Below, one piece after another: positions 1 to 64,000 of a stretch of DNA of 64,000 bases (the stretch's first letter is position 1; every line of letters begins with the position of its first letter). Below the pieces are notes generated by a model, which was not told where the DNA came from, searched no databases, and was given only the letters and a program-made list of their open reading frames with translations. Origin of the DNA: Squalus acanthias (Eukaryota); contig CM059432.1 in the NCBI GenBank assembly GCA_030390025.1, positions 87,608,001 through 87,672,000 on the forward strand, in the 5' to 3' direction. A program made the position numbers and the translations under genes.

Positions 1-3000
1 GAGTCTTGCTGTGATCGGGGGGGTGGTGTTGCTGTGATCGGGGGGTCTTGCTGTGATCGGGGGGTCTTGCTGTGATCGGGTGGGTCTTGCTGTGATCGGG
101 GGGTCTTGCTGTCATCGGGTGGGTCTTGCTGTGATCAGGGGGGGTGCTTGCTGTGATCGGGGGGTTTTGCTGTGATCGGGGGGGGGTCTTGCTGTGATCG
201 GGGGGTCTTGCTGTGATCGGGGGGCCTTGCTGTGATCGGGGGGTCTTGCCGTGATCGGGGGTTCTTGCTGTGATCGGGGGGCTTGCTGTGATCGGGGGGT
301 CTTGCTGTGATCGGGGAGTCTTGCTGTGATCGGACGGTGGGGTCTTGCTGTGATCGGGGGGCCTTGCTGTGATTGGGGGGTCTTGCTGTGATCGGGGGTC
401 TTGCTGTGATTGGGGGGGTCTTGCTTTGATCGGGGGGTCTTGCTGTGATCGGGGTGGTATTGCTGTGATCGGGGAGTCTTGCTGTGATCGGGGGGTGGGT
501 TCTTGCTGTGATCGGGGGGGTCTTGCTGTGATCAGGGGGTCTTGCTGTGATCGGGGTGTCTTGCTGTGATCGGAGGGTCTTGCTGTGATCGGGTGGGGGT
601 CTTGCTGTGATCGGGGGGGTCCTGCTGTGATCGGGGGGGGTCTTGCTGTGATCGGGGGGGGGTCTTGCTGTGATCGGGGGGGGGGTCTTGCTGTGATCGG
701 GGGGTCTTGCTGTGATCGGGGGGGTCTTGCTGTGATCGGGGGGGGGGGTCTTGCTGTGATCGGGGGGGGGGGGTCTTGCTGTGATCGGGGGCGGGGGGGG
801 TCTTGCTGTGATCGGGGTGTCTTGCTGTGATCGGAGGGTCTTGCTGTGATCGGGTGGGGGTCTTGCTGTGATCGGGGGGGTCCTGCTGTGATCGGGGGGG
901 GTCTTGCTGTGATCGGGGGGGGGGGTCTTGCTGTGATCGGGGGGTCTTGCTGTGATCGGGGGGGTCTTGCTGTGATCGGGGGGGGGTCTTGCTGTGATCG
1001 GTGGGGGGGGTCTTGCTGTGATCGGGGGGGGGGGGTCTTGCTGTGATCGGGTGGGTCCTGCTCTGTTCGGGGGGGTCTTGCTGTGATCGGGGGGGTCTTG
1101 CTGTGATCGGTGGGTGGGGTCTTGCTGTGATCGGGGGGGGAATCTTGCTGTGATCGGGGGGTCTTGCTGTGATCGGGGGGTATTGCTGTGATCGGGGGGT
1201 CTTGCTGTGATCGGGGGGGTCTTGCTGTGATCGGGTGGTCTTGCTGTGATCAGGGGGGGTCTTGCTGTGATCGGGGGGGAGTCTTGCTGTGATCGGGGGG
1301 TCTTACTGTGATCGGGGGGAGTCTTGCTGTGATCGGGTGGTCTTACTGTGATCGGGGGGTCTTGCTGTGATCGGGTGGTCTTGCTGTGATCGGGGGGGGC
1401 TTGCTGTGATCGGGGGTCTTCCTGTGATCGGGGGGGAGTCTTGCTGTGATCGGGGGGTTCTTGCTGTGATCGGGGTGTCTTGCTGTGATCGGGGGGGACT
1501 TGCTGTGATCGGGAGGGTCTTGCTGTGATCGGGGGGTCTTGCTGTGATCGGGGGGTCTTGCTGTGATCGGGTGGGTCTTGCTGTGATCGGGGGGGGGGGT
1601 CTTGCTGTGATTGGGGGGTCTTGCTGTCATTGGGTGGGTCTTGCTGTGATCGGGGGGGACTTGCTGTGATCGGGGGGTCTTGCTGTGATCGGGAGGGTCT
1701 TGCTGTGATCGGGGGGTTTTGCTGTGATCAGGGGGTGTCTTGCTGTGATCGGGGGGTCTTGCTGTGATCGGGGGGTCTTGCTGTGATCGGGGGGCCTTGC
1801 TGTGATCGGGGGGTCTTGCTGTGATCGGGGGGTCTTGCTGTGATCGGGGGGGTCTTGCTGTGATCGGGGGGTCTTGCTGTGATCGGGGAGTCTTGCTGTG
1901 ATCGGACGGTGGGGTCTTGCTGTGATCGGGGGGTCTTGCTGTGATCGGGGGGCCTTGCTGTGATCGGGGGGTCTTGCTGTGATCGGGGGGTCTTGCTGTG
2001 ATCGGGGGGGTCTTGCTTTGATCGGGGGGTCTTGCTGTGATCGGGGAGTCTTGCTGTGATTGGGGGGTGGGTTCTTGCTGTGATCGGGGGGGTCTTGCTG
2101 TGATCGGGGGGATCTTGCTGTGATCGGGGGGGGGGTCTTGCTGTGATCGGGGGGGTCTTGCTGTGATCGGGGGGTCTTGCTGTAATCGGGGGGTATTGCT
2201 GTGATCGGGGGGTCTTGCTGTGATCGGGGGGTGGGGTCTTGCTGTGATCGAGGGTGGTCTTGCTGTGATCGGGGGGTGGGGTCTTGCTGTGATCGGGGGG
2301 TCTTGCTGTGTTCGGGGGGGTCTTGCTGTGAGCGGGGGGTCTTGCAGTGATCAGGGGGGTCTTGCTGTGATCGGGGGGTCTTGCTGTGAGCGGGGGGTCT
2401 TGCAGTGATCAGGGGGGTCTTGCTGTGATCGGGGGGTCTTGCTGTGTTCGGGGGGGTCTTGCTGTGAGCGGGGGGTCTTGCAGTGATCAGGGGGGTCTTG
2501 CTGTGTTCGAGGGGTCTTGCTGTGATCGGGGGGGGTCTTGCTGTGATCGGGGGGGTGTCTTGCTGTGATCGGGGGGTCTTGCTGTGATCGAGGGTGGTCT
2601 TGCTGTGATCGGGGGGTGGGGTCTTGCTGTGATCGGGAGGTGGGTATTGCTGTGATCGGGGGGTCTTGCTGTAATCGAGGGGTCTTGCTGTGATCGGGGG
2701 GTATTGCTGTGATCGGGGGGGTCTTGCTGTGATCGGGGGGTCTTGCTGTGATCGGGGGGTCTTGCTGTGATCGGGGGGGTCTTGCTGTGATCGGGGGGTA
2801 TTGCTGTGATCGGGGGGTATTGCTGTGATCGGGGGGGTCTTGCTGTGATCGGGGGGGTCTTGCTGTGATCGGGGGGTCTTGCTGTGATCGGGGGGGTCTT
2901 GCTGTGATCGGGGGGTCTTGCTGTGATCGGGGGGGTCTTGCTATGATCGGGGGGTCTTGCTGTGATCGGGGGGGAGTCTTGCTGTGATCGGGGGGGAGTC

Positions 3001-3425
3001 TTGCTGTGATCGGGGGGTCTTGCTGTGATCGGGGGGAGTCTTGCTGTGATCGGGGGGGGAGTCTTGCTGTGATCGGGGGTGGAGTCTTGCTGTGATCGGG
3101 GGGGGTCTTGCTGTGATCGGGGGGTCTTGCTGTGATCGGGGGGGTCTTGCTGTGATCGGGGGGGTCTTGCTGTGATCGGGGGGTATTGCTGTGATCGGGG
3201 GGTCTTGCTGTGATTGGGGGGAGTCTTGCTGTGATCGGGGGGGTCTTGCTGTGATCGGGGGGAGTCTTGCTGTGATCGGGGGCTTCTTGCTGTGATCGGG
3301 GGGTATTGCTGTGATCGGGGGGGTCTTGCTGTGATCGGGGGGGTCTTGCTGTGATCGGGGGGGTGTTTTGCTGCGGTCAGGGGCGGGGTTTTGCTGTGAT
3401 CAGTGGGAGGGGGGTCTTGCTGCTC
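1..3425. repeat. G-rich minisatellite, unit GTCTTGCTGTGATC + variable G run (~18-25 bp); runs off the left edge of the window
   Basis: Well over a hundred directly visible tandem copies. The overlapping ORFs (GGLAVIG/GSCCDR/PPITAR) are just translations of the unit. Confidence 0.99.
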
Positions 3426-4579
3426 TCTGGGGGTAGTCTGGTGCAAGGGAGGTCCAAGGCTTCATTGTGAGGTGCAGAAGTGCACCCCTGCCTCTCCTGA
3501 CCCATAAAGAAACCTGAAAAATAAATTTAAAGCTTACCTTCTGGGCCTCTTCTGGCCCAGGATCCGGCTCTCAGCAGTTAACTTTTGATGGGATTAAGCA
3601 CACTAATGCTACTTTGCACATTAAACTCTGCCAAGTACATGCTGTGACCTTGAAAACTGAATTTTAATATCAGTGATGGGTTAAAGCCAAGTAACACTAT
3701 GATATTGTATGATTCGGATTCAGTTGACTATACCAATGAACAGCCCTGAATTTCAGCAGCAATAACTCCGATAAAAGAGCTGGTGATTGATGGACCCCTG
3801 GAGAAACGACGTTAACAGTTGCCTTCAGCCATTTACACCATTTCTCCGGGGGTTCCACTGATCTCCCACTGAAGTTGCAGTGGAAGTTCAGGACAAGTTA
3901 ATACTGCACATTCTAATGATGTTAACCATAATATTATAGATATAGTTGTAGGAGAAAGTAATTGTTAGGAGAACGCTGAGATTTGGGTAATAACCTCGAG
4001 ATCTTCCAAGTGCTCTAAGAGTTAATGGTAAACCTTTGCAGTACAGTATTATACTGACATTAACCACTGACTGTAACAGCTACTTGAAGTGAGTTGTTTT
4101 TTGAATGATGACTCCCTGAGCCAAACAGAATTACATACTAGCCATACATGATAAATCCTGATCCAGTCCTTGTGGAATTTTCAATTTAGTTCTTCCTACT
4201 TCCTGTTGCTTGTGATCCAAACTAAGCTCAATGTATCATTCTCCCTTCCAATGGAAAACTTCAGTCATATTGAAACAGTAGCCACACATGATAAATGCTC
4301 ACCTGATTCTTCCTATGAGATTTTTGATTGAATTCATCCTGCTGCTTGTGATCCATGCTAAGCTCAATGTACTGGTCTGACTTCCAGGGGAGAACTTCAA
4401 TCATATCTTGAATGCAGCATATGATACAGCACAGAAGGAGACCATTCGGCCCATCGTGCCTGTGCCGGCTCCTTGGTAGAGCGATCGATTTAGTCCCCTG
4501 CTCTTTCCCCATAGCCATGATCATTTTTTCCCTTCAAATATTTATCCAATTCCCTTTTCAAAGTTACTATTGAATCTGC

Positions 4580-6257
4580 TGTAGGGGGTGGTGGTGTGTG
4601 TCAGCTTTACCTCTGACTTCTGAGCGGTTCGAATCGCTCCCACTCCCTTGGTTCCAGACCTTGGACTTATTTGGGGGTTGTGATACAAAGGTGCAGCAGA
4701 CAACTGAGTTTGATGAAAGAACTTCAATCTTTATTAAAAAGGTAAGACGCAAATAATAACACTCTTAACACTCTAAAGGTGGGGAACACTTCAGTACAAG
4801 CGAGGGAAATGACAGTAGAACAATACTTCACCCCTCCCAACCCCACTTTACGAGCTAAATTAGGTTTTGAAGGACCAGGGATAATGCTCACCAATCCTTT
4901 GACAGTTGGGCTAAATCGCGGTTTTGGGGTTCGCTGTTTATGGCGGTTAGTGTCTGCCGTACCCCGTACGCGGTAGAGGACTTCACCTGAGTCTCTGGTC
5001 AGTCTTCGCGAGTCTGCTGATGCGGTAGGATGTCGTTTTGGATTTATCTGGTGAGTACCAAATTTCTTTGGTTTAGCAGTAGGGCTTAGAGTCTTTGGGG
5101 AAAATCTTACCCAGGAGTAAGTCAGGAGTAGTTTGTAGTGTGGAAACTTTGCGGTTCTTCGGGTTTTCTTCCCTGGAGTTAGTCTTTGTTGGTCGCGGTG
5201 GCCTGCTATTACCCGGTCAGTTGGGGGTAATGCGCGGTTGTTGGTTTCGTGAGGCCTTTGGTTTCCGCGATGGCTTTAGGCCTTGTTTTGTGTGTCGGTC
5301 GACCTCGTGGAGCCGTCGGTGACTTGTTGCTGCTTGTTGCTCCGGGTGACTGTGTTGGGACCGTTGTTGGAGGTCCGTCGAGGTGGCATCTTCACAAGCT
5401 GGACTCAGGTGTGTCTGAGTGGTGAGCGATGCCGACTCGCTTCCAGCTCGGGTTTTCTTCTTCCTGGTTTCTTCTTCTTCTGATGACCACCGGTTGCGAC
5501 TGACTGCTCAGCCTAGAGCTGCTTGATGGGCCTTCAATTATACTAAATTGAAGTGGCCTTATCTACTCGCCAAATCTACTCAGTTCATTGTCTGGTTTTT
5601 GGCGGGCTCGTAAATCGGTAACGACTTACTAGCACGTTAACTGGGATTTTAACAGGCCTTCAATCTCACCCATTGAACATGGCCTTATCTACCCGCCAAA
5701 TCTGCTCAGTTCATTGTCTGAATTTTGGCGGGCCTGTTACCAGTAACTGCTCTGTAAGTGTCAAATGGGTTTTGGGATGGTTTGCATCCTGTCGATCTCC
5801 TTGGCTGATCACTGGTGATTGGTTTCGTGTTTTGGGTTTCTAGGCTGGACTCAGTCTTTTCTATAGACTGGTCCTGAGTGATTTGTATTATGCAAGTTTT
5901 CTGATGGGCCCTGTAATCGGTTTGATAGGACCTATTGTTTTGGGTGGGACTGTCTTCTCCCAGGGTCTATTGTCAAAATGTTAATGCCTGCTGGGACTTG
6001 AGTGAGGTCATCCCAGTTCCCCAGACAGTGCAATTAACTGCAATAACCAAAACTGCTTTTACAGAGGTCGAACCCACCTTCCTTCAGAGCCTTTTCTCCC
6101 TTGACAGGCCCAGACATGTTTTTAAAACGCCAAAACTTGGTTTTTTTTGGTCTTAAATTCCTTAGGTTAGGCCCAAATGCATTTTTATCACTCTGAGGTA
6201 GTTCCAAAGTCCCTTTTCTTTAGGTTTTGGAGATCTGCAAATATTGGAAACCTTACA
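4580..6257 (-). mobile_element. Solo LTR (1,678 bp), Gypsy- or ERV-type
   Basis: TG...CA ends (TGTAGGGG / CCTTACA), 4-bp TSD CTGC (4576-4579, 6258-6261), clean interruption of a CR1, minus-strand AATAAA near 4730-4735, no coding signature. Confidence 0.85.
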
Positions 6258-6832
6258 CTGCTTCCACCAACCCTTTAAGCAGTGCATTCCAGCTCATAAC
6301 AACTCACTGCATAAAAAAATGTTTCTGCATGTCGCCTCTTGTTCTTTTGACAATCACCTTCAATCTGTGCCCTCTGGTTATCGACCCCTCAGCCACTGGA
6401 AACAGTTTCACTTCATTTACTCTATCAACTCTCCTCTTAGCCTTTTCTGCTTCAAGGAGAACAACACCAGCTTCTCCAGTCTATCCATGTAACTTTGGTC
6501 CCTCATCCCTGGAACCAGTCTAGTAAATCTGTTCTGCACTCTCTCCAAAGCCTTCGCGTCTTTCCTAATGTGTGGTGCCCACAATCGAGCACAATACTTC
6601 AGCTGAGGCTTGACCAGTGTTTTATACAGGTTTAGCATATCTTCCTTGCTTTTGCACACTATTACTCTATTAATAAAGCCAATGATCCCATATTCTTTTT
6701 TTGGCAACCTTGTCCTGCCACCTTCAAAGATTTGAGCACAAACACCCCCATCTCTCTCTCTTCCTGCACCTCCTTTAAAATTGTACCATTTTGTTTATAT
6801 TGCCTCTCTTCATTCTTCATACCAAAATGTAT

Positions 6833-7766
6833 CTTCTTCTTCTTAGGCAGTCCCTCGGAACCGAGGATGACTTGCTTCCACACTAAAAATGAGTTCTCAG
6901 GTGACTGATGAGTCCAATGCGGGACCTACAGTCTCTGTCACAGGTGGGGCAGACGGTGGTTGAAGGGGCGGGTGGGTGGGATGCTTGGGTTGACGTGCGC
7001 TCTTTCCGCTGTTTGCGCTTGGCTTCCGCTTGCTCCCGGCGAAGAGACTCGAGGTGTTCGGCGCCTTCCCGATGCTTCTCCTCCACTTTGTACGGTCTTG
7101 GGCCAGGGATTCCCAGGTGTCGGTGGGGATGTTGCACTTTTTCAAGGAGGCTTTGAGGGTATCCTTGAAGCATTTCCTCTGCCCACCTGGGGCTCTCCTG
7201 CCGTGTCGGAGCTCCGAGTAGAGCACTTGTTTTGGGAGTCTCGTATCGGGCATGCGGATGATGTGGCCCGTCCATCGGAGCTGATCGAGTGTGGTCAAAA
7301 TTCGATGCTGGGGATGTTGGCCTGAGCGAGAACACTGACACTGGTGCGTCTAACCTGCCAATGGATTTGCAGGATCTTGCGGAGGCAGCATTGGTGGTAC
7401 CTCTCCAGTGCTTTGAGGTGCCTGCTGTACATGGTCCATGTTTCTGAAGCATACAGGAGGGCGGGTATCACTACTGCTCTGTAGACCATGAGTTTGGTGC
7501 TGGGTTTGAGGTCCTGGTCTTCAAACACTCTCTTCCTCAGGCAACCGAAGGCTGCACTGGCACACTGAAGGCAGTGTTGGACTTCGTCATCGACGTCTGC
7601 CCTTGTTGACAGTAGGCTCCCGAGGTATGGAAAGTGGTCCACGTTGTCAAGGCCTCGTCGTGGATTTTGATAATCGGGGGGCAGTACTGTGTGGCGGGGC
7701 AGGTTGGTAGAGGAGCTTTGTCTTACGGATGTTTAGTGTAAGGCCCATGCTCTCGTACGCTTCGGT
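6833..7766 (-). mobile_element. 5'-truncated RTE-clade LINE
   Basis: DHFPYLGSLLS..ASAAFGCL..KLMVYRAVVIPALLYASETW and QLRWTGHIIRMPDTRLPKQVLYSEL, C-terminal C2H2-like CPTCDRDC..HLRTH, (GAA)n tail at 6833-6843. Confidence 0.9.
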
Positions 7767-8257
7767 GCATTAAATTTCATCTCCCATGTGTCTGCCCATT
7801 TGAACAGTCTGTCTATGTCCTCCTAAAGTCTGTTGCTATCCTCCACATTGTTAACTACATTTCTGAGTTTGTGTCATCTGCAAACTTTGAAATTCTACCC
7901 TGTATACCCAGGTCCAAGTCATTAATATATAATTTAATATATTTATTATAAATACATAGCAGTTTGCAATAGAACAGCTGGTTCATGTCAAGTGTCGACT
8001 GGGCACCTGGAAGGTGCCAGTGGTACAGAAGGTTACCTTGGCTTTCATCAACAGGCATGGTGCTCTTGTTGACTCAGTTGCAGATTTTCCTCCATCAAGT
8101 GATACAACCAGTTGACAGTTTTTTGCTCAACTTGAGCCTCATCCAACACTGCTCTTCAGTGAGCTCCAGGTAGCTGTGCCCTGGTAGAGCATCAAAACCC
8201 CAAGTAGCTCGTAGGCACTATGCTGAGCCTCTTAGAATTATAGATCCATTGTGTCTG

Positions 8258-8722
8258 TGACAGCTGTGGCTCAGTTGGTAGCAGTCTCACCTCTGAGTCA
8301 TTGTCTACAGGTTGTGGGTTCAAGTCCCACTCCAGAGACTTGCGCACAAAAATCTAGGCTGACACTTCACTGCAGTGCTGAGGGAGTGCTGCCGTCTTTC
8401 AGATGAAATGTCAAACTGAGGCCCCGTCTGCTCTCTCAGGTGGACGTAAAAGATCCTATGGCACTATTTCAAAGAAGAGCAGGAGGTGAGTTATCCCCGG
8501 TGTCCTGGCCAATATTTATCCCTCAATCAACATCTAAAACAGATTATCTGGTCATTATCACATTGCTGTTTGTGGGAGCTTGCTGTGTGCAAATTGGCTG
8601 CCGTGTTTCCTACATTACAACAGTGACTACACTTCAAAAAGTAAACTTCATTGGCTGTAAAGTGCTTTGGGACGTCCGGTGGTTGAGAACGGCGCTATAA
8701 AAATGCAATTCTTTCTTCTTTC
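8258..8722 (+). mobile_element. tRNA-derived SINE with Deu-domain-like centre and L2-type tail (SacSINE1/AmnSINE-like)
   Basis: A box TGGCTCAGTTGG, B box GGTTCAAGTCC, central GTGGACGTAAAAGATCCTATGGCACTATTT..CCCCGGTGTCCTGGCCAA. The tail (TTGGGACGT..GGCGCTATA) resembles the L2 3' end at 38500-38550. The family name is from recall. Confidence 0.8.
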
Positions 8723-9930
8723 TGTGTTGGCTCGTTGCTAGAGAAAGCCCTGCATCTTCCTCTACTTCAAAGATTTATCCAATTTTTCCTGAAGGGATGC
8801 AATGGTCTCTGCCTCAACTATTCCCTTCGGCAAAGCATTCCAATCCCCAATGACTTGGAAATGTCTCCAAACCTTTGAAGGCTCTCAATTATCTGACAAA
8901 CTTCAGAGGGATCTTTCAGTTATGTTGGATAATGGAAGTCCCAGCATACTTGGATATATACAGGCAATGAGTTGTTATTCCAAGTTTGATTAATTCAATA
9001 ATTTCTAATTCTTATATTAGCTGCATTACTAATTAGGGTAGGTTTTTGGAGTCCTCACCAATGGCAAGGGATGTTGAAGCCACAAGCACGCATCAGAAAA
9101 TCCTGAGCCTGCTATCCACAATTTTCCAATGCGCTCATACAGCATGTAAGCTATCTCACTACAAGGCAGGATTCTATTGTTTAAAAGTTAAAATGAATCA
9201 TCTCTGGATAAACTACACTACTTAGTATAATATTTCATAGCAAATAGTTAAAAGTAACACACTTTTTCCAATCTATAATTTTGTTTTCAGTGGGGGTGTG
9301 GGTGGGGTGGGGGCAAATGAAATTTATACAAATATTTACACAGTGCTATGTGTGGGCTGTTCACTTAACCAAACATTGCAGCATCAATGTGAGGTATACA
9401 TACATCAACTAAATGAATGCTTTCAGTTTAATAAGAGTAAAGCACAGTAAGATTTCAGCTTCTGAGATCTGATCTTCCTCAGCTCATTTACTGCAGAATA
9501 TATACAAGAATTTCTCAGAAATTACCTCACTGTAAACTGCAGCTCCACACATCAGAACAGATCCTCTCTCTGGCAGGAGCAACACAAATTTCAGAATTCC
9601 GAGAATTTGCTTGTTTCCCTGTGTGCAGCAGATGATGGCTTGAATGATAGGTGTATATTGGGTAAGCAGCGTGACCCAGTGGAGGGATTCTTTTGAAACT
9701 CCGGATAAGGAGTGACACCTACTCGGCTTTTTCCCAATTCTAGATATGTGGCAGCGTAGTCACTTAAATGCTGTTAATACTTGTTATAGCAGCCCATTGT
9801 TTCCCAATGCCTTCTGTGCCATACAACATTATTCTCCATTAAAAGCAGTTAACTCAGCTTTGTAGTCACGGTAACGGTAGCATAGTGGTTATGTTACTGG
9901 ACTAATGATCTGGAGACATTGACAGTTTTT

Positions 9931-11362
9931 ATCTGACAATGTGGAAAACTGCCCAGGTATGTCCTGTCCACAAAAAGCAGGACAAATCCAATCGGGCCAA
10001 TTACCGCCCCATCAGTCTACTCTCAATCATCAGCAAAGTGATGGAAGGTGTCATCGACAGTGCTGTCAAGTGGCACTTACTCACCAATAACCTGCTCACT
10101 GATGCCCAGTTTGGGTTCCGCTAGGACCACTCGATTCCAGACCTCATTACAGCCTTGGTCCAAACATGGACAAAAGAGCTGAATTCCAGAGGTGAGGTGA
10201 GAGTGACTGCCCTTGACATCAAGGCAGCATTTGACAGAGTGTGGCATCAAGGAGCCCTAGTAAAACTGAAGTCAATGGGAATTGGGGGGGAAACTCTCCA
10301 CTGGCTGGAGTCATACCTAGCACAAAGGAAGATGGTTGTGGTTGTTGGCGGTCAATCATCTCAGCCCCAGGACATCGCTGCAGGAGTTCCTCAGGGCAGT
10401 GTCCTGGGCCCAACCATCTTCAGCTGCTTCATCAATGACCTTCCCTCCAACATAAGATCAGAAGTGGGGATGTTCGCTGATGACTGCACAGTGTTCAGCG
10501 ACATTCACAACTCCACAGATAATGAAGCAGTCCATGCCCGCATGCAGCAAGACCTGGATGACATTCAGGCTTGGGCTGATAAGTGGCAGGTAACATTCGC
10601 GCCACACAAGTGCCAGGCAATGACTATCTCCAACAAGCGAGCACCTAACCACCTCCCCTTGACATTCAACGGCATTATCATCACCGAATCCCCCACCATC
10701 AACATCCTGGGGGGTCACCATTGACCAGAAACTTAACTGGACCAGCCACATAAATAATGTGCCAACAAGAGCAGGTCAGAGGCTCGGTATTCTGCGGTGA
10801 GTGTCTCACCTCCTGACTCCCCAAAGCCTTTCCACCATCTACAAGGCACAAGTAAGGAGAGTGATGGAATACTCTCCACTTGCCTGGATGAGTGCAGGTC
10901 CAAAAACACTCAAGAAGTTCGACACAATCCAAGACAAAGCAGCCTGCTTGATTGGCACCCCATCCACCACCTTAAACATTCACTTCCGTGGCTGCAGTGT
11001 GTACCATCTACAAGATGCACTGCAGCAACTTGCCAAGACTTCTTCGACAGCACCTCCCAAACCCGCGACCTTTACCACCTAGAAGGACAAGGGCAACAGG
11101 CGCATGGGAACACCACCACATCCAAGTTCCTCTCCAAGTCACACACCATCCTGACTTGGAAGTATATCGCCGTTCCTTCATCGTCGCTGGGTCAAAATCC
11201 TGGAACACCCTCCCTAACAGCACTGTGGGAGTACCTTCACCACACGGACTGCAGTGGTTCAAGAAGGTGGCTCACCACCACCTTCTGAAGGGCAACTAAG
11301 GATGGGCAATAAATGCTGGCCTTGGCAGCAACACCCACGTCCCATGAACAAATAAAAAAAAA
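9931..11362 (+). mobile_element. 5'-truncated LINE (CR1/L2/Jockey-group 'family B'), RT region with stops and frameshifts
   Basis: ALDIKAAFDRVWH, GVPQGSVLGP, MFADDC motifs; AATAAA and A-tail at 11350-11362. Confidence 0.92.
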
Positions 11363-11668
11363 GGCTCACCATGGTGCATTGGCAGCCAATTTGCAGGAAT
11401 GAAAATATAGAACATACTTTTTATGTATTATGTTTACTCAGGAAATAAATGCACATACGTTCCATATTGGTTTTGTGCTTGTATGTCTATTCAGGGCTAA
11501 AGGTGATTCAAATCAATCTGAGATTGCATACACATTAAGCAACGGTCATCTGATTATCCTTTATGTAATACTCATTGATGTTCTGTGCCATTGCAAAGGC
11601 AAATTTTTTTTTATGTGTCCAGCTGCCCCTGTGACTATCTCTGCCTGTCACAGCCTTTCTAATTCGAT

Positions 11669-13471
11669 GGCCGCAATTTCCCCTACCTCGGCGGGTCCAG
11701 TGCGGCCGAGGTCGGTGGTGGGTTGCGACCCCGCTGCTGGCTCCAGCCCGCTGTCCAAAGTGATTTTACGTTGATTGGGCTTGTTAAGCCCACCCAGTGT
11801 GTTTCCCGGCCAATTGAAGGAAGCGGGTCTGATGACGTCACTTGATGACGCGCCATCAGCCGGTTTCCTTGAAGGGACCATGCGCAAATTGATTTTGATT
11901 GATGTGCTGTCAGTGTTCTGCAGCATTGAGGTGCTGCAAACACTGACAAGCTCTGCACAGAGGTGCAGGGCTGCAACCAGGCTCTCCCATGACTCCCTGC
12001 ATATGCTTAAGGAGGGAGTCACAGCACGCAGGGAGGTCCTCTTCCCTTCCAATGGCGGAAGACACCTCCCCAGGAGATCAACGCAGCCTGGTTGCACATT
12101 GCACAGGAGGGCACAAGCAGGGATGTCGTCAGGAGGACCAGGCTGCAGTGGTATTCTTCTTCTTTCATATGGTAGTACCAAAAATCAAATCAAATGTCAG
12201 TAGATCACGAAACGTTACTGCAAAGCCACACTCAACCTCATCCTGCTGTGCCACTCATCACATCCCCATCACTCTGCCTTCCCTACCCTACCCCTGCACA
12301 TCCTTACTCACACCAACTTACCTTGCACCTCCACCCATCCCTCTCTATCTACATTATCACTTCCCCATCTCACTAGCCACCCCTCACACTCACCCTCATC
12401 CTAGTCCAATCAAACCAACTCACAACACACAAGGGTAGGCACTTGGGTGTTTTAGCCAAAGTTTATGTGAAGTTTCTGTTAATGTGCTGTCAAACATTGA
12501 AATCTTTATTTTCAACACTTTGCGTTCTTGGACAGATTTGTGTGCATCTTTGGAAGTGGCTTCGTGAGTTGCAGTGAATGGTGAGACATAACGGTACCCC
12601 CCACAATGGCGATGAGTGTGAACAGAATGGCTTGAACATTGTAGGGATGTTTTAAGGTGCTGGGGTGGGGTGGTGCCTACCTGGTGCATCATGTGGCAGT
12701 CAGGGTGTACAGTGAAGTAAATCTGGCTCTGGTGAGGCCATCCCTGGCCTCCCGGCCAGCAATGTGGTCGGGTGCTGATGCCCTGTGTCATGTGAAGTAT
12801 CAGTTAATTGCGGAGAAGGTTGGTGTTGTTGTTGATGCTGCTGGTGTGCCTGGTGCTGCTGGTGTTGGGGCTGATCGTGGTGGGATTATGAGGACCAAGG
12901 TGAGATAGTTTCAAGAGCACCGATGCTGATGTAATAGATGGCAGGTGAAGTTGAGATGACAGAAGCGATTTATCAGTGGTGAGAGAGGCTGTTCCAATGA
13001 GGTGATACGGGATACAGAGTTTACTCCAAACACTTGCAACCTGCATAAAGCTCAATCTGTCTTCCAAATGCAGTAAGCAACAGCTTCTGACCTTGGAAAG
13101 TGAACAGCTGTGAGATGGGAGATTTTGTACCACATTTGCAGCTGTGAAGTAAAGAGATGATTTCATGGTGACACAACTCCCGACCTGCTTACCCGACGTG
13201 ATCCCCGAGTAGCGTGGAACCCTTGGGCAACCTCGTAAAATTTAAAGGTGAGCTCAAAATACTTTTTAAGTGACTGTTAATAAGCTCTTAATCAACTAAC
13301 TTGCCTCCCCCGCCACTTGGTGTCGGGTCTGTTCAGCGATGACAGACCCGACAACTGGGAAACTAACGTGGCGGCGGGTTGACAGCGGGTTCCCTTCCGC
13401 TGTCAAAAAAGGAATTTTCCCACCCGACCCGCCACCAAACGTGCCCGCTGACCCCCTGAAAAATTCCCCCC
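11669..13471. mobile_element. Decayed PIF/Harbinger element (Myb/SANT exon 1 remnant on +)
   Basis: RAATRLSHDSLHMLKEGVTARREVLFPSNG (~11960-12060) matches exon 1 of the intact Myb gene (RAQRFTERALDALVGAVERRRCILFPESG). Loose TIRs GGCCGCAATTT / AAATTCCCCCC, CpG-rich ends. Confidence 0.7.
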
Positions 13472-14955
13472 TTTCTAGGGATTCTTCCACTGTTTCTGTC
13501 TGTGTGGAATGTACCATTGGCATGCTCAGGCAGAGATTCTGTTGGTTGGGCAGATCAGGTTGGGGATGGGAAACCTGCCCTAATTCCTGCTCTAACAAGG
13601 TTTCCTAAATTATCTGCGTCTGCCACATATTGCACAGTTTCACCATCCAGAAAGGAGTCACCATACAGCTGAGGAAGCAGGGATGCCCTGCTTAAACTCT
13701 GGTGGAGGAGAAGGTGCAAAGGAGATCACTTTTCAGTAAAAATTACTTTTTGCTTCAGTGAAACAAGACATCTTTAATCACACATTTATTGCAAGCAAAA
13801 TAGCGTTGCCTACACAGAGTCACTGAAAGGGTTGGACAAGCACTATTAATTTTTTTTATTTCAACAAAGTTTCTCAATATTTGGGTCACTGCAGGAAAAG
13901 TGTTAGTTATTAAGATGTGTTCCTTAATGCAGGATAGTACACGGTAAAACATGTTCAACAATGGAGAAATACAGTAACCTGGCTCCCAAAAACATCCTTA
14001 CATCCCAGAAAAAATTGATTGCTAAACTGGTCAATTCCCTGGCCGAGGGTTCCCGCACAAGCTCTAACAATTCTGGTAAGTGATACATTGTTCTCCCTTT
14101 AAGTGCACGGCAAATAAGATATAGCAGTATTTATAAAATCTTCTCTGATGGATTTGCTAATAATATTTAAAATATAGCAAATCCATATATACAGGGGCAC
14201 TAAAAATGCACAGGGTGCAATCCCAATACTTATAACTGGATTATGCCCACCAATGCCCTCCAGTATTGACCCCGGCAAACCTGCCAGGGTCAAGGGGAGG
14301 GCCCATCATTTGCATGGGGCCATCACGGCACCTGTGTCACTGTGGGTACATCTTGGGCACCCTCCTGTCCCATGCTGTTGGAAACTCCAATGCTTGGTGA
14401 GGTCCTACTTCTGCCCTCATTTCACTCGGTGTAGCAGCCTCCAGTGTTACACTGGATTCTGTTTGGGCTGGAGGAGTGGGAACTCTTAGGGCAGAGAGCC
14501 CCTGCAGCTCTCACATGGCTAGCCTTGTAAGCTCTGCCCCATACTAAGTTGCCTACAATGTCCCAACTAAGGTCAGGACCGGGAGCATCCCAGTCCTTGC
14601 CTTTTCCGTGCCATTCCGTCGGGCTCTTGTCAGCGTTATAATGGGATTCCGGTAGAACAGATGAGGGTATTTAGCTCCAAAATGTCCTGTGTTCATAATC
14701 ATTTGCTGTATTCATAAATTAGTTATTGGTCTTTGTCTTCTGGAACAGCCTTATGCAAAATGAATCCTGCGTAGTCCAGAATCATTTAATGAAAGTATTA
14801 TTTAATCTCCACTGATGATCTTTGCACAATAAGTTCTCTGGAACACTCTGAGAGCCTATGACCGTCTAAGAGAAGCATAGTGAAGGTAATGATGGCGACG
14901 AGAGGACATCTGGCAAGGGTGAGCGTGGCCACAGCAGTCAAAAAGCAGAAATCCA

Positions 14956-15650
14956 GGGGGAAAAATTAGGTGCCTTTGCGCCACCTGGGGCGCAAATGGC
15001 TTTGCAACCGGGCGCGTCGTAGACATCGACTCCCGCCATATTCGGCGGGAGTTTTGTGGCGGCGTTATGGCGTTGCATCCCGATCTCCTTCGCCTGGAGA
15101 TCGTGATGTCATTGCCATGACGTTATTGCCCCGGTAGCGCCCCGGACCTGAAGTTGACTTCTGCCCCCTGCAGCAGCATCGGGCGAAAACACCGACAGCT
15201 GCAGGAGGCATGCATCGGGCAGCTGGCCACTTCGGGGGGGATGATTAAAGGCGAGGTGGCCGAGGTAAGTGAAAAAAAACGTACCTTGTTCCCGTTTTTT
15301 TCGCGGGTTCCTGCCCGTGATCGATCAGCCCAGCACTCTGTTTGAGTGCCGGGCTGATCGCGCGGGATCGCGGCTGCCTTGGTGGTCCAGGTATTGCAGA
15401 GCCTGCAGTGATGGCCCTTCCCTTTAAGGGAGGGAAGGAGCCTTTGAATGCGGCAGCGCTGCTGAAGTCTCCGCCCCGCCTGCTGCGATTGCGCTCCAAG
15501 AAGGAAGTGGAGCGCTTGATTTAGCATCCACTTCCTTCCTGGAGTGCAAAACCAAATTTTTAAAAGTTTAGAAACATCAGCGCCTGCCGCTAATTTTCCA
15601 AACTTTTAAAATTTATCACCCCAAATGGGGCTATAATGGATTTCTCCCCC
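14956..15650. mobile_element. Non-autonomous Harbinger (MITE), ~695 bp
   Basis: Ends GGGGGAAAAATT / GATTTCTCCCCC. The left 16 bp (GGGGGAAAAATTAGGT) are identical to the reverse complement of the right end of the intact element. No clean TSD. Confidence 0.8.
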
Positions 15651-16462
15651 AAAGAGTCCAAACCCTTCAAGTAGCATAGACTGCATTCTGAACTGTACTA
15701 TATATGTACTTCAAATAACTAGAGATTATGCTATTCGTTTACACACATAAAGATTCTGTAATAGTTTGGTCTACTGGAGCTAACATATGGTAGCATTGGA
15801 GTAGGTAATTAATATTTACGACCAAAATTTTAAAAAAGCATTTATATTGCATAAAAGATCTCTCCAAATCGTAGCAACTTCCACATGATCCCAAAAAAAT
15901 CCAATATTATGTTGACTGTTAGAAGCAGAATCCACAGCCTGGTAATTACACTGTCCGATATTATCATATCAACATTTAACGCGTTCACATCAAATTCCTT
16001 TCTCAGCTATTTTAATGGAATTGTTAATTATAATTAAAATAAACAGGTTAATGCTGTTAAGATAGTGGAGAGAGAAATTTGCTACAAACGGGCTAAGTAT
16101 TTTCCTGTATTATCAGAGAGTGTAATTTCCAGTCTTACATTTGGCATTGTCTCTCAGATAGATCTCCATTATGTCTATGTAGGATTAGAACTCATGACAG
16201 GCCTATGTATAAATTCAGCAGTCCCACATATTCTTAGGCAGGTCCTGTGATACTCAAAAAGTCCAATCGCTGATCAAATTCAAGAGCCTATATTTAGTAA
16301 CTGATGTGACTGTAATAATTAACCTGAGTTAAAACAAATGTAGATACAGGATTCCATTATTATTTCTCCTGGTCAGTTAGTATCTGTATTACTGTTAGCA
16401 CAAGGCTAACACTGGTATCTGCAATAACTCTTTGGGTGCAAGACTAGTGTTGTATTTATATT

Positions 16463-16843
16463 TGCCTTTTATTTGCCCCCCCCCCACCTTTTTTTTTTCC
16501 TCCTAGAAGCTGGCAGCTGTCCTTCATTCTGCCAGTGGATTTCACGCTTCTTTCAGCCTTAATCTGTCACATTAACACCACCTCTAGCCTTGCATATCTC
16601 TTAATGTCTCTTAATGTCTCTTCATCTCCCCCTTTGTTCTTTTATCCCCTCCCCCTTTTCCCAGCTTTACTCTGGCCTTAAATCTATTTGATTTCCGGCT
16701 CTTCACAGTTCTGATGAAAGGTCATCGACCTGAAACGTTAACTCTCTTTCTCTCTCCACGGATGCTGCCTGGCCTGCTGAGTTTTTCCAGCGTTTTCTGT
16801 TGTTATTTCAGATTTCCAGCATCCGCAGTATTTTGCTATCGTC
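16463..16843 (+). mobile_element. Penelope-like element 3' terminal fragment
   Basis: 14-bp TSD GTTGTATTTATATT (16449-16462, 16844-16857). Homologous to the reverse complement of 48204-48545, which is joined to a GIY-YIG ORF. Confidence 0.85.
16707..16743 (+). ncRNA. Minimal type I hammerhead ribozyme motif
   Basis: AGTT-CTGATGA-A-AGGTC(ATC)GACCT-GAAA-CG-TT-AACT: stem I AGTT/AACT, intact core, 5-bp stem II, palindromic short stem III; predicted cut after GUU at 16739. Confidence 0.8.
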
Positions 16844-17856
16844 GTTGTATTTATATTGTTATTTACAGCAACTGCTGACTCAGTACCACATGAATTACAA
16901 ACTTAGCTTGCTGTACATTACTGATTTAAGAGCAGGCTATACAGCTGACTAGTATTCCTATGCTTCTGTACTGGCATTACTTCCTGCTCAACCATGATAT
17001 TGTAATAGCTTTGGCATAGTTATGGGAACAACTGGCAGTTCACCAGGAAATTCTAGTGGACTGTTGGAACTTATCTATCTGTAACCTGCTCTCACTGTAC
17101 ACATTTTTTAGCATTTCTACATTCAATTGGATCAACAAAACTGTCAGCTATTCATATGTCAATCACTATGGCCCAATAATTAGAAATAATGGCCCGTAAT
17201 TTGCGGTCAGCAGCGAAGCAAAGGCGTTTGCCGCTGGCCCCGAAGTAAGCTTCCCACAAAGATCTCGCGATTTCTGTGTCGAGAAGTTTGGCTTTTCTGC
17301 TGTGCATTTGAAATCAGTGAAGTTTAGTGGGAATCCCATAGTGCGAGCTGCTATGATGGCAACAGGCTGTCTAAGCAGCCAATCACAATGCAGATTTCTC
17401 ACAGACCGAGAACCAGGAAGTGAGTAAGCTCCTTTGATTCTAACTTTTTTTAAATGTTAGAGAGCAAAACAAAGATTGGGGCTTTCACATGGCGAAAAGG
17501 TAAACCTGAAATAAAGATGAACAAACATTTTTTAAATATTTTTTTTTAATTTTCTGCAAATTTTTAATTTTTATTAGAATGGTTAAACTTGACACTCCAC
17601 AAAATTAAAATTAGTTTTTCAGGGCCATAATGTTCGTTTAGCAGTGAATACGTTGTTAAAACCCCAGTTACACCTAATCCTAAAGGGGTAAAAATTCAGT
17701 TGGTTGCGCCTCCCGTTAGCGTCTTAAGAGGGCGCTAATGGGGCGCAAAGCCGCTAACGCACGGGCGCAGCGATGTTTGCGCCGCTCGGGAACTTAACTA
17801 GACATTGTGCGGCGGCGCTAAACTTTACCGCTGCGACCACCTGTGCGCGCAGATTG

Positions 17857-18005
17857 TGACGTCATTCCATGGTGCAACGCCCTTGTGGCGTCCCGGAGCG
17901 GAAATTGAGTGGCGCCCCCTGCCTTACCGCCTGGCGCATCCAACGACCGGAAGACTGGAACGCTATCAATCGCTGTGGGGCTGGGGGGGGGGGGCGCTAT
18001 TTAAA
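17857..18005 (+). promoter_or_regulatory. Putative transposase promoter: CRE TGACGTCA (17857-17864) and TATA-like TATTTAAA (17998-18005)
   Basis: Motifs seen ~200-340 bp upstream of the ATG at 18200. A CRE also occurs in the relic at 11833-11840. Function is inferred. Confidence 0.45.
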
Positions 18006-18199
18006 GGGGGCCTCTTCCTGTCTTTTTCTGTGGTTGACATTTTTGCACCACTCGTTCTGAGAGAGAGAGAGAGATTCGGAGAGAGAGAAAGAGAGACTTC
18101 TGCATTGAGTCAACGCTTTGTGAGGTAGTTTTGCCTACTGATCCTAACTTCGCTAGTACTTTGGTTGCTGTCCTTCATTACTTTGCTTGCAAAGAGACT

Positions 18200-19360
18200 A
18201 TGGGGGCTGCACTGATTGGGGGCGTCGTCCTGCTCCAGCTGAATCGGAGGACACAGAGACGCAGAGAGAGAGTGGCAATGATGGCCAGACGGAGGAGGGC
18301 CAACAGGCGTATGTACAGGAGAGCTTACCCTCCCAGGGTATATCGTGAACAGCTCTCCTACATTCATATGTCTGAGGAGCTGTGTTTGCGAAGGCTGCGA
18401 TTCAGCAAGGAGGTGGTCACTGAGCTCTGCCACCTGCTGCAGCCAGATCTGCAGCCTCAACTGAGGTCCAGGACGTCTCTGTTGGTGGCAGTGAAGGTCA
18501 CAGTGGCTCTCAACTTCTATGCTACTGGCTCATTTCAAGCTGCTGCTGGGGACCTCGCCAATATCTCCCAGTTCGCGGTGCATTGCTGCATCCGGCAGGT
18601 CACAAATGCCCTCTTTAAAAGGAGACGAGAGTTCATCTCTTTCCCCATGACCCCAGACAAGCAGCGTGACCGCGCTCTGGGCTTTGCGAGGATAGCGGGC
18701 TTCCCCATGGTGCAGGGCGCCATTGACTGCACGCATGTGGCTTTGCGTGCTCCACATGAGAATGCCGAGGAATTCCGGAACAGAAAGGGGTTCCATTCCT
18801 TGAATGTTCAGTTGGTCTGTGACCACAGACAGCTGATACTCACTGTCAATGCCCACTATCCTGGCAGCTGCCACGATGCTTTTATCCTGCGCCAGACTAC
18901 TGTGGCAGAACTTTTCGAGGCACCGCATCAGCCAGTTGGTTGGCTTCTCGGGGACAAGGGGTATCCATTGAGCACCTGGCTGATGACACCGCTCCGTATG
19001 CCCAACACCCCTGCTGAGCTGCGGTACAATGAGAGCCAACAAGCTACCAGGAACATCATTGAGCGTACAATCGGTGTGCTGAAGCAACGGTTCCGCTGTC
19101 ACGACCATTCTGGAGGAGCCCTGCAGTACTCGCCTGAGCGAGTATCCAACTTCGTAGTTGTGTGCTGCATGTTGCATAACATGGCAATCGTCAGGACCCA
19201 GCCAATGCCACCAGGCCTTGGAGCACCACCAGAGGAGGAGGAGGAAGAGGAGGAAGAGGACGAGGAGGATGATCATCAGCAGCACCAAGGCGGGAGGGCG
19301 GCCCACAATGGTGAAACTGCAAGGGCCGTCCGTCAACGGCTATTAGCAAGCCGCTTCTAG
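18200..19360 (+). CDS. Harbinger DDE transposase (HARBI1-like), 386 aa, intronless
   Basis: Open frame from ATG 18200. Motifs LRFSKE, ALNFYATGSFQ, GAIDCTHV, NRKGFHSLNVQLVCD, PGSCHDAFIL, LLGDKGYP, RNIIERTIGVLKQRF; acidic C-terminal tract. Confidence 0.95.
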   Translation: MGAALIGGVVLLQLNRRTQRRRERVAMMARRRRANRRMYRRAYPPRVYREQLSYIHMSEELCLRRLRFSKEVVTELCHLLQPDLQPQLRSRTSLLVAVKVTVALNFYATGSFQAAAGDLANISQFAVHCCIRQVTNALFKRRREFISFPMTPDKQRDRALGFARIAGFPMVQGAIDCTHVALRAPHENAEEFRNRKGFHSLNVQLVCDHRQLILTVNAHYPGSCHDAFILRQTTVAELFEAPHQPVGWLLGDKGYPLSTWLMTPLRMPNTPAELRYNESQQATRNIIERTIGVLKQRFRCHDHSGGALQYSPERVSNFVVVCCMLHNMAIVRTQPMPPGLGAPPEEEEEEEEEDEEDDHQQHQGGRAAHNGETARAVRQRLLASRF

Positions 19361-19672
19361 GGCCCCTGCTGTGGAAATGGCTTCTGCCATTGCTAACAAC
19401 ATCAATGAACCCAGCACGCAACCCCTAAGCCGGCCAAGGCACCAATAATTCCAAACACCAAACATGTATATTTTGAATACAAAAACTTATTTATTTTACA
19501 AACTCTGTGTGTGTCATTTCCTCATGACAAACTCATAGAAATAAACACAAAAAAACAGTCAATAACATAACTGGTTCTCACAACCTGGAGATAATGTCCA
19601 AAACACTAAACAAAAGTTGGACCACGAACCTCGGCCTTTAATAAAAAAATGACCAGCATTTTGTCACACCTC

Positions 19673-21541
19673 CTACTTTTTGCCCTTCGAGGGTGATCGC
19701 CTTCCCTTGCGCACTTCCCCCCTTCTAACCCTACTGCTCCTCCATAATGGGACCTCAGTGGCTGCAGCAAGGCTGGTGGAAGGCTGCTGATCGTCAGACC
19801 CTGACACTGCAGATGCCCCTGAAGGACGGCCTCGACCAGTTCTGGGCCTGGAGGGCCCGGCTGCAGACTGCACCAACTCTGCATGGGCGGCAGCAGTCTG
19901 TCCTACAGGCGGTGGCAAGTGCAGTGGAGAAGTGACAGTGTTGGCAGCAGGAATGCTGTCATCGTGAGAGAGGACAGCAACTCCCTGCTCGACCGACACA
20001 CTGGCACTCCCACGGGGCAGCACTTCAGCATCCGGAGCAATCTGCTGGAGAACAGATTGCTGGCCTGCTGCGGCGCGGTGAGAGCCCCGGGGACATGTGA
20101 ACGAACCATCGAGGTTGGCCGCAGTCTGTGCTCGCGTGGCCTCAATCTGAGTCTGCATGAGAGCAGTCAGAGATGGGATCACGGCAGCCAGTGACTGAAT
20201 TGCAGCACTAAGCGTTAGTGTGGCATCCGCCTGTGCTACAGCGAAGTGCTGCACACTCCTTGCCAGTGACTCAATGCATTCGGGCACCCTTCCCACTGCA
20301 CCCATGAGCTCAGTGTGCATGCCCACCGCCTGGGTGTTCATTTCTGCGATCAGCCGCACCTCCTCTGCGTCCATTGCAGTAGGAGTCTCTGGCATACTCT
20401 CCCTCTGGGGAGAAGGCCCCCGTTCTTCCCTACCCCCATGGCGTTGCTGCAGCCCGCTGGGTCCTGGAGCTTCACCCTCATCAGACCCTTCCCCCCTGCT
20501 CCCCTCCAGGGAAGGCGTGTTCCCAGTGTGGGCATGGGCTTCCTCGGGAGAGGGTGGCACTGATGCTCCGGCTTCCTCTTCCTCCTCGGCTGCAGCTTCA
20601 CTCCCAGTGGCAGCTTCAGGGCCCGTCTCCTCAGCTGGTGAATCACCATCTGAAAGCAGGGAGGTACAAGAGTGGCTTTAGCGTGAGGACAGGGTGGCAG
20701 TAAGGGAGGAATAAGTGCAGCGAGTTAGCAAGTTGGATTGAAAGTGTCAAAGGCTGGTGTTGTGAGGGACAAGTGGAAGGACAGAGGACAAAAAGGTGAT
20801 GACCTTACCATTGCTGTCCAGAACGGGGTCGGCGTCTCCAGTGGCGACGGGACCGATCACCCGGCTTGCCACAATCCTGTGGACGCGCTCCTCAAGATCG
20901 CTGAGGGGTTGCAGCTGAGGCCGCCCTCCACCTGTCCGTTGCTGCTGTCTCCGATTATGCGCCAGCTTGGCCTGCAAGAAAAAGGACAGCATCTGAGTAA
21001 ATATACAGCCATGGTCTTGCCTGATGTGCCTCCCATAGGTGAATAGCCCTTACTGTATACAGCCATGGTCTTGCCTGATGTGCCTCCCATAGGTGAATAG
21101 CCCTTACTGTATGCAGCCATGGTCTTGCCTGATGTGCCTCCCATAGGTGAATACTGTATGCAAAGTGTGGAATGTGTGTGTGTGTGTTTCATGAAAGGGC
21201 CATAGGTGTTGGATGAGTGTTGTGCATTGTGGTTTTAAGACCCTCTGGCCATAGAGTGAGGTTGAGATGGAGGGATGGAGAGGTATTGAGAAAAAGCCAC
21301 TCACCCTGACGACCCGAGTGAGGTCGTTGAACTTTTTGCGGCATTGAGTATGGGTCCTGGGCACCATGCTCCTGGAGGAGACGCTCTGAGCCACCTCCCT
21401 CCACACTCTTCTGTACTCGCGTGGCAAAGGCCTCCTGCCACTCTCAGGGAAGAGTATACATCTTCTGCGCTCCACCGCGCCAACCAGAGCATCCAAGGCC
21501 CGCTCGGTGAAGCGCTGAGCTCGTTCTCTCACCCTCTCCAT
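19673..21541 (-). CDS. Myb/SANT-like (trihelix) DNA-binding partner protein, 458 aa; exons 21541-21305, 20971-20809, 20649-19673
   Basis: Exon 1 RFTERALDALV..W.EVA..RTHTQCRKKFNDL. Donors GTGAGT and GTAAGG, acceptors TTCTTGCAG and CTTTCAG. Exon lengths 237+163+977=1377 nt join in frame without stops. Confidence 0.9.
21002..21155. repeat. Three near-identical 54-bp tandem repeats in intron 1 of the Myb gene
   Basis: TATACAGCCATGGTCTTGCCTGATGTGCCTCCCATAGGTGAATAGCCCTTACTG starting at 21002, 21056 and 21110. Confidence 0.95.
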
Positions 21542-22756
21542 CCTTGGCAGCAAAATGGATTCACAGGTCTCTCCAGGCCGAGATTCAAGGCTGCAATGAG
21601 CAGGGTGTGGCTGGGGAGCAAGTTGGCCCCCCCCGCTTTAAGAACTGGCCAGCGCCAGTGTGTCTGTGTTCCCTCGCTAACTGGCAGCACCTGCGCTGCG
21701 CTCGCGCGCTGAGTTAGCGCCTCACTGCTCGGCCTTTGCGCCTTAAGACAGGTGTGCAGCGCCTGATTTAGCGCTCCACTCACCTCCCGGGGCGGTAAAA
21801 GTGAAGTTTCCAGTCAGTGGCGATAATTAGCGCCAGGCGCTAATATTTGCGTCCAGACGATATTTGCGCCCCAAACGGGGCGCGACCTAATTTTTCCCCC
21901 AAAGGGTCTACCTTCTAATTAGGTATTTAACAGTGATTCTACAGCGAAAGAGCCAAAGTTTTCATCAGTTTCCCTGATTTCACAGCTGTTTGTTCGCTGT
22001 TATTACCCACTGCAAATTCCGGACCATATTTTCCTTTACCAGTTATTGATAGTATTATTTTACAGAGATAACCATTTAATTCTGGAATGTGATTGAAGCT
22101 GTCTTGCCTTAGTTACACATCTGTAAAATAAATTATCTGACAGGGTTGTGAGAGTTAATTCAATTACTGTCCCCCATCTCTTAAAACATTCATGTTTAAA
22201 ATGGGCAGTTGGTTAAAAAACGATAACCATTAGCCATTTACATTAATGTCAATTTCAAAGTTGCTGGTTATAGCGTCCGTTATGTGCTCCGTTTATTTTG
22301 GGCAGAAACAGCTGTGCTCACTAGTTCGCACCTCATTAAAGTGCACTGAATTCAAGAAGATAAGACAAAACTGTCTTCAAATTAAGAGGCTATTCTACAA
22401 TAATGTCGTATAATTACCACCAGCAAAATGCTTTACACTAATGGCAATTTCTAGGCTTGATAGATTTCCATAATTCATGAGCAATAATTTAATAACTGTT
22501 GGTATGGATTTCACAGAGGTGCACAGGCACCGAAGCATTAACATCCCCTGTTATGTGTGTGTTGCAGCTGCCTGCGTTTCCTGCTCATTTACCTGTATGC
22601 TGGCTGGTGCTCCCTACTTTCTGTTCCTTGATTTCAGCTGATGCTTGCCACTACCCTCCATCCACAGTCCTCCACAACCTGTCCTGGAATGCTCCTCTGC
22701 TGCCCATTGTCTTCCACCATCTAGCCTGGCTTACCCCACTCCCATATATTGTCCTC

Positions 22757-25700
22757 ATAGAATCATAGAATCATAGAAATCTATGGCATAGAAGGAGGCC
22801 ATTCGTCCCATTGTGTCTGTGTTGGCTGAAAAAGAGCTATCCAGCCTAATCCCAGTTTCCAATTCTTGGTCCATAGCCCTGTAGGTTACGGCACTTCAAG
22901 TGCATATCCAAGTACTTTTTAAATGCGATGAGGGTTTCTGCCTCTACCATCCTTTCAAGGAGTGAGTTCCAGACCCCACCACCATCTGGGTGAAAAAATT
23001 TCTCCTCAACTCCCCTCTAATCCGTCTACCAATTACTTTAAATCTATACTCCCTGGTTATTGACCTCTCTGTCAAGGGAAATAACTCCTTCCTATCCACT
23101 CTATAGGAACAGGAGTAGGCCATTCAGCCCCTCAAGCCTGTTCTGCCATTCAATGAGATCATGGCTGATCTGTGATTTAACTCCATATACCCGCCTTTGG
23201 CCCATATTCCTTAATACCTTTGGTTAACAAAAAGCTATCAATCTCCGATTTAAAATTAACAATTGATCTAGCATCAATTGCCATTTGCGGAAGAGAGTTC
23301 CAAACTTCTACCACCCTTTGTGTGTAGAAGTGTTTCCTAATTTCACTCCTGAAAGGACTGGCTCTAATTTTTAGACTCTGCCCCCTAGTCTTAGAATCCC
23401 CAACCAGCTGAATTGTTTCTCTTTAGCTACCCTGTCTGTTCCCTTTTAATATCTTGAAAACTTTGATCAGATCACCCCTTAACCTTCTAAATTCTTGGGA
23501 ATACAACCCTAATTTGTGCAATCTCTCCTCGTAACTTAACCCTTGAAGTCCGGGTATAATTCTGGTAAACCTACACTGCACTCCCTCCAAGGCCAATATA
23601 TCCTTTCTAAGGTGTGGTGCCCAGAACTGTTCCCAATACTCCAGATGTGGTTTTGTACAGGTGCAGCATAACTTCTACCCCCTTGTATTCTAGTCCTCTA
23701 GATATAAAGGCCAGCATTCCATTAGACTTATTGATTATTTTCTGTACCTGTTCATGTCATTTTAATGATCTATGTACCTGGACCCCCAAATCTCTTTGGA
23801 CCTCCACTGTTTTTAGCTTTTCACCATTTAGAAAGTACCCTGTTCTATCCTTTTTAGGTCCAAAGTGGATGACCTCACATTTGCTTACATTGAAATCCAT
23901 TTGCCACAGTTTTGCCCATTCACTTAATCTATCAATATCTCTTTTGTAATTTTATGCTTTCATCTACACTGCCTACAATGCCGCCAATCTTTGTGTCATC
24001 GGCAAATTTGAATATATGACTTTCTATGCCATCATCTAAGTCGTTAATAAATACTGTGAATAGTTGAGGCCCCAACACAGATCCCTGCGGGACACCACTA
24101 GTCACATCCTGCCGATTTGAGTACCTACCCATTATCCCTACTCTCTGTGTCCTGCCGCTCAGCCAATTACCTAACCAGGTCAATAATTTGCCCTCAATTT
24201 CATGGGTGTCTACCTTAGTTAACAGTCTCTTATGTGGGACTTTATCAAATGTCTTCTGGAAGTCCATATAAATAACATCCATAGACATTCCCCTCTCTAC
24301 TACTTTAGGCACCTCTTCAAAAAATTCAATCAGGTTTGTCAGGCATGACCTACCTTTCACAAATCCATGCTGCTCTCTCTGATCAACTGAACATTATTGA
24401 GATGTTCAGTCACCCTATCCTTAATTATAGACTCTAGCAATTTCCCGACAACAGATGTTAGGCTAACTGATCTATAATTCCCTGGATTTCCCTCTCTCGC
24501 CTTTCTTAAATAACAGAGTGACATACGCAATATTCAATCTAAAGGAACGATTCCTGAATCTAGAGACCTTTGGAAGATTATAGTTAGGGCATCTGCAATG
24601 TGCTCACCTACTTCCTTTAAAACCCTGGGATGGAAACCATCTGGCCCTGGGGATTTGTCACTCTTTAGTGCCATTATTTTCTTTATTACTGTTATTTTAC
24701 TTACGTTAATTTTATTGAGTCGCTGTCCCCGATTCAATATTAGTTTCCTTGGGATTTTCGGCATGCTATCCTCTTCTTCTACTGTAAATACTGATGCAAA
24801 ATAATTATTCAACATGTTTGCCATTTCCTTATTATCATTGACAATATCACCGCTTTCAGTTTTTAAGGGGGCAACATTGCTCCTGACTACCCTCTTTTTC
24901 CTAAAGCAATTGTAAAAATTCTTTGTATTTTTTGCATTTTGTATGCTTTTTCTTTTAGTTTTATGCTGTCCCTTTCCTCTTTAGTCATCCATGGCTGTTT
25001 TTTTTTTGGCAAGTAGAGCTCTTGCCCCTCAGGGGTATAAACTGGTTCTATATCACATTAAATTATTTTTTGAACATCTCCCACTGATCTTCTGTCATTT
25101 TACCCATTATCAGATTTGCCCAGTTTACTGTGGACAGTCTCTGCCTCATCCCGTTGAAGTCGGCCTCACCCAAATCTAGAATCTAGAATCTTAGTAGATG
25201 TTTTGCGTTTCTCCCTTTCAAACACTACATTGACCTCGATCATGTTATGATCGCTATTGGATAAATGTTCATGCACAGTTAGGCTGTTAACTAAATCTGG
25301 CTCATTACTCATTACTAAATCTAATATGGCTTTCCTCCTTGTTGCCTCTGGGATATATTGTTGTAGAAAACTATCTCGGACACACTCAAGAAATTCACTA
25401 CCTTTCTGACAGGTGCTAGTCTGCTTATCCCAATCTATATGAAAGTTAAAATCCCCCATTAAAACCACTCTGCCTTTGTTATACGCTTGTCTAATCTCTG
25501 CATTTATACAATCTAGCACTACACAGCTGCTATGAGGGGGCCTATACACAACTCCCATTACAGTCTTAAATCCTTTCCTATTTCTTAATTCTACCCATAA
25601 AGTCTCCACTGCCTGCTTACCACTCTTTATATCCTCTCTTATCATTGAAGTGATTTTATCCTTATTCACTAAGGCTACTCCTCCCCCTCTGCCATTTTCC

Positions 25701-26925
25701 CTATCTTTCCTGTAGACCTTATAACCTGGTATATTTAGTTCCCGTCCTGACTGTCTTGCAGCCATATCTCAGTAATGGCTACCATGTCATACCCTCCAAG
25801 TTGAATTAGCGCCTGCAGTTCATTCAATTTATTCCTTATCCTCCATGCGTTTTTATAAAGAACGCTTATTTGGCTCTAATGTTTTATTCACATGTTTCTT
25901 ATTTCTCTCTCCTGGTTTAATCACTTTACATCTTTTAATTTTGTCTTTACCTGTAGTGCCTAAAGCACAATTTCTGACTGTTACTCTACTCTCTTCCCTT
26001 TGGTTTGTTTTTGAACTACTATTTGTACTACAATTTCCACCTGAGCCCTCCCCCCCATTTACTAGCTTAAAGTCCTTGTGGCCGTCCCTATTTATCATTT
26101 CCCCATGGACCCTGGTCCCAGACCGGTTCAGGAGGAGCCTGTCCCAACGGTATAGTTCCTTCCTGTCCCAATACTGGTGCCAGTGCCCCATAAAATGAAA
26201 CCCCTCTTTCCCACACCACTCCTTTAGCCACGTGTTCACTTCCCTAATCAGCTTATCCCTATGCCAATTTGCCCATGGCTCAGGTAATAGTCCAGAGATT
26301 ATAATCCTTGAGGTCTATCTTGGCCCCTCATAATTTTATACACTACAAATAAGTCTCCCCTCAGCCTCCTCTATTTCAAAGAAAACAACCCCAGCCTACT
26401 TATTCTTTCCTCATAGCTAAAATTCTCCAATCCTGGCAACATCCTCGTGAATCTCCTCTGTACCCTCTCTAGAGAAATCATATCTTTCCTGTAATGTGGT
26501 GACCAGAACTGTATGCAGTACTCTAGCTGTGGCCTAACTAGTGTTTTATACAGTTCTAGCATAAGTTTTCTGCTCTTATATTCTATGCCTTGGCTAATAA
26601 AGGCAAGTATCGTGTATGTCTTCTTAACCACCTTATCTACCTGTCCTGCTACCTTCAGGGATCTGTGGACATGCATGCCAAGGTCCCTCTGTTCTTCTAC
26701 GCTACTCAGTATCCTACCATTTATTGTGTATTCCTTTGCCTTGTTAGCCCTCCCCAAATGCATTACCTCATACTTCTCCGGATTGAATTCCATTTGCCAC
26801 TTAGCTGCCCACCTGACCAGACCATTGATATCTTCCTGCAGTCTACAGCTTTCTTCCTCACTATCAACCACACAGCTTTCTTCCTCACTATCAGCCACAC
26901 AGCTTTCTTCCTCGCTATCAACCAC
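22757..26925 (-). mobile_element. Outer 5'-truncated CR1 LINE (22757-23104 and 26314-26925)
   Basis: (CATAGAAT)n tail; ORF 26371-26925 WAAKWQMEFNPEK..LYKTLVRPQLEYCIQFWSP. Confidence 0.88.
23105..26313 (-). mobile_element. Nested CR1 LINE: ORF1 SGNH-esterase end plus disrupted ORF2 (APE endonuclease, RT)
   Basis: NTWLKEWCGKEGF..HWHQYW (ORF1), VVYRPP/MGDFN/SDHN (EN), GVPQGSVLGP/FADD (RT); flanked by TCTAT at 23100-23104 and 26314-26318. Confidence 0.88.
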
Positions 26926-27548
26926 TACTGTCCTCTCTACTGTCCAGCCTGAACTTCCCCACTGCTACACAACCTGATCTGCTACTATACTGCTCGCTCT
27001 CCTTCACTGCCTGGTCCTGTCCCCTCTGCTCACTGCAGTTACCCACTGTCCTCTTCACCGCCGTCTACTCTTTGGACCTGACTCACTCGTGTCTCTTCTG
27101 CTGTTGGTTTCGGCTTTTTCCTGACCTGGAGAATAGGCTTCGGCAGCTCCCTGCTTGGTGGACAAAGGCTGTACCCTCATTGCTGGATGTAGAACCTCAA
27201 TGCACTGATGAGAGGACCGTCTTTCCAAGTGTCAAGTTCAGGAAGGTCAACAATTTTGAACACAACAGCAGAAGAAACACACTTAATGTTATAAGAGAGG
27301 CTAGGAAATAACTCGACGAGTCATCAGTTTGTCTTCATTGTACCAAAATGAGCGTAGATATTGAACTCATTAAGGTTTGTTGCAAGGAAGCCATCTGATG
27401 TAAGCTATTTGGAGGAAAAATGATTCAAGTAAATCATTCAGAGGAAGCCACGGTAAGGAGGAAAGGCTTTGTGCAGAGAAGCCATCTCAAAATGGACTGG
27501 GAAAAAATCCATGGTCCTGAGATTTGGAGATTCTGTATCTAATTTACT

Positions 27549-27591
27549 TCACCTGAGGAAGGAGCAAATCGATAGCTCCGAAAGCTTGTGA
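27549..27591 (+). ncRNA. Minimal type I hammerhead ribozyme motif in a short Penelope-like terminal remnant (~27545-27635)
   Basis: TCAC-CTGAGGA-A-GGAGC(AAATCGATA)GCTCC-GAAA-GC-TT-GTGA, followed by AATAAA and TGTTGGACTATAACCTGGTGTTGTG. Confidence 0.75.
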
Positions 27592-28595
27592 TTTCAAATA
27601 AAACTGTTGGACTATAACCTGGTGTTGTGCGACCTCTCAATTCTGAGAAAACTCTCAGAGGATCGAGGTTGCATGACCTAAAAATGTTGCTACATGGTGA
27701 TTGAGTGATAGAAATTCTTCATGTCCTGCTGATTTTTAGAGTGCAAATACACTATTGGACTTATAAATTTTTCAATCAGACATTCCGCACTGGAAGCGCG
27801 CACACAAAGTTGCCACGTCTTCAATGCTCCCTTAAGGTGCGTGTGCGCAGCGCGTGATAATCTGAAAGGTCCCGCATAGGCTGCTCACTGGCTTTTACAT
27901 TGTAAATACCATGCATGCGCAGAAATTTAAAGGGACCATGCATTAAAAGGAACAGGCCGTGCAGAACAAAGTGCAGCTTACAGAGAACGTTGACTGCCAT
28001 ATTGGTAAAGGCAAATTTCTACCCCTAAGTCTGAGGAAACTTTCTGTGAGAAACTGGGAAAGGTGTACATGGAATCTGTTGCATGAGTTGCGGAGGGTGC
28101 TGGCTGGCACTCGGACCTGAATTTGCAGGTTAGTGTTCGGTGATGGCATGGTGGAGGGAATATGGGGGCTGCATTTTAAGCAATCTAGTAGTCATGGGTC
28201 ACTAAGTATTCAGCAGGCTATTAAAAAGCAATTGTTGAAACCTGGTTGGCTCCTTTTTCTTCCTGAAAATCCTCAAAGGTTTGCTATAATTACAACATGT
28301 TGAATTTTGCCATTTAATGGGATGAAAATCATTACTGCCTTTCAAAGTCTGGCTTTGGAAAACTGCTCAGGATTGCTAATGATTGCGAAGGGAACTTTTG
28401 GAGATGCAGTGGAAACCATAGTTTCAGTGGTAAAGGTACTTTTGGTGAGATGTCCATTGGAGAAGTTTTTCTGACAAGGATTTAACACAATAGTGATGGA
28501 TTCTACATCTGTATCAAAAACACCAGTACTGCCAATTATTAGGAAGAAGATCCTTGGGTGTAAATAATTACCTGGCATGGAGGAAAATCAGGCAT

Positions 28596-28814
28596 AAGAA
28601 CATAAGAAATAGGAGCAAGAGTAGGCCATTTGGCCCCTTGAGCCTGCTCCGCCATTCAATAAGATCATGGCTGATCTTCTACCTCAACTCCACTTTCCCG
28701 CACTATCCCCATATCCCTTGATTCCCTTAATATTGAAAAATCTATCGATCTCTGGATATTAAAGGAATCAAGGGATATGGGGAAAGTGCAGGAAAGTGGA
28801 GTTGAGGTAGAAGA
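28596..28814 (-). mobile_element. CR1 3'-UTR fragment with fold-back inverted duplication
   Basis: AAGAACATAAGAAATAGGAGC..GGCCATT CR1 tail; arms 28675-28733 and 28756-28814 are 56/59 complementary. Confidence 0.85.
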
Positions 28815-31692
28815 CAGTGAGGATCATCCTCTTGTGATGAAGCTTGCCCAATTTCCTGTCCAATTAAATTAATTGTGACACCAAGCTGCCAACAAAGGCA
28901 AGCCTAGAAAATTAAAAATGTAATTATTCTGGTCCAGAGCTCAACAAAATTAGATTGTCTACCTTGGGAAAGACAGACAGACTTGGCATCTTATTGGATT
29001 TCACATAAAATGAACTACTTTGAAATGCAGTGACTGAGTTATGTAGGTAAACACAGCACCATTTTGCTGATAGCAACATTCCACAAACAGCAATGAGATG
29101 AACGACCATTTAATCATTTTTTAATGGTATTAGTTGAGGAAGGCATGTTGGTCAGTACATTACCATGTTCTTCTTCAAATAGTACCATGTGGTATTTATT
29201 GCCCATTTGAACAGGTAGAAGGAACTTCAGTTTAACATATCTTACAAAATCGAGAAATAACAGTTAAGGGAAAAAAAATCTTTTACCTGCACTAAATTAA
29301 TTATTTATCACTTAGTGGTTATACATTTCAATATACGCATAAAAGTGAATTAATGAACACATTTGAGCACAAGATATAATGCATGTCCAAGTGACACCTA
29401 CCTGAGGAATTTTCTCCATTTCAAGTGGAGCCCAATTCGAGGATGGTTAATTAATTCTAGTTTTGTTTGTTCATGTATATCTACGTTATCTTGAAGGATA
29501 TATTTTACTGATTACTGTGGGCAGTGTGTGTGTGTATGTTTGAGAAAGAGACAGACAGTCAGACAGACAGACAAAAGGGAAGAGAAATAGCAGCAGCTGG
29601 AAGAAAAAAAGCTCCCAGGCTAGAGGAACTGTGGTGGCCAGAAGTTGGGCAGCAGGGGCCAAAAGATAGCAAGTGTGGCCGAGGAACAACAACAGACAGA
29701 TGACAAGCTGGGCAGAGGAACAAGGAAACCATATTGCAAGTTATTGATGTTTACTGTGCACAGCCCTTTAGGTATTCAGCACTTGTTAGATTTGATCTTG
29801 CATAAAAATTCAATTTTTCAGAGATTGTAGTCCTATTGCTTATAGTTTGTAAAACACCCTTGCCAAATTGGCATTTTAAACCAAGTCCCCCATGAACTGA
29901 CGGACTTAATTTCCTTTGAACAAGCAATTACTAGATTTGTAAGGATCTAATTACTATTGGATAAGTTACCAAATCAACATACATTTTCATGTTCTGAAAG
30001 CAGCCAACTTGGCACAGCAGTATCTATACCAAAGCCGGTTGCCTCATATGTTATGACTAATGTTGTTATAGGAGCTTGTCAGGCCAGATCCTTTCCTAAC
30101 AAAGTAAAGGACTTAGGGTAATCTTGAAAGTTCAGAGTCTGACTGCAAATGTATAGCATTTCAGTTGTGTGCTGCAGTTGAGATCCTCTTTTGTTTGGAG
30201 TTTCTAGGTGAAACCATGATCCTTTTCTCAGGACATTTGTTATTTTCCTCTCATCAACAGTATATCTACAAAACCGATTCAGTCAAGCCAACTTATAATT
30301 AAGTCTGATTTGTCAGGCAGCTTCCATACTGGCAGATTTGGCCATGTTGGTGATTTCACTCTCCCTGTTTCTTCCACCCTTTCATGGCTGTCCCTATTTT
30401 AATGCCTCTTCTTCCCCATCTGCTCATGTATTCTTTCCACTTCTCACAGCCTATATCTACTTTCTGAATCAGGGAGTCATATTTCTACTATATGCTATGC
30501 CGGTACAGGCACAATGGGCTGAAAGGCCTCCTTCTGTGCTGTATGATTCTATGGCTCTATGATGTGGGAGTTTACTGACCCATGCCACTTATCACTGGTG
30601 AAATCACATATAGTAATTTCACTAGAGTTCAGGAGCGTGTGGATATGCCTGTTCTTTCATTCACTGTTGGTACCTAAGAATGTATGGAACAAGGAAAATC
30701 CATTTGGCCCTTTTATCTCCCTTCTTCAATGGACATCATGACATAATATGGTACATGCCACTTGGTCTGTTCACCATCCACATACCCCTCCAACCTCCTC
30801 AAGTCCAATGTTTTTGAAACTCTCTCTCTAAATTATTGAACAAGTCAGTCCTTGAATGCAGTTAGTGGGTTCTCCTGAGAGCCCCCATCACCTAGTATAG
30901 ACCTTCTCTCCCATTTTGTACCACTTTGCCTTCAATAATAAGTGTAGTATGGATCATGACAGGGTGCACTGTCAGTTTGGAATCCAGTCATTTCTGTAAC
31001 AGTAAATTTAAATTTATAATGAATATATATCTCCATCATTCTTACATTAGAAAAGGGTTGTTTGACACAATTAAGTGAGTTTATTTATAACAGTCAGTAA
31101 GAACCAATTGGATGTCATAGATAAAAACTGATGTTTTGCTCTCTTATGATACTGCCCAACTGAATGAATGAAACATTCATAATTTATACTGGTTAGATAG
31201 AAATGTATTGGCTTCAGAACTGTGAATGTAATATTGTTACAGTATCATTACAGGTGCATTGTCATTAAAATATGCGAAAATAGTATTAAAACCAAAAGCG
31301 GGAAATATCCCTATCAATTCTTTGAAATTCTTCACAATACAAAAGTGTCTGACGTCTATTTAAGATATACGCCAGTCTGATTGAATTGGAGTTGGTTCAC
31401 AGGGACGTGCAGGAAGCAGGAAGAACAACTGAGAAAGTAAACGAAAGCAAGAATGTGGAGAAATGGAGGAGAAGCCAGGAAGGAAGTCACAGCCAGCTCA
31501 TGAATGGCAGCTTTCTTCTAAAGTTCGGCAGATTTTCCTTTACACAGAATGTCTTCCAAAATTCTATAGAAGGAAAATTGTGTCAGAGGTCTGGAGACTG
31601 GCAAAGGTGACATCCCTTTTCAAAACAAACTGAGACATTATAGGCCAAGTGGATTTACTACAGTTAACTACTTGACCTTGAATTTACTCACT

Positions 31693-32015
31693 GGGGTCCA
31701 TTTTGACTTTTGGGCAGCCGCCCGGCAAAGGGCACTGATTGGTCACCCATTCTGGCGGAGAGGAGGCTCCCTGTGATTTTGAGGCTCCGGCCTCATTTAC
31801 ATTCACCAGGCGAGCTGTAGGGTGCCAAACACGCATCCTGTCGCAGCTCGCCAGATTCGGCAAAGGAAAACAGGCCGGAGCTGCTACCAGGAAGGGGGGT
31901 TGCGATCGTGGAGGGTGGGGGTCCCACTCGGCAGTGGCCCAGATTATTTTTGTGGGTCCCAGGGATGTAGTCCTGCCTTTCTGATGCCCACAAAAATAAT
32001 CCAAGACTTACCTTT
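31693..32015. mobile_element. Partial non-autonomous DNA transposon (Harbinger-type left end)
   Basis: GGGGTCCATTTTGAC start, GC-rich island in AT-rich DNA; no right TIR found. Confidence 0.45.
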
Positions 32016-33062
32016 GATGGACCTCTTCTCCTCATTGAACTGATCGAAGCCTGCAACTGCATGGGATATGATGGGGATTATTCTGATGTCAGTGACAATG
32101 CTTGGAGCCTACATGGCGATGACTGTGCTTTGCTTTATTCTATGTTTACAGGAATACTCTTGTTAAAACTAACTCTGTGTTAAGCTTTCTTTTTTTACAT
32201 TAGCCCTGTGTTTTCTGTGCTCAATTACAGTCAGTCTGGTCTTACAAATTAAATCGCACAGCATTTGGTATTACTTTTGTCCTTAGTATTTCTTGCGTTT
32301 TGAGTAAAACAGTTGTTCTCGTGTTGGCATCTAATGCAACTCTTCTGTACAATAACATGATGAACTGGTTTGCACTCATGCAACAACGCCTATCTGTTTA
32401 TGTCCTTACACTGGCGGTGCAATGCTTAATATACACTGTTTGGCTAAGAACATCATGACCTTATCCTCTAAAGATGGGTCATTATTTTAAAGACAAATCA
32501 TTTTTGAATGCAATTTAGTGTTGGTAATAACTTTTTATTGTGTACTCGGTTACATTGGATTTCTGTCTTGTGCGTGTCTTGTTGCTTTTCTAGGTTCTTA
32601 TCTTAGACCTCAATGAATTGGCAGCAGCCAAGATGATTCTCATTACAGGGCTCTTTGGTGTAGCCATGGAGTCCACTGGATCCACCCCTCATTATTTGCA
32701 GTACCAATGGGGTAGATCTTGACTGTGTGATAGTGTAAAACAGGTGATAGCGAGTCAGCAGCCTGTTTTACATCTGTCCCAATTTTTATTTCCATTGAAT
32801 TTTTTTTTTGCCTTTTTATAGTCAGAGGCAGAACAGTTCAGTAGGCACTGGAAGCCACTTTATCCCACATTCGCCTGATTGCCATTGCGTTTGAAAGGCA
32901 TTAGACATCCAGGAAATGAGCAGGGGTCATTTTGGCTACTAACAATAGCGGTGATGTGCAGTAATTAATAGCTCCAGTGAAGAGCACAGACCACAAGTTA
33001 CTACCATCTGCAAACCATCTTTTTTTCCCCAGGATTAAGCCCGACTAAGGGTGCTAAGGCTA

Positions 33063-33183
33063 TGGATTAATTTTCAACAAACTGCCAGCGCGTAACTGGA
33101 AAGGAAATTCGGGGGGTTTCTATACATGCACCTGACCCACATCGCCAGTTTTACGCTCCTGCGATAAGTTGAAAATTACGCCC
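33063..33183. mobile_element. Small MITE-like inverted-repeat element
   Basis: TAATTTTCAAC (33068-33078) / GTTGAAAATTA (33168-33178). Confidence 0.55.
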
Positions 33184-33641
33184 ATATGGCTCCCGGTAAA
33201 CCATTCAGCTAAGATCCCACACAAAAGAACATCACCTACATTACAACAGTGACTATGCTTCAAAAGTACTTCATTGACTGTAAAGCGCTTTGGGACATCC
33301 TGAGGTTGTGAAATATAAATGCTAGTCTTTTTTTTTTAACCTGTTGCTCAGCTGTATAACATGTTGTGCTGTTTATAATTACTTTTAGTTTTTGGAGCTA
33401 AAGATGCATATTTTAATTGATAAGCATTATTTATTGACTGCAGCTGTGTGCTCATTGAGAATATTTTGGATATATTTCAGTTTTTAGCAAGCATTTTCCA
33501 TCTTTTTTGTTTGCATGTGAAATAAAGCCTAACGGGCACAGAATTTCCTGGTGCGATGCATGTATATGTATGGTATCACTTTCTGTGTGTATTATGAAGT
33601 ACTACACTACTTGAAGTGTACTGGTTCTTTGAAGAATTAGT

Positions 33642-34172
33642 GGGGTTAATTTTAACCCTACCCGCCTGGCAGAAACCAGGCGGTTAGCCAGTTAAAATTG
33701 AGCAGATGACTTACCTGCTCAGAACCCGATCCTTACCCGATATTAACCTGCAAGATTCTGCAGGCGGATGAAGCGCCCGCCTATAGCAGGCGGCAGCCTC
33801 ATGAATTTATGCAAATCCGAATCCTTTAACGCTAAGAGGACCCTAATGGCATTTTAATCACTGCGGCTTTCCCAGCAAACAAGGTCGGCAGCTGGTGGGC
33901 AGGATGTAGAGGCCCTCCACGTAAGTGAAGAAATTTCCTTTGTAGGGCCAGGAGCAGCAGAAGCCCCGAACTCCATTTCTTCTGTCCCGCAAGATTAGCA
34001 GCTGGTCTAAACTATGTTCCTGCCCATTCTAGCTGGACAGTGGGCTGGGAGCCTTTAAATGAGGCCCGGGAATTAAAATACCCCAAGCCTGAAACTTAAG
34101 CCAGCAGGTGCGTTTCTCACTCTCTCCACCACCACCCCACCTCAAAATCCGCTCGGGGTTAAAATCGACTCC
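33642..34172. mobile_element. MITE, ~530 bp, Harbinger-like TIRs
   Basis: GGGGTTAATTTTAACCC / GGGTTAAAATCGACTCC. Confidence 0.7.
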
Positions 34173-34794
34173 AGCATTTTACAGAAAGATAAATTATTGT
34201 ATTTGGTGTAATCTTTAAAAATCAAAATAACACATTGAGTCGATAACTAGGTTTTCAGGTATTAAAGCCCTTTGGGTTCCGCAATGGCTTATATGGTAAA
34301 TGTACTGCCTGGTGTGGTACTAAGCTTTACAAACCAGGAGGATTCCTAACTCGAGCCTTGCTCATCATCAACAACAATAATAGCAACTTGCATTTATATA
34401 GCACTGTAATGTTTTAAAAAAAATGTCCTTTAAAATAATGGGTCAGTGAAGGGTCATAGTTAACAGCTAAAGATAAATGCAACAATTTCTGCAAAGAAGT
34501 ATCTTAATTTAAGTCATCCAATCACAAGCTAGATGAATTTCCAGAATCTTTTCCAAATTGGCCCCAAGTTTTTTCCCTCTGTTTTGCCTGTCCCAGGAGT
34601 TTGCATGGCTAGGGGATGGAGGAATGGCCTATGTGTTTGCATAGTTGGCAGATGGGCACGGCTTTGTTGGCTTGATTGTTTTTCTTGCCCTTTTTAAAAA
34701 TATGTTTGGATGTTCTAGTTTCCATTTTCAACTCTACTTTGCACCGCTTCCCTAGCCAAACTGTTCCAATGTAACTATGATGCTGGCACCTGCT

Positions 34795-35848
34795 TGACAA
34801 TGTGTAAGATTACTCAGGTATGTCCCATCCACAGAAAAGCAGGATAAATCTAGCCCAGCCAATTGCTGCCCTATCACCCTCGTTCCAATTAACAGTAAAG
34901 TGATGGAAGGAGCCATCAACAGCGCCACTTAATCACCAATAACCTTCTCACTGACACCCAGGTTGGGTACCACCAGAACCATTTAGCTTCAGACCTCATC
35001 ACAGCCTTGATCCAGAGATGCACACAAAATCTGAATGCCAAAGGAGAAGTGAAGTAACTGCCCTTGACATCAAGGCAGCATTGAGTATGGCACCAAGGAG
35101 TCCTAGCAAAATTGGAGTCAATGGGGGTCAAAGGGAAGACCCTCCAGTGACTGGAATCATACCTGACACAAAGGAAGATGGTTGTGGTTGTTGGAGGCCA
35201 GTCTTCACAGCTCCAAGATATCACTTCAGCAGTTCCTCAGGGAAATGTCCTAGGCCCAACCATGTTCAGCTGTTTCATCAATTACCTTCCTTCCATTATA
35301 AAGTCAGGAGTAGAGGTGCTCATTGACAATTCCACAGTGTTCAGCTTCATTCACAACTCCTCTGATAATGAAGCAGCCCCTGCCAACCTACAGCAGGACC
35401 TCGCTGACATTTAGGATTGGTTTGACAAGTGGCAGCTAACATTCACATCTCATAAATGTCAGTTAATGACCATCTCGAGAACAAAAAAGCCTAGACATCT
35501 TCCCTTGACCTTCAATGGCATCGCCATTGACAAATCTTCCATCATCAATATCTTGGGGGGTCACCATTGACCAGATGCTGTCCAACTATATCAAGACCAT
35601 GGCTACAAGAGCAGGACAGAGGCTGCTCTATATTGAGTGGCTCATCTCTTGATCCCTCAAAGCCTATCCACCTGGTTCAAGTCAGGAGTGCGATGGAATA
35701 ATCACCTCTCACCAAAGACAGTTACAACTGTAACAACACTCAAGAAGCTCAACACAGCAGTTTGCTTGATTAGTTGGCCCACCGACGCATTCTCAGGATA
35801 ACTAGGGATGGGCATAAAATTTGGCCCTGTAGGCGTCGCCCACATCCT
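34795..35848 (+). mobile_element. Old diverged copy of LINE family B
   Basis: VTALDIKAA, VPQGNVLGPTMFSCFIN; same 3' end GGGATGGGCA..GCCCACATCC. Confidence 0.85.
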
Positions 35849-36554
35849 AAGAACAAATAAACTAAAAATAAGTTATTTTATGTACTCTAATACAAATGAA
35901 TGTGACACCATATACCAGGCAAGACTGATAGGATTAAAATACCTTTCTCTGCCAACTATAAGGATCCTAAATGAAATTAATTTATTTCGGCTTATTCCAA
36001 TTCTTGGTAGACGTACGTCCAGAGCACAGAACTGCTCATAATTCAGCACTTACTTGGCAGTCTTACTTAGAATATGACTTATGAAAAGTTTGAGTTGTGG
36101 GGTTATTTTTCCAGATGGCTACAACTGCTATATAGTACACCCATGGCCAGATATTTCTCTCTGGAGTGAATTTTCCAAACTTTTGCCTTGAAAAAGGTTC
36201 TAAATAGTGGTGTCCTTTAATCCCACTTTTATTTACGTTACAGTCATTGGACATGATATTTTGGTCAATACTGAACATTTACAAGCAGTCTACAGCCTGT
36301 TCCATGTTAGTCATATTGATTCACCTCAGGTTATACCTAGGTAAGAAGCGGGATTTGCCATTAGTTTTCCTTTCCTTGGGGGAATTGAAGACCATTCACC
36401 CCTTTTAACAGACTACTGGTTTTAAATATTTGGGTATCACTGTGACTCCATTGTTGTACTGCTTCATTAAGCCCAATTATTTATTATACTGAGCGATCTT
36501 AGCTGGGGCATTTAAGGGTGCTGCAATTGACCTCAGTGCCACTCATCTAGGAAG

Positions 36555-38155
36555 TGTAGAGTTCGCAATTATCGCGATTCAAAATAACATGAGAGAAGCA
36601 GATTCAATTGATCAGTTTTATTAAACGAAATGCTGTCCTGATAATAAAGGACACAGAAGCCTGTAAAATGGCCGCCGCGCATCGTGGCAGAAGCTTCCAG
36701 AGACACAGTGGGCAGACAAGATGGCGTCGAATATACATTCAGTATGAGATTGGATCATACTCGGTACACATTGATAAAGACAGGATGCAACCCGTTTGCA
36801 TTTTGAACAATAGCAATGATATAAGTGCTGGAATCGTGTTCCTATGCACAGTAAGGATCATTGAACTGGGCCATCGAGGCCCATCCAGACACATCAATAC
36901 ACAAATACCCCCCCGGCTCAACAATGAGAGAGACATTGGCGGGTGATTAAGCAAGTATTCGGGGGGCCCCAAAACCAGTCGAGGAGATGATTCATACACA
37001 TCCTGGCTGGCTCTACAATGGGGAAAACATTAACGGATAGTTGGCCAGTTTCAGGTGCTACCGAAACCCGTTAAGAAGATAATCGCCCCATGCTGGGAGT
37101 TTTAAGCGCCAAAATCACACAAAGGATAAACATTTAGATTTGAGCGGGAGATAAAGCGGACACAACAGTATAACTATAGAGAACAAATGTCCATCGGTCT
37201 CTTATCCTCTGGTATCGCTCTCCTGGACGGGCAGCCTTTTGTTTTTCTCTCTGGACTTTGTTGACTCTTGACTCTTAGCCGTACTGGTCGGTTATTCGAG
37301 TGTTGGGTGGAGCTCAATCGGAACGAGCCGCCTCGACAAGGGCAAGTAACAGGGCACACCATCCCGAGTGTCGGTAAACGGTGTCTGGACCCGGAGGCCC
37401 GAGAAGAGAAGAAGACGAGAAGAAATTCCACGTGCCGCCACGGTCAGTAAACCCCGACCGCGCCCGAAAATATAACTAAAAGAACTTTCCTTTGAGTTCT
37501 ACCGACTTCTACATGTACCGCAACACAGGAAGATCCTTCTTTGAATTCTAAGACGGTTTGAGTCCATCGACTGCTTCATGACAACAGGGAGTCTGGCCTG
37601 CTTGTCGCAGCAGCGAAAGTAAACAAGTGGGGTGCAGAAACCCTTCCAAACACGTGACAGTCAGGCGCCGCAGCGAAACGAGCTGAGTGCCTCATTTTAA
37701 AATCTCCGAAGTAAAACGAGTGGTGAGCATGATTTCCGATCCTACAAATCCAGACGTAGTTTAGGTATTGTTAAGGGAGGGTGGTTTTTAATAAGGTTAA
37801 GGTATAATGTGTTCCCCTTTTTACGATGTGCCGTGTGTTCTCCATTTCCATAGACCAAGCTTTATGAATGTATGTATACTTGTACTCTCTTTGATTTGCA
37901 CCTATGACATGTATTTCATGATTTTAGACGCCATGCAATAAAGATTTTCATTTCGTGCTATTCAACCGGGTCTATTTGAGTTTTTCTCTGCATTACTGCT
38001 CCTTGCATCTAAGTCCAGGTGTCAGAACCGTAAGGGCGAGTGGGTCGAACCACTCACAGGTGCTTATTGCAAAAAGCTGGCCGGAGACCAGAGCAAGCAA
38101 TAGTATAGGCAACGAAGGCCTAACCTCGCACCAGCACCGTTTGAAACCCCTTACA
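36555..38155 (+). mobile_element. Solo LTR (1,601 bp)
   Basis: TGTAGAG...CCTTACA, 4-bp TSD GAAG (36551-36554, 38156-38159), AATAAA at 37937, CpG-rich, non-coding. Confidence 0.85.
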
Positions 38156-38225
38156 GAAGGGGGAAAAAAATCAGCTGATCTTTTCATTTCAGATTCCTAT
38201 TTAGTAATCCCTGCTGGGAACTTTA

Positions 38226-38401
38226 TGGCAGCAACTTTAACTTTTGGCGATATTTTAAAACGGGCGATATTGTATAGGCCGCCCGCTAAACACCTCTCCC
38301 GAGTTTCAATTCCATTAACTTCCATTAAACACCTCTCCCGAGATTCATTTTCATTGACTCAACAGGCGGCTGATATATCGCCAAAAGTTAAAATGACTCC
38401 C
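38226..38401. mobile_element. Small palindromic MITE
   Basis: 18-bp perfect inverted repeat TTTAACTTTTGGCGATAT (38236-38253) / ATATCGCCAAAAGTTAAA (38375-38392). Confidence 0.7.
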
Positions 38402-38474
38402 TATTGTGCAGATGTCAGGCGAGGACAAGTTGGGGCCCCCAATGATATTATGCTGACACTCGTTGTCTTGCCTC

Positions 38475-39225
38475 AACAACAACAACAACAGCAACATCAA
38501 CTTGTATTTATATAGCGCCTTTAGCACAGTAAAACGTCCCAAGGTGCTTCACAGGAGTGTTATAAGACAAAAAAAAATATTTGACACCACATAAGGAGAA
38601 ATTAGGGCAGGCTTGGTCAAAGAGGGAGGTTTTAAGGAGCGTCTTAAACAAGGAACGAGAGGCGGAGAGGTTTAGGCAGGGAATTCCAGAGCTTAGGGCC
38701 TAGGCAACAGAAGGCACAGCCACCAATGGTTGAGCGATTATAATCAGTGATGCTCAAGAGGGCAGAATTAGAGGAACGCAGATATCGTGAGGGGGTTGTG
38801 GTGATGAAGGAGATTACAGAGATAGGGAGGTGCGAGGCCATGGAGGGATTTGAAAACAAGGATGAGAATTTTGAAATCGAGGCGTTGCTTAACGGGGAGC
38901 CAATGTAGGTCAGCGAGCACAGGGAGATGGGTGAACGGGACTTGGTGCAAGTTAGGACACGGGCAGCAGAGATTTGGATGACCTCAAGTTTACGAAGGGT
39001 AGAATGTAGAAGGCCAGCCAGGAGTACGTTGGAATAGTCAAGTCTAGAAGTAACAAAGGCATGGATGAGGGTTTCAGCAACGGATGAGCTGAGGCAAGGG
39101 CGGAGACGGGAGACGTTATGGAGGTGGAAATAGACGGTCTTAGTTATGCCACGGATAGGTGGTCGGAAGCTAATTTCAGGGTCAAATATGACACCAAGGT
39201 TGCGAACAGTGTGGTTCAGCCTCAG
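38475..39225 (-). mobile_element. 5'-truncated L2 LINE
   Basis: VRNLGVIFD..LIHAFVTSRLDYSNVLLAGL; HWLPVKQRLDFKIL; (TTG)n tail. Confidence 0.9.
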
Positions 39226-39417
39226 ACACACTTCCCTCTTGCAGAAGGTAGCACATAACAGCAGGCAGCAGCAAAGAACTGGAGGAGGACAAGTGCGGTT
39301 GCATGTTTTAATGCCCATGGAAGAGACAGTGCTGGCCATCATGGGAAGGGGCATTGCTGAGGCTGTGGCCACTGGCGGCACTGGAGAGATCTATGATGAA
39401 GGTCTCTGCAATTAGTG

Positions 39418-40790
39418 CCCCAGCAGTCTACTCTTAATCACCAGCAAAATGATGGAAGGTGTCATCGACAGTGTTATCAAGCGGCACTTACCCAATAACC
39501 TGCTCACTGAGACCCAGTTTGGGTTCAACCAAGAGCACTCGGCTCTCGACCTCATTACAGCCTTGGTCCAAATATGGACACAGGAGCTGAATTCCAGAGG
39601 TGAGGTGAGAGTGACTGCCCTTGACATCAAGGCAGCATTTGACCGAGTCTGGCATCAAGGAGCCCTAGTAAAACTGAAGTCAATGGGAATCAGGGGGAAA
39701 ACTCTCCACTGGCTGGAGTCATACCTAGCACAAAGGAAGATGGTTGTGGTTGTTGAAGGTCAATCATCACAGCCCCAGGACATCGCTGCCGGGGTTCCTC
39801 AGGCCAATGTCCTAGGCCCAACCATCTTCAGCTGCTTCATCAATGATCTTCCCCCCAACATAAGGTCAGAAATGAGGAAGTTCGCTGATGACTGCACAGT
39901 GTTCAGCATCATTCACAACTCCTCAGATAATGAAGCAGTCCATGGCCGCATGCAACAAGACCTGGACAACATTCAGGTTTGGGCTGATAAGTGGCAGGTA
40001 ACATTCACGCCACAGAAGTGCCAGGCAATGACTATCTCCAACAAGCAAGAGTCTAACCACCGCCCCATGACATTCAACGGCATTACCATTGCCGAAACCC
40101 CCACCATCAACATCCTGGGGGTTACCATTGACCAGAAAATTAACTGGACCAGCCACATAAATACTGTGGCAACAAGAGCAGGTCAGAGGCTAGGTATTCT
40201 GTGGCGAGTGTCTCACCTCCTGACTCCCCAAAGCCTTTCCACCATCTACAAGGCACAAGTCAGGAGTGTGATGGAATACTCTCCACTTGCCTGGATGAGT
40301 GCAGCTTCAACAATGCTCAAGAAGCTCGACACCATCCAGGACAAAGCAGCCCGCTTGATTGGCACCCCATCCACCACCTTAAACATTCACTCCCTCCACC
40401 ACCGGCGTACCGTGGCTGCAGTATCTACCATCTACAAGATGCACTGCAGCAGCACGCCAAGGCTTCTTCAGCAGCACCTCCCAAACCCGCAACCTCTTCC
40501 ACCTAGAAGGACAAGGGCTGCAGGCACATGGGAACACCACCACATCCAAGTTCCCCTCCAAGTCGCATACCATCCTGACTTAGAAATATATCACCGATCC
40601 TTCATCGTCGCTGGGTCAAAATCCTGGAACTACCTACCAAACAGCACTGTGGGAGTACCTTCACCAAATGGACTGCAGCGGTTCAAGTAGGTGGCTCACC
40701 ACCACCTTCTCAAGGACAATTAGGGATGGGCAATGAAAATGCTGGCCTTGCCAGCGACGCCCACATCCCATAAAAACGAATAAAAAAGAA
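39418..40790 (+). mobile_element. 5'-truncated LINE family B, RT ORF fragment 39449-40690
   Basis: ALDIKAAFDRVWH, GVPQANVLGP, KFADDC; same 3' end as 11362 and 55600. Confidence 0.92.
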
Positions 40791-41427
40791 ATCCTAATCC
40801 TCCTTCTCTCTTCCCACTTCTCCTTCATCCCGCAATCCCTTCTGACTCACAAGCTGCAGATGGTGTAAGGATACACCTCTTACTTTCTCCTCTCCCAACC
40901 CTTGTCTTTTTTTAATTTCAGATATCCAAGAGCTGGAACCTTCCCAGTCAGAGAAGGAAGAGGAAGAAGACAGTGAAGCTGAAGAGATACCATCACTCGA
41001 TCTTACACTTGCAGCCACCAGCTCAGAGATTGATATTGCACGTCCTTTAGTGGATAGGATAGAGGCGGGATCTGCATGTGGTGAGACACCGGGCACAAGT
41101 GTGCAGAGTCCAGGGCAGACGGGAAAAGATAGCACAGGTGCCAGCTTGCCGGAGGGCGAGGTCGCACACTAGTTCTGCTGCAGAGAAGTCAGATGAGGAC
41201 TTTGATGGGCCAGGCTACTGAAGAAGGCTGATAGGTGTACACAACCAATACTTGGTGCACCCCAAAGCCTGCCAGAATGCCTGCACACAGTGTCAAGGAG
41301 CATGGAAGAGTCCAGCACCAACTTGGCACAGGGCTTTGCGCAGACCTTGGAGCCCATCCTTTCCAACATGGAACAGGTGGTCACCTCCATCAGCCCACCT
41401 GTGGAACCAAACATGATGCAGCGTCTG

Positions 41428-41531
41428 TTACTCTGTTTCTCTCTCCACCGATGCTGCCTGGCCTGCTGAGTGTTTCCAGCATTTTCTGTTGTTATTTCAG
41501 ATTTCCAGCATCCACAGTATTTTGCTATTGT
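41428..41531 (+). mobile_element. 104-bp Penelope-like terminal piece
   Basis: 15-bp TSD ATGATGCAGC(G/A)TCTG (41413-41427, 41532-41546); matches 16740-16840. Confidence 0.85.
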
Positions 41532-43276
41532 ATGATGCAGCATCTGATGGCCGATGTCACAGCTTCCATTGCAGCACAAGCAGCTTCCATCAAAGGTCTG
41601 AGTGCTGCAGTGGAATCTCAGGCTGCTGCCCTAATGGGTCTGGATACCACTATTCAAAGGGGCTTCCAGGGTGTCACTGCAGTCCATCAATCTGTCCTCC
41701 AACAGAGTACTAGGATTGCTGAGGCGCCGCCCCAGGAGAGTGGGAGTGGTTCCATGGAGCACAAACTTGCTGGCCTCTTCAGGATGACAGCATTCAAGCT
41801 CCCACCCCTGTCACTCCGACAGTGCCCATGCTGTTGCCTGTCAGCCAGCCAGCCTAGATTGCTGCAGCCGAAGCCGAGATGGCAAAGATGTGATGGTCAG
41901 TGATAGAGGAAAAACAAATAGCATGGGACTGTTGGTGAATGGGGAGGTATAGTTGAGGTTACTAATATCGATCATGAATAATCTGATCACATAGATCCCT
42001 GGCAGAAAGGGCCTGTTTATGCCGTAGCCTCCCTTCCTGCTTCCCCTCTCCACTTCCTCAAACTCCTCCTCCTCTTTCTCGTGCTCCTGCTCCTCAGCCT
42101 CTCGCCTGATAGGTGGTGGCAAGGGCTGTTCCCTCATAATGGCGAGGTTGTGCAGCATACTACCACAAATCTCGATACCTGATCAGCTGAGTACAGCAGA
42201 GCTCCTCCAGAATGGTGCAGGTAGCGGAAGTTTGAAGATGCCGATGGTGTGTTCTATAATGTTCCTTGTGGCAGCATGGCTCTCATTGTAGACCTACTGT
42301 GCACTTGTGCGTGGGTTTCTGACCGTAGTCATGAGCTATGTCATGAGGTGTAAGCCTTGTCACCCAGTAGCCAGCCTTTGACTTGCCATGGTGGTTCAAA
42401 TTCAGGTGGAACGGAGGACTGCTGCAGAATGAAGGAATCGTGACTACTGCCAAGATAACGGGCTTGCATGACGCACTGCCTGTGGTCGCACACCAGCTGC
42501 ACATTGAGGATGGAATCCCTTTCTGTTGATGAAAATGGCCGAGTTCACATGAAGAGAACGTAAGGCAATCTGCAGGCAGTCAATGGCACTCTGCACCATG
42601 GGGAAGCCTGCAATCTGTGCAAAACCTGTTGCATGCTCCACCTGCTTGTCTCTGGCAAGAGGGAATGAGATCAATGTGTTTCTCATTGTATATAGAGCCT
42701 CAGTGACCTTCCTTATACAGCAGTGTACTGCAAATTGCGAGATGTTGCTTATATCTCCAGCAGCAGCCTGAAAGGAGCCAAAGGCACAAACATTAAGAGC
42801 AACAGTCACCTTGACAGCCACAGGCAATGCGGTCCTTGCCCTGCTTTGAAGTTGCAGTTGTGGCTGCAGCAGTTAGCAGATTTCACTCAGGACCTCTTTT
42901 GTGAAGCGAAGACGTCTTATGCATTGGTCTTCGCTGAAGAGAATTGCTCCCTGAAGACCCTCGGCAGATATGGCCTGCTGCTGAGAGTCCTTCTCTCCCT
43001 CCTCCTCCCTCTTCTAGCAGCTTGTCCTGCTCTGCGTGGCCTCTCTTCATTCTCCCAGTCATATTCAATTCCCAGAGGAAGCCCTACCAGGCCATCCATG
43101 TCTGGAAGTATCTTTTTTTAGCACAAGCTTTTAAATACACAAAAGGGACTGCAAGACCAGCCAGACCATTCCCTGTAGTGTACTTAAACATTAGCGAAGT
43201 ATAGGAAAGCTCCAAAAACATATACAATTGCACCACAGCCAGAAGAAATAATCCAGCAACTAACCTGTAAGTACTT

Positions 43277-46200
43277 CATAGAAACATAGAAACATAGAAG
43301 ATAGGAGCAGGAGTAGGCCATTCGGCCCCTCGAGCCTGATCCGCCATTCGATGAGATCATGGCTGATCATCCAAACTCAGTACCCTGCACCTGCCTTCTC
43401 CCCATATTCCTTGATACCTTTAGCTTTAAGAAATATATCTAACTCATTCTTGAATATATTTAATGACTTGGCCTCAACTACCTTCTGTGGTAGAGAATTC
43501 CACAGGTTTACCACTCTCTGGGTGAAGAAATTCTTCCTCATTTCTGTCCTAAATGGCTTACCCCTTATCCTTAGATTATGACCCCTGGTTCTGGACTCTC
43601 CGACCATCGGGAACATTCTTCCTGCATCTAGTTTGTCCAGACCTGTCAGAATTTTATATGTTTCGATGAGATCCCCTCTCATTCTTCTATACTCCAGCGA
43701 GTATAAGCCCAATCGACCCAATCTCTCCTCATATGTCATTCCTGCCATCCCAGGTATCAGCCTTGTGAATCTTCGCTGAACTCCTTCCATGGCAAGAACA
43801 TCCTTCCTCAGATAAGGCGACCAAAACTGCACACAGTACTCAAGGTGTGGTCTCACCAAGGCCCTGTACAACTGCAGCAGGACATCCCTGTTCCTATACT
43901 CAAACCCTTTCGCTATGAAGGCCAACATACTATTTGCCTTCTTCACCGCCTGCTGTACCTGCATGCTTACCTTCAGCGACTGGTGCACAAGGACACCCAG
44001 GTCTCATTGCACTTCCCCTTCTCCCAATCTATTGCCATTCAGATAATAGTCTGCCTTTCTGTTTTTGACACCAAAGTGGATAACCTCGCATTTATCCATG
44101 TTATATTGCATCTGCCACGCTTCTGCCCACTCACCCAACCTGTCCAAATCATCCTGGAGTTTCTCGGTATCCTCCTCGCAGCACACACGCCCACCCAGCT
44201 TTGTGTCCTCTGCAAACTTGGAGATATTACATTTAGTTCCCTTATCTAGATCATTAATGTATATTGTGAATAGCTGGGGTCCAAGGACTGATCCCTGCGG
44301 TACCCCACTAGTCACTGCCTGCCACTCGGAAAAAGACCCATTAATTCCTACTCTCTGCTTTCTGTCCGCCAACCAGTTCTCTATCCAAGTCAATAACTTG
44401 CCCCCAATCCCATGTGCCTTAACTTTACACGCTAATCTCTTATGCGGGACCTTATCGAAAGCCTTTTGAAAGTCCAAATACACCACATCTACTGGTTCTC
44501 CATTATCTATTTTCCCAGTTACATCCTCAAAAAATTCCAGTAGATTAGTCAAGCACGATTTGCCTTTTGTAAATCCATGTTGACTTTGTCCGATCCTGTC
44601 ACTGTTTTTCAAGTGCTCAGCTATTACATCCTTTATAATGGACTCTAGCATTTTCCCCACTACCGATGTCAGGCTTACTGGTCTGTAATTCCCCGCTTTC
44701 TCTCTACCACCCTTTTTGAATAGTGGGGTAACATTAGCTACCCTCCAATCCATGGGTACAGTTCCAGATTCCATCGAATGTTGGAAGATGATCAGCAATG
44801 CATCTATTATTTCTAGGGCCACTTCCTTAAATACCCTAGGATGTAGATTATCAGGCCCTGGGGATTTATTGGCCTTCAATCCCGTCAATTTCCCTAACAC
44901 CATTTCCCTGCAAATACTGATTTCTTTCAGTTCCTCCCTTTCATCAGACCCTATGTTCTCCAACATCTCTGGGAGGTTATTTGTGTCCTCCTTCGTGAAG
45001 ACAGAACCAAAATATGCATTTAATTGGTCTGCCATTTCTTTGTTCCCCATTATAACTTCCCCCGCTTCTGACTGCAAGGGACCTACACTTGATTTCACTA
45101 ATCTTTTTCTCTTCACATATCTATAAAAGCTCTTACAGTCAGTTTTTAATGTTCCCAGCAAGCTTACTTTCATATTCTATTTTCCCCTTCTTAATTAATC
45201 CCTTTGTCCTCCTTTGTTGAATCCTAAACTGCTCCCAATCCTCAGGGTTACCGCTTTTTCTGGCCAATTTATATGCCCTCTCCTTGGATCTTATGCTATC
45301 CCTAATTTCCCTTGTTAGCCACGGTTGAGTCACCCTTTTTGTTTTATTCTTATGCCACACTGAAAAGAACAAATTCTGTAGTTCATCCATGCAGTCTTTG
45401 AATGTTTGCCATTGCCTATCCACCGTCAACCCTTTGAGTGACATTCCCCAATCAATCCTACCCAATTCGCGCTTCATACCATCGTAGTTTCCTTTATTTA
45501 AATTCAGGACCCTAATCTCTGATTCAACGACTTCACTCTCCATCCTAATGAAGAATTCTATCATATTATGATCACTCTGACCCAAGGGGCCTCGTACAAC
45601 AAGATTGCTAATTAATCCTTTCTCGTTACGTAATACCCAGTCTAAGATGGCCTGATCTCTGGTTGGTTCCTCGACATATTGTTCCAGAAAACCATCCCGT
45701 AAACATTCTAGGAATTCCTCCTCCACAGTATTTTTACTAATTTGGTTAGCCCAATCTATATGTAAATTAAAGTCACCCATGATGACTGCTGTGCCCTTAC
45801 TGCATGCTTCTCTAATTTCCCTTTTAATGCCGTCCCCAACCTCCGTATTACTGTTTGGAGGTCTATATACCACTCCCACTAACGTTTTCTGCCCCTTGTT
45901 ATTTCTCAGTTCTACCCATACAGATTCCACATCATCAGAGTTACTATCCTTCCTTTCAATTGTGTTAATCCCCTCTTTAACCAGCAATGCTACCCCACCT
46001 CCCTTTCTTTTTTGCCTATCTTTCCTAAATATTGAATACCCCTGGATGTTGAGTTCCCAGCCTTGGCCACCCTGGAGCCATGTTTCTGTAATCCCAATCA
46101 AATCGTATTCATTTACCTCTATTTGCGTAGCTAATTCATCCACCTTGTTCCGAATGCTCCTTGTATTAAGACACAAAGCCTTCAGGCTTGTTTTTTTAAC

Positions 46201-46300
46201 GCTCTCAGACCTATATGAATTATTATTTACTGTGACCATGTTTGATTTAAACCGTTGAGTTCTTTGCCTTCTACTTTGTTTTTCTCCTTCCTGTCTTTTG
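43277..46300 (-). mobile_element. CR1 LINE with near-complete ORF2 (EN+RT), one frameshift (~45150) and one stop (~44004)
   Basis: ORFs 45139-46239, 44004-45173, 43377-43988; (CATAGAAA)n tail. Confidence 0.95.
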
Positions 46301-48203
46301 CTTAAAATAGCACTGATGGGGTTGGTGGGCGGGGGTGAGTCCTTTTCAGCTGTGCAAGGTTAAGACATGGAGTTGGCTGGAGTGTGAAGTTCCAAAATGG
46401 CAGCGGTAGCGTGAAATCAGCGTTGAATTGTGATTTACGTCATAATCTGCTTGCTCTGCATGCTGCTGGCGGTCGTTAGGCATGTGCACACAAACCCCTT
46501 TACCAAGATGGCATCCTGCACACATTCCGTCTTGGACCCCATTATGAAACCTTAGGTGGCCGTGAAGCACCTAAAAAAAGGGTGCTAAGTTGTCCAATTT
46601 AACCTCCTTTATATTTTGTTTCATTTTTTTTTATCATGGAGTGCTCAAGTCACTTTAGCAACCTGTAGCAGAATTTGGGATTGATTCCAGAAATGTTATA
46701 TTTGATTAATCAAAAAGTGAATGGGAGTTATTTTGGCCATAGGGTTAAAACAAGCACCAAATAGGTGGTGTGCTAGTAAGAAATGCTTACTTGAAAGTCC
46801 GGATTTAGCACGTAATTTTCGGATTAATTGATGATTATCATGATTTCAACATGCCTGCAGGCACTGAAGCCGACAACTGCAGGTTTAGCACTCAAGCACT
46901 GATTAGGTGCAATTTTTCTGGTGCTGTATATGTAGCCTGCCCTCCAGTTGTGGAGTGCGCTGGCTGGGAGTTGAAGGATATCGCAAGGAGCAAGAGAGAG
47001 GGTGCCCAGGTTCTCCAACGCGACACTGGAGGACCTGATGGAGGAAGTAGATAGGAGGAGGGATGTCCGCTAACTGCAGGGGGAAGGAGGCCACAGAGCC
47101 AGCTGATGCGCTGCATGTGGGACGTGATCGCCTGGGAGGTGACAGCCAGCAGCCCTGGCCCCACCACATGGCTCCTGCGCCACAAGAAATTTAATGACAC
47201 GAGTGCTCAAGGTAAGATCCCATCTCACAAAGACACTTCTCAATAACTACAACACCACCACCAGCATCACAACCTCAACACACTGCATCCACCATCTAAC
47301 TATACACTGACATTCACACACCCTACACTATTGCATCCTTCACAGGCACAACTCACATCTCACAGGTCTTCAACCATTGAACAAGGGTGTAACATTTGCA
47401 ATTCTCCAGTCCTCTGGCACCACCCCCGTACCCAATGAGGATTGGAAGATTATGGCCAGTACCTCCGCTATTTCCACCTTTATTTCCCTCAGCATCCCAG
47501 GATGCATCCCATCCAGTCCTGGTGACTTATCTACTTTAAGCACAGCCAGCCTTTCTAGTACCTCCTCTTTATCAATTTTTATCCCATCCAATAGCTCAAC
47601 TACCTCCTCTTTCACTATGACATTGGCAGCATCTTCTTCCTTGGTAAAGACAGATGCAAAGTACTCATTTAGTACCTCAGCCATACCCTCTGCCTCCATG
47701 CGTAGGTCTCCTAATCGGCCCCATCCCTCCTCTTACTACCCGTTTACTATTTATATGCCTATAGAAGACTTTTGGATTCCTTTTTATGTTAGCTGCCAGT
47801 CTATTCTCATACTTCCTCTTTGCCCCTCTTATTTCCTTTTTGACTTCCCCTCTGAACTTTCTGTATTCAGCCTGGTTCTCACTTGTATTCTCAACCTGAT
47901 ATTTGTCATACCACCCCTTTTTTCTGCTTCACCTTGCTCTATATCTCTTTCGTCATCCAGGGAGCTCTGGCTTTGGTTGCCCTACCTTTCCCTCTCATGG
48001 GAATATACCTCGACTGTACCCAAATCATCTCCTCTTTAAAGGCTGCCCATTGTTCAATTACACTTTTGCCTGCCAATCTTTGATTCCAATTTACCCAGGC
48101 CAGGTCTGTTCTCAACCCACTGAAATTGGCCCTCCTCCAATTAAGCATTTTGACTCTAGATTGCTCTTTGTCCTTTTCCATAGCTAACCTAAACTTTATG
48201 ATA

Positions 48204-49218
48204 TAAAAACAGAAAATGCTGGAAATACTCAGCAGGTCAGGCAGCATCTGTGGAGCGAGAAACAGAGTTAACATTTCATGTCGATGACCCTTCGTCAGAA
48301 CTGGAAAAAGTTCGAGATGTAACAGGTTTTTAAGCAAGTACAGAGGCAGGGAAAGGGGGGAGCGGAGGAAAGAACAAAAGGGAAGGTCTGTGATAGGATG
48401 GAAGGCAGGAGAGATAAAGAGACATTAAGAGAGATTAAGAGATGGTGCAAGACAAAAGGAGATGGTAATGGGACAAGTTAAGAAACAAAAGATGGCTCTA
48501 GATGAAGTGTAAATGGCAATGGCAGAATCATCAACAGCTGCCATGTGAGAGAGAGAAAAAAAAATTAAAATAAAATAAAATAAATGGAAAAAAAAGGATA
48601 GGGGCAGAGGTTTTGGTCTGAAATTGTTGAACTCTATGTTGAGTTCAGAAGGCTGTAAAGTGCCTAATCGAAAGATGAGGTGCTGTTCCTCAAGCTTCAT
48701 TGGAACAGTGTAAGAGGCTGACAACGGTGAAGTCTGAGTGAGAGTGGAGCGGAGAATTAACGTGACAGGCGACCGGAAGCTCGGGGTCACCCTTACGGAC
48801 TGAATGGAGGTGTTCCGCAAAGCGGTCACCCAATCTGCGTTTGGCCTCCCCAATGTCGAGGAGACCGCATCGTGAGCAGCGAATACAGTATACTAAATTG
48901 CAAGAAGTACAAGTAAATCGCTGTTTCACCTGGAAGGAGTGTTTGGGGCCCTGGACAGTGGGAAGGGTGGAGGTAGAAGGGCATGTGTTGCATCTCCTGC
49001 GCTTGCACGGGAAGGTGCCGGGCGAAGGGGAAGGGGTGTTGGGGGTGATAGAGGAGGAGAAGATGTGTCACGCTGGAGGTGGCGGAAATGGCGGAGGATG
49101 ATCCGCTAATTTGGAGGCTGGTGGGGTGAAAGGTGAGGACAAGGGGAACCCTATCGTGGTTCCGGGAGGGAGGGGAAGGAGTGAGAGCAGAAGTGCGGGA
49201 AATAGAATGGACACGGTC
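48204..49218 (-). mobile_element. 5'-truncated Penelope-like element with GIY-YIG endonuclease remnant and degenerate hammerhead (48266-48302)
   Basis: NLVYCIRCSRCGLLDIGEAKRRLGDRFAEH (48690-48929); 12-bp TSD AAC(T/C)TTATGATA (48192-48203, 49219-49230). Confidence 0.88.
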
Positions 49219-49621
49219 AACCTTATGATACTATGATCACTGTTCCCTAAATGTTCCCCTACGGAAACTTGATTCACCTGAACCACCTCATTCCCCAGAA
49301 CCAGATCCAGCAATGCCTTCTTCCTCATTGGGCCGGAAGCATACTGATCAAGAAAATTCTCCTGAGCACACTTCAGAAATTCTTCCCCCTCTCTGCCCTT
49401 TACACTATTACTATCCCAGTCTATTTTAGGATAATTGAAGTCCCCCATTATCACTACTCTATAGTTCTTGCACCTCTCTGTAATTACCCTGCAAATTTGT
49501 TCCTCTATACCTTTCCCACTAGTAGGTGGCCTATAGAATACACCCAGCAGTGTAATGGCAACTCTATTGTTTCTTAACTCTAACCAAATAGATTCTGTCC
49601 TTGACCCCTCCAGGACATCCT

Positions 49622-51401
49622 GGTCAAGAAATTGATGTCCTTACCACCACCTGGTAGTGCCAGCGATGCGTGAAAAAATGGCGGCGGCCGCTCTTGTGCC
49701 AGCTGGAGGCGGTCCCGGTGGTGGCTTACCGGCAGCGCCCTGAGGAAAAATATGGCGGCGTGGTGATGTCACACCGACTTAACATCACCTGCACAAACTT
49801 CGACCCTAGCGCTCAAGTCAGCGCTGGGTCCTAAGCACGCCAGGTTAACCAGTCAGGTAAGTTTGAATGGAAGGGTTTGGACTATTTTTTTTATTTTATT
49901 GAAGTGGTGGCTTGCTGCAATAGATGTGAAAAGTTTTTAAATTGTTTTGGGAGTACTGCTGGACACTTGCACGGGCTCGGATGGTAAGTGAACGCCTTTG
50001 AGAAGACAGAACATGCTGCGAATACTCAGCAGGTCACGCTACATCCGTGGAGTTCACGTCTCAGTTCGACATGCTGCCTGACCAACTGATTAATGGTCAT
50101 TTCACATTTACAGCATCCGCTTGCAGAGGGAAGAGGAAGACATAGAAGAGGAAGATGCAGAAGAGGAAGATGCAGAAGAGGAAGATGCAGAAGAGGAGGA
50201 AGCCGAAGAGGAGGAAGCCAAAGAGGAGCAATCAGATGGAAGGATGCATCCCAGACAGCCAGTTATGGCCAGCATATCCGGAATGGAATCATCCGCCTGC
50301 GGTCCCACAGGCTGGGCAGGCTACCTCTTGTTGACCCACTGGCTGGGCAGGCTGCATTTCTTGGGTGTGTGAAATGAGGAAGGTGCAAGGGTGGAGTTGT
50401 GCTGATGGGAGGGCGGGAAGCCTAGAGGTGCATGCCAGAAGGAGGATAACGTTCAAGGATACCCGTATCTTGTATCCTTTCAGCCCTGCCGCTGGCCAAG
50501 GGCTCAGCCATGCCCCTGCCAAGAATGACCAGCACCGTCTCCTCCAAGGGGGTGAGGTGAGGCTAGCAATGGGAGTTACGCCTCGTCATTGGTGCAGATT
50601 GTTGGTAGGTGAGTGATTGGGGTGGGAGTCGTGCATTGAGAAGTGTGTGAGGCTAATGGTGCAGTTGGTAGGAGACGGCTTTTGAAAATGCATTCACTGA
50701 CCTTGACAAGTGGTCTGAGGTCATGAAGCTTCTTTAGGCACTGGAGCCAGGTGGTGGGGGTGACACTGCTGGCAGTGACGGCCTTGGTAATGTACTCCCA
50801 CATTGTTCTTTCTGGAGGGCCTCCTGGCCTCTCTGGGTAGAGGGCCAAGTCTTACAGTGTTGATCCCCTGCACAAAGCTGGAGTGCTGCGTGCAAGACCC
50901 TGGTTGCCCCTTCCCTGGCTTGCAGACCCATTTGTGATAGTGCTGAGGCAGTTTTCCCATTTTTTGAGTTTAGGAAGGTAATTCAGATTTAACTGCTGAA
51001 TATTGACATTTGGAACTTCTTTTAAATATTGATTATTTGTTAAAAGACAGAAAGGGCTGAAAAATGTATTGAATCAGTGCATTTTATTTTCCCTTGCTTC
51101 AATGTGCATGGCCCCTTTAAATTTCAGAGATCCTCACTGCCCACAATGCATTGCGAGCTTCACAGCCTTGCACACAGACGCTAGAGGAAGCAGCAACGTT
51201 GTACCAGGACTACAAATTGGTCCCGGATCCCTCGTGCAACTCCACCAGGATGGCGTTGCGCCTAAGGTTAGCGTTGTGCCACCTACCACCATGCCACACA
51301 CACCAATTTACCTTGTTTACTGTGGCAGCCGTATCAGGCAGCCATTAACAGCAGTTGGCAAGGACACCGACTGCTTTCCGGGCGAGAATGAATTTCCCCC
51401 C
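49622..51401. mobile_element. Internally deleted Harbinger inserted in CR1
   Basis: Transposase acidic tail on + (50127-50230); Myb exon 1 on - (WEYITKAVTASSVTPTTWLQCLKKLHDL, 50700-50850); right end AATTTCCCCCC; CR1 rejoins across it. Confidence 0.75.
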
Positions 51402-52614
51402 TGCTCTCTCCAGCACTGTGATATTCTCCTTAACCAATACTGCCACCCCACCTCCTATCTCTTCTTCCCTATCTCTCCTGAACACCTTATATCCAGGAAC
51501 ATTTAGTACCCAAACCTGCCCTTTTTGAGCCAGGTCTCCATTATCGCCACGATATCATATTCCCATGTGGCTATTTGTGCCTGCAGCTCAACAACCTTAT
51601 TTACCAAGTTTTGTGCATTTACATACATGCACTGTAAACCTATCTTAGCCCTTCTTGTATTTTATCTTAGTCTGACCCCACCTAATACTGTACTATCTCT
51701 TACTCTAATGCTATCTGTGTCTCCCACTCTTTTGTGCACCTTGTTTCTCCATTTTAATGCTACATCCTGGTGCCCATCCCCCTGCCAAATTAGTTTAAAC
51801 CCTCCCCAACAGCACTAGCATACCCCACTGCGAGGATATTGGTCCCGGCTCTGTTGAGGTGCAACAAGTCCGGCCTGTACAGGTCCCACCTCCCCCTGAA
51901 CTGGTCCTAACGTCCTAGGAATCTAAAGCCCTCTCTTCTGCACCATCTCTCCAGCCACACATTCATCTGCTCTATCCTCCTATTTCTATACTCACTCACG
52001 CGTGGCACCAGGAGTAATCCGGAGATTGCTACCTTTGAGGTCTTGCTTTTTAATCTCTTTCCTAGCTCCCTAAATTCTGGCTGCAGGACCTCATCCCTCT
52101 TTCTACCGATGTCGTTGATACCGATATGGACCACGACCTCTGGCTATTCAGCCTCACGGATGCACCGCAGTGATGCCAGCTGCTGCTCAAGCTCCGAAAC
52201 CCGGAGCTCGAGCTTCTCCAGCTGACAACACTTCCTGCATATGTGGTTGTCCAGGACACGGGAAGCATCCTGGAGTTCCACATTGCACAGAATACGCAGT
52301 CCGTGGGACTGAAGTGCCCTGCCATGCCTCTATTTAATAGACTATTAACTAACCTAGCAGAAATAAACTTAAAACTTTAAAAAATCACTCACCAATCAGC
52401 TCCTTCCCTTGTGCTGACATCACTTTAGGTTTTTAACTCTGACATCACTCTTTCAAATTCTGCCTGTGTTGAGTTGCTCCCAGGTCTGCACTCGCTCCAC
52501 TCCCACTCAGGTCCGCTCCTTGTGCTCTCGGGCCTGCTCTTGCTGTGCTTTTTATCCCCACTCCGCTCTCGCTCCGCTCCCGTTCAGGCCGCTGCCTCTG
52601 GTCTCAGGCCTGCT

Positions 52615-55600
52615 CTGGTTGATTCTTAACTGCCTCTGAAATGGTCAAGCAAGCCACTCAGTTGTAACAAACCGCTACGAAAAGCAATAATAAGAATAAA
52701 ACTGAAAGGACCACCCGGCATCGACCTAGGCGCCAGCTTCAGACACGAAAACAGCACACCCAGCCCAGTCAATCCTGCAAAGTCCTCCTCACTAACATCT
52801 GGGGACTTGTGCCAAAATTGGGAGAGCTGTCCCACAGACTAGTCAAGCAACAGCCTGACATAGTCATAATAACAGAATCATACCTTTCTACCAATGTCCA
52901 AGAATCCTCCATCACCATCCCTGGGTATGTCCTGTCGCACCAGAGGTGGCGGCACAGTGGTATATAGTCAGGAGGAAGTGGCCCTGGGAGTCCTCAATAT
53001 TGACTCCGGACCCCATGAAGTCTCATGGCTTCAGGTCAAGCATGGGCAAGGAAACCTCCTGCTGATTACCACCGACCGCCCTCCCTCAGCTGATGAATCA
53101 GTACTCCTCCATGTTGAACACTACTTGCAAGAAGCACTGAGGTTAGCAAGGGCACAGAATGTACTCTGGGTGGGGGACTTCAATGTCCATCACCAAGAGT
53201 GGCTCGGTAGCACCACTACTGACTGAGCTGGCCGAGCCTGAAGGACATAGCTGCCAGACTGGGCCTGCGACAGGTAGTGAGAGAACCAACACGAGGGAAA
53301 ATATACTTGAACTCGTCCTCACTAATCTACCTGTCACAGATGCATCTGTCCATGACAGCATTGGTAGCAGTGACCACTGCACAGTCCTTGTGGAGACGAA
53401 GTCCCGTCTTCACACTGAGGACACCCTCCATCGTGTTGTGTGGCACTACCACCGTGCTAAATGGGATAGATTCAGAACAGATCAAACAGCTGAAAACTGG
53501 GCATCCATGAGGCGCTGCGGGCCATCAGCAGCAGCAGAATTGTATTCCACCACAATCTGTAAACTCATGGCCCCGCATATCCCTCACTCTACCATTACCA
53601 TCAAGCCAAGTAACCAACCCTGGTTCAATAAGGAGGGTAGAAGAACATGCCAGGAGCAGCACCAGGTGTACCTAAAAATGAGGTGCCAACCTGGGGAAGA
53701 TGCAACACAGGATTACATGCATGCTAAACAGCAGAGGCAGCATGCTATAGACAGAGCTAAGCAATTCCACAATCAACGGATCATTTCAAAGCTCTGCAGT
53801 CCTGTCACATCCAGTCGTGAATGGTGGTGGACCATTAAACAACTAACGGGAGGAAGAGGCTCCATGAATATCCCCAAGCTCAATGATGGCGGAGCCCAGC
53901 ACGCAAGTGCAAAAGACAAGGCTGAAGCATTTGTAACCATCTTCAGCTGGAAGTGCCAAGTGGATGATCCATATCGGCCTCCTCCTGACGTCCCCACCAT
54001 CACAGAAGCCAGTCTTCAGCCAATTCGATTCATGCCACATGATTTCAAGAAACGGCTGAGCGCAGTGGATACAGCAAAGGCTATCAGCCACGACAACATC
54101 CCGGCTGTCATGCTGAAGACTTGTGCTCCAGAACTAGCCGCGCCTCTAGCTAATCTGTTCCAGTACAGCTACAACACTGGCATCTACCCGACAATGTGGA
54201 AAACTGCCTAGTTATGTCCTGTCCACAAAAAGCAGGACAAATCCAATCCGGCCAAGTACCGCCCAATCAGTCTACTCTCAATCATCAGCAAAGTGATGGA
54301 AGGTGTTGTCGACAGTGCTATCAAGCGACACTTACTCACCAATAACCTGCTTGCCGATGCTCAGTTTGGGTTCTGCCAGGACCACTCGGCTCCCGACCTC
54401 ATTACAACCTTGGTCCAAACATGGACAAAGGAGCTGAATTCCAGAGGTGAGGTGAGAGTGACTGCCCTTGACATCAAGGCAGCATTTGACTGAGTGTGGC
54501 ATGAAGGAGCCCCAGTAAAATTTAATTCAATGGGAATCAGGCAAATGCTCCACCGGCTGGAATCATACCAAGCACAAAGGAAGATGGTTCCGGTTGTTGG
54601 AGGTCAAACATCACAGACCCAGGACATCGCTGCAGGAGTTCCTCAGGGCAGTGTCCTAGGCCTAACCATCTTCAGCTGCTTCATCAATGTCCTTCCCTCC
54701 ATCATAAGGTCAGAAGTGGAGATGTTCGCTGATGATTGCACAGTGTTCAGTTCCATTCACAACTCCTCATACAATGACGCAGTCCGTGCCCGCATGCAGC
54801 AAAACCTGGACGACATTCAGGCTTGGGCTGATATGTGGCAGGTAACATTCGTGCCAGGCAATGACTATCTCCAACAAGCGAGCATCTAACCACCACCCCT
54901 TGACATTCAACAGCATTACCATCGCTGAATCCCCCACCATCAACATCCTGGGGGTAACCATTGACCAGAAACTTAACTGGACCAGCCACATAAATACTGT
55001 GGCTACAAGAGCAGGCCAGCGGCTGGGTATTCTGCAGTGAGTGTCTCACCTCCTTACTCCCCAAAGCCTTTCCACCATCTACAAGGCACAAGTCAGGAGT
55101 GTGATGGAATACTCTCCACTTGCCTGGATGAGTGCAGCTGCAGCAACACTCAAGAAGCTTGACAATATCCAGGACAAAGCAGCCCGCTTGATCCACCACC
55201 TTAAACATTCACTCCCTCCACCACTGGCATACCGTGGCTGCAGTGTGTACCATCTACAAGATGCACTGCAGCAACTCGCCAAGGCTTCTTCGGCAGCACC
55301 TCCCAAACCCGCGACTACTACCACCTAGAAGGACAAGGGCAGCAGGCGCATGGGAACACCACCACCTCCAAGTTCCCCTCCAAGTCACACACCATCCTGA
55401 CTTGGGAATATATCGCCGTTCCTTCATCGTCGCTGGGTCAAAATCCTGGAACTCCCTCCCTAACAGCACTGTGGGAGTACCTTCACCACACATATTGCAG
55501 CGGTTCAAGAAGGCCACCACCTTTTCAATGGCAATTGGGGATGGGCAATAAATGCTGGCCTTGGCAGCGAAGCCCACATCCCATGAACGAATAAAAAAAA
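52615..55600 (+). mobile_element. Longest copy of LINE family B: APE endonuclease + RT, disrupted
   Basis: VGDFNVHH, GSSDHCTV, PWFN, GVPQGSVLG, MFADDC; A-tail at 55592-55601. Confidence 0.93.
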
Positions 55601-56221
55601 ATCACTGGATAGGCTGAACAGAAGCCCCGAGGTAGTGGCGTGGGAATCATGGAGCAGGAACCTACTGGGCTGTCTCCGGATGGCAGTATTGCTGCTCTCT
55701 CCCTCGCCACTCCACCATTGACCTTGCCGGTGCCTGTCAGCCAGGCGACCCAGACTGCTGAAGCCCATGCTGAGATGGTGCAGTCTGAGGCAGGGCCATC
55801 AAGACCCACAGCCTCTCGAGGGCATCCCAGGAGGTCATCTGAACTACCCTCTTAAGATTCTCAGCAGCCATCCACCTTGCCTGCTGCTGCCACTGGGGTT
55901 GCACTTCATAGAAGCATCAGATTAGGCAAGTGCACTTATAGCCACTAAGGGTAAGCACCAGGGTGAATAATTTAATATTTGTAAGTGATGTTGGTTCTGT
56001 CATGTTTACATATTTTGTTTTTGATGAATATAAACAGTGATGATGGTAATTGGTTAGTGGTGGAATCGGTGTTTTCATTGTGATCTTCATGGGAAGGGGT
56101 TGAAAGGATTGAGTGCAGATGATGGACTGCCTGATGGATCCGAAGTCGTGGAAGATACATCATGTGGCAACAGTGCTCTGGAGTCTGATGGTAGAGCATG
56201 TCTCTCGAAAGCGCTGTTCAG

Positions 56222-57007
56222 TTAGATAGCGGCAAGCGTCCCTCCCAGGTGTGGCCCGTCGACCTGGAACCCTCTGGTGCTCCCCCTGGTCCCCCGGTCC
56301 TTCTCTTCCTCCTCCTCCTCTTCCTCTTTATCCTCTTCTTGTGGCTCCTGGGCTTGACACTCTGGCACAATTCCTGGTGTTAACAGCTGGTCTCTCATGA
56401 TTTCCAGATTGTGGAGCATGCAGCAAATCACCACGAATGTGGACACTTTCTTGGCTGAGTACTGCAGGGGACCTCCTGACCGGTCAAGGCATTTAAACCT
56501 CTGCTTGAGGACCCCAGTGGTCTGCTCAATTATATTCCTGGTGGCTGAGTGTCTCTCATTGTATGAGTGCTCAGCTGGTGTCTGGGGCTTTCTCAGGGTA
56601 GTGATGAGCCATGGCCTCAGAGGGTATCCTTTGTCACCTAGTAGCCAGCCATCCACATTGCGTTGGGGCTCAAAGATCTGTGGGATGGATGACTGTCTCA
56701 TTATAAACGCATCGTGGCAATTCCCTGGATAGCAGGCATTCACCTGCATGATACGCTGCCGGTGGTCACAGACAAGCTGTACATTGAGGAAATGGAATCC
56801 CTTCCTGTTCCTGAACACCTCCGAGTTTAAATGAGGGGCTCGCATGGCCACGTTTGCAGTAAATGGTACTTGGACCACGGGGAATCCCACAATCCTGTCG
56901 AATCCTAGTGCTCTCTGTCTCTGGTCTTCTCTGGCAATAGGGAATGATATACAGTTATTTCTTAGAGTGTATAGAGCCACAGATACCTCCCTTATGCAGA
57001 ATTGCAC
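56222..57007 (-). pseudogene. Harbinger transposase remnant (N-terminus deleted, first catalytic GAID motif disrupted)
   Basis: NRKGFHFLNVQLVCD, PGNCHDAFI, LLGDKGYP, RNIIEQTTGVLKQRF; GFPVVQVPFTANV replaces GFPMVQGAIDCTHV. Confidence 0.9.
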
Positions 57008-58527
57008 AGATTTTGTGGTGTAGGCAGTCTATCTCCAGCAGCAAGTGAACATTGAAAGCTTAGTATGGCTTTAAACAGTACTCAAAATACTCAGCAAGGA
57101 CTTGTTTACTCCTGGTCAGCTGGTCGCTGTTAAGAAAGGTCATTAAATTAAGCGTTATCCACCAAAATGGCGTGCAGCCTCTTTAATGAGCGCTAGCAGG
57201 CAACTTAATTGTCAAACAGCTCCTTAACAATCCTCCGGGTGGCCGTTCCTAGTGCTGGCTTCAACTACTTTACCAAGATGGTGTCTTGCGCTAAACGCAG
57301 GCTAAGCTGGCATTGCAGCTTAAGACCCCATCTTGGCCACCTCTTTAGCGCCTAAAGTATTCAGCCAAAATTGCCCCCAATGTTTTGTGCTTGTAAACCT
57401 CTATCCCTATATGACTGGTTTATGCACATTAATTTGCTCATAGTTTATTGCCTGGCATGTGTAATGTAAAAATCAGTTCTTTAAAATCAATCTGGGAAGA
57501 CGGTTGCTCAATAATGGCAAGTCTGGACCTGGGACAGCAGGATTTCAATCTGTAGTTAATTAACAGAAATCTGAGTTGAGCTTCCACACATGTTTAACCT
57601 AACGCCTATAACAATAGATTTTTTAGTGACCAATCCGGCGTATTTGTGAGGTATGGGTCAATGAGGGGCACATTTGTATATTTGCTGGTCTTCATCTATA
57701 ATTAGGACCCTTTGGGAATGATTTGAACCTTAAGGTAAATATAATCCATACTCACCTTTAGAATGTAAAAATGTAAAGAAAGCACATTACAAGAGAAGTC
57801 CTGTATTTATAAGTGCCGCATTTAAAAAGAAATGCACAAATGCCTATCAGCTTACAATTTATTTGAAATACCTTGAACTAACTCTGCTATATACTATGGA
57901 AAACACGGTTCTAACTTGTTTATCAGCGAAAGTTGAACATTGTTTCTTAGTGATACTTAAGACATGGGTGGATCATGTTGAACATAATAAATGATTTAAT
58001 GCCATTCATGTTCATAAAATCAGATCCTTCACTGTGCTATTTATACTGGCTAACAGCTGATAGACTAATAGCAACAACAAGAACTGAAATCTGAACATTA
58101 TTACTAGCAGTCAAAACATAATTTCCTGGAATGGCACCATCAGTGATGTACACTGCAAATTACGCTGTGCAGTAAACGTAACACAATGACGAAGACGTGT
58201 TTTGATGGGTTTTAGCTCAGAATTAAATATATCAAGCAAGAGCAGAGATTTCATTTCACTTTAATCAATTATTTTAAACACAGGAGTTTAAATGCATTCA
58301 CAGATCAAATAAATTGATTTAATGATTTTGCACTTAGCTCAAGAGCTCTAGTTCAGAATGAACACAATGATAACTTATTTTTAATAGTGTAACGTCCAAG
58401 CCTATTTTTATTATATATCCATAAAAGTCCCTTCGCACTGCTCCAGACTGCAGAGATGGAGCACCACGGCTTTTATGGTCTTCCCAAGCTGAGAATTGTG
58501 TGAGAGCCATAAATCGCGTCGATAGCA

Positions 58528-60447
58528 GGGACACAAAATTTGATTGCGCCTGAAAACAGGCGCGCGGGGGCTGCAAGTGCCTGTTCACGTGGGCACAAAG
58601 ACACGGTGAAACTCATGCAGGGAGCTCATTATAATGAGTCATGCATGCAACCTGGACAACCCAGCTGCTTATTGGCTGCGCGCCTGTCTGGGGTTAGGGA
58701 ATTCGGACTTCATTGACGCCACTTAAAGGCAGCCAGTACCTCTTAAAGGGGCACTCTATCTGCTGACAGCAGGGAAACTTTGCAAGTGGAGAAATGGCTG
58801 CCAGAGGTACAGAGCGGACTACCAGGTTCTCAGATACAGCGTTGGAGGTCCAGGCATTAGTAAGGAGTAGGGAGATCCTGTTGCTCCCCAGGGGCAAAAA
58901 GCCCTCCAGGCAACACCTCTGCTGCCAGTGTGAAGAGGTCGCAGAGGAGGTCAATGACAGGGGCTTAGCTCCCAAGGACATGGCTGCAATTCTGCAAAAA
59001 GTTCAATGCCCTCACCAGAGTTGTCAAGGTAAGAATCTTACCTCTCACTTCAATTACTCTCCTCACACCTACACCACCTGCAGCCACACTACTCACAACA
59101 CTCCCCTCCCCCGCTTCTCTTCGCTGTTCTACAATCACTGCACCACAATTCACTCCTTCTACTCACACACTCTGCACTTCTTACTCTCACCACTATTGCA
59201 ACCCTCACCTCCCCACATCTCACATCTTCCACACAACATACAAACTAATTGACCATGACAGGCAAATTCCCAAAACACCTCACAAGATCGTCACTAACAC
59301 ACTCCGTACTCCATTGCAGGAGAAGGTCGCGCACAACCTGAGGCAAGAGGTGACCACCAGAGGATGCCGAGCCCGCCTGCAAACCCTTTCTCCTCCGGAG
59401 GAAGACATGCTGGCCATTGTGGGAGTGAAATCCCTATCTTTTGATGCCAGGCTGGTGATAGGGAGCACACAAGGCAATGTGGTGCAGTCTATGGCACCCT
59501 GGACCCTGGAGAAGCCGACAATGTGGACAAAGCCTAGTGCTCTCCTGTCCTGCTTTGCTTTGTCCATTGGGAAAGTAATGTAGGTGTTCCTCTTGGAGCC
59601 TTGGTGAGCTCCCTGATACAGCAGTGCTCAGCAAACTGGGAGATGTTGTTGATGTCACCTGCTGCAGCCTGTAAAAGTTAAGGGCCACAGTGATCTTGAC
59701 TGAGGTTCCAGTTGTGGCTGAGCAGGTGACAGAGTTCGGTGACAGCCCCCTTGGTGAAGCGGAGATGTCTCAAACATTGCTCCTCAGTGAAGTTGAGTTA
59801 AGAGGAGTGCTTCCTGAATGTGGGTATGGCCTCCTGCACAGTGTCCTCCTCCTCCTCCCTCTTCACCTAGCTACTCTTACTCTCTCCTGTCTTCTTCACT
59901 GCTCCTCCTCGTCCTTAAGCCTAAAGGTAGCTCACCAGACCACCCATTACTGCAGTACAACTGTTTCGAAGGTTGACAAAAGCAGTCCAGCACCAGCATA
60001 AAGTTAGCAGTAGTCACAATTCAGTTGTTGAATGCAGAAAATAGCCAAAAAATGGTGCGGCAGTTAGCTAGCAGTCATGAAGACAAATCAGCAACTCACC
60101 GGTATGGAATGAATGTATCCTTTAAATAGAACTCCTGCCACATTCTTGCTGCCTGTTAGTGCCATGACCTGCTGGGCAATTTTATCACGTAGTGAGTCAG
60201 GTGGTGGGGCAGACTGATTTCACAAAAGGGTCCTATCATAAACGAAGGATCTTTATTTAAATATTATAATGAGCGTTTTAAATGTTTCTGGCACATGCCC
60301 TGGACCGAGGGAGGCGCTTGATTTAATATGGCGGGCGACATGCTTACTGCGTGGCATAAGCGTGTGCACGCTGACCGCCACATTGGACCCTTAGGTGCCT
60401 GTTTTACGCCTGTAATATGGGCGCAGCGCGATCCAAATTCTAAGCCC
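58528..60447. mobile_element. Internally deleted Harbinger: Myb exons 1-2 on +, transposase 5' part on -
   Basis: RTTRFSDTALE (58794-), EKVAHNLRQ (59320-), RALGFVHIVGFSRVQGAIDC; ends GGGACACAAAATTT / AAATTCTAAGCCC. Confidence 0.82.
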
Positions 60448-61028
60448 AATTAATCAAGGGTCCACATGCATCATTAGTTCTCAGTCTAAGTGGCTGTGGT
60501 GAGAAAACTAGCGTAAATCCAAGAAATTGAGACTTGTCATTGACTTGAACGGGGGTGGCGGAGCTGTGATAATAAACTTTCCACAGTTTCTTGAGGGTAT
60601 CGGTGGAGCCGCACAAATGTCATAGGAAATTATAGCGCCGTGTGATTAATGGCATAGCTCACTTCATAATTTCCTGGGACTTTTGTGCAAGTCTCCAGGA
60701 AATTCTGTGCCTTTGATTCAGCTTTGAAGACACCACTTTTGTTGGGTTAAGATGGATGTTCTATTTATGTATTCAGTATAATAGCTGTTGGTTCACAATT
60801 TCATTATTTCCTTTTGTGAGACTTGTTTATACAAAAAATAATTTCTCATTGATGATTACATTGTTCCTACACAATTTAAAAATATTTTTTTTTTACCAAT
60901 TTTCTCATTTTTTGTCCAAGTCACCATCGTCACCAAGGGTGAGCCTTGACAACAAGTGTCAGCAGGCTATTTGGTTGTGGGCTCATCACAGGTGAGCCCT
61001 AGCTTGTACTCAAACGACATCTATACAT

Positions 61029-61814
61029 GGCCCTAGAAATTCGGGTACAGGATTCGAACATTGCGACTGAATAGTGAGGCCCGAGGCACCCCCGAAATTT
61101 GGCCTGAGGCCTCATTATAATGAAGCCGGGTGTCGGGGCTGGGGGTCCAAGATTCGGCCCGGGGGTCAGATTGGGGGTTGAGGTTGAGGGTCGGTATTTG
61201 GATTGAGGGCCGGGGCTCGGGTCTGGGGATTGTGTGGGCCGATCGGGGTCGGGAGAAGAGACTGGGGGGAGGATCGGCGACGGGAGTGGCAGTGATTGGG
61301 GGGGTGGGGGCTGTGGTTAAATGTGGGGTCGGAAGAAAGGCAATATGGGTTGACACTTGGGTGAAAAATTTATTCAGGGCAAAGAATTACTCTTTTCACA
61401 TTTGGCACTTTTGTCTGCACTGTGGTTTCATAGCAGCTTCTGAGTCTGCAATGTCAGGATGTCATAGATATGATAGTTGATTGAATGTTTCAAATGATCT
61501 TTATTGCAGGGTTGAGGCAATGGTGAAGGAGATAACAAGAACTGGTAATGCAGAGGGATGTGTTGGGGGGGGAGTGGCGGGTGGGGGTTGTGTAACATTT
61601 CAGGGGAATGAGCAGGTCCATCGAAGTACTGAGCAATCAAGTCATCCTTGGCATCTCTGGCTGCCTGAGGTTGAAATGACCCTCCTTCTTCTGCTCCTTC
61701 TTTGCCTTCACCAAAGTCTTCCTTGTCAGATGATGAATGTTCCTCTTGCCAATCCTCCTCCATGTGCAATCCTCTTTGCATTGCGAGGTTGTGCAACATG
61801 CAGCACACTACCAT
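61029..61814. mobile_element. Truncated Harbinger end with transposase C-terminus on -
   Basis: GGCCCTAGAAATT terminus; VVCCMLHNLAMQRG plus acidic tract. Confidence 0.7.
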
Positions 61815-61849
61815 TCTGCATGAAACTCTGTTTGGGCTGTATTGAATTG

Positions 61850-62145
61850 GAAGAACGCAGAGTTCTCGAGGGTTGTAGGGCAGGTTACAAGATAGGGAGG
61901 GGTGAGGCCATGGAGGAATTTGAAAACCAGGCTGAGAATTTTAAAATTGAGATGTTGGTGGACTGGGAGCCAATGCAGTCAGCAAGCGCACGGGTGATGG
62001 CTGAGCGGAACTTGATGCAAGTTAGGATATGCTCAGCAGAGTTTTGGATAAGCTCAAGTTTATGGAGGGTGGAAGATGGGAGGCTGGCCAGGAAAGCATT
62101 GGAATAGTCGAGTCTGGAGGCAACATAATCATGGATGAGAGTTCT
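61850..62145 (-). mobile_element. L2 LINE fragment
   Basis: Similar to 38770-39075 (GAGGCCATGGAGG.ATTTGAAAAC..GGAATAGTC.AGTCT). Confidence 0.8.
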
Positions 62146-63082
62146 CCAAATCTAGCTCTGCCTTCTCAACTGATGCAATTGAGATTCTTAAAAATGGTAT
62201 AGTTACAGGTAGAATACAGTATTGTAATATTGCATTTACAGTGCATCAGTTTCAAAAAAACATGATACTTTATTATACAAGATGTGGCATGACATTTTCT
62301 TTTATCTTAAATACAGTATTTTGATTTCATGAAAAGAAATGATGCAGCAACAGCAGAAAGTCAATTTCCTTTGAAGGCAGATTTGGAAAGGATATTTGTT
62401 AGCCTGGTTTTTAGAGAAATGAGGTCACATATGGCTGATGTCATTTTGTGGCTCAGTTTCTGGTCTGTTGTGTGTGCTCCTTTCCACTACAATCCATCAA
62501 GAGAACGTCAAGTGCCAAGTATAAGGCTGGACTGCTATTACTTGCCTTATTGCAGGATTCATAATTTATTGCCTTGGGCAGAACTTGATGAAATATCTGA
62601 AACTGGCACTGGTTGCTAACTTGTTTATACTGTAATTGTATTTGCCAAGGGAACAGTTTTCCATTAGCAATTACTTGTTGGTGAGCAGCCATTTGAATGA
62701 AACAAAAGCTCCTAAACACCATTATAGCTAGCCAAAACCATACAGATCATAGTGGTTCCCTGGCAGATGCAGTGAATTGCCCAAAGGTCTCCACACAGAT
62801 GCTTTCAGGAGAGGCACTGTTCAACCAGCAGCAGGACCCATCATGGGCATCACAGGCAGAGCCACAGGCTTTTATTAAAGTCACTCAGAAATCAATAGTT
62901 TCCTTTTAACTTTGAATTCTACTAAATGAATAAACTCATTTACATAGGTCCAATTCATATATTTATTAATTTAGTAAGTCATTTCATTCAATGAATTTTA
63001 AGGATTAGCAGTTTAAACACAAATCAATAAATTTAAATTGCCATGAATTTTCCATGATTTTGAAATTGTGTTGTGTGATATC

Positions 63083-63425
63083 AGAATCATAGAATAGTAC
63101 AGCCATTCGGCCCATCGAGTCTTTCGAAGAGCAATCCAGTTAGTCCCACTCCCCCGCTCTTACCCCAATTCCCTGCAATTGTTTCTCCGTCAAGTATTTA
63201 TCTAATTCCATTTTGAAGGCTACTATTGAATCTGTAGCCACCACCCTATCAGGCATCATTTTTAATCATAACCACTCGTTGTGTAAAAAAGTTTCCTCAT
63301 GTCGCCTCTGTTTTTTTTGCCAATCACCTTAAATCTGTGCCCTCTTGTTATCGACCCTTCAGCCATTGGAAACAGCTTCTCTTTATTTATTCTATCTAAA
63401 CTCTTCATGATTTTAAACATCTTTA
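63083..63425 (-). mobile_element. CR1 3' fragment
   Basis: FKIMKSLDRINKEKLFP..TRGHRFK; AGAATCATAGAA tail. Confidence 0.8.
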
Positions 63426-63466
63426 TGTAAGGAAATCTCTTTAAATTCAATTAAATGATTCCTGGT

Positions 63467-64000
63467 TGTCGAGCGTATTGTTCAAATACAAGTTTATTAC
63501 TCAGACGCCAATAGTATAATAACTTACGGTTATACAATAAACTCATACAACCTGGTTTCCTGCAGACCCAAGGTGATCAAGCTTGACTTTCATAGGTGTT
63601 GGCCTTCCGACTGTCCCATGAGCTCTAACTACACGATGGCTGTTACCTGTTCTTATGTATCTCTCTTTACCCATCTGTCACATGTCCAAAAGACCTTCCA
63701 TACATCCTTAAAGGATTTTCCCCTTTAATATGAGTCATATCACATGATACCCAGAATGTATATTGAAGTGAGGTTCCTTCTCACCAAACCTCCAGACCTT
63801 GATGGTTTAATTGCTAATCAATTTAACCTGATGTTTCCTGCCTAACGTTATAGGAGATGCCCTGGACAATCCCAGATAGTTAATGTGATTACTGGCTGGC
63901 CTATTCATCAGTTTTCTGCCCATCCATTGTTCCAGCTAACCTCCAATATTAATACATATCCTTATCTGACAATGACCTTAAGATGTGATTAACTTTGATG
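63467..64000 (-). mobile_element. Possible LTR running off the right edge
   Basis: Begins TGT with a minus-strand AATAAA ~30 bp inside; other end and TSD not visible. Confidence 0.3.

Follow-up and report, generated by a model that had tools for sequence, protein, structure and literature searches.

The element at positions 17685..21900 of the window, by which is meant the whole 64,000-nucleotide stretch of Squalus acanthias DNA analyzed here, is a complete two-gene PIF/Harbinger cut-and-paste transposon. With a probability of about 0.7, it is one of thousands of 4.2-kb two-gene Harbinger copies, inserted into an older repeat with duplication of the triplet AAA, and is likely to belong, as a dormant copy, to a wave of middle age. 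Spread of the family by transposition is supported by the many loci at which copies lie, their different flanks, and the perfect 3-bp duplications around 93 of 110 copies; the original prediction of a complete two-component element is upheld, and the element is not a domesticated gene. The features of the element and its insertion site are collected in Table 1.

Table 1. Features of the Harbinger element and its insertion site (positions in the window)
Feature	Position	Strand	Basis or remark
Left arm of older short repeat with inverted ends (insertion host)	17190..17684	+	paralogues
Left TSD, AAA	17682..17684		single triplet in 7/7 empty paralogues
Left TIR, 12 bp	17685..17696	+	pairs with 21889..21900
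CpG-rich left end and transposase leader	17685..18199	+	CpG observed/expected 0.97
Harbinger DDE transposase, 386 aa, open	18200..19360	+	Pfam DDE_Tnp_4
Myb-like gene, exon 3	19673..20649	-	acidic low-complexity middle, basic C terminus
Myb-like gene, intron 2, 159 bp, GT-AG	20650..20808	-	joint in contigs of runs X1 and X2
Myb-like gene, exon 2	20809..20971	-	sequence
Myb-like gene, intron 1, 333 bp, GT-AG	20972..21304	-	homology
54-bp tandem repeat, 2.8 copies, within intron 1	21002..21153		sequence
Myb-like gene, exon 1, Myb/SANT domain	21305..21541	-	PF13873, E 1.3e-9
CpG-rich right end and Myb leader	21542..21900	-	CpG observed/expected 0.81
Right TIR, 12 bp	21889..21900	-	inverted match to left TIR
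Right TSD, AAA	21901..21903		matches left AAA
Right arm of the same host repeat, with an internal deletion compared with paralogues	21901..22026	+	paralogues; empty-form joint in X1 and X2

Both the TIRs and the 3-bp TSD that had been predicted are present. The TIRs agree at 11 of 12 letters and their likeness ends after about 14 bp, whereas Harbinger TIRs are usually 25–50 bp according to the available part of PMC9179366. The left arm of the host repeat matches 39 other places at 85–88% identity (among 6,922 candidates), and all seven paralogues continue across the junction without the element, with AAA occurring once in six of them and GAA in one; the AAA duplication is therefore real. The empty-form joint in X1 and X2 contigs belongs to host-repeat paralogues and not to the window locus. 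CpG is retained at both ends, as had been claimed; against the ratios in Table 1, the 1-kb flanks reach only 0.58 and 0.32. The first 31 bp of the element occur exactly 7,354 times in the genome (control, 0) and the last 24 bp 3,571 times. Non-autonomous derivatives of 726–897 bp retain the left end (17685..18199), where 17 of 17 fetched short elements align.

The transposase frame contains no stop and matches DDE_Tnp_4 (PF13359, E 1.2e-37) as well as PF04827 (E 9.3e-12); the acidic residues expected of the catalytic site, Asp176 (in GAID), Asp226 (HD), Asp252 (GDKG), and Glu288 (IE), are all intact, in agreement with the original reading. There are 436 homologues at E ≤ 1e-20, and of those with a name among the best 120, almost all come from sharks or rays and are labeled "putative nuclease HARBI1," the best at 71%; a search for solved structures related by sequence to the element proteins gave none, the best E value being 0.24. 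The window copy has four private transposase changes, S95L, A215T, L301H, and I382L; column 301 is otherwise Leu in 108 of 115 homologues, and both L301H and S95L are absent from 85 other tabulated copies. Its Gln280 is common to the youngest grades of the family. The change H280Q (His in 99 of 117 homologues) had been considered as proof of damage and was dropped, as all 37 copies of the two youngest grades carry it, and Asn277 (Asn in 105 of 115 homologues) is altered there as well; the argument against the window copy from conserved residues is therefore weak.

The three-exon Myb/SANT gene was predicted with exact junction coordinates, and its exons join into 458 codons with no internal stop; the domain is Myb_DNA-bind_5. 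Splicing of intron 2 at the level of the family is probable: the joint 20649/20809 is found in contigs of X1 and X2, runs that are only guessed to be RNA and whose contigs carry neither strand nor level, and is absent from X15 and X18. The expected joint 21305/20971 of intron 1 is not among the listed joints of these four runs, and splicing of intron 1 rests on homology, with homologue P0008 aligning gap-free over the exon 1/2 joint. The donor and acceptor of intron 2 and the donor of intron 1 are each identical in 106 of 108 copies. In X1, a letter exclusive to the two youngest grades accounts for 929 of 2,198 summed depth at position 20208, and at positions 17761, 17844, 18483, 18842, 19101, 19699, and 19744 the contigs of X1, X2, and X15 carry wholly, or almost wholly, the family letter and not that of the window copy. 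The one RNA run with raw reads, X18, from another organism, gave eight partial reads on a simple repeat; sequencing runs with shares of 0.06–0.08 were left out.

A 31-mer from the catalytic region occurs exactly 6,405 times in the genome (control, 0). Among 60 position-ordered matches sampled, 53 were full length with both ends and 17 of these 53 keep both frames, from which about 1,800 copies with both frames open are extrapolated; the share of the family in the genome is extrapolated to about 0.64%. The first genome search with the window element found at least 37 places at 98–99% identity; the 30 that were fetched are all full length, and the 1-3914 listing of some copies, which had suggested a second right end, was a search artefact. 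Because the genome searches gave scores to only some 35 of 2,300–6,100 candidates, they could have overlooked a still younger group. The 30 copies of this focal grade differ by 1.28% on average in pairwise comparison and hold 478 singleton variants. Their private transposase changes comprise 79 nonsynonymous, 27 synonymous, and 4 stops (pN/pS about 1), whereas variants shared by four or more copies number 1 nonsynonymous and 6 synonymous, showing that single copies decay without selection after insertion and that shared transposase variants are under purifying selection. Within its genome the window copy is an ordinary one, and it lies in a middle-aged grade (about 0.6% private change).

The family forms a succession of grades, the youngest of which (L085, L092-L120) consists of 30 copies that are 99.8–99.9% alike and about 8 times younger than the grade of the window copy; a second query returned the same set. 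No identical pair occurs among these 30, the closest being one letter apart (L093, which has no private difference, and L100), and none at unrelated sites among 83 sampled copies, where the closest pair, at 0.07%, is a segmental duplicate with shared flanks. Younger bursts were sought around L039 and L037, two other short-branch copies, and none was found, every other match scoring more than about 80 and 140 bits below self. The 17 short derivatives compared are not younger either (closest pair 0.45%, median 1.46%).

Ongoing transposition of the family by way of its youngest grade appears rather unlikely. Both frames are open in 28 of its 30 copies, 27 of 29 have perfect duplications, each copy is only 1–7 letters away from the commonest letters, and young-type letters on the Myb side appear in X1, a probable RNA run with intron 2 spliced out. 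However, the lack of identical pairs is accompanied by private differences (mean 3.1, variance 3.7 in 4,234 bp) that fit a single Poisson burst with no excess of zeros, and the RNA status of X1 and X2 is a guess. At the epaulette-shark rate of 7e-10 per generation (PMC10587355) the burst is about 1.0 million generations old (0.5–5.2 million), a figure taken from another species' rate and likely too old because CpG-rich DNA mutates faster. It is improbable, in turn, that the window copy itself is autonomous, competent, and currently mobile. Its open frames, acidic motifs, intact splice signals, CpG-rich ends, and single mismatch among 63 strongly conserved transposase columns speak for this reading, but the copy carries 28 substitutions from the commonest letter, 15 of them unique among 30 copies, its nearest sampled relative is 0.95% away, L301H and S95L are private, and the run contigs show the family letter at the seven positions given above. 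The original suggestion that this copy is young and possibly mobile is thus not sustained, given also the much younger grade; as a candidate gene-transfer tool it gives way to that grade, which fits better even though it lacks identical copies. With its frames, splice signals, ends, and four acidic residues intact, the window copy may nevertheless still work.

A domesticated gene pair of the HARBI1/NAIF1 type is suggested by the names of the best homologues and by the two open frames, and the proteins do belong to the same families. Unlike HARBI1/NAIF1, however, the shark element is multi-copy, with terminal repeats, duplications, and unselected decay of single copies. Thousands of copies have their own duplications, private changes show pN/pS near 1, in the same grade a stop interrupts the transposase frame in 4 of 30 copies and the Myb frame in 8 of 30, and host-repeat paralogues lack the insertion; domestication is refuted for the family and is scarcely credible for this copy.

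Returning to the reading of a dormant copy, the likely way in which the family moves can be outlined from published Harbinger work. The spliced Myb/SANT protein would bind the element ends and carry the DDE transposase into the nucleus, and the transposase would excise the element and insert it at the center of a palindromic site, with 3 bp duplicated. The last burst seen would be recent on the scale of shark mutation and is probably over, and the window copy would at most be moved in trans or be the source of one protein. The target preference, worth 9.8 bits (uncorrected) in 66 sites and present in the later set of 93, extends about 8 bp outward from the duplication, with a half-site T-W-A-R-A-C-W-C and a center mostly of A/T. 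Once 26 named repeat-tail sites are excluded, 73 sites, with the two sides combined, give A, A, A, C, A, C as the commonest letters at positions -6 to -1. Homing to LINE tails as a special mechanism was rejected, since removing the tail sites leaves the motif in place and 77 of 110 insertions have no flank in common with another.

The lineage leading to the youngest grade has accumulated about 4–5 times more changes than dormant copies (168 versus 46), with a different spectrum, and tree-free three-sequence counts reject a clock in five of five trios (weakest, 30 versus 60). We tentatively propose, at somewhat less than even odds, that a cut-and-paste element has survived in a slowly mutating shark as a single lineage that renews itself, in the manner of mammalian L1, that its active line changes 4–5 times faster than the copies left behind, with a transversion-rich, CpG-poor spectrum, driven by transposition (error-prone donor-site repair) and/or serial escape from host silencing, and that the youngest natural copies are working gene-transfer elements with a 15–19-bp target bias that need no reconstruction. 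The ladder and rate excess could instead be artefacts, if long-diverged subfamilies recombined or converted one another's sequences, or if the family re-entered from another host. Near-identical DNA occurs in sequencing runs of at least seven organisms, L052 is a clear recombinant, L077 has a short tract, and 44 of 258 backbone sites changed more than once where about 8 are expected, so that the parsimony total of 303 is inflated. However, across 199 diagnostic sites 13 of the 14 copies tested lack a block structure, and young letters build up in nested order; of the young-derived letters, the abundant 893-bp derivative has only 1–2 of 46 and the divergent copy L061 has 4 of 166; with the clock rejected in every trio as well, the artefact is judged a doubtful account. 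Three further ideas were set aside. The idea that introns follow the clock and exons do not, drawn from 3 fixed differences in 493 intron bases, was weakened on 108 copies: introns show 17 backbone and 140 tip changes versus 22 and 137 at Myb synonymous sites (p 0.49) and 111 and 611 in ends plus UTRs (p 0.17), and only transposase synonymous sites deviate (56 and 166; p 0.0005). Escape from small RNAs by avoidance of G:U-tolerated transitions finds no support (43/50 versus 283/238, p 0.18), and adjacent double changes, considered as a polymerase signature, are not in excess (8 of 303 backbone versus 49 of 1,659 older tip changes).

Comparisons with known systems draw on the available parts of the cited papers. 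The reconstructed zebrafish Harbinger3_DR, compared by description and not by sequence, likewise has a DDE transposase, a Myb-like protein, a 3-bp duplication, and a palindromic target, published as AAACAC-CWG-GTCTTT (PMC3016246, PMC2836001). The shark flanks agree with those of this target, but the centers differ, the shark triplets being all A/T in 64 of 93 sites and CWG in 2; the shark copies with both frames open are natural. Both proteins are needed for Harbinger3_DR and mPing, which excise precisely (PMC2836001). Rice Ping/Pong with mPing resembles the shark family as a two-protein system with short non-autonomous derivatives and an extended target preference; its activity is demonstrated and its preference spans 9 bp (PMC2836001), whereas the shark family is known here from sequence and has TAA or TTA at 19 of 93 centers. 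Intact natural vertebrate Harbingers are not new, because 269 intact copies of Harbinger-Snek, with transcripts and short derivatives, are reported from the sea krait L. colubrina (PMC8437027). That family is likewise a large vertebrate expansion with intact two-gene copies, but it arose in one sharp burst after horizontal transfer and occupies 8–12% of its genome, whereas the shark family has a far smaller extrapolated share, perhaps 1,800 both-frame copies, a stepwise series of grades, and numerous relatives in sharks and rays. Within the same superfamily, this extrapolated share lies above the teleost range of 0.002–0.14%; the same source found no Harbinger in elephant shark, and its authors ask for tests in other cartilaginous fish (PMC9179366). 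Among the DNA transposons of the grey reef shark, Tourist and Harbinger types are reported to be the most common (PMC12498223), and the present family may already appear in shark-genome TE tables or in Repbase/Dfam.

The shark family answers the call made in PMC9179366 for tests in other cartilaginous fish. The vertebrate Harbinger shown to move in human cells was rebuilt from a consensus (PMC2836001); the 28 natural, 99.8–99.9% alike copies with both genes make the two-protein mechanism and target choice testable without reconstruction, and this younger, nearly identical intact grade offers a better test of mobility than the window copy. Flanks like those of the zebrafish element around a different center offer a direct means of assigning each part of the site to the protein that reads it. 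If the rate excess is true, a DNA transposon without reverse transcriptase can outpace the clock of its host, which would affect the dating of such elements.

The Harbinger element is complete, and the features named in the original prediction (inverted ends, a 3-bp target-site duplication, a stop-free transposase, a three-exon Myb/SANT gene and CpG-rich ends, at 0.97 and 0.81) were all recovered (see the table). The acidic residues D176, D226, D252, and E288, three of which we take to form the catalytic triad, are all unchanged in this transposase. The element is inserted in an older repeat whose left arm matches 39 other places at 85-88%; the seven paralogues fetched are all continuous over the junction and lack the element, with one AAA in six and GAA in one. 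Among four sets of borders for the Myb exons, the tabulated set is stop-free, one is a shifted equivalent without GT-AG ends, and two in other frames contain 8 and 19 stops. The window holds several Harbinger families.

Features of the window and, in the last three rows, of other parts of the genome (G000)
Feature	Position	Strand	Description
Harbinger element	17685-21900		4,216 bp; 12-bp inverted ends, 11/12 alike; AAA both sides
Transposase frame		+	386 aa, open; Pfam DDE_Tnp_4, E 1.2e-37
Myb/SANT exon		-	E 1.3e-9 (domain scan)
Myb gene exons	21541-21305, 20971-20809, 20649-19673	-	GT-AG joints; 458 aa, stop-free
Older host repeat	17190-22026
Older decayed Harbinger transposase/Myb pieces	41679-42944, 55613-57010, 59462-59797, 61773-61847	-	Transposase protein identity 43-68%
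Older decayed Harbinger transposase/Myb piece	46990-47198	+	As above
19/39-bp unit array	3-3401		19-mer, ~168 copies
Long open frames resembling LINE remnants	39416-40687, 53147-54208	+	Judged by eye
Long open frame resembling LINE remnant	44007-46359	-	Judged by eye
Copies L002/L003	C25:43671271-43679718		Two elements in octamer tail
Copy L052	C1:18922992-18928022		Left half from one grade, right half from younger grade
Copies L054-L057	C1:19.91-19.96 Mb		Flanks in common

Evidence on splicing of the Myb gene comes from comparing the element with four (X1, X2, X15, and X18) of 18 listed sequencing runs. The predicted junction 20809/20649 of intron 2 is present in contigs of X1 and X2, which are from two organisms and are guessed to be RNA; it is absent from X15, where one contig is continuous through the intron, and X18 contributes only 8 reads, all partial and within a simple repeat. 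The predicted intron 1 junction, 21305/20971, is not among the joints listed for these four runs; this intron is supported by the homologue P0008, a database gene model rather than a transcript, whose alignment is gap-free over residues 5-113 of the spliced product but, with the read-through product, ends at residue 80, and by a donor that is the same in 106 of 108 copies. P0008, a sawshark protein of 523 aa with both Myb/SANT and DDE domains, is likely to be a gene-model fusion. The run contigs carry letters of the family, the private letters of the window's copy not being shown. Runs of seven organisms (X1-X17) contain 56-63% of the element's words. At 20208, a letter diagnostic of the family's two youngest grades is found in X1 but not in X2 or X15, which hints weakly that the latest bursts came after a species split.

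A genome search of the kind the original prediction proposed found near-identical copies at 37 places (98-99% identity), and exact patterns number 7,354 for left ends, 6,405 for catalytic-region 31-mers and 3,571 for right ends, with 0 for controls. In a sample of 60 copies (the first 61 catalytic-region matches on contig C1, minus one already in the set), 53 have both ends and 17 of these have both frames. Extrapolation gives 5,658 full-length copies (4,984-6,036), both frames being open in 1,815 (1,185-2,611), and a family total of ~24 Mb, or 0.64% of the 3.7-Gb genome, numbers that are rough because the sample is a single 33-Mb stretch that includes local duplicates. Copies L054-L057 and the pair L078/L079 have flanks in common, are 0.07% and 0.26% apart, and are local segmental or tandem duplications rather than new insertions. 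Seventeen short derivatives (726-897 bp) retain both ends. Among the best 120 of 436 transposase homologues, those with names are almost throughout from sharks and rays, with a top identity of 71%; the genome is here termed shark-type.

The 30 best matches to the window's copy have a mean pairwise distance of 1.28% and 478 singleton variants. Their private transposase changes (79 nonsynonymous, 27 synonymous, 4 stops) give a pN/pS of 0.95-1.14, whereas variants in at least 4 copies comprise 1 nonsynonymous and 6 synonymous; source elements are therefore under selection and inserted copies are not. The Myb gene lacks such a contrast (private 91/21/6; shared 7/1). A tree of 83 copies, made by a quick method with strong support for 20 of 80 inner branches, is a ladder in which end branches shorten from 1-2% at the base through ~0.5-0.7% in the grade of the window's copy to <0.2%. 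A search with one of the youngest copies, L085, gave 29 others at 99.79-99.93%, and another query recovered this set again. Both frames are kept in 28 of these 30 copies, with a transposase of 386 aa. Private differences number 0-7 per copy, with a mean of 3.1 and a variance of 3.7, and no pair among the 30 is identical, the closest having 1 difference. The Myb protein in this grade, 488 aa, is 30 aa longer through exon 3, and intron 1 is 49 bp shorter; in the grade below, both lengths vary and several copies are out of frame. At the epaulette shark rate of 7e-10 per generation (available text of PMC10587355), the youngest grade dates to ~1.0 million generations (0.5-5.2) and that of the window's copy to 8.9 million (4.4-45), but only the ratio of ~8 is firm, because the rate is that of another species and CpG decay is ignored.

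The original prediction, confirmed in what it observed, is thus supported only in part in its interpretation: the complete two-component Harbinger stands, but not the young, mobile copy. The window's copy belongs to a grade ~8 times older than the youngest, and its transposase has, M267 apart, five private or near-private changes, including L301H in a column that is Leu in 108 of 115 homologues. H280Q was rejected as a mark against it, since this change is fixed in the two youngest grades. The window's copy itself is ordinary.

Perfect 3-bp duplications are present at 93 of 110 target sites (two duplicate twins removed); 64 are all A/T, 19 are TAA or TTA, and 2 are CWG. These sites have T-W-A-R-A-C-W-C as their half-site, position -4 being A in 168/186. 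Insertion sites coincide with shared positions of other repeats in 33 of 110 cases, and four of eight flank frames scanned match reverse transcriptase; the repeat with this match and an octamer tail is presumably CR1. Two elements lie 11 bp apart within an octamer tail at four loci (L002/L003, L013, L017, and L020). L002 and L003 are head-to-head sisters that differ by 0.52%, suggesting a local jump. Another abundant repeat carries seven insertions (L014, L023, L085, L095, L097, L128, and L136) at a single position, in both orientations. With 26 named repeat-tail sites excluded, the letters seen most often from -6 to -1 read A, A, A, C, A, C, which equals the left half of the target of the reconstructed zebrafish Harbinger3_DR, AAACAC (available text of PMC3016246).

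If changes accumulated by a clock, every copy alive today should lie as far from the common ancestor as any other. With an old grade as outgroup, however, copy L001 has 46 unique changes and the youngest-grade copy L093 has 168 (chi-square 69.6); two further such trios give 32/169 and 47/182, and two trios from the upper part of the ladder give 24/84 and 30/60. Fixed differences between the grades number 181, and at 150 of them the young line has the derived letter. Parsimony on 108 copies (L057, L079, L061, and L040 excluded) assigns 303 changes to the backbone, where the C>T share is 22%, versus 51-53% in the tips (p 4e-22; 6e-8 without CpG transitions). Recombination could produce such an excess artefactually: one copy, L052, is a recombinant, and repeated changes at 44 of 258 backbone sites point to recombination that inflates the count of 303. 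But 13 of 14 copies lack block structure, and the young letters come neither from an 893-bp derivative (1-2 of 46 sites) nor from L061 (4 of 166).

Along the young line the transposase is under purifying selection (ratio 0.31), the Myb gene being near 0.85. Selection to escape silencing, as the driver of the excess, agrees with the surplus of changes at synonymous sites of the transposase (p 0.0005); two predictions that follow from it, however, were not borne out. In plants, error-prone repair after excision increases mutation near DNA transposons (available text of PMC5023962). The same errors may act on restored donor elements. The youngest tips resemble background in spectrum, and therefore the error per jump, if any, is small. 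At about even odds, we prefer repair mutagenesis plus some selection to selection alone as the cause of the fast line.

The available portions of published sources describe the two-protein mechanism, precise excision and a 15-bp target preference in vertebrates (PMC2836001), 269 intact copies of Harbinger-Snek in one sea krait (PMC8437027), a naturally mobile nematode family (bioRxiv 10.64898/2026.05.26.728016), and Harbinger as common among grey reef shark DNA transposons (PMC12498223) and undetected in elephant shark (PMC9179366). A literature search whose coverage left out most subscription journals and repeat databases listed no work on Harbinger families of sharks, and none on DNA transposons whose active line evolves faster. 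The value of the present family lies in its intact youngest grade, its target flanks in common with Harbinger3_DR, and its apparent excess of rate.
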